Notes: generated from the letters alone by a model not told the origin. A stretch of 64,000 nt of DNA from Chlorokybus atmophyticus (GCA_009103225.1 RHPI01000560.1:788524-852523), one strand, 5' to 3'. Numbered from the stretch's first letter, positions 1 to 64,000 are shown. A program made the numbers and translations.

Positions 1-3000
1 TTCAAGTTAGAAGAAGCTGAGGCAGAGAACGAGCTCGATCAAATGGATCTTGCAGCAAGTGTCAACCGAAGGGTGCTGAAGCATCTGTGGATCCAACAGA
101 CGACGTGAACAAAAAGTTCTTCGAATGGCCGCGAGGTAGCTTATGGCATACCACATCAATGCCAAGGGCTTGACAAGTCTAATACTCTTGTTTTGCTTTG
201 CAGACCTGCCCGATAACAGCGCGTCACCCAGCAAGGGCAAGGCAACCAAGCCTTCCACGTCCACATTAGAAGATTCAGATAACTCCGATAGTGACAAACC
301 TATAGGCTACTCACCTGTCATTGAGATCAGTAACAAAAGTGAGCTATTGTATTCGGCTTTGGCCTGCTTGTCATTACTCTGTGTGCATTGGCTCAAGGCA
401 TAACCACTAAGTGCGTTGCCATAGGATATTCGATAGTCGCTTGCTTGTCTTATGTTTCAGGCCTGTTGAATCGGTTGAAGCTGCCCCCTTTGTTTCAAAC
501 CTCTGGAGGAAACACCTTGTTCAATGTTCCCATTGATCGGACGATGCTTGCTCGCCCGGGCCATTCCCTGAGACCGGTGAACGATGCTGGGCTGAAGCTT
601 GTGGAGGGCGAGATCGACGCTGGCCTGCCAAATTACAAACGGTGGATTTAATTGGTGCTCGAAAAGATTGGACCCACAGAATGGCGTCAAGTGCTAGCAG
701 ACGAGTTTTTGCTGGACACGTCGAGCGAAAGATGGCAGTTCAAGAATCTGTGCGGGAATCACTCGCTGACTATATCAGCGCAGGCATTATGACCATCCAG
801 ATGATCCAAAATGGGCGTCTTAAAGGATCGAGGTAGGCTGCTTTGTTGTTGTTAAGTTCTGATACCTTCAATAACTGACCAACAACATTATATGTGACAA
901 GTCGTGACCAACATCGATAGACTTCAAATCCTCAACCTGAGTAGGCTGCACAACTTGCAGCATGAGCTGTGACAAAAGTCCACGCCATTTGGGGTTATGC
1001 ACGCCATGCGTGACATCTAAAAACAGCATGGTCAACCGTTTAGGCTGTCCATTGGGCAGACCCGCAAGACAAGGTGGGCTGAAGCGTGGCTTGACTGCTC
1101 ACGGTCATGGATGGTCATCTTGCGAGAGTCCCTGACGCCTTCAACGGATGACGAGGTGGCTAAAGTCCCCCAAACCAAGCGCGTCCATGTCACGTACGGC
1201 TTTAAAATCGTATCTATATACAATGCACAACATCCGATACAGCTTTCTACATCTCCGTTAATTACATTGCTACTGCAGGATTTGCGATGGATCTCGGTCT
1301 CTCATAGCCAGATTATCAGCGCTTTTTCCATGTGCTGCACAGCAAAGAAGACTTGTTTATGGCCGATGGAAAGCCGAACACAGCGCAGGGCATTTCCCTA
1401 AATCTCTTGGACAACTTTACTAAACTCGAGCCCCCCCAAATCATGAGCGTTGTCAATCATCTAGACTCCGGCCGGCTGTCCGTTTCGAGAAACAAAGAGT
1501 TTGTCATTGTCTGCAACAACATGCGCAAAAGAGGCAGATTCAATGGATTTATCACTGCCAAGGCTTTGAATGAAGACTTTGGCAAGCCTGGGTACGTTCA
1601 ACCTGATCTGCTTGCAGCGTTCCAAGTTCTTAAACCTTTCTTAACACCCATCTCTTGGAGGGTCAAGATTTTGAACCTTTCTTAGCTGCCTGCCATTTGT
1701 CTGAACGCAATTGTTATGCTTGCAGCAATAAGGATCGTCTTTGCTCAAAATACTCTGAGCTTTTTAGAAAGCTGGATTTGCTCTTCTCCAGAGCTCAGAT
1801 GCATGGCTTTTTCATGAGAGAGCTGATAGCAACGAGACCCAAGGTACAGACGAAAGAGTCAGAAAAAGACGTTGAGAAAAAGCCAATAAAGGCGGGCAAG
1901 GTGAAAGGGAAAGGCCAGCCCACAGATGTCCAACAACTTGAAGATTGAGATCTTCCCGTCGCTATACGGGATGATCTTAAAGAACTCACGGGCTCCAAGC
2001 TGGTCTACACAGCCCAAATTAATGGCGCTGTGGAATTTACGCAGTAAGCAATGTCAAGATTACTGTGGCTGGTTCATTGGCGGAGCGTTTATGCCACTGA
2101 CTATGCTATGTTGCATGTAGACGCAAGATGTGGAGTTGGAAGAGAAAGCGCCTGCCAGTGGTCAGGCAACGTGTCGTCCTTTGAATAGATTCTGCTCAGT
2201 AGTAGTTCTTGGACGGCTTGTTCAAGTCGGAGGAACCCCTGCCGTCATTCTACAATGTGTTCGTGGATATTGAGTTTGTTAAGCATCGCAGTAGCGTTGA
2301 GGATATTGGCATCAACGATGAGTGCTTCAAAGACTTGAGGATATCCTGGTCGGCCACAACAAGCCGTTGCCTTTTTGGAATATGGTGGTCCTCGTGGATG
2401 ACGACCATCTTAGCAGCGTAGTGCAGATTTTTAGACAGGATGCCTCTAATGTGGAGACATTTACTTACCACCACGCCAGCAGCAGTAAGTCGTTGTGTTC
2501 CAGGATATGCAAGGTCCATTAACCCGATGTAGCAACTGAGGCTACTGTGTTGTCTTCCGCAGAGCAATTGGCTTTTCCCACGTACTTTGCATCTCGGCAA
2601 GCAGCAATCATGGTAGTTGCCGGCTTCAAGGACGATGATAATGATGTTGGTTTGCACTACGCAAACCTTGAGCGCTTTGATCAGAGTGTGGACCCGGATG
2701 AGCGGTGTTGGTAGCCGGCAGATTCACGCTTTGCCACAAGCAAGTTCCTTCCCAGCTATCACGATGATCAACCTACTATTCCGCAACTGAGAGAACACCT
2801 TGCCTCTCATCCAAATCCCAAGAGCAGGGTTGATGCCAGGATGGAGCTGATCAAGGTTGATGAGGGTCGGGATCCGCTAGAGATTCTGCTCGACGCTAGG
2901 GCAGTAGCTGACCGCAAAAATGCTTTGCTCAGTGACATAATGCGGAGTTATTGGACAGCTCATATAGCGAAGTTTGGAAGTAAGGTGGTCAACCAAGCTT

Positions 3001-4456
3001 AGCGATTCTCCCGAAGGCTTGCTCTTCACTTTTTGCCTTATCGCAAGGACACCAAGGAGATGTTCTTTTTGGACCTTGGTGGTGGTGCTGCGGGCTTTGC
3101 AACATATGCCCTAGAGCGAGGGTACAGCGGATTCCTTGTAGACCCTGATCCCACTTGCATCCACGCTTTGAGTGTGTACTGCGGAAAGTTTAGCAAAGCC
3201 TACGAGGAACTGGTAAGCAGAGTGTGCACTTTGAGTTACTAGACCTCTCAATCTCAGCTCCCTGGCTGACCACTTTGCTTGCGTAGGAGAAGCACAACTA
3301 TGGCTTGGATAGCGAGTACATGGCACTTACAGGAGAACCCGCAGCGACGCCTGTGCCGCTTTCGCGAGTCAAAATGCATGCGGCCATTGCCAAAGAGATT
3401 GTGCGTGAAATGTTCACAGGGTTCAATCACAACTCCGCTCGGCACCTTGCGATGCTGGGTCAGTGGCTGACCAAGGACAATGCTGCGCAAGAAGCTGGGG
3501 GTGACGACAAGTTCAAGAAAGTAAAGCAGTGGGTGTCTAAATCAATGGGCAATGTTGTGACAAGTAAGCGCCTTATGTTGTGACATGTGTGAGCGTTGCC
3601 GAGGATCAATTTCGGGAGGTATCATAATCCGCATGTCTGTTTGCAGCGAATGGCTACGCAGAGGCGCTAGAAGAAATGGCATGATCAGAAGTGGCAGGAG
3701 CCGCACGACGAGCTGCAGAAGGCAGATCCCCCAGCTGACGCTGCATCTATGGACTTAGATGCTGATGCTGCTGTAGTGCCTCCTGCTAATGAGCACAAGG
3801 ACGAAGGCGACAGCAACAGGAGAGTTCAGATGCAGAGCAGGACACTAGAGGCCAAGCAAGTTGAGGAGGCTTTGCGGCATCGGCTGGCGGATTGAATGGA
3901 TAAGTTCATGGACCTCAACTATCTGAGCGGCGATGAAGGCGAGCCCTCGCCTTATGAAGCGAAGCCCATTAGCAGCAGCGGCAACGTTGTGAACCTAACA
4001 GCCAACAGCCCCAAGGAGGCTAATGTCCTTTGAAAGAAAAAAAGAGAAAAAGAACGAGTCAGATGTGGCCTCAGGGAGCCGCTCGCAGTTTGTAAAAGGC
4101 TGTTCTGTCCCTGATTGTGATATCACTGTTGGCTTCGACAGCATGTACCCCACCAAGTGCGGCGCAGCTGGGCGTGTGCTGGGTGTGTCAAGCAGTTGCA
4201 CGACTTGTGCATTACACGCTTCACAGGAAAGGAAGAGGTCCAGCAGACCCTATGCACCGACCACCACCCTGACGTGTCTGATGACTGGGAGCAGGCCATA
4301 GTAGACCAAGGCAAGATAACCCAGGCACGCACCATCCAAGGCTGCAGTGTCTGTCGAGATGTTGAAGGCTACAAGCAGTGCTGGCCTCAGGAGTCACAGC
4401 AGGAGTCTCAGGTGCCGAGCCTTCCAGACTTGGATGTGGTTCGGTCTGCAAGCTAA
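1..4456 (+). pseudogene. Decayed multi-exon gene: ParB-like domain + beta-class (N6A/N4C) DNA methyltransferase-like domain + C-terminal PHD finger; 5' end outside window
   Basis: GT-AG introns (e.g. ~138-202). In-frame FKNLCGNHS (~745-772, ParB-like GNH motif). Motif IV-like VFVDIEF (~2257-2277) precedes motif I-like FLDLGGGAAGFATYALERGYSGFLVDPD (~3064-3150), the beta-class order. PHD core CAGCVKQLHDLC...LCTDH (~4175-4262). Several stops and frameshifts. TGTAA at 4664. Confidence 0.42.
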
Positions 4457-4989
4457 CTCTCCATCCCAAGTGCAAGCCAAGTCTCCGGCAATGCCTCGCC
4501 GCTTTGAAGGCTTATGATAATAGAGTTCTACTACTTGCTGCTGTTAGCATGTCCAATAACTGTTGCTCTCAGCAATAATCTTGTACTGTAGAACATAGTT
4601 GGCTTGTTTGTGACGTTGTGTATGTTGTATCGGTTGCCCTTGTGTGTATAGAACTTACTCCTATGTAAAAAGATCTTTAGAGGTGTTGGGGCGTGCTTCT
4701 TATGCATGACAAGCATATTGCCATAGCTTAGCAAGTTTAAGATGCTCTAAGTTTGCCTTCAACTAGTTGAGAAATAACACGCTCAGATGTGTTGTTTAAG
4801 TCATTAATAGCGTATCATATCGTGCATAAACGCAAACTCTGCCTCAACTGCAAGTAGCTTGCACATAGTGTCAACTATATAGTATATAACAATATAGTAT
4901 ATCTTGAAAATGACAAATTGCAGTTGATTACATTGAAAATTAACATAACGTTGCACAAAAAGTGTCCCCCCGGATCTTGCTACACGCCT

Positions 4990-7900
4990 ACAGTTCCTGC
5001 GTCGAGAGGTGCAACGGCTAAGCACAGAGCTAGACACGGTCTCGGCTGAAAAGAAGCATGTGGTGCAGCAGATGACGGAACAACGACGGGCTGAACGATC
5101 ACAACCATCCCCCGATTGCCCTGCTGGAGATGATGCCTCCCGGGTGCAGCAGGAGGCTTGGCATTGGCATGCACAGTGGGCGGTAAGTATGTGGGGTGTT
5201 GGCTGCAGCATGTACGCTGGATGCGCTCAAGGCACATGCGCTGACGTGTGGCACGTTGTGCGTGTGTTGTCAATGGTACTTGGCTGGTTAATGTGTGTGA
5301 GCTGAAGTATGTTGTCAATAAATAGGAAGCCAAGGCAATGCAGCTGCGCCAGGAGACTGTGGCGGCTGCTGAGCGCAGTGAATTTGCTAGCTCAGAGGAG
5401 AGGAGATGCAGGAGGAGATGGACAGCGTGCAGCAGCATGAAACGGTGGGTAAGGCCTACCCACTGCATGTCGTAACCTGAGAAAGAGTCAAGGCAGGTGA
5501 TTGGATAGGTGAGTTGATTGACGCCATGGTTAGGTGCTAGAGGCAAGGGTGCAAGAGGAACGTGAGCAGGCTAGCTGTGAAAGGCAAGCGCGGCGCTCGA
5601 TTGAATATGAACGAGATGGTTACCGGTGTAGCCTGGTGGAGCTGATCGATGTTGTGGCAGGCCTACGCGAGACATTGCGTAACGGCAGGCACTCGCAGCA
5701 ACCACTTTGGGACGCCGTGGTTGCAGAGGAGGTTCCACTCATGTATGAGGATGATGTGCGCGCTGCGGCGGAAGAGGAAATGGCTGATGACATCGCATGC
5801 GATGTGAGGGCAGTGGATGCGCAACTACTGTAGAGGGATGCAGTGGTGTTGCTGACGGCTGTTTCAGCACAGTTTAACATCATGCAAGCAAGGGTGCTAT
5901 TGCGCGCGGTGCAAGCGAGACTCCCAGGGGCTAGCGTAACAGTCACCGAGGCGCGGCAACACGGCACTCCGTCAATAGCAGCTTGGGGTTAACCCTGTGG
6001 CGTGTCTGCTGCGCCATGCCATCAAGGTAGCGGACGTGCCTGTAGCACGCATGCAAAAGCAACTGCAATGAGTGAGGACAACGCTGATGGCGTGGACATC
6101 AAGTTTCTACGCAATCTGCAACAAGCTAATGGAAGCTGAGCGTCAACGCATGGTGGAGCGCAACAAAGTTGATCATAATCTCCGTTTCGTCGACTGGGAG
6201 ATGGAGTGGGAGAAATCGGGGGCTGCATTGCAAAAGGTGTTTGGTCCAATGACTGGCTTTAACGCTCTGGAGCTAGTAAAGACTGCTGGTCCACGACATG
6301 AACGCAACTTGGTGGTATTGCGCAACAAGACATTATACCTGATGCATCCCGCGGTTTACGCAAGGAGTAAGTGGGCAATGTCGCCTGTACACACGATTGT
6401 GACTGACTCGATGGATGAACTGAGTACTGGAAACAAGCTGCTGAAGACCGTGAATCGCGTCGGAGTAACAGCAAGTCGCAGCCATGTTGAAGGTATTCCT
6501 ACATCCGGTCAGCTTGCCCTCTGCATAGGAATACACTAACCCTAACCCTTACCCTAACCCTAACCCCAACAAGAGAAGCAAGGAGCGCGTGGGAGTTCAC
6601 TATGCGTGATTGACAAAGGAGCAAGTGGTGAAGGCCAAGCTGCCCGCGTGGGAGTGTTGAAGGTATTCCTACATCCGGTCAGCTTGCCCTCTGCATAGGA
6701 ATACACGAGAGAATCTCAATGACTCCGGACTGAGTTTGAGCAGACTGCAGAGCAAGGCCTTACAAGAACCGTTGGATCTTGGTGGATACGGAGCCGAATG
6801 ACACGTGGAGTAGCTTGTTGGATAGATCTTAAAGTTAGCTACGTGGTGCAGCTTACAGCAGGATTCGGTTGAGTAGATCGTACGGTGTAGCTTGTAGACC
6901 AGCAATGTGTGTATCTGGTGCAGAATCTGGCGGGTATAAGACCCGCGGACTTGTTGCCTTAAGAAAAGCTTTAGTGTTGTGATGTAGCATGTCACCCATG
7001 CGCATGTGCTTGTCAACGTATGTATGTCAACAAGCCATATGGACCGCCACATGCACCGGCGTGCAAGCCACAATCTTGTCTCCATGGCTCGGTTGCAACC
7101 GCCAGAACGGCATGTGTTGACAACTTGGATATCCGTGCGGGGCATGAGGCAAAGTACAAGGGTAGGACTACTGGAGACATGTATGCCACCTCGACTCAGG
7201 TCACCTCCACTGCGGGGCGTGAAGTGTCTACTGCACTTGAACTGAAGGTGAGTGATGGTGTGCTGGCACCCTATCATGCTATGTTTGTGTTGTTCAGCTT
7301 GAAGCCGTAATGTTGATGAGGTACTGTTGTTAATGCAGCGATCACGCAACCGCACGCTATTAGAGGCACAGATACCTGAGACCGCACTTAAGGCCATGCC
7401 GCCACTGCTGCTCACACCAAGGCCGCAAGTCAATGTCCGCAGCGACCCCATGCGGAATCTCCAACCTGCAGAGACACACGCCTTGGAAGCATTTTGCATT
7501 GCACTGCACAATACAGTGGTGTATCGGATGCGGCAACATCATCAAGACTTCTTGCTGCCTATGAAGGATGACTGGGCAAGGTACATGCAACAGGCGAGTG
7601 AAGACACAACGCCTGTGGTGAATGACATCGAGTATCTGCCGGTGCTGCCATTTTGCTCGGACAAAATTGATAATCTTAAGATTGCACTCCTGCAACTGCA
7701 CAACAAGGTGGTGTTGAACGATGCACAGAGCAAGATATGTGTCACAGGCAATTAGAAGACGTTTGCCCATATAGTTGCCTTCAAAAAGGCTGAGCCAGGA
7801 TTCTGGGACTGGGTGGTGCCTATACCTGGCGACTTTCATGTGCTCATGAACATGCAACCGGTGTTGATGAAAATCTACTTGGACGCTGGCATGGATGCAA

Positions 7901-9955
7901 TGGCAGTGGAGGCCGGGTTCTTAGCCTCTACCTTCCGCAATCACCTCATAAATGGATCGCTGAAAACGCATCCACAACTTCCTGTGCAAAATTTGGGAGG
8001 CGTTGTACATGCATATGCATGACATCTGATGGAGGCAGGAAGATGCAAGCATTAAGGAACAGTGCGAACAGGACCTGCGCTTGCATGGGATCAATGCCAG
8101 CAAAACATGCAAGTTCGTTGAACTGTTCTATGAGAAGAAGGCCTGTGAGGATGCAACTTGGCAGTTATGGTGGAGCTTTGTTAACAGAGATATTTTGAAC
8201 TACTTCGGTCTGTTCTGCTCGGTTCGGCAGATCTGGCACCTTAGATTGGCGACTTTACAGGGTCTGAGCCCTTTGGCTTTCGCCTGGGATTGCTACAATT
8301 ACCAACGAGTGATGACGCTGCATGTGGCGGACCTCCAAATCATTCCCCAAACGCTTCTTGACGTGCTAGCTGATGGAGGGTTCGCTATCAGCATGACTGG
8401 TACACTAGGGAGGCTGGTGGCACTTGATGAGGCACACGAGTGTCAGATCAACCGTGACATGAGGATGTCACTGTGCAATCTAACAACACAACAGCTGCGG
8501 CAAAAATCACATCACCTTGGTGAACGGAGTCAGACCCAGAAGAATGTGGGTCGTCAACTACTGCTGGACATTGCACCATGCAATGGTGACATGGACGCTG
8601 ATGCCGATGACGACCACAGCAGGGTGGTGCGCAACATTTGTGTCGACGCATCACGCTGTGGTAGTGACATTAGACACATGCAGGAGGTCTTAACAGCATC
8701 ACTTACCTGGCATGGTTGCAACTCACCTCAGACTGGACCAGGAAATGGTGCTGGCGGGCGGTTCTGACATGGATGAGACAGGCCACTGTGCGCGTGTTGT
8801 AGCGCGAAGCTGCAACAACGATGACTTAGTGATGTATGTTGGAGACTACACCTGCAACCACGGTGAAGCGGATTCAAGCGTGTGGGTACCTGCGCAATAT
8901 ACCCCTTACAACAAGGTCATGATATACTCACCGGACACGGATGTAACCATGATAGGCCTTTTAGTCAGCGAGACATTGAATATGAGCTTCAAGGATGTAA
9001 CACTGCAGTTGGCACAGCATTTGCGCGCTGGTGCACGCCCGCCCTTCATCAGCTTGACGGCTTTTTACACGCATGTGCGGAGCATGCACCAGGTGAACAG
9101 CATCAATGAACGTCAGCGGGGCTGGCTGATGCTGTTAGTCTATGCAGCCACGGGCTACAACTATACATCTTTCATTGGTGGTATATCAAGCAATTTATGT
9201 GGCGCAGTGTGCTGTCACAGCATGCTGCTTTCATTACAAAAGATGTGAGACAAGAAGAACACGAGATGTGCTTCTTTGTGCGCCAGATCGGGTGTGCTTA
9301 CTGCAAGAAGTACCGTTCTTCATTTGATAGTGGCATTCCAGCATCACTGTTCTTTGAACTCTATGGCCCTGCAGCAACCGCAAGTGACAAAGTTTATCTA
9401 GCCGAGTGGCTGGAGGCAATACACAAGAATGTTTGGAAGAAAACGGCAACACCTCGGGACACTATACCGACAGTTGACGCGTTGTGGTTGCATGCACTAT
9501 GTGCCATTTACGCGGTCAATATGTGGATGCAAAGCTGCAGTTACGACATGCACCTCCCAGACCTCGCAGACTATGGCTACCAGGAGCATGATGGAGTGCG
9601 ATATGCAGTGCAAGATCTGCCAGAGAACATGGCGGCTGCGATTGGCAGAAGACAGTTGCTCATGCACGGGTGCAGTTGCAAGTCGGGCAGGTGCAACACT
9701 AGAAGATGCAAGTGCAAGAAAGCTGGCAGGCAATGCACAAGAAGTTGCTCGTGTCTCGGATGCGAAAACCATGGAGAGGAAGCTGCACATGCAGCATGCA
9801 CTTCAACACAACCAAACACTGATCAAGTAGAACCACATCCACGCAATGGCACAGAAGCAACTAGTGTAGGCAAAGAAGAATGGGCGTTCTCAAAAACAAA
9901 CGATTCTGATAGTGACGTCGAGGATCTATCCAAAATGGACATGGATGACATCTAA
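4990..9955 (+). mobile_element. AcademX-like DNA transposon gene (DDE transposase + XPG/PIN-like nuclease + Cys8/CXC finger), pseudogenised
   Basis: Ordered motifs: LLKTVNRVGVTAS (~6440-6480), VDNLD (7116-7130), TGN*K (=GDQ, 7744-7758), PGDFH (7825-7839), ALDEAHECQIN (~8420-8452), HGEADS (8859-8876), SPDTDV (~8928-8945), ATGYNYTSF (H3TH-like), IPTVDALWLH, CSCKSGRCNTRRCKCKKAGRQCTRSCSCLGCEN (~9670-9768). No TIRs found. Confidence 0.75.
6485..6706. repeat. 52-bp perfect direct repeat flanking a 118-bp insert that begins with (CCCTAA)n-like repeats
   Basis: 6485-6536 = 6655-6706 exactly. Insert 6537-6654 starts TAACCCTAACCCTTACCCTAACCCTAACCCCAAC. Confidence 0.9.
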
Positions 9956-10266
9956 GCCATGCAAGGCACTGACCCTATCTGCAAACTCTTGACCATCCCG
10001 ATGATAGCAGCACTCTTCTAGTGCTGCGCTTGCCACGCCGACTCCCACCATACCAGCATAAATTGGTGCAACTGGCCCCATCTCTCAAGCAAGAGCAATG
10101 GGTCCACCACTACCGCCCGCTGCCGCCACCGCCGCCGCTCTTTGCTCCACAGCGTTGTGACACCAAATAGTATCCCACCACCGGCTGACGCCATTTTTAG
10201 GGTTCAGCGCACGAAATTAGGGTTGTGCAGCCATCAGGATTGTAGTGATCAGAGCGCATCAATAGT

Positions 10267-12120
10267 GTGGTAGGGCAGTTCTTTGTCGTAGAGTATATGT
10301 TGTCACCTCCTTGTGGCAAAAAGGCTTTGGTCTGCTCCGTGTGTCATGCCTACATTGTGACAAATGGCCAGCGTGCACGCCTGGATGGACATGAAGGTGA
10401 ATGCATGCGTTACGGCGCATTGTACGGATTCATTGCTGCATGCTGGCACCATCACGTCGGTGGTCTCCACATCATTGAATGCGGATCCAAACACAAGTGC
10501 ACTGTCCCTAAGTTCTTTCACTAGCAATTCACCTGCATTGAATGCGAATGCACACCATTCGCATTCAATGCAGCAATGAATTCGAGTGGCATGGTAGGCC
10601 CATGTGGTACATGCCGTATGCTCACCCCGGTACTATCCGCACTGGTCAAGTGGGGACAGCCACGCATGTGAGTAAGCGTGCTCTGTTGAGTAATGCTCGT
10701 TGATTTTAGACATGCACCACCCTCACACAGCTCTATACAACTGATGGACTGTGAACAGCCACAACGCGCACGTTGCGGTCGCGGTGACGCTGCGCGGCAA
10801 TACATGGCCGCGACCATGCAAGAGCTCAACACCGAACATCAGGTGCATTAGTGTCAATAGAGTAACGTCATAGCAATGCCTTCTGGTAGGTACAACTTGT
10901 GCAATTGTGCTACAATTTACCATTCCGTGTCGTGTGCAGACTGCTACCAGCATTCATGTCTCCGTTGATGCTGTGCGCCCGCTCTGCTTAGAGGGCAGTC
11001 CGGCATTTGTAGGCTGCCCATGCATGGTGTACTGGCCACTTGACCAAGCATGGTATGGGGGATCATTCTACGCCTACAACGACAGACCTGGTACATGTCC
11101 ACAATGTACGGTTTCCTTACAGGGTATTTGCGTTCACTAGTTCCGAATAATGCACTCTTGCACTCTTCTTATAGGCAGGCACAGTATTCGCTTCGAAGGC
11201 GGTGAAGTGCAGCATATGGTTATCAAAAAGCACAACGTAGTGTTGGTTGTGGCGATTGATTGCGGACGCAACATGTGCATACGCGTGGGTGGCAGCAGAG
11301 TGCAGACCAATGGCAAGGTGCCTTCTCCTTTGCCAACAATCCCTTTATAGAGGCAGTTCTCTCCACTGCTTGTAACACACTGCACCCAGTCGCATAACGG
11401 GGCACCACATCGTCCTAAAGTGCTGGACTTGTGCTGTGGTGGTGGCGGAGCCAGCATGGGACTGTATCGTGCAGGCTTTGACGTCACTGGAGTTGATGTT
11501 CTGGAGCAGCCAGAATACTTTTTTCAATTCATTCGGGGCGATGCAATGCTGGTGAACCTTGCACCCTATGATTTCATATGGGCAAGCCCCCCATGCCAGG
11601 CCTTTGCACGCTGCATACCTGACTCTCAGCGTTTTCAACACTCGAGCACATGGAACCACAGCACCCTGCTGCACCAATTGCGAACAAGACTGCAGGAGAG
11701 CGGGAAGCATTCGTCATTGAGAACATACGTGATGCGGCCCGCCACTTGAACCCAAACAGGGTCTTATGCGCCACCATGTTTGGTCTGGCCACATTCAGAC
11801 ATAGAGTGTTTAAGACGTCTCCTCATCTGCCGGTTGAATTGCACTGCGACCACCATCAAAAGCAACTGGGTGCGTTGTCGGGACACTTCGCAAGAACAAC
11901 ACTAGTTTAGACAAGACGCACATGCAGCAGATGTATCCCGTTTATGGGCAAGCAAAAAGCCGTTGTTGGGTTAGTGGGTGGAGCATAGCTTTGGGCATTA
12001 TTTGGATTGACGAGTGTACACTGGTGGAGTGCATCCCACCTGCATTCAGAGTATATAGGAAGGCAGATGCTGCTAGCAATGGGCTACACACTTAGCGGTC
12101 CCCCCCTGTCATGGTCTTGA
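10267..12120 (+). pseudogene. PHD-like + Tudor + bacteriophage/bacterial-type C5 cytosine DNA methyltransferase fusion gene, intron-containing, frameshifted
   Basis: Splicing intron 11091-11174 (84 nt) rebuilds the Tudor domain FVGCPCMVYWPLDQAWYGGSFYAYNDRPGRHSIRFEGGEVQHMVIKKHNV. Same frame continues to VLDLCCGGGGASMG (11420), WASPPCQ (~11580-11599), FVIENI after a 1-nt loss (~11708), LCATMFGLATFRHRVF, then ECIPPAF..EYIGRQML (~12027-12070). TGTAA at 12123. Confidence 0.8.
10533..10573. repeat. Perfect 18-bp inverted repeat with 5-nt loop
   Basis: CTGCATTGAATGCGAATG-CACAC-CATTCGCATTCAATGCAG. Confidence 0.95.
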
Positions 12121-13010
12121 CATGTAAGTCGCTAGTGCCAACTCGCGCTCCAGGCTGTACTGTTGGTCATTGCTGGTGCATTCTGACAAGGCACTGTAAC
12201 AGCCATCACACGGGGTTACACACAGTCACACACAAGCTCTCACAAGCAAACACACGGTACAGACGGTACTGCACATGCAGCTGGTCACCATCAAGTGCCA
12301 AGTCGCGACCACATGTGCACCTCAGTCCACTGAATGGACATTAACCTGTATACAATACACGTGACATTTGCCTTCCCCACAGCTTGTCATTCACATCAAC
12401 GGATTAAGGTTACTATTCGCAATGCAACATCGTGCCGTGCAACTTGAGTCTCCATCTATTGGTGCACTTGAGAGAGGTTACATGCACTCGTTTCGGAACA
12501 TCTGAGCTGGTAAGTGCACACACTGCCTGCCCATACATGACACCACAATAGCATAACGAATAAATAACACAATGTGATGAGGATTGACCAGTCAGATTGA
12601 CAAACACGCATGTCAACCACAACTACAATACACCACGACTACAAACTACAGCATCGCATTTGCCTTTATTGCCAGCGTCCATGAAGTACACAGGCTTGTT
12701 GCACCATTCCCGCACACCACAAAATGCGCCCAGCTTTACCAGGCAGGTGGACTGGTTTCATGACAATGTCCCATCATGGAACACTGCGCATGGCAAACTT
12801 AGGATGGGACATAATGCAATCTTACGACAAAACCTGATTCACCTGCAATGCATGGTTGCCACCCCTCACATCGTTGCTGGAGGGATCTGCGGCACTACAG
12901 CACAGTGCACAACTCAATAACCAATGCCGATCCAAGAACATAACAACCACAACAATCATGCAGTTAACCGCATGTTCAGTGCCACCATTGTCAACAACCA
13001 ATGCCACTGT

Positions 13011-13094
13011 TGTAACGGAGTGCTATCGCGATGCGGTTCCCCGCCCTTATTTAATTAGAAATAAGGGTCTCAACGGGATAAACACAGCCATTAA
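13011..13094 (+). repeat. 5' LTR remnant of Gypsy A (first 84 bp only)
   Basis: About 90% identical to 17286-17369, then joins directly to gag sequence. Confidence 0.88.
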
Positions 13095-16000
13095 TGCAGT
13101 ACAACACGTCGGGGCAACCATTAGTTCCCGCGGACCCCGCAACTTTGCAAAGGTTGAGTGTGTGTCTGTTCAATGACGATGCTGCGGCTGTGCAGGACAA
13201 GTCACAGGTGGTGGCTTCAGTCAAGCCACATGGGGGAGGGGGGAAGCGGTTCCCTCCACCAAGTGCGCATGCAGCGAAAAAGGCCAAAACCTCATACGCT
13301 CCTGCGAGTGGTGCTATTGCAGCACGCGCCTGCTACGTGTGCCATCAGCCAGGTCACATTGCAAAGAACTGCCCAATCAAGGGAAAGGGCAAGGCCAAGA
13401 AGGTTGAATAGGATTACGTCGTGACTGATGTACCTTCATCTAGTGAACAGTTGCTAGTGTTACATGCAGCAAATTGGTTTGATGAATTGTCTCGTGTACA
13501 TGTAATGACACATGCATGGCAAGCACATGATAAGCTGCCACTTTTTGATAGTAAAAAAGTGGATCACCAGGCTTGTGTGCTAGTGCATGTAAAATTTAAC
13601 ATGCTAACATACGTTTTGCGCACATTATGTGAGTTATAAAATCAACACACGACATTGAGTGTGGTTGTCATGGTGCCGACGTATCATGGACCGTGGCTAA
13701 AGCATACTCGGGGGGGAACTGTGTTGAAACAATTCACAGAGCGTGAGACGGGGACAGTGCGGTTGTCAGCAATATTGATTAACCCGTGCATCAGTGACGG
13801 AATCTTTGCTACCTTTAGAGGGCGAGTAGTACCGTTATTGTGGACCTTCACATGCACGGCACAGAGTATTACTAGCTCGTTCTTGGTTGACACCGGGGCA
13901 ACGCATAACTTCGTCGAAGAAAAATGGGTTATGCGCAATAAAATAGCGTGTAAACCCTCAGCATTCTCAGCTGCTTGTGTTGGGGGTACGTTATCGGTAA
14001 AAGGTGAAATCAAGTGAAAAGTTAAGATTGGTAGTTATCAAGCCAATTTTACTTTCATTGTAGTGCCCATTGACATAGTTGGTGTTGATGTGGTATTTGG
14101 CCAAGAATGGCAGAATCAAGTGTCTATGACATTAGATACTGCTGCACGGCTGTGCACATTAGAGAAGGGGCGTAAGCGCATCACTTTGTCCGTGCAGGGG
14201 TCGAATAGCTTGGAATACAAGCAAACAAACCCTACGTTTCTTACGGCGCTTCAAGTAAAGCGTGCGTTGCGTAAAAACACACCTGCTTTTTCAATGCACT
14301 TAACGTCGAGTGATGATGTAGTGCCTGGCAATACAAAAGGTGTCGCGGACATCATTAAGAAATTTCAGGATGTGTTCTCAGATGAGTTGCTGAGCTTGCC
14401 CCCTGATCGAGGTGTCGGACACACAATACCTTTAATTCCTGATGGTAAGCCTCCATTTCGGTCTATATATAGGTTGAGCCCTCGTGTGAGGGGGGGAATG
14501 AAAACACAGATAAAAGAGTTATTGGAAAAGGGATTGATTGAGCCAAGTTTTTCACCCTTTGGCACCCATATAAAGAATGGGAAGTTGCGCATATGTGTGG
14601 ATTACCGTGTTCTAAACAAGATCACATTAAAGAACAGATACCCGTTGCCAAGGATTGATGATGTGTTTGACAAGTTGTCAGGGAATGCGTACTTTAGTAC
14701 GCTAAACTGAACAAGCGGCTATCATCAAATCCGGATTCATCCTTCGGATGTCTATAAGACAGCATTTAGGACACCTACGGGCCATTACCAATACAAAGTG
14801 TTACCTTTGGATTGACTAATGCACCTGCTATGTTTCAGACAGAAGTGAATAAAAATTTCAGTGACATGCTTGGTCAACATGTCATGATATACTTGGATGA
14901 CATCATTGTCTTTAGTAAAACAAAGGAAGACCATAGGCAATACTTGGAAGCGGTGTTTGCTAGATTGCGCAAGCATCGTTTGTTGGCAAATCTCACTAAG
15001 TGTGATTTTTGTAAAACGGAGTTGCCCTTTCTTAGTTACATTGTGAGTGGTGCAGGTATCAAACCTGACCCTCGCAAAGTGCAGATTGTAAAAGAGTGGC
15101 CCCGACCTCAGAATATCTATCAATTAAGGTCGTTTTTAGGGTTGGCAAACTATTTTCGCAACTTTATGATGGGGTACTCGACAGTTGTCATGCATTTGAC
15201 CAAACGGTTGCGTAAAAATGCCCCGTTCACTTGGACAACAGCACAAGAAGCTGCAAAAGGTGAAGTTGGCTTGAACATCGGCGTCGGTGTTAACACTGCC
15301 CAATTGGGACAAACACTTCACAGTGGTCAGTGACGCATCAACACTTGAGTGTGGTGCGCTACTATTGCAAGATGGTAGACCTTGTGCTTATGAGAGTAGG
15401 AAGTTTATTCCTGCAGAGGTGAACTACACTACGACAGAGCAAGAACTATTGGGTATAGTTCATGCTCTCGAGACATGGAAATGTTACTTAGAGGGTGTTC
15501 AGTTTACTGTTGTGACTGACCACAACCCGTTAGTGTATTTCTCAACACAACAAAACTTGTCGATACGGCAAGCGCGCTGGAATGAGTTTTTGTCCAGGTT
15601 CACCTTTGATTGGGTGTGTCGGCCGGGCAGAACCAATGTGGCTGACCCTTTGAGTCGCTGCCCGTCATTACGGGCAGTAATGCGCGCGCAATTACTCGCG
15701 CGCATTACCACGCAGCAAATTGTCTCCCAATGATGAGTTTGTACAAACTGTTGTACAGGGGTACACTTTGTACCCGTGGGTTTCTAATGTAGACAACTTA
15801 CAAAAGTTTGACAAACGTCACAATCTGTATTACATGAACAACTATTTGGCGATCCCTGATCATGCTAAACTGCGTGTAAAATGCAGAGTGGATGTACACG
15901 ATCCACCTTGCGCTGGGCACTTTGGTAGTCGCAAGACCACTAAGGCAGCGCAACAGTTGTATTGGTGGCCATTGTTGCCTGCTGATGTGTAGCGGTATGT

Positions 16001-17285
16001 GGACACGTGTGAGAAATGTGAACGTGACAAACCGTTACGTCAAAAGCCCGCTGGGCTACTGCGGCATTTACCAATTCCTGACAGTAAGTGGGAAGGTGTG
16101 AGTATGGACCTTATCACTGAGCTCCCTGAGACAGCGTTGGGTCATACTGCGGTTGCAGTGTTTGTGGATCGTTTGACCAGAGTGGTTCACATTGTTCCTT
16201 GCTGTACGGAGATAGGCTCCCGTGATCTAGCGATGATCCTTTGTCGCGTCAGTGTTCAAGTTGCATGGCTTGCCTCGCAACATTGTCTCAGACTGTGACT
16301 CAAGGTTTGTGGCTCAGTTTTGAAAGTCGTTATGCAACTTCCTGCAAATACAGCAACACATGAGTACCGCTTATCATCCGTAGACTGATGGTCAGACTGA
16401 ACGAGCCAATCAAGTGATTAAGGAAACCATTCGGCATTATGTGAGTCCGACTCAGTCGGATTGGGATATTTATCTTCCAATGGCTGAGTTCGCGATTAAT
16501 AATGCATGGCAAGAGAGAGTGCAGGAAACTTCGTTCTTCTTAAATTACGGAGTGCATCCACAAAGTCCTGCGGGCATTAAGTTGCCAGCTAACGACTTGA
16601 CTCGCGTGCCTGCAGCGCGCGAGATAGCTGCGGCCATGCAAGACAGGTTAGCATTGGCAAAGAGCTGTCTGCGCGCAGAGCAAGACCGACAGAAAGCCCA
16701 AGTTGATAAGCATCATAGGCAGGCCGACTATGATGTGGGCACTTCGGTGCTTTTGAGCACTGAAAACATATCCATTAAGGGAGTGGGTACCCGAAAATTG
16801 TTCCCTCGCCGGATAGGCCCCTTCAAAGTGGTTGATCGGGTCGGCACTCACGCATATCGCTTGGAGTTACCACATTCTATATGTATACATAATGTGTTTC
16901 ATGTGAGTGTACTGAAACCGTTCAAACGGTCGGGTTCAACCTCCTCCACCCCCAGTCGTAGTGGATGGCGATGATACTTTCCAGTATGAGGTGGGAACGA
17001 TCATGAGTCACTGTAAGCCCCGACGCGGACGCGCGCCGACTTACTTGGTGAAATGGAAAGGGTATGGTGTTGAATACAACACGCGGGAACCCGAAAGGAA
17101 TCTTACCAACTGCCAGGAGATTTTTCGGGCGTACTGGAGTGATGTGTCCGCACGCGAACGGTAAAAGGGTGCTGGCAGACATCTTTACCGCTTCGGCCCT
17201 TGTTCTTTTCTCACTCAGGTTTTCTGTGCTCACGGTGGGGCCTTGCTAACCCTTCAATGAGGACATTGAAACCTAAGTGGGGGGG

Positions 17286-17611
17286 CCTAACAGAGTGCTA
17301 TCGCTATGCGGTTCCTCGCCCTTATTTAATTGTATATAAGGGTCTCAACGGGATAAACACAGCCATTAAAGTCGTAATAGGGCCTTTATAGGCCCTAATA
17401 AGTTGTTATATTATTAAACACCGATATCAACTTGAGACTCAAATCTTTAATTAATATCGGCCGCATGGCGGCGCTGCTAACGCAGCGACCGCCATGACTA
17501 GGGGATATTTCAATCCCCTGGTTGCCAGCGGCGGCGGCAGCGACGTGGCTGTGGTTGGTGGTGTTGGGGTAGGGGATTAAAGGGGGGGGCAGTAGCACTC
17601 CCCCCCTTACA
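17286..17611 (+). repeat. 3' LTR of Gypsy A (326 bp)
   Basis: Follows the PPT, matches the 5' remnant, and ends TTACA directly before TSD ACTGT. Confidence 0.88.
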
Positions 17612-17723
17612 ACTGTGCACAACTGACTCTGCTGGTATGACGGGGTGCCACCCACAGTATTCAACTGCTGGAGAGGGGTGGGGCAAGCCAGGATTGTCGT
17701 CTGCACCATTATCACCGCTCTGC

Positions 17724-17798
17724 AGAGGATGGAGACTCCACTGCCCAACCTCATAAGGAAGTTCCTTACAAGGTTGGGCAGTGGAGTCTCCATCCTCT
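17724..17798. repeat. 75-nt near-perfect foldback (28-bp perfect stem + inner stem)
   Basis: 17724-17751 is the exact reverse complement of 17771-17798. Inner TAAGGAA/TTCCTTA with a CA/CA mismatch. Confidence 0.95.
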
Positions 17799-19654
17799 CC
17801 ACTTAATGTCATGCCACTGCTCAACGCAATGCCGTCGTCTACCCGGATCCATATCACAAGACGTGCGAAGCACCCTGCGCGCGAGCACCACGCCATGCAC
17901 CACATGCTCCACCACCAGCAACTTACTACTCATACGCTGTGGGAAGCCCGAGAGCGCCCTATTAGCACGATGCAGATTAAATCTAAACCCAAAACCCCCC
18001 GCCACATCTACATGCAGTTCCCTAACACCCTATTCCAATCCCGTAACAGAGGCAGCTATGTGCACAGGCCACCCGAGTAACACCAACCCAATGTTGTACA
18101 GAAAATCAGTATTCAATCACTATTCAACAATTAGGCCAACAAAGTGCACCACTATACCACCAAAGCAACATGCATCACACACACACTCACCTGATTATAT
18201 GCCGATTGATTAAATGACTGACTGCGCCTGATGAATGGCAAAACGCCGCAAGGCGAGAATGTGACGCCGTGGACGCCACCTACGCCAGCACCACTCTGAA
18301 CCGCCATGTAACATCCTCAATACAGCCAGCCACAGGAACTTAGCCCACGGCCGCCAATGCTCACCGCCCCGCCCACGCCAACAACAACAACAACTGCGAG
18401 CGGGAAACACCGTGATGAAAAGCGCTGATTAACGGCGACGGCAGAACAGTCTACTAACTACATCAGCCGCCGTGTACAACCTACTGTACAAACGAACATA
18501 ACACACAACACAGCACTGGTTAAACCTGGATTCAACAGCGCATGACAGCCATATATCGACAGAAGCAAGCACACCGTTGACAAAGATCCATCAGACTGCA
18601 ACGCCGCGTACCATCGTCACAAAGCATTTATCACAACCACATGTGCGTCTTTCGACCAGAGTGCAGCGGCTCAATAGCGTGTTGAATGCTGCAGCATGAC
18701 GGTCATTCCACCACACCCAGCGCTGTACACCTCTGACCTGACTAGCACAAGCTTTGCCTGAAGACCATTAGCGTCCCGACGGACTACGCATAGTGTAGCC
18801 CGCCACGGTTGGGTAGCTGCTGTGGCCCACAGCTTGTGGGTCTTACAAGGCAGCCATTTCAAGGCAGGGTGGAGGGTGTTCGATTCGCATTCAACACTTG
18901 GAAATCAAAACGAAGGTACGCTTCCGGCCGCGTGAAGCATTGGGTGTAAATTCGCCGCCACAGTTACTGTGGGTCTTACCACGCAGCCATCTCTTAAGTG
19001 TTTGATAGGCAATCAGCACCTGAAAATGGCCGCACCTTTGGTCTTTGGCGGCCTACCACAGGCAGTCGGATGCTGTCCATCGGTCAAAATGCACGGGATG
19101 ATGATGTGAAGTTTATAATCACTCCCCCCCGCCAGCCAATGACTGCAACTTGCAGCCTGCAAGTTGCAACACGAGTCGTACACTGTGGACGGCCCACGAC
19201 GGTCCAGATCGCCTGCCGCCCCCCTAACTACAGTAAGTACTACTTACTAAGTAGTACTACGTTGTACTACACGTGTAACATAGTACATTGTGCTAGTACC
19301 TAGTATAGTACGATGTGCTAGTTAGTAGTATACAGCCTACTCGGGCTATAAGTATCGTCTTTGTCAGTATAAATGCCCTATAAACATAAAATGTTAGGGA
19401 ACCAATGGTTAACCTAATAAGGTTTAAATTAGATAAGTCGGGACGAATTTCGAGGAAATAAGAGTCGGGATAAATTAAAATGTGGGAAACATACATGGTC
19501 GGGACGGAAGTTTGAGCGTGTAGCCAACACCGACCATGTATGGTCGGTGCAAATTTCTTGGGATTTTACAAGTCTTTGTGCTCGCGGCGTAATGGTGCTG
19601 TGCGTTTAACCAACATTATGTCGGCCGACGTAACACCTTATCTACTAGACCTTA

Positions 19655-20332
19655 TGTGACGGTGCTCGTGCCTTGCTACCTGTGAGTTGGTCCAATCAAC
19701 AACCCTCTCATCGAGACACGGTATTCACACCAGAATCTTGCCCCCTCTGCCAAGCACACACGCGCGCCCCGCCACTCGCGTACGCACGCGCATGCGCTCG
19801 AAGCTACACACCGACTTGTGTAGCGCCTTGAATTGTCACACAAGCAAGCACACACCGGTGGCCACACGCTAGCAACCCCTGCTGGCTACCACCAAGCTTG
19901 CACACTAAAAACTAGGGAGCTAAAGGTTGTATTGCAAATTGTAGAATGTCACTTTTAAACCTACCAGTCTGCACATGCTACTGTCTAGACGATTCTAGCG
20001 CTAGACGGAATTAAAGGCTAAGATATTCTTGCAGAATCTTGTAGTACACTTTTAGACCTTTCCAACGCATATGAGCAGCAAATCTCCTAATTTGCTGCTC
20101 ATATGGTCAAGTTATACTACTTGGCGCCAGGCCCTTCCAGAAATCTGGTCGAGCCCTTCTCGACTGGCCCTCCGTTTTTTGGCACCTTCCGGACTGGTCT
20201 TGGGGCCCCGGTCGATATCCGCGGCAGACTCATAACTCGCCGATATCCGCCACAAGTCATAAAGAACATGTACCTTACAAATAAGGCCTAAAATGGCCTT
20301 GAAAATTACAAAATTTGGCCTTGATCGTTACA
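19655..20332 (-). repeat. 3' LTR of Gypsy B (678 bp)
   Basis: High similarity to 22510-23138, 56448-56937 and 58810-59476. Confidence 0.92.
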
Positions 20333-22509
20333 CTCCTCCCCCCCTAGGTGAGCTTCGTCCTCGAAGCTCCCGAGGTTGTCGTCGAGCAAGATAGTCACGC
20401 ACAACATCTTTGAGCATTAGTCAAGTGTGCCTCTGGCTCCCAGGATGCTTCATGCAACGGATAGCCCTTCCATTTCACTAAAAACTTGCGTACGCCATGC
20501 ACAAACTTCTCACCAAGCTCCAAAGGTGACAACTTGTATACGGGTCGATACGGTGGCTTGTGCACGCTCTCAATCAGCTCCACACGGTGGTCTACGCTCC
20601 GTGGAGGTGGTAGACTAGATGGAAGTCCGTCCACCATGATATCTTGGTATTCTTTAACAAGTTTACATACCTCGGCGTCCATCGTAGCCGTCTTAACATC
20701 GTCACTCAGCTCCGGTGCTGACTTTGCAGTGTTTTCGCGCACCACACACAACCATGCAGCCCTTGCCTTCCGTGGAGACAATAACTTCCTCAATTGCACA
20801 TAAGAGATTTGGTCAATTGTCATAATACCTGATTGTGCGTGCCGCGCCTCGATGACGTCCGACGCAGCTTGAATGGACTCTCCACCGTTTTGTTCGATAA
20901 TGAGCACGCGCTTCTTTCAATTGATGGATGGATTATGTTGCCATAGCCACGGTAGTCCCAAAATTCCATCAAACCCGTTTCGTAGGGTGATGCAGCAAAA
21001 TCGCATGGTCTCCTTCATCTTCCCAATGCGAACACACAACTCTTTGGTCATAAACGCAGCGCCATCACCTCCAGAGGGTGGCTCTCCATCAGCGAGCTTC
21101 ACTTCACCTCCTCGTAATGACGAAAGCCAACCGTAACGCCGCGCAATATCAATACTCATAAAGTTGCTGATGGCACCGCTATCAATCATGAGCTTACACT
21201 CTCTCCATCGTCCTTGGTCATCGCAAGTGTGTGCTCGAAGCCCGAAGTACTCTGTTGTCTCCTCATTTGCAGAACTCACCACCGTTGGCGCGTTCATAGC
21301 CATCTTCTCTTGCTTCTTTAATGGAAACGTCACAGCATCCGCCCGTGCATGAGGCTCCTTCCTATCCCCAGCAGTAGCCTCCTCACCTACTGGGGGAAGT
21401 CCTTTTTCTGCTCCACGCCATTTTGCTCCATGGTGTTGACGCGACGATCACGGTGAGGGTTGCCATCCGGTGTTAGCCTTTGCGTGCTTCGTTTGGAGCA
21501 TCCGTACGCCAAATGCTCCGTCGACCCACACGCATAACACTTGCGCACACCTTTATCTCTTTCACCATGTCCGATGTGCTTTGCATCACTTCCATGTGTG
21601 TGTATGGCACCCATCTCCATTGGTGCAGGCCTAGAGTCAGCTCCACCTCCATCGGCAAGTGCTAAACTTGGTTCTCCTCGTCTCCATGCATGTTGAAAGC
21701 CTCCCCGGGGCTGATCACCATGCCTTTGCCTCCAATCAGTGTTTCTTGTGGTGGACTTGAAGTACAACGCGTCGAGACGCTCCGCGATGCGTATAGCCTC
21801 CGCGAGTGTCTTCGGGTCCCCTAGCTCCACTTCTTTACGCCCCAAAGGTTTTAAACCACGTGTATACCTGTCCAACTGCTCCTCCTCGATCATATTGGGT
21901 ATGGACATCACCAATCGCTGAAACGCGGCCGTGTACGCCATTACCGACCCCATTTGCACAAGGGCTGCAAGTTTGTCGCGTGCGGCCTTCACGCTCTCAA
22001 CGAGAACAAATTGATGTCTGACCTCCAGTGCCAACTCTTTCATGGTGGTCAATGGTAGCGCCAACCCGTTTGCAACACGCGTACATCGATGCCTCCACTA
22101 CACAAGTGCTGCACCGTCAAGCAACGTCGCTGCAACCTCCACGTGCAGATGCGTGGGCACCTCCGTGAGCTTCAACCAAGACGACACTTGAAAAATCCAT
22201 TCATCCACTGCATCTCCATCACGTTGACCCTTAAATGGCTTGGGCTTTGGCACCTTCACATGCACGCGCGAGCTTGATGCCATGGGAACTTGTACACGCG
22301 CCATCGCATGCTCATACGCCTCGCGTTGTGCTTGTGCCACCGCTTGCGTGTGATGAAGCTCTTCTCTCAATGCTAAGATGGCCGCTTGAAGCTCTTCCAT
22401 GCGAGCATCCTCCATCTCCACTAACACACTACACCCCGCTTCCGAATAAAAAGTGTAAACGCCCACACACTTCCTCTCTCACCTTCGTAAACCGTGCTCC
22501 GATACCAGT

Positions 22510-23138
22510 TGTGACGGTGCTCGTGCCTTGTCACCTGCGAGTTGATCCAATCAACAACCCTCTCACCAAGACACGGTATTCACACCGGAACCTTGCCCCC
22601 TCTGCCAAGCACACACGCGCGCCCCGCTCGCGTACGCACGCGCATGCGCTCGAAGCTACACACCGACTTGTGTAGCGCCTTGGATCGTCACACAAGCAAG
22701 CACACACCGGTGGCCACACGGTAGCAACCCCTGCTAGCCACCACCAAGCTTGCACACCAGATACTAGGGAGCTAAAGGTTGTATTGCAAATTGTAGAATG
22801 TCACTTTTATACCTACTAGTCTGCACATGCTACTGTCTAGACGATTCTAGCGCTAGACGGAACTAGAGGCTAAGATATTCTTGCAGAATCTTGTAGTACA
22901 CTTCTAGACCTTTCCAACGCACCAAAGATCGCGCCAGGCCCTTTCAGAAATCTGGTCGAGCCCTTCTCGACTGGCCCTCCGTTTTTTGGCACCTTCCGGA
23001 CTGGTCTTGGGGCCCCGGTCGATATCCGCGGCAGACTCATAACTCGCCGATATCCGCCACAAGTCATAAAGAAATGTACCTTACAAATAAGGCCTAAAAT
23101 GGCCATGAAAATCACAAAATTTGGCCTTGACTGTTACA
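22510..23138 (-). repeat. 5' LTR of Gypsy B (629 bp, internal deletion)
   Basis: Adjacent to the PBS; lacks about 50 bp present in the other copies. Confidence 0.92.
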
Positions 23139-25540
23139 TTGGCGGTGTGTGCCACTTTGGTCTCTTGCACGCGAGCGGCCCACCCCCGCGCCAAGTGTTC
23201 GAGCTCTTAGAAGGACACATGACCGTCTTAAAGAGCATCTTTTCAATAACCATACCATGCTGTTCTGATCTATGGCGCGGCCCAGCAGCTGACATTGCTG
23301 ACCGTCGTTCAGCGTGAAACATGTGATACTGCCTGGAGAGATCCCATGGCGCGCTTGCGCTCACGTGCGTTGGGTTCCTCCGGTTGGCCTGTGTTGGAAT
23401 CCAACACCATGTCTTCGTCGTGGTTGCGGATGGCGTTTGATCTTGGGTAAGACACCAGAGCGGGGAGCGTACGACGTGGTTGACCAGGTTGGTTGCACTT
23501 GTAAAAGTGCTGGTGATCATGACGTGTGGCTAGTTGTGCTGCGCGCCCAGGGTGCAGGATAGCGTCGACGGTGAGATCGTGTAGACGACTGCTGTGCAGG
23601 ATTTCAGCAGCGAAAAGATCCACGACTGTAGCCAGGTTGGTCCACTTGGCGCGGACGCGATGAGCACGGGAGCCATGCCGCGCTGCATTGATTTTGAGAG
23701 GGTGTCCCAGTAAAGAACACACCTGTCGGAAGCTGTTGGCCACGTGATGGCGCTTATTGTCCTCGGAGTGCACATTCTTGATGATGTATCCCAAAGGCCT
23801 GCACAGCTGGTTGCTCTGCAGGATTTTCATGATACGCATTAGTTCCCAAAATAGTCGCGAGCGAGAATCACCGAGTCCTTGGTCTCTACCTGCTCTGGAG
23901 TGTCCTTGACACTCCCATCCTGCTATCAGTAGGTCGATGTTGCCCACCGCCAGGAGGTGATCCGCGGTGATTAAACGGATGTCCTATGGCAGTGCCTTCA
24001 GACTGCCTTGCAGTGCCGATAGCGGCAGTCGCTGCGGGTAGCATTTGTGTAGGTGGCGCAGGTGGTGGCTTAGGGCAAGCTTTGTGTGTGGATTAGGGTC
24101 ACAGTACAAGTACTTGGTGACCGTCGCGCCGGTGTTGAGGACCGCGGCGAGGCCACTACCTATACCTCCCAGCGTTTCCAACAGGGTGATGCCTTGTTGT
24201 TGACGAAATACATGGAAATCCACTACTCCAGTGGCCACCTGGTGTTGCTCCTGGACCGCAGCTTGGTCCTTGTAGAGAGGGACTTGTGAAGTAAGCCATG
24301 GTCTGGTCAGTAGTAGATGTGCGACCACCTGTGCGCGCCAGCGGCGTTCTGCTGGTTTCTGGTGGGCCATTTCTTCAGTGGCATCTTCCTGAGACTCGTC
24401 GCATGGGATAGGAGAGTCTTGGTCAGAGTTGTGGGTGATTACCGCAGCTGATCTGTAAGTGGTTGTCGAAAACGACGTGCGGGTGGCTGTTGCAGCTGAC
24501 CTGTCAATGGTTGTCAACAGCGTCTTGTAGGTGGTTGTTGCAGCTGTCCTTCGGTGAGAGCGAGTGCGAGCCACCAGCTCGAGAAGCAGGTATCCTTGAA
24601 CCTCTCCATCCTCCTCATCGCAATGAGGACGAAACCATGCCTTCTCTGTCCAGCAGTCCAGCCCCATGCCAACAAGGAAGTTGAAGTCCTGTCCCAGCAA
24701 CAGGTCGAAGGATCCTGCATTGGTGACCACACATTTCTGTATGACCTCGGTGCTGTGGGAAGGGTCCACTCCTGTCAAGCGAATGCAGAGGGCTTGCTTA
24801 GTGATGCCAATCACTTTGTCACGGCTGCTGGTTGCTGTGTCAAGCACGTATGGGCACGGCATCAGCTCAGCGCTGGTGATGCCAAGGTCGCGTGCGAGGT
24901 AACATTTAGTAATGACAAGCTGGGCTTCAGGGTCTAGCATCACACGCTAGAGTGCTCGTCCATTGATAGTGACATGCTTGCCTTGGTTGGCGATCATGGC
25001 CGCATTGGCGTAGATGCGCAGCCGCTTTTTATCGTCGGTAGCGTGTGCGTAGGGTGACCGCTGCTGCAGTCTTCTCCGGTGGTGTCGAGCGCAGTGCGGC
25101 AAGTGCCCCTCGACTAGTGGAGTCTTGAGAATCTCCTAAACCGCGGCTTGGCCCGAACCGTCCTTGTCTTGGCTGTTGGTATACGCGCTGCGGCCTAGGT
25201 GCTGGCGGTGCTGCCTGTGGTTGCCCTGATTGTGGCGCAGGGGGATTGCACCCCTGTGTGGCCGGGGTCATACCTGGCGGCGTAGCCAGTGGTTGTTGGG
25301 GAAACCCTGGAGGACCAAGTGTTTGTGGGCCCGCCTCTCGTGCAACCTGTTCTTCCACATAAGTCCAGTGTACTGCATGAGCCGCCTCCCTGACCAGTGT
25401 ACCTTCCCATGTGGTTATTGGATTGTTGACTACGTCGCTCCAACGGTAACTCTGAGGCATGGGCTGGAGATGCACTGCGCGTAGGAGCCGCGCTCTTATG
25501 TTGTGGGTGATGGTGGGAACCGTTGGGATCCCTGCCATGT
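23139..25540 (-). mobile_element. Truncated Gypsy-type retrotransposon carrying a C5 DNA methyltransferase domain (gag-like, aspartic protease, DNMT; RT absent)
   Basis: Protease-like VTINGRAL*RVMLDPEAQ (~24920-24975). Motif I ITLLETLGGIGSGLAA (~24147-24195), IDLLIAGWECQGHSRAG (~23890-23940), YIIKNV, GSRAHRVRAKWTNL, EPNARERKRAMG, QLLGRAIDQNSMVWL (~23250-23310). Confidence 0.82.
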
Positions 25541-25579
25541 AGGCATCCTATCTGCCATTAACCACCCCCACTTCTAGCA

Positions 25580-25850
25580 CCATTGTTGCTCGTGCCCGCA
25601 CAGGGAGGTAAATCTCTGGCTGTTGGACATGCTCGAAGCATCACACCAGAACTCCTTCCCCAGCTTGGCATCTTCAAGCATAGAGCGCGCCTTCTCCACA
25701 AGAGTCCGGTTCAGACGTTCAGCCGCACCATTCTGTTCAGGTGTATATGGTGCTGTGGTCTTATGCTTGACTCCTTTGTCAGCAAACCAGCCCTTCAAGT
25801 GCTGGTGTAAGTACTCGCCTTCTCTATCTGACCTAGTTGCAGACGTGTAT
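25580..25850 (-). mobile_element. Ty1/Copia integrase core fragment
   Basis: RSDREGEY...GVKHKTTAPYTPEQNGAAERLNRTLVEKARSML...LGKEFW. Confidence 0.88.
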
Positions 25851-27164
25851 AATATACAATAAATGCTGAGCTCAGTATTCATTAGACAAGCTGAGCGAGT
25901 CTGTACTTATCTGAGAATTTTGTTCTTGAACCGGAAGCTATGCTGTTCTGCCGGATCTTTAATCCGGCGCCGTTCTCTCAGACTTGAGCTGGTGCCGAGA
26001 TTGGGTTTTTTGAGTCTTATATCATTACTGGCACAGATTTGTTGAATTATTAATATTGGCACAAACCATTCAGGCCAACATTAGTCCAAGCTTGTGCAAG
26101 TGTTGGCACAAGCTGTTACTCTCATGCCATTGCTGGCACAGCATTTGCCAGTATAAGTTTATAATTCATAGACCAGTAATGGCATAGTAACTGGCTCAAA
26201 ATGTTTGTGCCAACACTGGCACGGGTTTGTGTCAGTATTGACACGGGGCGCTGGAGCCATGTATACACAACGGAGAAATGGCTAGAGGCTTGATTGTGTT
26301 GGACTTGGTGTATCTCATTTGGTGTACTTGGTAGTTGTATGTAGGTGATACGTCGACCCATGCTGTTTGTGCTCATGTCATGTTTCGTCGTTGACGACCG
26401 ACGACCACGACGATGACGAGCATTAAGTGAAGGGGATTATTATGCTTGTAGCTTGATGTGTCAACTATTGCACTTAGATTAGCTATAAGTGCACATGCTA
26501 GATGAACACCATCCCACTCGCAACTAATAAAAATAACCAGCACGAGCGCCACGCCATTGCCTTATATTACCGCAACCGCAACGCAACACACGAAACAGAC
26601 GGGTTATTGACGCTTTTGATATTGTATGCGGCGCATTGACAGCGAGCGCGCTCATTTTGTGATAGCTTGTGGCAATACTTATTGAAGTACAACCATGCAC
26701 CGAAAGCCCCTCAGAAAGCTTATCAATATATTCTTAATGCGCTGATTGTACACCCCCCCACCACCACGTACATGAGCAAGCGATGATGTGCATAGACATT
26801 TTGTTTAATATGGCTGCGCCCATACACAAAACTGTTGCATCAAGAGGCATGCTCGCGGCACATGAATGAGAAGGAGTTGCTGTAGCCGCAAAGCACCAGT
26901 GTTGTCTCACGCTGACCTTGTGAATATGAGGTCGTTACAACGCGCATGTGGGCCAGATGATTTGGCAATATGCCAAGTAGCAGTCGTGATCACTAGTGCG
27001 CTGATGTATTAATCGTCGCTGTATGCTCTAAACAGTGCTTGCACACGGGAGTGCTTATACCTCCAGGTGCGCCAAGGGCTATGCCGACAAATAAACATCC
27101 AGTCATGCAACGACCGCGCAGCAACGATCATCCTTCTTAAGGTTGATTGCCGTGTTTCAATCTC

Positions 27165-27420
27165 AACTGCAACTACCTGTAAGCCTGCTGCAGGCGCAAT
27201 ACAATACCGCTGTACAGTTGCGCCAAGTTAGACGGTATGATGCTGCAACTGGCAGCGGCATTGGTGTTTGCAGAAATGCGATTGTTGTTCAGTGTCACAA
27301 TCACGTGACTGCCAGCCCTGCAACGGGGGGGACCAAGAGAGCGCACATAGCGCAAGCAAGCGTGTGCACACACCCTGAGTAGCCAATCGTGTGCCAATGA
27401 CTGCCAGGGCAAAGCCACCG
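27165..27420. repeat. Diverged dispersed repeat, copy 1 (copy 2 at ~40625-40870)
   Basis: Collinear shared blocks, including the exact 22-mer GCCAATGACTGCCAGGGCAAAG at 27393 and 40846. Confidence 0.75.
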
Positions 27421-27978
27421 ATGAGGCAATACTGTAAAGTCATGGCACAATCGCGTCGTTGCCACTGTTCACGAGCAGAAGTGCAACGGCCGTCATTGCT
27501 CTCTCCGTGTGCTGAGAAGCAAGTCACTCGACGTCTTGAACCAACCACAAACCTCGTTGCACACCCTTGTTGACTCGAAACCGCCAGCTGTGGCTGCGGT
27601 TTTGTGCAAGAGAGGTTTAGCCCATACCCCTACACTTTTGACCTACCAAGCTGCAGTGCTTGTTCAGCAGCGAGACTCGTCGCCAGCTGAACGACATCAG
27701 CAAGGAACGCTCACGCTCGTTGGTACATACTAAAACAAACAAAACATGCAGTACACTAGTGTGTGGCAGTAGTACACAGTCTTGTGGTGTAGTACACAAT
27801 GTCACTAGCACTACCACTCATCTAATCCAGATCCTGCTCCAACGACTTTATCCAATATCGGTACGACCGCAGGTGCTGCGCCAGCTGGTGGCGAGTCCGA
27901 TCCGCAACAGCCATGTCAGCGTGTTCACCCGCGTAGTCCTCCTCAGCCATCAGCTGCTCGGTGGAGGTGCTGTTGGTG

Positions 27979-29266
27979 CTATTCTTCTGATGATGCTGCT
28001 TGTCCTTCCGCCTCGACGATAGCCGTCACCACGCGCTCCATCTTGTTCACCGCAGCGGACAGCCGCTCCCGCAAGACGGGGATCTCATTGCTGGCACCTG
28101 TGGAAGGGAAGTGGATGTGCGCGTGGATGCGTGTGTAGTTGTGCGTGCGTGCAAGTGTTCCGTGTTTTTGTGTGTACGCACAGGGGCGTGCATGCATGGG
28201 CAAGTGCGCGTTTGCGCGTGCATGTGTGGGTGTGCGCACACACAAGCATGCATGCATGCACGTGTGTGCGTGCGTGCATGCGTGTGTGCAATCAGTATCA
28301 AGGCTAATGTCTCATTTGACTAGTAATGTTGTTGTGAGCTTTGGCATGCTTACTTGTGTAGCGCTGTGCCAGGCCGGGTGAGGGGCTCTGAAGGTCAATT
28401 GCAACAGCGCTGCTGCTGTCTTGCTGGTAATCCCTTGTTGGTGGTGACTCCACCTCTGCGCAGCAGTAATTAGAACCCTTTTCTCTGCTTGCAAGTTGTT
28501 GTTGTTGCTGTTGTTGTTCTGTACCAGAGTTGTTGTCGAGGTCCATGCGAGCAGCCGTGAGGTGCTCCTGCAGCTTATTTTTCAGCATCAAAGGTACTGC
28601 GGCTCTGTGGTTTGCAACCGTCGCCGACAACCGCTTCACCTGTAAGGGATAACAATCAACACTATCAACCAGGCTGCTTTGCCACTCGCTGTCTTGTTTT
28701 GTTTGTTACCTCTTCCTGGAGCTTTTGGCATTTTGCGTCAGCACCACATGTGGCTATCTTGCTGAGCTTTCGAGTGGTGAGCTCCTCCTCGTCTGGTTAC
28801 CAGCAATGCAAGCATAGAGTGTGACGTACTGCATGTGTGTGGGTGGGTGTGTACGTGCGAGCATGCTTACGTGTGCGTGCATGAGACTATCTGTGTGTGG
28901 GTGTGCATGTGTGCAAGGGCGCGTGCGTGTATGCGTGTGTATGTGTGTGGGTGTCCTTTCAATGGCCGCACCTTGGAGGGGCTGTGCACTCTCTACCCGA
29001 TCCTCCACATTTTCCTCCCGGCCATCTCCTCCCTCCTCCCGGGGCTCCTTGCCGTCCACAAGGACATTGCGGCGTATCTTGGCAAGGACGGCGGCGGCGA
29101 CCTGCTGCAGGCGTGAGGCCAGCACCTCAGCGGTTGAACCCTTGTGCCTGTGGTAATCACCCTCGCTTGAGCCCTGCGCCGCCGCCGCCGCCGCCTCGCC
29201 CAGAGCCCTCCTAAGCGACTCCTCCAAGCTCCCCAGCTCCTCTGCACTCCCCAACGCTACCTTCAT
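27979..29266 (-). CDS. NSL1/Mis14-like kinetochore (MIS12 complex) protein, multi-exon
   Basis: Spliced product MKVALGSAEELGSLEESLRRA...AVLAKIRRNVLVDGKE...LSATVANHRAAVPLMLK...IPVLRERLSAAVNKMERVV resembles the Mis14 N-terminal, VAxxRxxxP and C-terminal coil motifs. By-eye match only. Confidence 0.5.
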
Positions 29267-29617
29267 CCCCGCCACCTCCACCCCTGCCGCCGCCGCGAGA
29301 GAGACATGCCGCCAGAAAGGAGGGAGGTGTGCGCATGGGTTTTTCAAAACTTCAAACCCAACATTTTGAAACTCTGATATCTGATCATACGACAAGACAG
29401 ACCCCTTTGCTTGCTGATATCAGCTATGCTCAATCCCCCTGTATCAAACGGCTAGATGCAAGCAGCTGCGGCGGCGGCGAGGCGAGGTGCGTGTAGGGGT
29501 GGGCTGGGGGTGTGTGTGCGGCAGCTCAGGTGTTAGCTTCGTAGTCGTGAAGTGGCTGCGTGTGGTAGTAATGCCCTCGTAGGATGTGTTCGGCAAGGTG
29601 AGGGCAGTCAGTCAGTT

Positions 29618-32498
29618 ATGACGGCTGAAGCGCCGCCTTCCGCCGCCCTGGTGGCGTTCTACCGCGAGAGACTCGGTGAGAATCTATTTTGTTGCGTGGT
29701 GATCTCGGATTGTGCTTTGACATTCTGCGCTGTTCCGGACTCCATTGTGATCACTGTAGTATGCTATTTGCTTACTCTAGTAGCCAGTTGCACATAAGAA
29801 GTGAAGTAGAGTTTCTTGAAATCCAGCAATACCACTTGTCCTGCTAGATCGCTCATTGCCCAGCGAATGTCATCAATGTGCGTACATGACAACCAGAGTT
29901 CAGAGCCATTGTGAAGTTGTGGAACATTATAGAACTGCACAATGATGGAAACGCAATGGGCTTCTCTGGCTCCACTGAAGTCTTGGATCGGTGTGCAGCT
30001 GAACAGGTTGCTTGCCGTCATGTTGCCAGCAATCAGAACTTAAGTCAGTCTCAGAGCATACAGAAGCATTGCCGTCACAGCGTGATGCATGATGTGCAAG
30101 CCTCATTCAGCACAAAATGGTGTGTGTAGTGCACTCGATGCTCATGCACGTCCCTTGTAACAACAACAACAGCAACATTAACAGCAGCAATGATACTGCA
30201 GCGGCGTTTGATGTGGAGCGCGCGGAGCTGCTCGCGCGCGTGGAGGCGTGCACGACCACGCGCGAGGAGCTCCACCGTGCAGGCTGGGAGGCACACAAAC
30301 GCGCAGCCGAACTTGCAGAGCTGCAAAAGGTAACATGCGCGTGCTCACCAGCGTGTGTGTGCGTGTGTGCAAATGCGTAGCAGTGTATAGGAGTGAGTGT
30401 GCACATGCGTGTGCATGTGTGACATTGCGTTCGTGTGCGTGCACACGTGCACAGGCACGTGTGTGTGCGTGTACGCGCATGCTCGCTCTATACCTCACAC
30501 AAAAGCAACTGCGTATGTGTGTGTGAGGTTTAGAATGGGACCGTTGGGTTACCAACGCAGGCATTGAGCGACGCACACACCTTCTTGTTTGAAGAGAGGG
30601 AACGGCTGCTGTCTCTGCAAGGGGAGAACGATGACCTCAAGCTACAGATCATCGAAAACCGCAGGAAGGTAGGGGCTAACTCAACTCTCATAGTAGATGA
30701 TAGCATTGCTTAGTTACATGGCGAACTTCAGGTAGGCTGCTATAATATAAATAGCAGCTGAGCATGAGCATTCCAATCACATGTCTACACTGACTGATAA
30801 TGTCGTTATCAGCTGGAGGAGTTTCTACGGCTCAATCAGCCACTGGTCCAGCAGCAGCTGAAGGCAACATACACGCAGAAGCGTCGCCCCGAGCAGGCTG
30901 CTGTGCCTGAAGACAGGTTGGGTGCTTGTGTATGCAGTATCCGCATAACATTCTCAACACATACACCAACAGTTTGTTGGTTTGAGCAGCTCGGTGAGGG
31001 GTCCGTCCATCGACCGCGTCCTGCGCACGGTGTATCTACCCACCAACAACGCGGAGACGCTGCTGCTGCGCATCGAGTCTCTGCTGGCTCAGCTGCATGA
31101 TACGGTGAGTTGTATGCATATGGAGCATGTAAGGTTGGTTGCATGTTGACTTGTGTTGTCGTGGGGCTTTGCAGAAGCAGTTCATGAACGAGCGCGTGGC
31201 TGCGATGATGGAGGATAAAAGGATTCGCGAGCAGGAGGAAGAGAGCAGAGCGGCTAGAGACCAAGACATTATCAAGGTAGTGTATGTGACTGCGTGTGAA
31301 TACGACTCATGCAAGTGCATTGCAGAGTCTGTTGTTGATTGCTTTCCTTGTACGCTCGCGGATGCTGTTGCGGATGGCATTGCAGGAGTTGAGTGACAAG
31401 CTCAACAAGCGTGAAGACGTCCTGCAGCAAACAACCAGAGGTGACTGCAACCAGAGTTCCACTCGCGGTGCATAGACTCTCACCACTGACATACTCAGTA
31501 ATACGCACACGCGCACACACATACGCGTGCGCGCTCGCGCGCATGCACACATGTACTCACGCACACGCATGTTTGCCCTCCCTCAGATTATGTTGCGTTG
31601 AAGCGAGACGTGGCGCAGGAGCTGCAAGAGCGGACAGAAGCGTGTGAGCGGTTGTGTGCCGAGTGCGACTCCCTGCGCGCAAGCAACGAGCAACTGCAGA
31701 TGGAACACAAAGCACTCGAAAGCATACAGGTAGGTGGGTTGCATGCACACATGCATCGGTTGGAATCGAGTCTGATGTTAGTGTTGTGCTTGTTGTGTTT
31801 GTGTCCAGAGCTTGCCGTCAACGTGCAACGAGGCCGTGGAACATATACGCGAGTTGATACAGAAGCGTGTGGCACTGAAACAAGGCAACAACGGTGAGAG
31901 CAGTGGAGAGCAGATTCAGCTGAGATTGACAGAGCTTGAGAGCGATATCGAGTCGGCCACGCACGCGCTGAAGAAAACTATGCACAAAGAGCGCGAGTCG
32001 CGGATATGCGCGAGTCGCGAGGAGATACATCACCGCGACGTGCGTATCCGTGACCTCGGGGAGGCGCAGACAGCTGTTATACATCAATATGAGGAGCGGA
32101 TATCTGCCTTGGAGTCGAAACTGACCAAAGCAAAGGAGGAGAATAGAACCTTAGCTTATCGCCGCGCGCTGGATATCGAGGGCTTTGTCGCTGAAACCAC
32201 TGCGTTGAGAAAGAGCCTCGCTGTTGTTGATAGAAAACTCCTGCAGATGAGGCTGTTGGATCGGCTCGGCCCCGAGGATGATCGCCTCGAGGAGATGTTG
32301 GCTTATCTGGAGAAGCGGGTCCCGTCTGGTGATGGAAGTGATGTCGTCACGAAGAGGGTGAGGATGAAGCCGGGACCTGTGCTCACACATGTTCAGAGAA
32401 AGAAGCTGGATGCCGGGCTGGATGCGGATGTCACAGCCATCAGGACGCAGCTGAAACGGATCGCTGACAAGCTCAACGCCACCACACTCGCTGCTTGA
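29618..32498 (+). CDS. CCDC77: Coiled-coil domain-containing protein 77-like (centriolar), multi-exon
   Basis: LVAFYRERL...ERAELLARVEAC...ELAELQK|ALSDAHTFLFEERERLLSLQGENDDLKLQIIENRRK; coherent GT-AG exons; long last exon ending in TGA. Confidence 0.82.
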
Positions 32499-32997
32499 TT
32501 GATGTTGAACGTGTTCATTGTTACCTGTGTGTATGCAGGATGTGTATGATATATGTGTGTATTCTTGTGGGAGTGGTTCTGGGTACAAAAATCACATACA
32601 AAGTTGTGTGCTAATATGCCAGCAAAGTAGAACATGCAGGGCTCAGTTGAGCGCGCACAACACGTGCTGGAGTAAACCATCCATGCCGCGCTACCTCCTG
32701 GCGCTGAGGTTGATGTTCGCATATGCACGAACAGTGAATGTGTTTATATTCTCGTCATGTCGGGGCAGTCAATACGCTCACGCAAGCAATGCATGTGTTG
32801 TCCAACGTTCAACGAAAGCGGTGTCGCTGTGTATGTTCCCGACAACGTTGGTGTGTGGTGCAGCTGGTGGATTGTCCCCATTCTGTGCATCGCATAGCGG
32901 CACAAGCGCCATGTCAAGCAAGCGACACGCAGCGAAAGAGCGCAGTGCAGTGGCCGTGCTGTGTGCCCCTATGTGCGCTTATCTCAACAACAATACC

Positions 32998-33031
<34 letters not shown>

Positions 33032-33280
33032 TCATCATCGTTCACAACATCGTTGAACGCATTTACATCACGCGGAATCATCATCAGCATCAGACGACTG
33101 ACACTGCCACTGACTGCAGTCCAACGCCCCGTGTCATCACATCGTGGCTGAAAAGTTTGCCTTGCGCATCAACCTAGCAGGGCGGCGGCGATTAGACGAC
33201 GGCGACGGCGGCGGCGGGAGTAGGATGTGACAACATATAGATCAAGCACGGGGACAAGCATGCAACAACCGCGCTAGCCA

Positions 33281-35532
33281 ATGGTGCCGCAAGTGAGGAT
33301 GGCGGCGGATGGCAACCATGCCCACGACCACGACGACAACAGCGACCCCAGGTCGCCGCTCGCAGCGGCGCCTCAAAGCAGCAGCAGCGGCAGCTACCAC
33401 CTCCACGCCCAGCAACGAGGCCAGGCCGCCGCCGTGTTCCCTGCCAGCGGCGTCGGCGTCGGCGGGGAGAAGTGGGGAGACTCTGCCGCTGGCCCCGTCA
33501 CCATCGCCATACTCGTCGTCGTCCTGGCAGGACTGGGACTAGGCATCATGTAAAAAGACGGTCGTGCTTTTCTGTCGGTTGTTGTTGTTATTGTTGTGAC
33601 GCACGCTGTCGCGAGTCTGCACACGTGCACCAAGTGTCTTGCGTGAGTATGCAGACAGTGCATGCGATCGAGTGACTGCATGAGTGAGTAAAACCAGAGT
33701 GAGCGAGATCGAGTATGTACACATCTGTCATCACAGAATCAACAATCACGCGCGCGTGTGTGTTTGTGGCGTCTGCGAGTGTTGATTCTGTGATACTGAT
33801 GCATGATACATGCAGCGTGCCTGGCCTGGACGAGCGCGAGCCGCTTCGTTTGGCATTGTACATTGCCGTCCCATTGTTGAGCGCGCTGTCCCTGCTGCTT
33901 CTCCTCGCCGTGCATCAGACTGACCCCGGCGTCATTCCCCCTCTCCCCTTCCAAGGTGAGGGAGAAATCAGATTCACGCGCACGCACATGCACGCACGCA
34001 CCCACCCACCCGTCCACGCATGCACAGACACATTGTCACACGCGCAGATCCCGTGGTGCTGGCGGCCGAGCGCGCGCTGCAGCAGGACGCTGCCATGCGT
34101 GGCGGCGCGGACGATGATCACGACATGGTTGATGGCGTCGGTAACGGTGACGGTGTTGATGTGGAGAGTGGGTTGGCGGCGGGAGCCGACTCAGCATCAA
34201 AGGCGAGGCTGTTCGACACGACGGGAGGGAGCCTTTCGCGGGATTCGAAAGGGCAGTGGCGACGCATGCATAGGGTACAACACTTTTTTCCATTGTTGTT
34301 GTTGCTGCTGTTGTGGCGTCAAGAGGTTCAACAAGTTGCAGTGTTGGACCAGGAGGAGGGTGACAGCACTGTGTGTTGGGAGAAGTTCTGCTCCACGTGC
34401 AACATATGGCGGCCGCCCAGGGCGTCGCACTGCAGCGTGTGCGGCTACTGCATGCAGGTCAGAGACTCGCACACACTTGTCTCTCGTCAAGGCCTTTGCT
34501 GGGATGAGTAATACAATGCAAGTGTTTATGGCAGAGATTCGATCATCACTGCGGCGTGCTTGGCACGTGCATCGCCAAGTACAACCATCGATTCTTCGTG
34601 CTTTTCTTGTTCTCGGTAGCCGCGGTGAGTATATATTGCGGCGGGGAGCGTGTGCGCGTGAGTGTGCGTGTGGATGCATGCGTTCCCAGGTGCGTTGTGT
34701 GTGCACATGGGAACACACATGCGTCTAGAGGCACGTATGTGCGTGCGCGGTCACATATGCGCGTCCGCGCGTGTCAACGGTCGTGGCGAGCTTTCTCCCG
34801 CACAGCTGCGTGTGTGCGTGCATGCGTGCCTATGTGGTCACACGCAAAGCCAATGCGCACACACGTACGTGTGTGTGGTTGCTTGTGCGTGGGCGTGTGA
34901 ACCTGCACGCAATCACGTATGTGTACGCGTACGTGCCTTGTCGTCCCTTCTCCCTGGCTAATGTACATGTTGGTGCGGCTTGACAACTTGTTACCACAGG
35001 CAGCTTCGCTCCTGCTGGTTGCTGCGGCCGTTCGGTTGCACGACAAAGGTTGGCCCAGGTGCGCAACAGTTGCTTAGCGTGTATAACAAGTCACAGGCCT
35101 GGTGAACACTCTACATCTAGTTACACGTGCATACGTTGCATCACGTGCAGTGGGGATGTTTGGCACGACTGGAAGACGTACTTTGAGTTCATCCTGTCCT
35201 TTGTGTACGGCTACTGCGCGCTCGTCGGCTGCTTCGGCTTCATGCACTGCTTCCTACTGCTGTCCGGTAAGCCACCGATACCACGTTAGCATACTCAATA
35301 ACTTGCACGCGTGCGCGCGAGTGGATGTGTGAGTATCAATCCCATGTTACATGTATGTTTTGCAGACACCACCACCAAAGAGGCCGCTGAGTCCGGTTCC
35401 ATGCTGCCGCCGCGGCCTCCTTCGTGCGGTCGTCTGTTGTCTTCTTGGCGGGAGGTTTGTTGTGGGCGCGTCACGTGGAAACACCGTATCAAGGACTGGC
35501 AGATGCAGCAGCCATACGCACTGGACGTGTAG
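33281..35532 (+). CDS. DHHC-type protein S-acyltransferase (palmitoyltransferase)
   Basis: TDPGVIP, KFCSTCNIWRPPRASHCSVCGYCMQ|RFDHHCGVLGTCIAKYNHRFF, TTKE motif, transmembrane segments. Confidence 0.93.
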
Positions 35533-36385
35533 TGTAAATGGCTGTGCAACAACATGTCGTTGTTTCAGTTTCATGTTGTTGTCAGTTTTGGCTTTGCTGC
35601 TCGTGGCCGCAACACAAGTTTGGAGTCCTTTTGCAGCAACACGCACGCACGCTCGCACTGATGTTTGCGTAATGCTGTGTTCAGAGACAGCATGAGAGAG
35701 AACACAGTGTCAGCAGAGCCACCGCATTACAATTGCAATTGCTTGTGCTGGTTGCTGATGTTGCTGTATTGTCGCCTCTGCAGCCTGCGCAAATGTAACA
35801 GACGTAACAGTAACAGCAGCCAACACTTGTACGCAACGACTGTCCATCGATTGCCGGTGTGCAGCGTATTTTTGGGCGTGTGCGCATCAACTCGTTATGA
35901 TTGTTGTACGCCACCGGAGCACAAGTTGCTGTGTACGCGAGACCTGCACAGGTCTGATGCTAGGTTTGTCATGTTGCCTGTCTATTGGCATACACCACGT
36001 GCTTGATTACGTACACTGCACAGCATTGCATATTTTCTACACTATGCGGGCACAGTGTTTCCCTGATAAAATAGAACTATTGCATGATATGCTGGTTGCG
36101 TGTGGCAAGTACGCTGATCATTACTCCTATGGCAACTTCGTGTCTCTGACTATTGTGTATATATATGTATAGGCTTTCCAGTGTATGTATTAATGTAAAT
36201 GTATTAGTACAGCTCTTCACCACTTGTTCCAGGATTGTGCAGGTTTTTCTACTTTGTCCAGTTGCCCAAGTGTCCAATACCATACGTTTGGCAGACGCGT
36301 GTATAAATTACCCAATGTAGGCATCAAGGCTGGAGGCAATAATGCATGCGCTCATGTAAAGGCCATTCTTGAAGCTGCTGATACA

Positions 36386-36583
<198 letters not shown>

Positions 36584-39347
36584 GAGGAGGGTGAGTTGTA
36601 CATCATGTTACATGAACGTGATTGTCATGATGGGCAATGCACGTAGTGTTTCAACTCAATGTGACGAGCCTCGCTGAGTGGCTCACACTCGCTTGTGTGG
36701 CGTTTGCAGTCAGGTCATTATGCGTATGATACTTAGCAGGCATGAATGTCGAACCTGCGCATCACGGCAGCATTGCACAAAAGCGCTCATGCTAAAGCAG
36801 GGTGTGGTTGAAATCAACAACAATGCACTTTGCACAACATCATAAGCTGGGATAGCACGAAGCACAACAAAGGAGATGATTGCTTATCAACTAGTCGTGA
36901 GGCTGCCATTGGTGCACATGATGCCGCTGGTGGTGGACCGGCCAAAGCTTAGTACTTGTGCGACTGCATCGGAAGTATTGCTGGACGCCAAGGAATACGA
37001 GGATAAACCGCAACCTAAGTGAGTGGGGATGTCAGTCTCAAACGCATCTGTTGATGCAGTTGTGATGTAAAACTACACACCACATGTGCTCCGTCTACAC
37101 ACTACACCAGTAGATCATCTGCGTACTTGCATACAGTAGACTCGTTTGCATTTACATATATGGGTACATGGGTAACCATGTGGTTCGCATGCACGTGCGC
37201 TCGCACGCACATGTGTGTGCGCACTCATCAGTCGTTTCCCAACCTGAGTTTCTGCGGCGAAGTGGCTTGATTGCGGTGGCGCTCTCCAGGTCCGTGCTTA
37301 CTGTGTACTGCACTACCATCCCAACCCGCGCCTGCACTACCCTGCGTACGCTCTGCGTGACAACGCTGGCCGCACGATGACGCTGGTTCAATTAGACAGC
37401 ATCACCACAATCACATCGAGCTGAGACCTCTTCAATGCCAATGGGCATTACTGGCCGACACCGCCTCGAGGAGATGGCCTCATCAAAGGAGCTCGCGCGG
37501 ATCCTTGCGCGCGTGGCTGGCACTTGGGCTCTCCCAACTCCTCGGCCGGACCCGCACCGGTGTGTGTGTACCAGAAGAGAAAGACCCCGAGGTGGGTGTG
37601 TCGGTCCTCTCGGCGTGGCCGTCGCTCTTCCCAACATGCTGGAAACGCGACCATCGCCACGCCCGCTTCTCCAACCGTTGGTATCTTGGGGACGAATGGT
37701 TGTTGTGTTGTCGGGTAGTACACTCGCGCTGCAGGCGCGTGGAGCGAGAGGTCACTGCTCCTCGGGTGCAGCAAGGCGATGATGACAAGACATCCCTTCT
37801 CGGTTCGGCCGTGTGTTATCGCGTGCCGCGAGGGTATGTATGTATCCAGCTCTCAATCTCTCTCGGCATCCCCTGCGACTTCGCCTCCGAGTCACCGCTG
37901 CGCGTGTTTGTCCCGACCTCACGGCAAGGACTACTAGTTGTGCAGCGCCTGCGGGGACACAAACACCACGTCAAGCTCGCCTCAGGACGAGGACGACTAT
38001 TTTTAGTAAGTCAGTGAGAGGGCGTCTGCGGGATTCTCTCAAGCATGTTGTTTGGGCGCAGTTGGAGCGCCACGGACATCTGCGCGCTACGTGTCGTCCA
38101 CGTGAAGGGCCTGTGGTTGTGCAGCGACAGGTGAACTGACTAGGTTGGCTATGCGTCTTGTGCTTGTGCTGCACACAAGATGTGCTGCTGATTGCGACGG
38201 CGACTAGACTGCTGACATGCAGCCGCGTGCGTGCATCATGATGCCCCAAGCTGTAACATATATTGGGGACCAGATTTGAGCACGCAATACAAAGTCGACG
38301 AGGGATGTGAGTTGGTGCTAGACGTCATAAGATGCTCAGTGCATGCTACTAGTAGTACTGCTTACTCTTTTTGTCGGAATCGGATTCGTTGCCGTGATAC
38401 ACGCGCCTCACAGCATGCCTTAAAGGAGTAAGCCGTGCCAGCTTGCTCACCTTGTTGCACAGTTTTGAACGGTGGTACTCAACGACATGTTGCCAACACA
38501 TGCTGCTGTGTGAAGCATTCTCCGAAGTGCCTCAGTCCGTGACTAGCCTATGATCAATGACAGGGCTGACCTGCCTCACCACGTTGACTTGCATGGGCTC
38601 GCATGCGAAGAAGGGGAGGGAGGGGATTGGCTCAGCTGTTCTCGGCTTCAAGGAGCGAGTGTTGCCTTGTCATGGAGCGGGCAGAGTATCCTCAGCAGTC
38701 TTGTCCTCCTGCTCCTCCTCATGCTACATATCTGACGTCGTCCACCGCCCGGCGGTGCAAAGGCTTTGCAAGCGACGCAGCAGTTTTGAGAGGTCCCACA
38801 CATCAGCTTGCATACCAGGCGGCAGATCAGAGCTCAGCCTCCCATCCTTCAAGTCTGGATGAGAAGCCCTCAGATAACAGCGCGGTGATTCTCTTGCTTG
38901 ACAATATTACTGACGAGGTGATGGGGCTGACCACAGGCTGATGCACTGTGATTGCAAAGTCCTGTGGCTGAAATGCCAGGTGAAAAGGTCCAGACTTTGA
39001 GTGCTTGTCTCAACCAGCAGGATGCAATTTGGATCCTGTTGAACTCGCATGCATAGTGTAGAGTTGTTGTTCTAGCCTTGCAGCTAGTGTGGTGTTGGCC
39101 CTTGGCCGCTCCAGCTCCACAAACAAGCAGGAAGTCAGCGAGTCTTCAAGTAGGGTAAGTTGGCTTTGTTTGTTTGTTTGTTTGTTTGGTGCAGCAGTAG
39201 AGTTGCACATTCGCCAAGCCATGCACAGTGTGCATGGCCGCACAGAGAGAATTACTGATGCATGCTGCATACCATGGTCAATATCTGCACCTGCCTGCAG
39301 ACGCAGCAAGTAACCCTGCTTGCTATCATCTTGTGCTCAGGGCCAAC

Positions 39348-40197
39348 ATGAGTGGTGAGCAGCATGAAGAAGCCAAGCATCTGCCCATGCAGAGCGAGAG
39401 CGACAGAAGGCACAGCGACCTGACACTGATTGTTAAGGGGGAGAGGTTCTATGTCACCAAGTGGATGATGGCCAAGTACAGCGCTGTGTTTGGCGACATG
39501 CTAGCGTCGTCCTCTCTGTCAAATGCGGTGAGCAGCTTGCTGCGATCAAGTGCTTCTCAGATAGTGAGCAAGGGGGAGATCCTACGTAATCAACTTGGAG
39601 TTCTCCTACATGCTTGGGCTTTGAGTGCTGAACAAGTTGAACAGGAGCTAGAACTTGACGATGCACCCGAGCATGTAGGAGGACTTCTCAACCACCTTTC
39701 TCCGGACAAGGACCTTCCTGTTATCAAGCAGGTAACCATGTGACAGGGGCATTGCATGAGTATAAGGACATGCAGCATATGCTTCTAGTGAACACTTTTC
39801 ACTTCAGTCCAATGCACGCAAGTTTGTTACCGCTGCCTGATTGTTTTGTCGTAATGTTTTGATGTCGTAATGTTTGCTGCAGGACAACTTGGAGCCTTTG
39901 CTGGCTCTCGCAGACAAGTATCAATCTAAGATCATCTTCGACCGATGTGAACCGTATCTGTTGGGTCATCTGTCCATTGATACTGCGCTCCTCGCTCAGA
40001 GATATGGCCTGGAGAAACTGACAGCAGCCTGTGTTGAGCACCTTACTCGCCATGACAGCACAATGCGCGAGCTTATGGATCCGAAGCTGCAGAAGTTATG
40101 CTGTGAAACGCTTTACGCGGTGTACACAGGCGCACTGAAAGCAAAAAAAGCCTACATGTGGAAGCAATACGGCTATAATCACTGCTTTGCGGAGTGA
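39348..40197 (+). CDS. BTB/POZ domain protein, multi-exon
   Basis: HSDLTLIVKGERFYVTKWMMAKYSAVFGDML...ELDDAPEHVGGLLNHL...LLALADKYQSKIIFDRCEPYL. Confidence 0.85.
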
Positions 40198-40624
40198 CAC
40201 CATGCACTAAAAGTGTACTGGACGCCTGTTGTCCTGTTCGTCACTAATCGCACTACTACTCACAACTGTATATAGGTGCACTGTTTACAGTGACTTGGCC
40301 CGTGTACATATTGCATACTGAGCGGCACACATGAATCAAGTTTAGCTGCTGTAGCAGTAAGGCATTGGTGTTTGGTGTCGCTGATTACAAAGGCATTGCG
40401 CCGCACATTTGGCAAATAGCAGTTGCGATGCCAGGTGTGTGGTGCTTGAACGCAATAACCATTGCTTGTGTGCTGTACTACTTGAGCTTTGGATAATGTT
40501 TCCACCTTCAAGTGAGCCGCACAGACTGTACCGACAAACAGACATGCAGGCCAGGCAAGGACGCGCAGCAATGTGTAATATGTCAAGGTTGATCGCCGTG
40601 CATGTCTGACCACTGCAACTGATT

Positions 40625-40870
40625 TGCAACCCTATCAGAAGGCGCAACACAACTCCACTGTACCTTTGCATTATGTTGGGCGCTATTATAACTCAACTGG
40701 CGGCACTGGTGTCTGCAAACATGCCAGACTTCAGGTCAGTGTCGCAACATGACTGCCGGTCCTGCAAAGAGGAGAAGAAGAAGCTAAGCAAGCGCACGTT
40801 CATGTAGCGCAAGTTCATGCGTGTATGATATTTGCAGGTCGTAAGCCAATGACTGCCAGGGCAAAGTCAC
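40625..40870. repeat. Diverged dispersed repeat, copy 2
   Basis: Collinear with 27165-27420. Confidence 0.75.
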
Positions 40871-40929
40871 AGAAACGCCTGATCACGCACGCATGAACTG
40901 AGCTGTACTGCTCAATACAATGGAATTGC

Positions 40930-41270
40930 TCACCACAAAGTCACAAATCGACGTTGCAACAGTTGGCATGCAGACTGCCAGTGTGTGCTCCAAGTGCTGC
41001 GCGCTTGGGTGGCGGAGTCCCAGGCCAGGCGTTGCCAGAAGGCGCAGAGGTGGCCAATTGAGACACTGAATAGGCCTAGTACTTGCCTCCAGCTCGGCGA
41101 AATGTCGCCCGCCACGCCCAACACGGCTGCCACCAGCAAGTAGGAACGTCAACACCGCCCCGCTATCGCTGCCGCTCCACACAGCTCCGCCTGAGCCTTG
41201 GCCACCGATGACGCCGACACGGCCGGCAACATGGAAGCAGCTGGGCTCCGTGCTGTCCGGGGGCCAGCTT
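40930..41270 (-). mobile_element. Possible C-terminal remnant of a non-LTR retrotransposon ORF
   Basis: LLVAAVLGVAGDISPSWRQVLGLF...LCAFWQRLAWDSATQARSTW resembles LINE ORF C-termini and lies just upstream (minus strand) of a dispersed repeat. Confidence 0.3.
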
Positions 41271-44244
41271 GAGGACCATGCTTAACGGAATGACAAACCT
41301 ACCGCAGGGGGGGGGGGAGAGGAGAAGACGGACTGCTGCTCCAGAGCAGGGAAGTTCCGGATGGAGAGGATGAGCAGACCAACCTGCTCAAGAGTATGCA
41401 TGAACCGTTCGTTGTACACGGATACGAGTACTTCTAGTAATTGTATCAATGTGCATTCAAGCACATGCTACTATGTTATTTTTGATCATATAATATGAAA
41501 CTCACACGGGTCGCCCTCATAAGTGATGGTGTTGACAACGTTAAAGACTCGACAAACAATCTGCAATGTGACGTACGCACGGTGCATGTTAATGTCATCT
41601 CAACTACTCTGCTTACACGCAATTGCACGATGTTAAGCTTGTCCTTAACTTACACCGTTTTTATATGTATACTTGAAGAGATGATTGTGGGCGCAGCAGC
41701 GTTTATCAGTTATCAATGATGGTACCGACAAAAGGTAACTACATACCTATTTATATGAGCTTACAGGCGCATGTATATCATGCATTTGAGGTTATTATAG
41801 ATTGTTGTACGTGAATTGTAACTCGCCTCGCATCGGTTGAAAGGCAGCTGAAACCCTCTCAGAATCGGTACAAGATGGTAGAGAGCCATATTGTTATTGT
41901 TCATGCCTTATTTTTTCCCTATAAAAATACTACACGTTTACACGTGCGTTTTAAGCGCTCGTGCCGTTTATATACTACCATACCTAACCCTAACTAATAT
42001 CACCGTCATCACCATTAAGAGGTGCTCATAAGCATGCATTCGCGAGGGCGCGTGTAACGATACCACTCACTTACCTGCTAGTGAGCCTCACCAACTTGCG
42101 CACAAGCACAAAGGACTTATGCACAATACACCCTGGTGCAGCACCTCGTGGAGGGAACACACAGCACCAGAGTCGGGTAGGAGAGGATGACCGCTAGCCC
42201 TCCAACAGATCCCACACACACAAGTGCAGCCACACACACACGCCGTAAGGGATGAGGGGGAGAGCCCCTTCAACAGCTACAACCAGGCACCCCACACACA
42301 AGTGGCCCTTAAGTGGTGAACACACTCTGATCCCTACTCAAGGTAGCAACGGAGCTTTTATACCATTTGCCGCTCTCCCGACCCGGCACACAGCATTTCC
42401 AAGGTCCAAGGCCTTGTCACTGTGTGCTGACCTGCCAGCACATGCTGATTGTGTCCACATAGGATCTGTCCCATCACAAGACATCAACCTCGGGATTATC
42501 AAACCTCAATATCATGATTGTCAAACAGATCATACTGGCAAATTGCATGGCTGATCTGCGATTTGCCACTTGCAGCACGTGTGCTGCCCCAGTGTCACTG
42601 CACTGGCACTCCACAAGTCATGCAGAGCATATGGCACCGAACAGCCCTGTGCGTGCTGATATACAGTGCCTTGTGCAGCTACATAGCCCTAGCTACTAAG
42701 TAGACAAGGACTGACCACATAAGCACACATGCCAAGTGCTACACACCATGGCATGCGATATCCTCACTTGGTCCCTCTTACTTACCACATAAGTAAAGAA
42801 CTGAGAGTGACTTTCGCCAGCCCTTTGGGCGTGACAGCGCGTATGGAGTGTACATCGCTATCACCTTTGTAATAAGTATGCAACAAGTTTTGCAACGTTG
42901 ACAAAACCGCAAAGACGCTGAATGTTTTTTCATGTGTAGCACCAGGTGGCTTGAATTACCCTAAAACTGCATGTTAACCAACATGCATGGCTTAAATATA
43001 TTTGTTAGCATGCCACGTAGTCACTATCATGCCATGCGGTAACCCTGCGACGGTACTCGTATACTCGTTACTAGTATCACACAGCTCATGATGAAATCAA
43101 ACAAACGGATGCAAAGACATCAATAAGATTTGTGCAAAATCGTGACCATTACTGCAGCCTCAATGCGATGTAAGAATTCATACTTAAGATATTGTTGTTA
43201 TTGCACAATCGCACGTTATAGATGTGAAATATTAGATGAAAATGCTGTATGTTCATTATTTGCACATGCCAATTGTAATTGCTCCGCTAATTCTCGATGC
43301 CATACATCATGCATGCACATGCATCAAACTTGTGTTTGCTTGACAATTATGCTGCGTGTGCCCAACCCAGCATAATTGTTCGAACCAAGCTGTAGCTAAC
43401 CCAACTTGGCTTGCGTACCGGTAGTGCAAGTCCATGCAACGATGAAATTGCGCATCACTAATTTGTAGTCGGACATGCGGCGGGATAAGAGCCGGGCCAT
43501 TGATTTGCAATTCACAATTTTTTAAGTTCAGCCTGACCGGTTCAGGGTCACGTCTCTGCTCTCTCGTTCGCGGGAAAGCGCGGAGCTGCGCGGTGTCCTA
43601 TTCGCTGCTCTGGTGTGCTCCTGAGTGGCCGTAGATTCGCGGTGTTTCGATCGTACGACGCTGATTGGTTCTGCCCGCGACTGATTGCAGATATGGGTTG
43701 TTGGGTCTAAGCCTCCCGCCGCGCGACGCGTGGCACCCGAGTGCCATGCGAGCAACCCGTCCCGTGCGCGGAGCGGTGAGTTGCTTGCTTTGCCGACGCA
43801 GCCGCTCACTGGGCAAGAGCAGGCATCCGGGCAGGCCAATTGCCTTTGCCGCATGTGACCATGCATGGGTTGATCCCGCTGCTGCACCTGACAGCGGCGG
43901 CGGCGGCGGCGGCGGAGTCTTCAAGGTCGCTGCCTGCATCTGGCGGAGTGTCTACCGCTCCTCCTCCCTCGCAGTCGACAAAACAGGCGAGCTGGGGACT
44001 GGACTGCGAGTATAGCAGCCTTGTCAGATTGGGGGTAGGAAGAGGATCAGGACGCGGCGGCGGCGGCGGCGGCAGAGGTGGTTGTGCTTGGTAGTGTGGT
44101 AGGTGTCGGTGTGTGAGAGATCGGGGTCGGGAGTACTGTCGATGGTGTTGGTAGCGAGGGGCGGCGGACGCAGGCGCAGGCCATGAGGAGCAGAGGAGGA
44201 GGAGGAGGAGGAGGAGGCTGTCGCCCCTGCCGCCGCCGCCATCC

Positions 44245-44295
44245 ATGCACGACCCCAGGGAAGGACGAGGATCGCAGTCGTCCCAGCAGCAGTCA

Positions 44296-44358
<63 letters not shown>

Positions 44359-46153
44359 GAGCAGAGGGAACGAGAGCACATTCAGCAACAACAGCAACAG
44401 CTCCAGCAGCAGCAGCAACATCTTCAACAGCATCAGCCGGAGGGATCTGCGGCAGTGGCAGCGGCCGCAGCGGCCGCCGCTGCTGCGGCCGTGTCAGCGG
44501 GGTATCCGCGATCACCACAACACCCACAGCAACAGCGCTCTGAGCACTTCCCGTACGCCGGCATTGGCGGAGCCGCAGGCGTGCTGGGCGCCGGCCTTGC
44601 GGGCCTAGGTACGCAACCCACTACTCAAGCATGCACAACATCTGGCACACATACACGTACCCACAATCAGCTAGTGAAGCGCATGCGACAAACAGTACAT
44701 CAGTTGGTACATTTCGATCTATGTGTCCGCGTGTCCATGGCAATGTCACGCCATGTGCGCGTGTTTGTGTGGAGTCCATGTGGGGAAGCACGCAAACTTG
44801 TTGGCGTGCACTGGAGCAGGGATTGGTATGGCTGTGGGTGCTGCGGGGGGAGGGGAGGAGGGCATGTTGGGTTTGCCGGCGGGGCTGCCCGCTTTACCGG
44901 CTCCAGAGCCGGGTAAGAGGAAACGGGGGCGTCCGCGCAAGGCGCCTCTCGCGCTTGGGAGTGGCCTGGTCGGCGTCTTCGGGGGCGCGAGCACGGCAGC
45001 CGCACCTAGTGCGGTACCCGTCGTCAAGCGCGGGAGAGGCAGGCCACCGGGATCAGGTACATACATTCATGCATCGTCACTACACACTGGGCGTGAGAAG
45101 GGTTGTTGGTTCTGGAGCAAATCGGTAGATTTCACACATTTGCATCTGCAGGCTCTTCGCTGTCGCCGCATGTGATCAACGTGATGCCGGGTGAGGTGAG
45201 TTTGTGCTCTCCCTTCTCGCGCACGCTCGCTAACAGCCACATCAACTTTTACAGTGCATATGTTGACTCAATGGACTCCACCTTCACTTTCAGGACATAC
45301 TTGCGGTGATCATGCAGTACCCTCGCGAAAGAAGACGAGGTGTGTGCGTGCTCGCCGCGCACGGCGTCGTCTCTACGGCCACGCTCGGCAGACCCGCACA
45401 GCCCGGCGCAACCGTGCGGATTGAGGTAAGATGTTGGCAGTGTGGCTGTTGCTGTTGTTGTTGATGTTGGTTGTGAATAACTGTCTCTCCCCACCAGGGA
45501 AGACTTGAGATCCTCACATTTTCTGGTGCACTGGTGCCGCACGACACCTCCGCCGGCTCGCGTGGCGCGGGCGGCCTCAGCATATCGTTTGTGAACTCGG
45601 ACGGGCAGGTGCAGGCTGGAAGCGTGGAGGGACCGCTCATCGCCTCCACAGTCGTGCAGGTGAGCACAATGCACTGGAGTTTGTATGCGTGTGCCTGCGC
45701 ATGTGCGTTTGCGTGTTCATGACACATGCTCTTCTCTTGCAACAGCTTGTGTTGGGTAGCTTTCGGCACGGGGAGGGCCCCGAAGCGGCGAGCACATCCG
45801 TGTCTGCGGAGGCCCAAGCCGTGCTCGGCATGTTGCCAGGGACATCCTCTATGCATCATCATCAGCAGCAACAACAACATCAACACCATCAGCAACAGCA
45901 ACAGCAACGCCACGCGGCCGGGACGCAGCAGCAGCACGCGGGCATGGGCCACATGACTCTGGAAGAGCAGGGCAGGGCGATGCAGGCGCTGCAGCTGCCG
46001 GGAACCCACTGGCAACAGCACCCGCAGGCACAACAACAGGCTCAACAACAAGCCCAACAACAGCAGCAGCAGCAGCACCATCAAGCCAGCCTCATGCTGC
46101 CTCACCTACCGGACTGGCCCGTGCAGCCCAAACGGGAACGGGACCCGCGGTGA
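44245..46153 (+). CDS. AHL: AT-hook motif nuclear-localized (AHL)-type protein: poly-Q, two AT-hooks, PPC/DUF296 domain
   Basis: KRKRGRPRK (~44915-44943), KRGRGRPPGS (~45026-45055). PPC exons 45152-45195 SLSPHVINVMPGE, 45294-45425 DILAVIMQY...GVCVLAAHGVVS, 45498-45659 GRLEILTFSG...GGLSISFVNSDGQVQAGSVEGPLIASTVVQ, 45746+ LVLGSF. Confidence 0.9.
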
Positions 46154-48733
46154 CGCAGAGTCTCTTCCATTCAACGAGAGCGGTCCTCCCACAGCTGACT
46201 GCACATGCCGTCCTTAACTGATGTGCATTCGACACTGTAACATGGGCCCGATTTATCCTTGAGAAAGCACGGCATCACCCACATGTAGACTAGACTTCAT
46301 TGTGCACACGCCAGCCCAGCTGCCAAAGATCACGTCATCGCAGTTGGCTTGGCCGGATAGCGTAAGCACCCCACCGAAGTTCTGCTTACAACATTGTATT
46401 TATACCAGAGATACTCTACAAGCACCTCCTCAGAGAGACCCACACCAAGCCACACCAAACCAGGATATATATGTAACGCTAGACCCAATGCACTGCAATT
46501 TTTCCTCCATTGATGCGACTTATTTGCGCTGATGCTCTGATCCCCTGGTATTATTGGCCTCGGCAATGCTGTGTGCTGCGTATCAGCTGTGAACGTCGGT
46601 TATTGTAGTCAACTGGTTGATTACTAAATCCCACTTGTCGGACATCACATGCACCATGAATGACACCTCTGCTGCCACTGTCCATTGCAAGCAACAGTGA
46701 CAACAACAAATGAGCATGCATACATGGTTGGATGCAGCCCCCTGTGCAAACAATTCATGCGCTTCAAGTTGAGTGATTGGCGTGTATCCTCCACATGGTA
46801 ACCTGTGCATTTGCCAGTAAGTCAGTGCTGGCCAATGACAGCAAGTCCCAATAGCTTCTTCGCATGTTGGTTTTCTCAATGCACATGGCAAGCTCATCTG
46901 CTGTCCGTTTTGCGCACTTGTAGGGGCACACAATACAAGGACGGTGCACTACATGAAGCTGGTAATAGTAATTATTGCCGTCGAAGTGCACGCATGTAAG
47001 TTGAGTTGCTGTATACTATACGGTGTGTAGGCCATACTATGGGTAGCCTATGCACATTCGGTTAAAGGATGGTGCACATAGCAGCTCCCTATTATGACAA
47101 ACACAGCAGTCATGTAATGCACAAAGCTCAAACCCTTCATCAGACGCGTTGTGTTTTTTCGAGCAATCTCAGCTGCAATCACCCCAGTACATGTCAATAC
47201 AATGGGCACACCGGTGCACGAGCGTGTGTACGACACACTTGACGGGCTAACAACATGGTTTGACAACCTCGCTGCTGGCTTAACCTGGCTACATCTGCAA
47301 CATGGAGAGAAAAGCACCTGGAGACAAGCGCTGACAGATACGAGCAATGAAACAACCTGTCGGCTACAATCGTTACTAGTTGGGCAGCAACAACTCAATT
47401 TCATCAAACTTACAGCGAGTAATTGGAGTCCTCCAATTAACCTTATTGCCTGTAATAAAACGGCCACAAAGAACATGCAGCAAGCGCCTGCCTTGCAAAG
47501 CATGTGCAGAGGGAGGATCCTCTTATGAAATATCTCTGATCTAGTACAAGATTTCATGCACGGCTGCGAGCTTGAGTGATCTTCAGGCCTAAGATGGACA
47601 CTCGCCTGAGTTCAAAGGTCTTATAATGAAGTTCAGTGTCATATTCATCCCTCACCTCGTCTTCGGCTTCGATGAGGATTGCAACGCCATCAGCGATGGC
47701 AACGCCATCGATTCAACCATCCACAAGATATGATAAATGTTAGAGAGAGTTTAACAAAAGGCAACAATTACACTTGCATAGCAACCTTGCCATTTTGGCT
47801 TTGAAATTTTCTCTTATGAAGCCGCCTTGGATTTGCATCGCCATGCGCAGCGAGCAGTTTAACACTGTGCTCTGCAACCTCGCCTTCCTACCAAGTGTTA
47901 CACGCTTAATGGAACCTTTGTGGCTTCTCACCTATTCATAGAAGTAATACGTCACAACCAACACTTCTGCATGACAACTTACGTATGCAACCAGTGAACC
48001 TTACTTGGGCTTCGAACGGAGAATCGTCTCATCTGACCTGCACGTACTCACCACCGTCTTTGCTCCACATTCTCAAACAACGGCCAATTTACAAGGTGTT
48101 CACTCGGAAGGCACGGACTCGACTCTGCAATAGTGTCACCTCTACAAAGCATGATTGCCTCTTTGAACTGTGCATGATAGGCAAAGCAACACTCAGTTGC
48201 ATTGATAACTTGCTTATGTACAAATCACTTGCAGAAACTCATGTGTTAAAGGAAGGTTTAAGCTCACTGCACTTTTGGGGACGGAACGATAATAATGGCG
48301 CTTCCACTCTTGAGAGGGTCTGTCCTCATTCGAAAATATCAACGTCACATCGTCAAACCCTTGCTTGAGTTTGTAATACGGCACTTGCTGTAGAGACGAG
48401 GTTCAAGTAAGGTGACAAAACAAACACCATAACACCATGAAGGCACACACCAGTGGCAAACCTAACTTTGCTCCATTGTCAACCGACGCAAGAGACATGG
48501 TTTGCACGATAACCGCCGCCCAAAGCTGCAGTCTTCCTCCGCAATGTGCCCGCCGCCCGCCCATTCAGCACAACTTTTTTCTGGTCTACAAACACGCAAC
48601 CCATCCTTTAAACTTGAAACACAGCAGACATCGAACAACACGATTGCTAATAAACAAACACCAACACTCGAACGGGAAACCCTAACACAGCAGATGATAG
48701 TGGCGCGCGGACTGCCGTTGTAGTGTCGGTTAA

Positions 48734-49274
48734 TGTGGAATAGGCTAAGAAGGGCTTCTGAAGCATCAATAAGTAATACACAACCTTTCATGGTAGCGAC
48801 TTTGCTACCATGGCCTAGTTGGTCGAGCTCGGCGTTACATTGGTAATCGGAGCTTAAATTCTAAGGTACTGCGTTTGAGTCCCACCGGGCGCGAGTGGGT
48901 AGGTTTTGGGTGTCATCGGTCGATGGAAAGCAGACTGGTCAAAAAACTGGTCGGATCGATTGACAATTAACTGTAAAGGCCGATTAACTGACTCGACGCG
49001 CAGCGTCACTGGTGCGCGCGGCCACGGGGCAAATCGCCGCGGATAACTACGCGGCGTGACCGGTAACGGCTGGTTATGACCGCACGCGAGCAAGCCCTGC
49101 CGATTAGAAAGGACCAAGATATGCAGGTCAATCGCGGTTAAAGCCGGGTGTAAGTAATGCTGGTTGATGTGGAATAGGCTAAGAAGGGCTTATGAAGCAT
49201 TAATAAGCAATGCACAATCTCTTATGGTAGCAACTGTTGCTACCATGGCCGGGTTGGTCGAGCTGTGCGTTACA
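48734..49274 (+). mobile_element. TRIM-like miniature LTR element: 106/107-bp TG...CA direct repeats, Met-type PBS, 328-bp non-coding interior
   Basis: 48734-48839 vs 49168-49274 about 88% identical. TGGTAATCGGAGC at 48841-48853. No clear PPT or TSD. Confidence 0.62.
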
Positions 49275-51180
49275 GCCGTAAAAGCACACGACGCCAACAT
49301 GAGTCGCCGATTTCGCGACCCATGGCTAAACGCTGAAAAGCAGTCAGGGCCATTTGCGTGACTACATATGCGCAGAAAAGATCGTAATGGGTAAAGCAAG
49401 CAAACATAGCAACATAACCATTGGTAATGGGAAGATTACTAAACACATCTGTTGGACTGAGCATAGTGTAGCATGTAAGGTGTGGGTGCGCACGCCAAGC
49501 GGAAACTCTTTTGCCAAATGGCCGCACGCCAAGCTGCATAGCGCCTCCTCCTATATAAAAGAAGGAGTGGGCAGTTCGTGCATGCAAGGTCACACATGCC
49601 GTGTTCTCATGCAAACTAGCAGCAGTAGAACAACTCACCAATGCGACCACCGGGCTTAACGCACCTGCTGTCTACCATGCCTACATAATCCTACTACTAT
49701 TGCCCCCTTCTTAGTCATGCAGGCAGGTATGCATGCACGGCAAGGTCAAGCACCTACACATGCGTTTTGTGTTCAGTGGCCCAACCACAACACCTGTCAG
49801 ACGGCTGCAGATGTGCACTTTAAGCTACTAAGAAGTGCACACCATCCCAAAGGCGCACGTGCATGCATTGAAACGGCCAGTCCAGGCTGCGGGCTATGCG
49901 TGCCCATGAAAGGTAGCGGTTGGTTCAAACCTTACGGCCTGCACACGAGGGAAGGGGGCGCAAGTTCAGCAAGAACAACAGTATGAACCGCTCAGCACAA
50001 CCTCACGCAACGCCGCCGCCGGTGGCAACCTCCACGACAGACGCGACCGCGGGGTTTATTGGCGGTTCACCACAGTATACTGTTGTACGATTAGGGCAAG
50101 ACACATGCCGCAGGCTAGCGCTCAGTCTGTGGCATGTGTGGCATTCAACAGTTGGTTAAATGTGATTAAACTTGGCAGGCCTTTTAACACGCGCTGATGT
50201 GCGATTGTGGACCACCGGCAAACAACAGCAGTCAGTGATGTGACCAAAAACGTTGCATCTCATGGTGAGATTCTCACTAAGCACCCATGAACATATGGTT
50301 GAGCTTATATAATGCCAGCGTGCCATACACAACTGCTGTTGTTGTGTTTAGCATCCATTATCCTGCTTGTAGTTTGATGTGCCAACTATTGCACTCTGAT
50401 CAGCTGACAATGCACATGCAGAATGGACACCAGGTCCAACATTACAGTCTCATTCACGATTGATGAACATACAAGCGCAAGCACCATGTCATTGCCCTCC
50501 ATTGCCAACACGCAGCACAATATGACAGCCACGGATTGGAGGCGCTGTCTGCGTTGTACACGGGCGCAGTGACAGCAAAAAGAGCCAATTGTGAAGGGTG
50601 ATAACGGGTGTCATTGCTTTCTGGAGTAATACCATGCACTGAGAGCATAACAGACTCCTGATGTGCCGGTGGTTATAGTTCACTACTTGCAAAATCACTA
50701 GGTGAGAGACGTTCACCGCTGAGGTCAACATCAGCAGCACTGATTACATACACGGGTCTGCTATTCGAGGTGGCTTCACCCATACAAAACTGTGCAATGA
50801 GCGACGTGCTAACCGCACCAGAATGCAATGATGCTGTAGCTGCAAGGCATTAGTGTTGACTCACAATTGATCTTGAGACCAGAAGGGCGTTTCACGCATC
50901 TGGCGATATGACAAGTAGCAGTTGCGACCACTGGTGTGCTGGCACATGATGCTCACTGCTTGCGTGTGCTGAAGAGCTTGCGCTGCTTTGGGGCGACTGG
51001 CTTTCATCTTCAAGTCTCACCGTTGACAGCTCTGCACTCCATGACCATTGCTTGGCGTACGGTAAGCAATCCCTCTCACTGCTTTCACCAATGGTAGATG
51101 GCACGGCACCCTGGAGGACAACCTTCCCATGCGGGCTGTCATGCTGTGCGTGCTTACAACACCCACAGAGCACGCGCGTC

Positions 51181-52327
51181 TCATCTGCGCTTTAGTTTGG
51201 CCGCCTCCTCTTCCGACAGCTCGTTGCTTCGCTCCGCGAATCCCGGTATGGGCGGCGTCCACGTGGCGGGGTGTCGACGCAGCGGGAAGGGCGAGACGTC
51301 CAAGGACAGCGCGGCCATGCGCAGAGAGTCCGTCGGCAGAGCAGCCAACGCCTCGCGCTTCAGACGAAGCTTCACGCTCTCGTCGCGATTGCGCGAACGC
51401 TGCTCAGCCATCTGCAAGAGCGCATCGCACTGGGGTGAGACAACACACGTCCGCACTGACCCCATTGCTGTGTTTGTGACTATCTCTGTGTGAGCAAAGT
51501 GAGTCCCATGGACCTTTGCGCACATGCGCATGCATGCGCGCGCACACCTCATGGACTTTGCTCCTGGCATCACACAACAATGCTGCAAGTTGTTAGGTCT
51601 AGGGCGAGAGGACAGGTAGGTGTGCATGCATGCGCACATAGCATTGGGTCAAACACGTCCATCACACAAGCAGCTGCTGTTGCTGCGGGTCTTAATGATA
51701 ATTTGCTCCGCAGCCAAGCAACTGTTGCGTGCATGCAGTACATTGAATGCAGCACAAACCATGCGCACTGAAATATCAGAAACATTTTTATGCAAACAAG
51801 AACTGTCGTCGCCATGATGATGATGATGATGACAGGATCATCGTCGTGGCTGGCACATATGCATGTGTGTATCTGTGGTCAATGACGGTAGCCTCCTTGT
51901 CAAAACAGTCACACAGGCAAAACGAAATCAACCAGAAATGGGGATGGAGCTGCGAAAGTAAAACAGACACCGCCGGATACAACTGTAAACACAAAGCGGC
52001 GACATCGTTAACCGCCCAATTCGGCTATCATGATGATCGTCCAAAGCAACAACAGTGACCGCACCAATTCATCCATCACGTAAGCGCCATCACCTTGAGC
52101 CTCGAGTATTCCTTTGCTTTCCGTGCATCCTCCTCCCTATGCGGTTGCGCGGGTGTGTACTTGGGTGCGGGCGTGAGCGCTTTCAGCAGGAGTGCCAGCG
52201 CGGCGTCCTCCGGGCTGCGACCTTTACCCTTACCCTTGCCCTTGCCAGACGCTGCAGCACCTCCGCCCGCCTTGGACGCGGCGGTGGCAAGCGCCCGCCC
52301 ACCACGGCGCAACAGCAGCAAACCCAT
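51181..52327 (-). CDS. MRPL40: Mitochondrial ribosomal protein mL40-like, 2 exons (52327-52094, 51411-51181)
   Basis: KAKEYSRLK|MAEQRSRNRDESVKLRLKREALAALPTDSLRMAALSLDVSPFPLRRHPATWTPPIPGF; N-terminal presequence-like segment. Confidence 0.8.
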
Positions 52328-52586
52328 GCGCCGCCCCTCACCTCAGTTCCAGGACAACGACAATGACTACCACGACGTTAATTTCTCTCGCGCATCACGA
52401 ACAGCAAGCACACCGCCGCCGTCCCCGTCGCCGCCGCCGCCGCCTAGGTGTGCTGCTTCTCCTGCAGTTGCCTGCAGAGCAATCCTGCGAGCGGCGGAGG
52501 CGAAAGCGAAGCGGCGGCCGCAAGAGAGAGCGAGAGAGAGGAGGAGCATTAGTTGTAGGAGTGGCGTGCTGTGGCTCCTCCTTGGC

Positions 52587-53534
52587 ATGGATGGGTTGAA
52601 CGGCGTCACGTCAACTGCGCAGGTGAGTGCGGCGTAGAGCGTTTCCTCTCTCTCTTAGGCTGTGTGCAATCTCTACTCCTTTTATTTGCTATCTGCAGTC
52701 TGTGCAGTCTCCGGTGACGATGATGTGATGCGGAAAGAACGCTTATGTTTCTGGGCCCGTGCTGTGTCATCACCACATTGCTGTTTGGCGACGCTCTGGT
52801 CGGGATGTTTATGTGTGTATAGCTGTTTGTGGAGTAGTGAGTTGATGAAAGCTTGCGCGTGAATTGATACAAGAGCAAAACAAACTAGTTGCATAGTCAC
52901 TGCTTAGCTTGATGCTCACAAGTCAATGACGACTGGCCCACTCACACCGCTGCTGAACCAGCCAGTGGGTAACCAACCACATGCATGGGCTTGCTTGTCG
53001 AAGCACGCGCACGCACGCACGCAAGCATGTCAATGCACAAGCAAGCTTGGTGCGAGTGCGAGTGTGAGTGCAATTGCCTTTCAGGCCGTGCGGGCGCTTG
53101 AGGCAGAGGTGGCGGCCCTGCGCAACGCACACAAGCTCATCTCCACGGAGCTCAGCTACCTCCAGGCAAGTGCATGCGCGCGTACCAGCGTCGTCGTGCA
53201 CATGCGCTATACCCTATATAACGTCATGGTGGTGGCGCAGAATGAGGAGCAGATGATCCTGCAGGCCGTACGCGAGGGGGAAGGGGAGGAGGCCTCCGCA
53301 CACCACCATGTCGAACCCCTCACCCTGCCACCTCAACTAGGCGAGGAACCCGACTGTCGCGAGGAGCAGGATGAGATTGAGGATGAGGGTGAGGATGAGG
53401 ATGTGGCGATGGAGCTGGAGCGTGGGCTGGAGATGGAGCAGCAGCAGCAGCAGCAAAGACAATGCGGCTCGGCAGTAGATGACGACAGTGGTCATGGGGC
53501 GGTGATGAGTGACGTGCATCAGCAGCCAGGATAG
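52587..53534 (+). CDS. Hypothetical small coiled-coil/acidic protein, multi-exon
   Basis: MDGLNGVTSTAQ|AVRALEAEVAALRNAHKLISTELSYLQ|NEEQMILQ... with canonical splice sites. Confidence 0.55.
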
Positions 53535-54343
53535 GTGACCAAGCGAGTTGGTGTTTGGTTTGTTCCTTGTCACAGTGGTCATTGCGTAATGACACTTGTA
53601 CGTTGGTACACATGTTGGTAGTGTTAAACTATTGCGCAGGGTTACAAGCCAGTATGTAATGTAACTTGAACCGCAACGTAACGGCATGCAAACTGTGCTG
53701 AGTGAATCTGCTGCCTATTGAGATGGTCAACATATGTACCCAATGCGTGAAGCTGCTCCTGGGAAAGGGAGCCGCGCGAATAGTTTGCAGTCACGCATGT
53801 CGCAATTTGCAGCTCGTAAGCTGCTTGTGCATGGCAGAAGCCCACGTAATGAAGCCTTCAGGCGGTATCGGAGCCTCCTGAACATGGCTTTCTTCGCAAA
53901 GCGTAATGACCAAGATGTGCTCGTCTGCTCGCTTGTTTCCAGCTGCGCGCGCCTTTGTTGGACGGAATAGTTCTTCACCAGACTGTATGAGAGGACGCAC
54001 ACTGCACACTGGCATGGCACCTCACCAACCGCGCAGCAACAACAAACAAGCTGTGTCACGAATGAGCCTCATAAGGAACGCACAACATGGTATAAACTGA
54101 ACAATGTCAAACACACAAACTACATGTATGGGCGCAAGCTGAGACAAATGCAGGCCTCAATGAAACCCAGCAAGAAAGCCTTGAAGCTACACTGCTGTGC
54201 TGAGGCAGCGCTCCCCGTTCACCTGAGTATGCTCATGAACAGGAAAGTGAAGCACCTGGAAGTTGTTTTCAAGTCAATGCACCTAACCCCAAACAACAGA
54301 AAATCTCCCCACAACTCATTAACATGTACAAAACTGCGTGCCC

Positions 54344-55826
54344 TTATGACTGCGCGTTAGCACTATTCTCGTACTCGGCAATGGCCTCGGGAGCGATGTT
54401 GGCGGCATCTTCCCAGCTGTCTTCTGCGTCATCGGTCCATTGCACGAGGTACTCCACCGTGTCTCCGTCAATGCGCTTGTTCAGGACCTTGGCGACCTCC
54501 CCATACTCCAACCCGTCCTCAAAATCCCTAATGATAGCCTCATCGATGCTGGATGCGGGCTCCCAGCTGTCTTCAGATCCATCGCTCCATCGCACGAGAT
54601 ACTCCACTTCAGTCTTGCTGTTGTCCCCCTCCTTTTTTTCCCCCTCCTCCTCTCCCACCCTCTTGTCCAGTATGGCGGTGACCTCCACCTCCTCGAACAC
54701 GGCCTCATCAAGCAGCCTGACCACCTCTGCTAGCGCCATTCGCTTGGCAAACTGCAGCGGGTTGTCTTTGGGCAATCTATCCAACAAACCCTGCGCAAGA
54801 TCAAGCGCTGATCTTCCCGCCACATCCGCGAGCTCGGGGTCGGCACCAGCAGCTAAAAGCTCTGTCACTGCGCCCGTGTGGACGTAGCCGGCGGCGATGT
54901 GGAGAGGGGTGTAGCCGTCCTTGTCTTGCACAGAGACGTCCGCGCCGGCATCGAGCAAAGCGCGAACGCAGTCCTTGGAGCCAATGCCGGAAGCGTAGTG
55001 CAAGGCGGTGCGGCCGTTGGCGTCGCGCTTGTCAACGAGACGACCCTCGGAAAGACGCTCTTGCAATGCAGAGAAATCACCTTGCTTGGAAACCTGTAGA
55101 TTGGAAAACACATGCGTAAACATGGCGCATAAGCCTGACGGGGAACGACGATGATGGCATGCATGCGTGCGTGCATGCAGATTGTTAAACAGAGGTTAAC
55201 TACTACTACTACTACTACTACTCACCGGCCACCATGCTTCTTCAAATGCGTCGATGACGTTGGGTGCGATGTTTTCTGCTGGTTCCCAGCTGTCTGGATG
55301 GTCGTCCTCCCACTTGATCAGGTACTCCACCCGGCCCTCATCCTCCGTGATGCGCGTCGCAACGATCTTGTCCACCTTGCCAACCTCCTCAACCTCCGAC
55401 TGCAGCACGCACAAAGAGTGCCGTACAAACTGTGAAACCATGCTTCAAACACAGCGAGGGAGGACTGCGACACTACACACAAACACACCTTACTTGCATG
55501 GAGGAGGGAGATTCCTGCTGCTCCTGCTGCTGCTCCTCTGCCTCGGCGGTGGTGGGAGCGGCGGTGGCAAGAGGAGGAGGTAGCAGGGGTCGTCGTCGTG
55601 ATGACGTTTGCAGCGAACGGCGCAAAGAGGCGGGGGCAGAGGGGGAGGACGAGAGCGATAGGGAGGGTGTGCGGCGTGCACCTTGCAGGCCAGCCGCTTG
55701 CCGGAAGGCATGCTGTGACCTGCCAGCAGCAGAATGCCTGTTGCCGCCAGCAGCGCGGGCCGCTGATATCCGCGGCTGTGCAGTGAAGGTGGCTTGCATG
55801 GCAGGGGAGGCCATCGCGTTTGCCAT
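54344..55826 (-). CDS. cpSRP43: Chloroplast signal recognition particle 43 kDa (chromodomain 1, ankyrin repeats, chromodomains 2 and 3)
   Basis: Exons ~55826-55494, 55399-55226, 55093-54344. Transit peptide, VEYLIKWEDDHPDSWEP, GRTALHYASG/GYTPLHIAAGY ankyrins, two further EYLVxW chromodomains. Confidence 0.93.
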
Positions 55827-56447
55827 CCTCATGCAAGCAGGCAGGCAAGCTGGCAGCACCGTCCTCGCCCACCCCGCCAACAACACCGCCGCCGCCGCCG
55901 CCGGTTCCGCCCCAATGCAGATGACGGCACAAATGCACTTTAATCCGCAGCCAATCAGAGCACACCATCACCAGCCTCGATATCCGTCGACTGGTGTAAC
56001 ACCAGTAACTTCGCCGATTTCCGTATCTGTTCTGAAGCGCGGCAAAAACAAAGAAACAAACAAACGTCTATGCCGCGGAGGAGGAGGGTAAGAGATGAGG
56101 GGGAGAGACCCGGGGGAGAAGGAGTGTGCTCCCCAATGTACGAGAGAGCGGGCACAGGGTGGGCGCTATGCACAAGTGGACACGTCACGCACCAGGAGGC
56201 TGGTCTTTGGGTGAGAGTGAGATAAAGCCCAACGACAATTTTAAACAGCTTGTTGTAGAGAAGCTCGCGCTTATTGATCTCACATTGGGCATGCGTGAAG
56301 CAAGCGTGTTGTGGTACAACGTGCCATGCATTACCGTGACCACCGTTACATGTTGTTGTAGTTATGAGTGTATTACCTGTGTGCATGGGTCATCCAACCA
56401 TAATCTTCAGCCGACGTTTGAGAGATCGTTGCTTGCACGGCACAACT

Positions 56448-56937
56448 ATCGTCACACAAGCACACACCAATGGATGCACGCTAGCAACCCCTGCTAACCA
56501 CCACCAAGCTTGCACACCAGAAACTAAGGAGCTAAAGGTTGTATTGCACATTGTAGAATGTCGCTTTTATATCTACCAGTCTGCACATACTACTGTCTAG
56601 ACGATTCCCGTGCTACACAAAACTAGATGCTAAGATGTTATTGCATAACCTTGTAGTATACTTTTAGATCCTTTCTTATGCACCAAAGATCTCCTGATTA
56701 GGTGCTCATATGGTCAAGTTATACTACTTGGCGCCAGGCCCTTCCAGAAATCTGGTCGAGCCCTTCTTGACTGGCCCTCCGTTTTCTGGCACCTTCCGAC
56801 TGGTCTTGGGGCCCCGGTCGATATCCGCGGCAGCCTCATAACATCGCGGATGTCTGCCACAAGTCATGAATACGTGGTGCTCGAAAAATGGGCCAAAAAA
56901 GGTCTTATCATCATAAAACTTGGCCTCAACTGTTCCA
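56448..56937 (-). repeat. Partial LTR of Gypsy family B
   Basis: Collinear with 19655-20332; inverted relative to 58810-59476. Confidence 0.9.
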
Positions 56938-56939
56938 AT

Positions 56940-57340
56940 GTCCCACAACCATGGTATGACATTCCTCCCAACTCATTACCCATGGGTCGTCGCCATGACT
57001 TGCCCAAGTCACCTCTCGAGCTCGCCGCGACCTGCCCGCGGCAGCTGACCCTCGTGCCTGTCCCCAAGAAACCGGACCCTCGTCACTGCGCGCCGACTGC
57101 CGACGCGCATCAAATCGCGACCGCTCGACGGTCGTAGGTTCACGAGTCACCAACACTTCAATGGGTGCGACGCCGCGCAGTCGCTAATTTGCCAACTTTT
57201 GCCTTGGATCGAATTTCACGGCAACTAGTAGTTCTATCCCCCATGAGATTCGAACCTGTGCCGCTCATCTCCGTTACCACTGTAACATTGGCGCCTTAAC
57301 TACTAGGCTATGGCAGCAAGAGTCACTGCCATAAGAGGAG
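56940..57340 (-). mobile_element. LTR end + PBS + structured leader fragment of another LTR family, with tRNA-type A/B boxes
   Basis: Minus strand: TAGCCTAGTAGTTAAGGC...TGTTACA-G-TGGTAACGGAG...GGTTCGAATC. Same layout as 48789-49056. Confidence 0.55.
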
Positions 57341-57849
57341 CCATATGCCAGCTCGTGGAGGGTAGGTAGACGGGAACACCTACATCTCATTGCCTCATTG
57401 AGAATAAGATGCAAGTGAGTGAGCATCTATTGCTCAATTACAACTTGAACTGCTCGAGACGCAACAAACAGCTGCGGTAAATGTTTTTATGCATGCGCAG
57501 CAGATAAGACTCCAGCGTTAGCAATTGATGCATGCTAAAATCCAGCCACTGCCGGGCTGAGCTTACTGCTGTGGGTTCCTTTCTTTTTAACAACCATGCG
57601 ACGGTCATATGACACGAAACCGCAAGAGTGCGTCTCAGACACTTACTAAATAGCCCACACCCTCGTCTCATGCGTCTTCATACCCCGCGAGAAAAGCAAG
57701 CGGTGTTTGAGAAAAACACAACATTCAGTCATGAATCTCAAAGTGACACCATCGCATTACAAACACGTTTGGCTGAGCTAAATCATATCTACTTGTTCAC
57801 ACTTTTGCTGTTCATGGGGCTGTTCGAAACAGTCCCACGAGCACAAAAC

Positions 57850-59476
57850 TAAGATATAAGGCATGGTCAAATAGAGGCAGCAAGCTTGTTTATAAAGCAT
57901 GTCTTTCGTTCCCACAGACTACCACGAAGCATTGTGAGCGATCGTGATCCCTGCTTTACAAGAAAGTTTTGGGAGGCGCTGCACAGTGCACTAGGTACTA
58001 CCTTACAGTTTAGAACGGCTTTCCACCCACACATTGATGGCCAAACATAGCGAGCCAACCGTATAATTGAAGATATGTTGCGCTGCTACGTGAATGCACG
58101 CGAAGACAATTGGGTGGAGTTGCTGAAAGTGGCGGAGTTTGTGCCATCAACAACCACACCAATGCAAGCACGGGTGTCACCCCCTTTCTCATCAACTACG
58201 GCCAACACCCGCTTACACCGCTGACGACGTGAACATCGCGACGAAGTGACATTGATATGGAAGCAGTAAGCGATTTTGCAACGTGTGCGGACATCAACAA
58301 GGCAGAGAGGCGCTATTGGTGGCACAAAATAGGCAGAAACGGTACGCAGATGCGCATCGCCGATATGTCACATTTCGAGAAGACGACATGGTATTGCTTT
58401 CTGCTGATCCTGGCTGGAATTTGCAAGTTGAGTGAGCGCTGGCTTGGGCCATTTTTAGTGGTTTCGGACGTGGCGTACAAGTTGCAACTGCCCGACTCTA
58501 TGCACATCCACCCTGTCTTTCACATATCCCTGTTGAAATCATATCGAGGAGAGCCACCATCGCGTCCACCGCTTGATTTGGCTACGGAAGGTCATATGAA
58601 ATACGAAGTGAAGGACAGATTGGGTGAAAAGATGGTGCGCAACGTGCGCAAATATCTGATGAAGTGAAAAGGCTACCTAATGCATGAAGCCACTTGAGAA
58701 CCGGAGGAGCATTTGGCAAATGCACAACATATCCTGCAACAGTATTTGCAACGACGACCAAAGAAACTTCGAGAGCATTGAAGACAAAGCTCACTTAGGG
58801 GGGTAGGAGTGTAACAGTCGAGGCCAAGTTTCATGATTTTAAGACCTTTTTCGGCCCAGTCTTCGAGCACCACGTTTCATGACTTGTGGCAGACATCGGC
58901 GAGTTATGAGGCTGCCGCGGATATCGATCGGGGCCACAGGACCAGTTCGGAAGGTGCCAGAAAACGGAGGGCCAGTCGAGAAGGGCTCGACCAGATTTTC
59001 GGAAGAGCCTGGCGCCAAGTAGTATAACTTGACCATATGAGCACCTAATCAGGAGATCTTTGGTGCATAAGAAAGGATCTAAAAGTATACTACAAGGTTA
59101 TGCAATAACATCTTAGCATCTAGTTTTGTGTAGCACGGAAATCGTCTAAACAGTAGTATGTGCCTGGTAGGTATAAAAGCGACATTTTACAATGTGCAAT
59201 ACAACCTTTAGCTCCCTAGTTTCTGGTGTGCAAGCTTGGTGGTGGTTAGCAGGGGTTGCTAGCGTGTGTCCACTGGTGTGTGCTTGCTTGTATGAGGATC
59301 CAAGGCGCTACACAAGTCGGTGTGTAGCTTCGAGCGCGTGCGCGTGCGTATGCGAGTGGCGGGGCGCGCATGTGTGCTTGGCAGAGGGGGCAAGGTTCCG
59401 GTGTGACTACTGTGCCTTAGTGAGAGGGTTGTTGATTGGACCAACTCACAGGTAACAAGGCACGAGCATTGTCACA
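57850..59476 (+). mobile_element. 3' part of a Gypsy B chromovirus: integrase C-terminal half, chromodomain, PPT, 3' LTR (58810-59476)
   Basis: IVSDRDPCF...[41 protein letters not shown]...YLMK*KGY; PPT ~58795-58809; LTR TGTAACA...TGTCACA. Confidence 0.9.
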
Positions 59477-60270
59477 GCAGCAATGCACAATGCGTGGGCA
59501 AGTTGTTTAACAATATGCAAGATTGCAACATCGTTCACTGTATTCTTATGTATGGTTGTGCAACGAGGGGTGCTTAGGACTCTTCTCAGAGACAAGTACT
59601 ATTGGGGTACGTCATGTATATCCACGTGGTGGCTGATGCTAGCGTTGTTATTAGTATATGCACAAAAAATGCACGCATGTGCATACGCCCGCGCGTTGAC
59701 AACCAAGGTGTGCATGTACCACATGTTGCGAAGTGTTTCCATGCATGGCATATTTGGCTTAGACTCTACCTGCTTCACCTACTACTAGTAGGTGAAGCAA
59801 CGTTGAGTGATAGTATCACTCAGCGTTGGCTACACAACTGTACATTCCTGATGTGAAGTGACCCTTTTTGCACTGTTCAGCATCTATTCTCTAACTACGC
59901 ATGCCACCTGCCTACAGATAGTACTCTGGTTTCATTCAAGCTACTGCGCATGGCAGGCCTTTAACAAAGTAACGATAGTCAGCAACCTAATTTAACAACC
60001 GCAAAATCACACCCAATGCAGGAACCACTTACTGGTTGTCAGCGAGAAGAACACGGGTGCGTAGTGTTTGAGCCTGCGGTCATACTCAATGTACAAGATG
60101 AGCTACTTGCCAACGTCGTTAAACAGGAGGCTGTTGCGGAGGGGGTTGAACATAAACACTTTGGGACCGGCACTGCCCCGAACACAAAATAGTGCATAAG
60201 GGCTTTGTTGGTTTAATGACATAACAATACCCACACACGAGGCACGGAGGGAGCCCAACTGGACATGCCA

Positions 60271-60291
60271 GCGAGAGCGAGAGCGCGAGAG

Positions 60292-60367
<76 letters not shown>
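60271..60367. repeat. (GA)n microsatellite ending at an N
   Basis: Directly visible. Confidence 0.95.
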
Positions 60368-60706
60368 NTTGACGAGTCTGGCGATGTTGAACTTTTTGCA
60401 CTGTCCCGGCGCGAACCACTCCTCCATTGGGGCAGACTGGTCCAACTTGCACTCGGTCAGCTGTCAACTTGCCATGCCTTATCGTCATCATATACCGGAG
60501 TCGAGCATGAATACAACAGTACGCCCGTCGTCGTCGCGTACGGGTGGTGGATTACACGCACTGCAAAGAGGACGTTTGAGTGAGCGATGCGATTAACATT
60601 GTTGAACTGAACGAGTTAACAGGCCAGCTTGTATTTGGTTGTGAGGCATATGCGTAACTGAGCAACTCATGAGTCAGCGTGTGACTCGCATACGTGTGCA
60701 TGATAC

Positions 60707-62802
60707 CTAACGCTGCAGCTCTATGCAACAATGTAGACATAAGCGTTGTAGCTTATGAATGTAAACTCTGTGAATGATAGTACTGCTTGCGTGCGCGTGC
60801 AACTCACTCAAGCTTCGGAATTTGTTGAGGGCGGGCCTTAGTGCCGCAAGGAAGGGTGCAGGTGTGCGTGTGCAGGTGAAGTCCTCCCCTCCGCAGGTGA
60901 TGATGTACGCCGCTCTGCGCGGCTTGTTGACCGCGATGCAGTCGTCCACCACCCACACGACGCTGTCCCCATACACCGCCGGGCGCTCGTGCGCTATCGC
61001 TGCGGCGCTGTTCGTCGCAGACCTCCAACTTGTTGTCCACGTGCCTGCACAGAGTGTGTGTTAGCGTGGGTGTGCAAGTGCGAGTGCACGTGCATGTTTG
61101 TGCGGGTGCACGAGAGTGAGCGTGCACACAGGAGACTGGTCTTAAGCGTCCACATGCAGTGATGTGACACCAGATCACACGCATGGGTGTGCGCAGGCAC
61201 GCACGGACACGCGCAGGCAGGTGCGTACTAGCGGGTTGTTGTTGCTGTTGTGCAGTTGGTGGTAGCTGGATTGCTTGCGGGGCGCACGCACGGCCTTGCA
61301 TGGCTGCTGCTGCAGCGTGGAAAAGTCGGCGTCGCAGCGGAAGGGACTTGCGTTGTGCGCAGCCGTTGACAATCACGTACTCCTAGCCGGTGCCATAGAC
61401 GTAGTCGGCGGTCGGGGTAGAAGCCAGCGGCGACCTGACAAAGAAGGAGGACTTCCCGCCCTGGAGTGTGGGCACGCAGTCTGCTTCCAGCTCGCCGGTG
61501 TCGGCGGACAGCGTGCACGCGAACTCGCCGTACCCGTACGGATCCTTCTCCCCTTTTTTAGTGCAGTCCGCGACCAGGTACAGCCGCCCCTATGCCAGAG
61601 ATGTCGTGCCGTTCATTTTCAGGGAGGTCACGATGCCAGGGTCTGCGCAACGCACGCACGCACGCACGCACGCAGCATCGGGGGAGTCAAGGCAAACACA
61701 CGCACAGCTAGACTTGGAAGAATGTGAGTCATAAAGACTCACTTCTGGATTCTAGGGCCTCGGCGATGTTGGCTGGCGATGGGACGCTCTTGCAGTTGCT
61801 GACATCGGTGATGGGGCAGCGCATGAGTTGTAAGTATGTGCATGGCGGGTAGTCGCACGCGTCATCTTCCAAGTCCAAATCGACAGTGAGGAACACGTAA
61901 TCCCCGAGCGCCTGAAAGCCGAAGCCGTTGGTGATCAGGTGTCCATCGATGTGGGCGAGACCATGGTTGACGCAGTTGCTGCCATCAGCATCGCACTACA
62001 GAATCCCAAACGTGTTGCCGATAATGTCACCGATCTTGGAGAACTCTTTGCCGTTGGCTGTGAAGACGGGAGCTGAGCAGGTGGGACAGCAGTGTGGGTG
62101 TGGGTGTGCGCGCACTTGTGCGCATGCGTGCATACATGCTTATGTGTGTGAGAGAGACAGAGAAAGACAGTACTTATGGGGTCGTTGAATGAGATGAAGT
62201 CCTGTGCGAAAAGGCGGTTTTTTACTACGGTTGGGGGATTGCTGGCACTGTTGCAACCTGTGGCGAATTACAGTGTCAGTGTTGATCTATCGAAGGCCTA
62301 CACAGTGTGGCGACCATAATCTGTCAACCATGCGGGTTTCAAACACAACAACAACAACAACAACAACAACGGAATTCACCTTGCATAAGCACGCTGACAC
62401 TGTGTTGGAAACATGTGTGCACATGACAGCCACACAACCCCAGCAGCGCAGTTGGCAGTTGCAGAGCGGCTGTGTGCCACTCTGCTTCAGTGAATGTGCC
62501 TGGCGCATTTGGTGTTGCAGGCAACACCGCGGCACGTATGCACGCACGCAGACACATGTACAGACAAAACCACAGCCACACTGCATCCTTGCACTCACAG
62601 AGAGCTACATACGCTTATGCTGCCCCGTCCTCTCTTAATAGCCCCNNNAATGTGTCATGTCATTTCTCTCTGTACACTGTGCCTCACCGAACAAGCTGAT
62701 GTCCAAGGGTGCGTCGGGGTCCCTGGCACCCGCATCTGCCGGACTCAGCCACAGCGGCAACGACAACGCCAGCAACTACAGAAACATACAACACCGCCCC
62801 AT
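60707..62802 (-). pseudogene. Multi-exon gene for a Cys-rich, signal-peptide-bearing protein with four in-frame TAG codons
   Basis: MGRCCMFL*LLALSLPLWLSPADA...|APVFTANGK...GIL*CDADGSNC...|NPGIV...SLA*GRLYL...GTG*EYVIV. Splice phases are mutually consistent. Possible frameshift near 61350. Confidence 0.6.
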
Positions 62803-62963
62803 ACTTGCTAGTGGACACCCCCAACCCCAACAACACCAGCCACAACCACACGAACGACAGCAGCGGCGGAATGTTGCAACCCGAGTGAGACGAAGACACA
62901 CGTTCTACCTCCTCCCAATTCCACCATAGACATGCTTCAAAAAATGAGCCGCTGGATAAGCCA

Positions 62964-63430
62964 ATGGGATTGAACATATGGGAAGACAAGCAGATAACTC
63001 AGTTTTTGCAAACAGGCATATATGCGGACGGAATCCGCTATAGAGATAACGATCGCATCAAGCACAACTCGCAAGTATGTGTAGTCAGAAGGGGCCTTAT
63101 GAGTAAAAGCCATTGCGATGGAGCCTCTATAAGTTTAAGCACCAGTCAAACGAGCGGCCATGATCTCGACTTTGCATAAGGAGCTGGGACATTTAGGGGT
63201 GAAATGCACACTCAGCTTGGTACAAGGCACTTATTGGTGGAGAGGCATGACCGCACAGTGCAGGAGGTAGTGGCCAACTTCACCACCTGTGATTGCATTA
63301 AAGTCAACTTTACAATACGCAGCATGGAGCTGCACCCCAATGCCCACTTAAGGACTGTTCTCTTAGTGGAGAAACTCCTTATTCTGATTGTAGTTGAGCA
63401 CTTATTCAGATGGATCGAGCTGACCACGTA
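62964..63430 (+). mobile_element. Gypsy integrase zinc-binding/core fragment
   Basis: IWEDKQITQFLQTG...ELGHLGVKCT...CDCIKVNF...LHP...IVVEHLFRWIEL; degenerate. Confidence 0.65.
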
Positions 63431-64000
63431 TGATGTGTCATGAGTGGCAATGTTAGCCTTATATAAACCGCATGCCATTACGGTATAAATAGCACTGTGA
63501 TATGAAGTTCATGCTAAACATGACATATTATATCATATACAATATATATTAAATACTTTATGGTATGCATTAAATGTAATTGATATTTTTTTTATCGTAT
63601 TTGCCCGGTCAGTGNNNNNNNNNNNNNNNNNNNCCGTCTTTAACACTAAAGATCTCCCCTGTTGCAATTTTATCACTAAGTTGCATTATAAGTGAGTTCA
63701 TGCTTTTCAAAAAGAAGAGTGGGTGGCTTTGCAAAACAGCAATGGGGCTTCAATCGGGTAAATAGAATACACCGTGATGTGCTTATGCACACATGCTTTA
63801 TGATGTTGACAGTATTAATTGTAAAAAGGCAACTTGAAGGCCTGGTTGAGCTCGAGATTCATTAATACTACAACATATAAAATACAACTGTTGCAATTGA
63901 TTCTGCATTTAAGCTGGTAGAATAGCCTATGCTTGTAAGGGAAAGAAGCGATGGAAGCTCTGCTTGCATGGCGCGTGTATGTATATGCTACTTGATTAAT

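What the first reader, a model, noticed from the sequence alone, without database searches (positions are those of the whole stretch)
1..12120. Candidate giant Academ-type DNA transposon carrying two different reader-fused DNA methyltransferases
Seen: three co-oriented, similarly decayed genes with short introns lie head-to-tail: [ParB-like + amino-MTase-like + PHD], [Academ transposase-XPG-CXC], [PHD-like + Tudor + C5 MTase]. Their intron style differs from the long GT-repeat introns of the host genes after 28 kb. Inference: they may be one large mobile unit bringing its own epigenetic toolkit (adenine/N4C-type plus 5mC writers, each with chromatin readers), possibly for self-regulation or host-silencing evasion. 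I know of no description of Academ elements with MTase cargo. Element ends were not found, so co-mobility is unproven.
Basis: inference. Interest (0 to 1): 0.85.

Follow-up and report, generated by a model that had tools for sequence, protein, structure and literature searches.

The report
Dead transposon relics with methyltransferase genes
Three broken genes lying in a row in an alga-like genome are most likely the remains of two different jumping genes, one of which (an Academ-type transposon) seems to have carried its own DNA-methylating enzyme. This copy is dead and no element ends can be recognised, so it cannot show that the genes ever moved together.

Summary
Three co-oriented gene relics do lie at 1-12.1 kb. 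The middle one is an Academ-type transposase: a DDE core, an XPG/FEN-like nuclease part and a CXC finger. It is dead: the first catalytic D is N, and it has in-frame stops, frameshifts, about 250 residues missing and a repeat insertion. The third gene joins a Cys/His region and a Tudor-like motif to a complete-length phage-type mini C5 DNA methyltransferase, which is also broken. In the first gene only a generic SAM-binding motif could be verified. Its ParB, amino-methyltransferase and PHD calls found no tool support, and no catalytic (D/N/S)PP(Y/F/W) motif exists.

A single giant unit is not supported. No TIR/TSD pair encloses the genes. About 80 related Academ loci elsewhere lack both neighbours within 10 kb, and full-length families sampled there measure 6.2-6.9 kb (CAGTC...GACTG termini; 4-bp TSDs in 4 of 6 copies). 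Dinucleotide composition groups the transposase, gene 3 and the tail (4.9-13.0 kb) against gene 1.

My best reading is two adjacent dead elements: Academ plus Tudor-C5-MTase, and a separate upstream relic.

The scan has already noted Academ and Plavaka elements with this Tudor-MTase gene, and Sola2 elements with gene-1-like cargo, on other DNA of this genome. I could not check those notes. This locus adds a worn copy, plus a spliced antisense RNA over the transposase.

The parts
343..4578 (+). Gene 1 relic: a multi-exon pseudogene. Generic SAM-binding motif I (FFLDLGGGAAGFA) at 3063-3101, then an acidic LVDPD. Apparent in-frame stops at 2712-2714 and 3000-3002. Cys-rich C-terminal pieces at 3999-4453 lie in two frames.
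   Evidence: ORF map. Pfam Methyltransf_23 E 0.007 only. PDB best hit is a UbiE-like MTase, E 0.1. No ParB, N6_N4_Mtase or PHD hit. No homologues found. No (D/N/S)PP(Y/F/W) motif. Faint DUF488-N3i (E 0.13) at 537-833.
4581..4948 (.). AT-rich spacer (35.6% GC) between gene 1 and the transposase gene. It is the likeliest place for an element boundary, but none is recognisable.
   Evidence: No significant inverted repeat with the right side.
4949..6536 (+). N-terminal part of the transposase gene. Coiled-coil-like ORFs at 4949-5302 and 5534-5830. ORF 6072-6536 is homologous to the region upstream of the DDE core in Academ relatives.
   Evidence: tblastn of 6072-6536 hits 1.1-1.5 kb upstream of the DDE match in L004, L006, L007, L008, L026 and L035.
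6537..7001 (.). Foreign DNA inside the transposase gene: (CCCTAA)5 at 6537-6566, then a high-copy repeat from about 6617 to 7001. It is flanked by or includes an exact 52-nt direct repeat (6485-6536 / 6655-6706).
   Evidence: Summed contig depth is 38-229 per bin at 6600-7001 (300-560 at single sites) with many variants, against about 3 elsewhere in runs X1 and X4.
7282..8584 (+). DDE transposase core, dead. GD.KT reads GN* (N at 7750-7752, stop at 7753-7755). GDFH is kept (D at 7831-7833). DEAHE is kept (8426-8440). Frameshift near 7964-7989 and stop at 8027-8029.
   Evidence: tblastn alignments to P0016 and P0030. 493 relatives at E<=0.001 in the representative library, best 40% identity. 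Relatives carry PF20231 DUF6589.
8745..9245 (+). XPG/FEN-like 5'-nuclease part (HGEAD, SPDTDV at about 8928-8945, a degenerate SGCDY). About 250 residues that all relatives have between DEAHE and SPDTDV are missing just upstream. Frameshift near 9167-9194.
   Evidence: Alignments A1 and A3. Profile against PDB: EXO1, E 0.049. The AF2 model of a relative has pLDDT 90.5. Its best folds are XRN1 (Z 7.5), Rat1 (5.6), EXO1 (5.0), a flap endonuclease (4.1) and XPG (3.9). Motif spacing is 166 aa against a median of 418.
9665..9772 (+). CXC (tesmin/TSO1-like) cysteine finger at the transposase C-terminus. Stop codon at 9953-9955.
   Evidence: Pfam TCR E 1.7e-4. The same hit occurs in relative P0044. 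Aligned to P0016 and P0030.
8076..10138 (-). Spliced, alternatively spliced, non-coding antisense transcript over the transposase relic. Its 5' end is near 10138, in the spacer between the transposase and gene 3.
   Evidence: read laying joints in X2 and X3 all have CT..AC ends, which is GT..AG on the minus strand, and the exons are 99-100% identical to the window. There is no long ORF, and the splice sites were checked.
10297..10521 (+). Gene 3, first coding piece: a Cys/His-rich region starting at ATG 10297. Its zinc-finger type is unclassified.
   Evidence: No Pfam family at E<=0.1.
11006..11248 (+). Gene 3, Tudor-like motif (VGCPCMVYWPLDQAWYGGSFYAYNDRPG / RHSIRFEGGEVQHMVIKKHNVV). It is split by an inferred 84-nt GT..AG intron at 11091-11174, which removes the in-frame TAG at 11138-11140.
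   Evidence: Read directly from the sequence. The spliced peptide has no reference, so no profile or fold test was possible. There is no RNA cover here.
11411..12060 (+). Gene 3, mini C5 DNA methyltransferase domain. It is complete in length, with motif I DLCCGGGG, IV SPPCQ, VI FVIENI, VIII FRHRVF and a C-terminal ECIPPAF. It is spread over three frames, with frameshifts at about 11705-11709 and between 11886 and 11958. It is preceded by an in-frame TAG at 11348-11350.
   Evidence: 415 proteins, best E 9e-25, PF00145. (three pieces colinear with residues ~2-107, ~96-160 and ~141-210 of ~215-aa MTases). The nearest relative examined, P0155, sits on tailed-phage-like contigs. Weaker relatives lie on giant-virus MAG contigs.
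12061..13012 (.). Non-coding tail with the same TG/CA-rich composition as the transposase and gene 3. It ends where a Gypsy-type retroelement begins.
   Evidence: The retroelement at 13013-17376 has RVT_1, RT_RNaseH and an integrase SH3 and direct repeats at 13013-13101 / 17288-17376.

Best explanation
The 12-kb stretch is not one giant transposon. It is the worn remains of at least two elements lying side by side in a transposon island.

Element A runs from about 4.6-4.9 kb to 12.1-13.0 kb. It is a dead copy of an AcademX-type cut-and-paste transposon. In this genome's lineage the element acquired an accessory gene directly downstream of the transposase. That gene joins a Cys/His region and a Tudor-like histone-mark reader to a small phage/virus-type C5 DNA methyltransferase.

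In intact copies the transposase (DDE core plus XPG-like nuclease) would excise and insert the element with 3-4-bp target duplications. This part is inferred, not shown. The accessory protein would deposit 5mC on chromatin that its reader recognises. That might set the methylation state of the element itself, for example to couple transposition to replication or to imitate host gene-body methylation.

Here nothing works. The transposase has lost its first catalytic aspartate. It also has stops, frameshifts, a deletion of about 250 residues and an inserted repeat. The methyltransferase has two frameshifts and a nonsense codon. Only a spliced antisense non-coding RNA is seen over the locus.

Gene 1 (0.3-4.6 kb) is a separate relic. 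It has a generic SAM-binding motif and unknown substrate. According to unchecked notes of this scan, genes of its kind belong to Sola2-type transposons, whose transposase would lie upstream of the window.
For: - Domain identity of the transposase and the C5-MTase.
- Decay.
- Composition: the TG+CA dinucleotide fraction is 0.192 (transposase), 0.203 (gene 3) and 0.230 (tail). These three are not distinguishable from each other. Gene 1 is 0.163 (p 2e-4 against either gene) and the flanking retroelement is 0.165 (p 2e-6 against the tail).
- Gene 3's ATG is 345 nt after the transposase stop, on the same strand.
- Typical relatives are 6.2-6.9-kb elements with CAGTC...GACTG termini and 4-bp TSDs, and with no homologue of gene 1 or gene 3 within 10 kb. 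This was checked on 80 loci totalling 976 kb. An Academ that also held a 4.5-kb gene 1 would therefore be exceptional.
- AcademX elements make 3-4-bp TSDs (PMC10045372).
- Leads from the scan's notes, not verified: Academ elements of about 10 kb with this MTase between their ends (s1-192529, s1-177141), and gene-1-like genes inside Sola2 elements (s1-180902, s1-190508, s1-186271).
Against: - No TIRs or TSDs were found for either proposed element, so no boundary is demonstrated.
- The CAGTC terminal motif of the distant relatives does not occur anywhere in 1-5939.
- A compositional difference can also exist between genes of one element.
- The relatives examined are only 27-41% identical in the transposase and mostly come from one assembly, so they say little about this lineage.
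- No other copy from this genome could be read. In two low-coverage runs (X1 unlabelled, X4 probably DNA) only contigs identical to the window lie on 7.2-12.1 kb. No diverged copy at 85% identity or more was seen.
- The Tudor call and all mechanistic steps are inference.
Confidence: 0.5

Rival explanations
1. The Tudor-C5-methyltransferase gene is not cargo of this Academ copy. It would be an independently dispersed multi-copy gene: a remnant of another element such as a Plavaka, a unit with its own mobility, or a host gene family that accumulates in transposon islands. On this reading it lies next to the Academ relic through nested insertions and deletions.
For: - No ends enclose the pair.
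- None of 80 Academ relatives has such a neighbour.
- The scan's notes report the same gene beside unrelated Plavaka/CACTA transposases as well, so adjacency to any one transposase is not specific.
- The region is a dense TE island, with Gypsy-type elements at 13.0-17.4, 19.6-23.1 and 23.1-25.5 kb.
Against: - The spacing is tight (345 nt), the orientation is shared, and the dinucleotide composition of transposase, gene 3 and tail is indistinguishable.
- Notes report the pairing between element ends on other DNA (unverified).
Confidence: 0.27
2. One reading: one giant Academ-derived transposon of 12 kb or more, carrying gene 1 and gene 3 as two accessory methyltransferase genes.
For: The three relics are co-oriented, closely spaced (about 370 and 345 nt) and all decayed.
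Against: - The composition breaks between gene 1 and the rest.
- No enclosing TIR/TSD pair was found.
- Relatives are 6.2-6.9 kb and lack both neighbours.
- Gene 1 shows no DNA-methyltransferase signature.
- The scan's notes place gene-1-like genes in Sola2 elements, and describe Academ-plus-MTase elements of about 10 kb. That is too small to hold a 4.5-kb gene 1 as well (unverified).
Confidence: 0.08
3. The stretch is a fragment of an endogenised large DNA virus or virus-like element, which often carry several methyltransferases and transposases, rather than of cellular transposons.
For: The C5-MTase belongs to a small phage/virus-type family. The nearest relative examined lies on phage-like contigs, and weaker relatives lie on giant-virus MAG contigs.
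Against: - No viral hallmark gene lies in 1-13 kb.
- The transposase family forms ordinary multi-copy TIR/TSD elements in eukaryote-like contigs.
- Gene 3 has a eukaryotic-style intron and a Tudor-like fusion that none of the 120 stand-alone relatives has.
Confidence: 0.05

Closest known systems
AcademX DNA transposons (Academ superfamily; described in Repbase Reports 2010 and by Kojima, Mob DNA 2020, as cited in PMC10045372 and PMC10799480)
   Same: A DDE transposase is followed by an XPG/FEN-like nuclease part. Relatives fetched here form TIR elements with 4-bp TSDs, which matches the 3-4 bp stated for AcademX (PMC10045372).
   Different: This copy is dead and has no recognisable ends. A Tudor-like/C5-methyltransferase gene follows the transposase, which none of the 80 relatives examined has. 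I found no paper describing such cargo for Academ. I could not compare directly with Repbase Academ consensus sequences.
DNMT-carrying retrotransposons (SymbioLINE-Dnmt, SymbioDIRS-Dnmt3, KnitGypsy-Dnmt3; de Mendoza et al. 2018, PMC5890265)
   Same: A mobile element carries a C5 DNA methyltransferase, possibly to methylate its own DNA. A Gypsy-linked PF00145 piece of that kind also lies in this window at 23309-23947.
   Different: In those elements the DNMT is a eukaryotic Dnmt3-type (or other) domain inside a retroelement polyprotein. Here it is a separate, intron-containing gene with a phage-type mini MTase and a Tudor-like reader, next to a cut-and-paste transposase. tblastx finds no similarity between the two MTases in this window.
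Plavaka accessory genes of red algae (PAG2: N6-adenine DNA methylase PF01555 + SET; PAG3: ParB-like + 2OG oxygenase; bioRxiv 10.1101/2025.02.11.637652)
   Same: Giant DNA transposons carry chromatin- or DNA-modifying accessory genes that move between transposon superfamilies.
   Different: Gene 1 gave no PF01555, SET, ParB or 2OG signal here. The host transposase is Academ rather than Plavaka, and the verified enzyme is a C5 methyltransferase, not an N6 one.
Fungal DNA transposons encoding TET/JBP dioxygenases (KDZ/Plavaka and others; PMC12730594)
   Same: Cut-and-paste transposons with an accessory enzyme acting on cytosine methylation. The accessory gene is shared among heterogeneous transposon lineages.
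   Different: Those elements carry an eraser/oxidiser of 5mC. This one carries a writer fused to a reader.
Stand-alone ~215-aa C5 DNA methyltransferases of phages and metagenomes (PF00145; e.g. P0151-P0270)
   Same: 50-62% identity and colinear over the whole domain, with motifs I, IV, VI and VIII and a C-terminal ECIPPAF.
   Different: None of the 120 relatives listed has the Cys/His or Tudor-like N-terminal extension. The window copy has an intron upstream of the MTase domain and is frameshifted.

Membership tests
AcademX transposon | DDE transposase core of the Academ type | tested here: met
   7282-8584 is colinear with 493 relatives (best E 2.5e-27). The GD.KT / GDFH / DEAHE motifs are conserved in the family, and relatives hit PF20231 DUF6589. 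That this family equals Repbase 'Academ' rests on its architecture and on my own knowledge. No Repbase sequence was available.
AcademX transposon | XPG-type nuclease domain C-terminal to the transposase core | tested here: met
   Invariant acidic motifs (HEEGD, SPDTDV, SGCDY). Profile against PDB: EXO1, E 0.049. The confident model of a relative (pLDDT 90.5) matches XRN1 at Z 7.5 (202 residues aligned, rmsd 5.2), EXO1 at Z 5.0, a flap endonuclease at 4.1 and XPG at 3.9. Foldseek alone was not significant. The strength is moderate, and the fold is a 5'-nuclease, not specifically XPG.
AcademX transposon | Terminal inverted repeats with a 3-4-bp target-site duplication | tested here: not met
   For the window copy, no TIR+TSD pair rises above chance and no CAGTC...GACTG pair exists. 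For relatives the feature is met: 4-bp TSDs in 4 of 6 copies checked.
C5 DNA methyltransferase (PF00145) | Motifs I (FxGxG), IV (PCQ), VI (ENV), VIII (RxR) and X, in order | tested here: met
   DLCCGGGG, SPPCQ, FVIENI, FRHRVF and ECIPPAF are colinear with about 215-aa PF00145 proteins. The Pfam hit on the first piece alone is weak (E 0.0015).
C5 DNA methyltransferase (PF00145) | Open reading frame able to make the enzyme | tested here: not met
   The domain lies in three frames (two frameshifts), with TAG at 11348-11350 upstream.
Tudor / Agenet-type reader | Recognisable Tudor barrel by profile or fold | tested here: inconclusive
   Only a motif-level match after removing an inferred 84-nt intron. 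The two exon pieces gave no relevant Pfam hit (none at E<=0.1; one unrelated hit at E 0.19). The spliced peptide has no reference, so it was neither searched nor folded.
Beta-class amino (N6A/N4C) DNA methyltransferase (PF01555) | Catalytic (D/N/S)PP(Y/F/W) motif and a profile match | tested here: not met
   No such motif in any plus frame of 1-4600. No PF01555 or PHROG methylase hit. Only generic SAM motif I (Methyltransf_23 E 0.007; PDB UbiE-like E 0.1). The copy is decayed, so loss of the motif cannot be excluded.
ParB/Srx-fold DNA-binding domain | Profile or fold match | tested here: inconclusive
   No Pfam, PDB or Atlas hit for 343-648. Faint DUF488-N3i at E 0.13 for 537-833.
PHD finger | Cys4-His-Cys3 signature with a profile match | tested here: inconclusive
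   Cys-rich pieces at 3999-4453 and 10297-10521 gave no PHD hit. The best hits were zf_RING-like at E 0.14 and LUC7 at E 0.17.
Single composite transposon holding all three genes | One pair of termini with a TSD enclosing all three genes, recurring in other copies | tested here: not met
   No enclosing termini. Recurrence within this genome could not be tested: no other copy could be fetched, and the runs were low-coverage. Relatives in other assemblies lack both neighbours.
Sola2 transposon (as home of gene 1) | Sola2 transposase and termini next to gene 1 | not testable with these tools
   The expected position lies upstream of the window start. The idea comes only from unchecked notes of the scan.

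The most novel reading that the evidence does not exclude
In this alga, cut-and-paste transposons of unrelated superfamilies (Academ here; Plavaka/CACTA according to the scan's notes) share a mobile reader-writer cassette: a Tudor-like histone-mark reader fused to a phage-type mini C5 DNA methyltransferase. Intact elements would use it to write 5mC on their own chromatin. That could time transposition to replication through hemimethylated ends, or disguise the element as a methylated gene body. This locus would be one fossil of that system. Its inter-genic promoter region still fires an antisense, spliced RNA across the transposase.
Probability: 0.3. Interest if true: 0.7.

Novelty: new variant of a known kind. 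Interest (0 to 1): 0.35.

Why it matters
Transposons that bring their own DNA-methylation writer turn the usual picture around, in which the host methylates and the transposon is silenced. This has been shown for retrotransposons (PMC5890265). Accessory chromatin genes are known for red-algal Plavaka elements and for fungal TET-carrying transposons. A cut-and-paste Academ element with a reader-fused C5 methyltransferase would extend this to another superfamily and another enzyme architecture.

This particular copy cannot carry that argument. It is dead, single-copy at the DNA level, has no recognisable ends, and its supposed second methyltransferase could not be verified. Its value is as one more data point for a genome-wide census, and as a caution against reading adjacent relics in a transposon island as one giant element.

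Tried and rejected
- **TIR/TSD searches.** I used seed-based inverted repeats. I ran an exhaustive scan for 24-nt arms with a 3-4-bp TSD, left ends 5-7300 against right ends 9950-30000. I ran gapped local alignment of both candidate left regions against the right regions, including beyond the retroelement, with shuffles as a null. I also searched for the CAGTC...GACTG termini learnt from relatives. All results were at chance level. The best pair, 4602-4622 / 12217-12237 (18 of 21), is GT-rich, internal and has no TSD.
- **Paralogues inside the window.** tblastx and blastn of 1-12.6 kb against the rest found none.
- **Other copies through public reads.** The listed runs hold only 7-14% of the sampled words. 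Over 7.2-12.6 kb only contigs identical to the window were laid, so no family boundaries could be read.
- **Gene 1 identity.** Pfam at E<=1, PHROGs, PDB sequence searches, two Atlas searches and two homologue searches gave nothing beyond a SAM motif. One Atlas search returned HEAT-like helical features of low recognition, which I do not trust.
- **Element-specific palindromes.** The scan's notes report these for other elements. None is enriched here.
- **RNA genes.** No Rfam family and no tRNA in 1-20 kb.
- **Minus-strand ORF 6669-7511 (280 aa).** The translation looks like junk.
- **Not done.** Spliced peptides have no reference, and the tools take no read-through here. The Kojima 2020 Academ paper is not held in the library. 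One look-up of encoding contigs look-up of a transposase relative (P0016) showed no neighbour of interest.

Full report
**What is there.** The plus strand of 1-12.1 kb holds three runs of exon-like open frames. The sequence is eukaryotic. Public contigs from two runs that are probably RNA show GT..AG splicing at this locus. The surroundings are a transposon island. It holds a Gypsy-type retroelement at 13.0-17.4 kb, gag and chromo pieces at 20.4-22.1 kb, and a Gypsy-linked PF00145 methyltransferase piece at 23.3-23.9 kb. The last of these recalls KnitGypsy-Dnmt3 of Klebsormidium nitens (PMC5890265); I did not test that identity.

**The middle gene is an Academ-type transposase, and it is dead.**
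- The 245-residue piece 8030-8764 finds 493 relatives in the representative library. The best has E 2.5e-27 and 40% identity.
- Full-length relatives of about 1,250 residues align colinearly to 7282-9946 and carry Pfam DUF6589.
- The family's three acidic motifs are GD.KT, GDFH and DEAHE. In the window the first reads GN followed by a stop codon (7750-7755). The other two are kept.
- There is a frameshift near 7964-7989 with no residues skipped, so it is not an intron. There is a stop at 8027-8029 and a further frameshift near 9167-9194.
- Between DEAHE and SPDTDV the window has 166 residues. Twenty of 21 relatives have 380-434, with a median of 418, so about 250 residues are deleted.
- ORF 6072-6536 is homologous to the region upstream of the DDE core in relatives.
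- That ORF is followed by foreign DNA: (CCCTAA)5 at 6537-6566, then a repeat running to about 7001. On that repeat the two low-coverage runs (X1 unlabelled, X4 probably DNA) pile up to summed contig depths of 38-229 per bin, against about 3 elsewhere, with many variants.
- The C-terminal CXC finger hits Pfam TCR at E 1.7e-4.

**The XPG-like part.**
- An alignment of ten family members shows invariant acidic motifs.
- Its profile finds human EXO1 in the PDB at E 0.049, through the SGCDY region.
- A 26-sequence alignment gave a confident model of a relative (pLDDT 90.5).
- Foldseek was not significant.
- The exhaustive structural comparison ranks XRN1 first (Z 7.5, 202 residues, rmsd 5.2). Other XRN1/Rat1 chains follow, then EXO1 (5.0), a flap endonuclease (4.1) and human XPG (3.9).
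- All of these belong to the 5'-nuclease (FEN/XPG/XRN) fold. The scores are moderate, so I call this part XPG/FEN-like rather than XPG.

**The third gene.**
- Piece 11351-11746 finds 415 small stand-alone PF00145 proteins, with best E 9e-25 and 50-62% identity.
- Three window pieces in three frames align colinearly to residues ~2-107, ~96-160 and ~141-210 of these ~215-residue enzymes. The domain is therefore complete in length but broken by two frameshifts, at about 11705-11709 and between 11886 and 11958.
- Motifs I, IV, VI and VIII and a C-terminal ECIPPAF can be read.
- The nearest relative I looked at (P0155, 62%) lies on tailed-phage-like contigs. Weaker relatives lie on giant-virus MAG contigs.
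- Upstream, removing an 84-nt GT..AG intron (11091-11174) joins two pieces into a Tudor-like pattern and removes an in-frame stop. This is my inference. No profile or fold test was possible, because the spliced peptide has no reference.
- A TAG at 11348-11350 could be avoided only by a 33-nt intron. The introns seen in RNA here are 71 nt or longer, so I read it as a nonsense mutation.
- None of the 120 stand-alone relatives has the N-terminal extension.

**The first gene.**
- Only a generic SAM-binding motif I is verifiable: Pfam Methyltransf_23 at E 0.007, and a UbiE-like PDB hit at E 0.1.
- Pfam at E<=1, PHROGs, the PDB, the Atlas and two homologue searches gave nothing for the proposed ParB, amino-methyltransferase or PHD parts. 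The only exception is a faint DUF488-N3i hit at E 0.13.
- No (D/N/S)PP(Y/F/W) motif exists in any plus frame.
- The long exon 2523-3239 has two in-frame stops.
- 'Two DNA methyltransferases' is therefore not established. One is a C5 enzyme relic and the other is a SAM-motif relic of unknown substrate.

**One unit or several.**
- No inverted repeat with a target duplication encloses the genes in any of four searches.
- I fetched about 80 loci with relatives of the transposase from metagenome-derived assemblies, 976 kb in total. None has a homologue of gene 1 or gene 3 within 10 kb.
- Multi-copy families among them are 6.2-6.9 kb with CAGTC...GACTG termini. Four of six copies checked have perfect 4-bp TSDs. 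This fits the 3-4 bp stated for AcademX (PMC10045372).
- These relatives are distant (27-41% identity), so they show what is ordinary for the family, not what this lineage did.
- Within the window, the TG+CA dinucleotide fraction is 0.192 in the transposase, 0.203 in gene 3 and 0.230 in the tail up to 13,012. It is 0.163 in gene 1 and 0.165 in the retroelement. Gene 1 differs from either gene at p about 2e-4, the tail differs from the retroelement at p 2e-6, and the transposase does not differ from gene 3 (p 0.34).
- This soft evidence groups 4.9-13.0 kb as one block and sets gene 1 apart.

**Reads.**
- The listed runs hold only 7-14% of the sampled words.
- In the low-coverage runs X1 (unlabelled) and X4 (probably DNA), only contigs identical to the window, at depth about 3, lie on 7.2-12.1 kb. 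No diverged copy at 85% identity or more was laid. This copy therefore has no close paralogue visible there, and the family's ends could not be read.
- The two runs that are probably RNA (X2, X3) show a transcript on the minus strand from about 10138 down to 8076. It has five introns, two of them with alternative sites, and all are GT..AG on the minus strand. The exons are 99-100% identical to the window (one mismatch in each of two exon pieces). There is no long ORF.
- No sense-strand RNA of the transposase or gene 3 was seen.
- The transcript's start lies in the 345-nt spacer upstream of gene 3.

**What the scan found before.** Notes on other DNA of this genome report three things. Academ elements of about 10 kb carry this methyltransferase between their ends (s1-192529, s1-177141). 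The same Tudor-methyltransferase gene lies beside Plavaka/CACTA transposases (s1-190510, s1-078762). Gene-1-like genes sit inside Sola2-type transposons, opposite their transposase (s1-180902, s1-190508, s1-186271). I could not read those loci, so they are leads only. They fit the two-element reading and shaped it.

**Literature.** I found the following:
- DNMTs in retrotransposons, and a remark that DNA transposons encoding a DNMT exist in marine viruses (PMC5890265).
- Red-algal Plavaka accessory genes with an N6-methylase/SET protein and a ParB-like/2OG protein (bioRxiv 10.1101/2025.02.11.637652).
- Fungal transposons with TET/JBP (PMC12730594).

I found no description of an Academ element with a C5 methyltransferase. 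The library is incomplete, and the main Academ paper is not held.

**Verdict.** The giant single-unit reading is not supported. An Academ relic with a Tudor-like/C5-methyltransferase accessory gene, lying next to an unrelated relic, is the best reading at about 0.5. The locus itself is ordinary debris. The family-level phenomenon is the interesting part, and it has already been seen by the scan in better copies.

Noticed in passing
window 8076-10138, minus strand: A spliced, alternatively spliced, non-coding antisense RNA runs over the dead transposase in two public runs that are probably RNA. Its introns, in plus-strand coordinates, are 8423-8515, 8656-8726, 8810-8931, 9061-9301 or 9061-9313, and 9368-9972 or 9368-10052. 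Its 5' end lies near 10138, in the spacer upstream of gene 3. It could be divergent transcription from the old accessory-gene promoter and might feed silencing.
   Followed up: partly
window 6485-7001: A (CCCTAA)5 telomere-like tract (6537-6566) lies inside the transposase gene. A high-copy repeat follows (about 6617-7001, summed contig depth 38-229 per bin against about 3 elsewhere). An exact 52-nt direct repeat (6485-6536 / 6655-6706) brackets the tract. The origin is unexplained: a telomere-bearing retroelement, break healing, or two partial repeat copies.
   Followed up: partly
window 23309-23947, minus strand: A PF00145 C5 methyltransferase piece (E 2.8e-8) lies in a Gypsy-type context, next to gag/chromo ORFs at 20.4-22.1 kb. 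It resembles KnitGypsy-Dnmt3 of Klebsormidium nitens (PMC5890265). tblastx finds no similarity to the gene 3 methyltransferase.
   Followed up: partly
window 13013-17376: A plus-strand Gypsy-type retroelement (RVT_1, RT_RNaseH, integrase SH3). Its only terminal direct repeats are very short, about 82-89 nt (13013-13101 / 17288-17376, 90-93% identical).
   Followed up: partly
window 19642-20332, 22497-23138, 56384-56873, 58810-59476: An interspersed repeat of about 0.7 kb in four copies: two direct copies 2.85 kb apart, and an inverted pair near 56.4-59.5 kb (91-97% identical).
   Followed up: no
window 36386-36581 and about 60270-60370: A poly-G run of 196 nt, and a (GA)47 array that ends at an N. 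These may be assembly problems.
   Followed up: no
window 10533-10573: A perfect 18-nt inverted repeat with a 5-nt loop, inside gene 3 between the Cys/His piece and the Tudor-like exon.
   Followed up: no
loci L003-L078 (assembly WLWD01 and others): One metagenome-derived assembly holds dozens of young Academ-type copies (94-99% identical within families) of 6.2-6.9 kb. They have CAGTC...GACTG termini and 4-bp TSDs (AAAA, TTTA, CTTT, AGCG). This is a good reference set for the family's ends.
   Followed up: partly
runs X2/X3, contig matching window 11564-11607: An expressed contig of 872 nt matches only the SPPCQ motif region of gene 3 (6 differences in 44 nt). This hints at a transcribed paralogous C5 methyltransferase elsewhere in the organism.
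   Followed up: no
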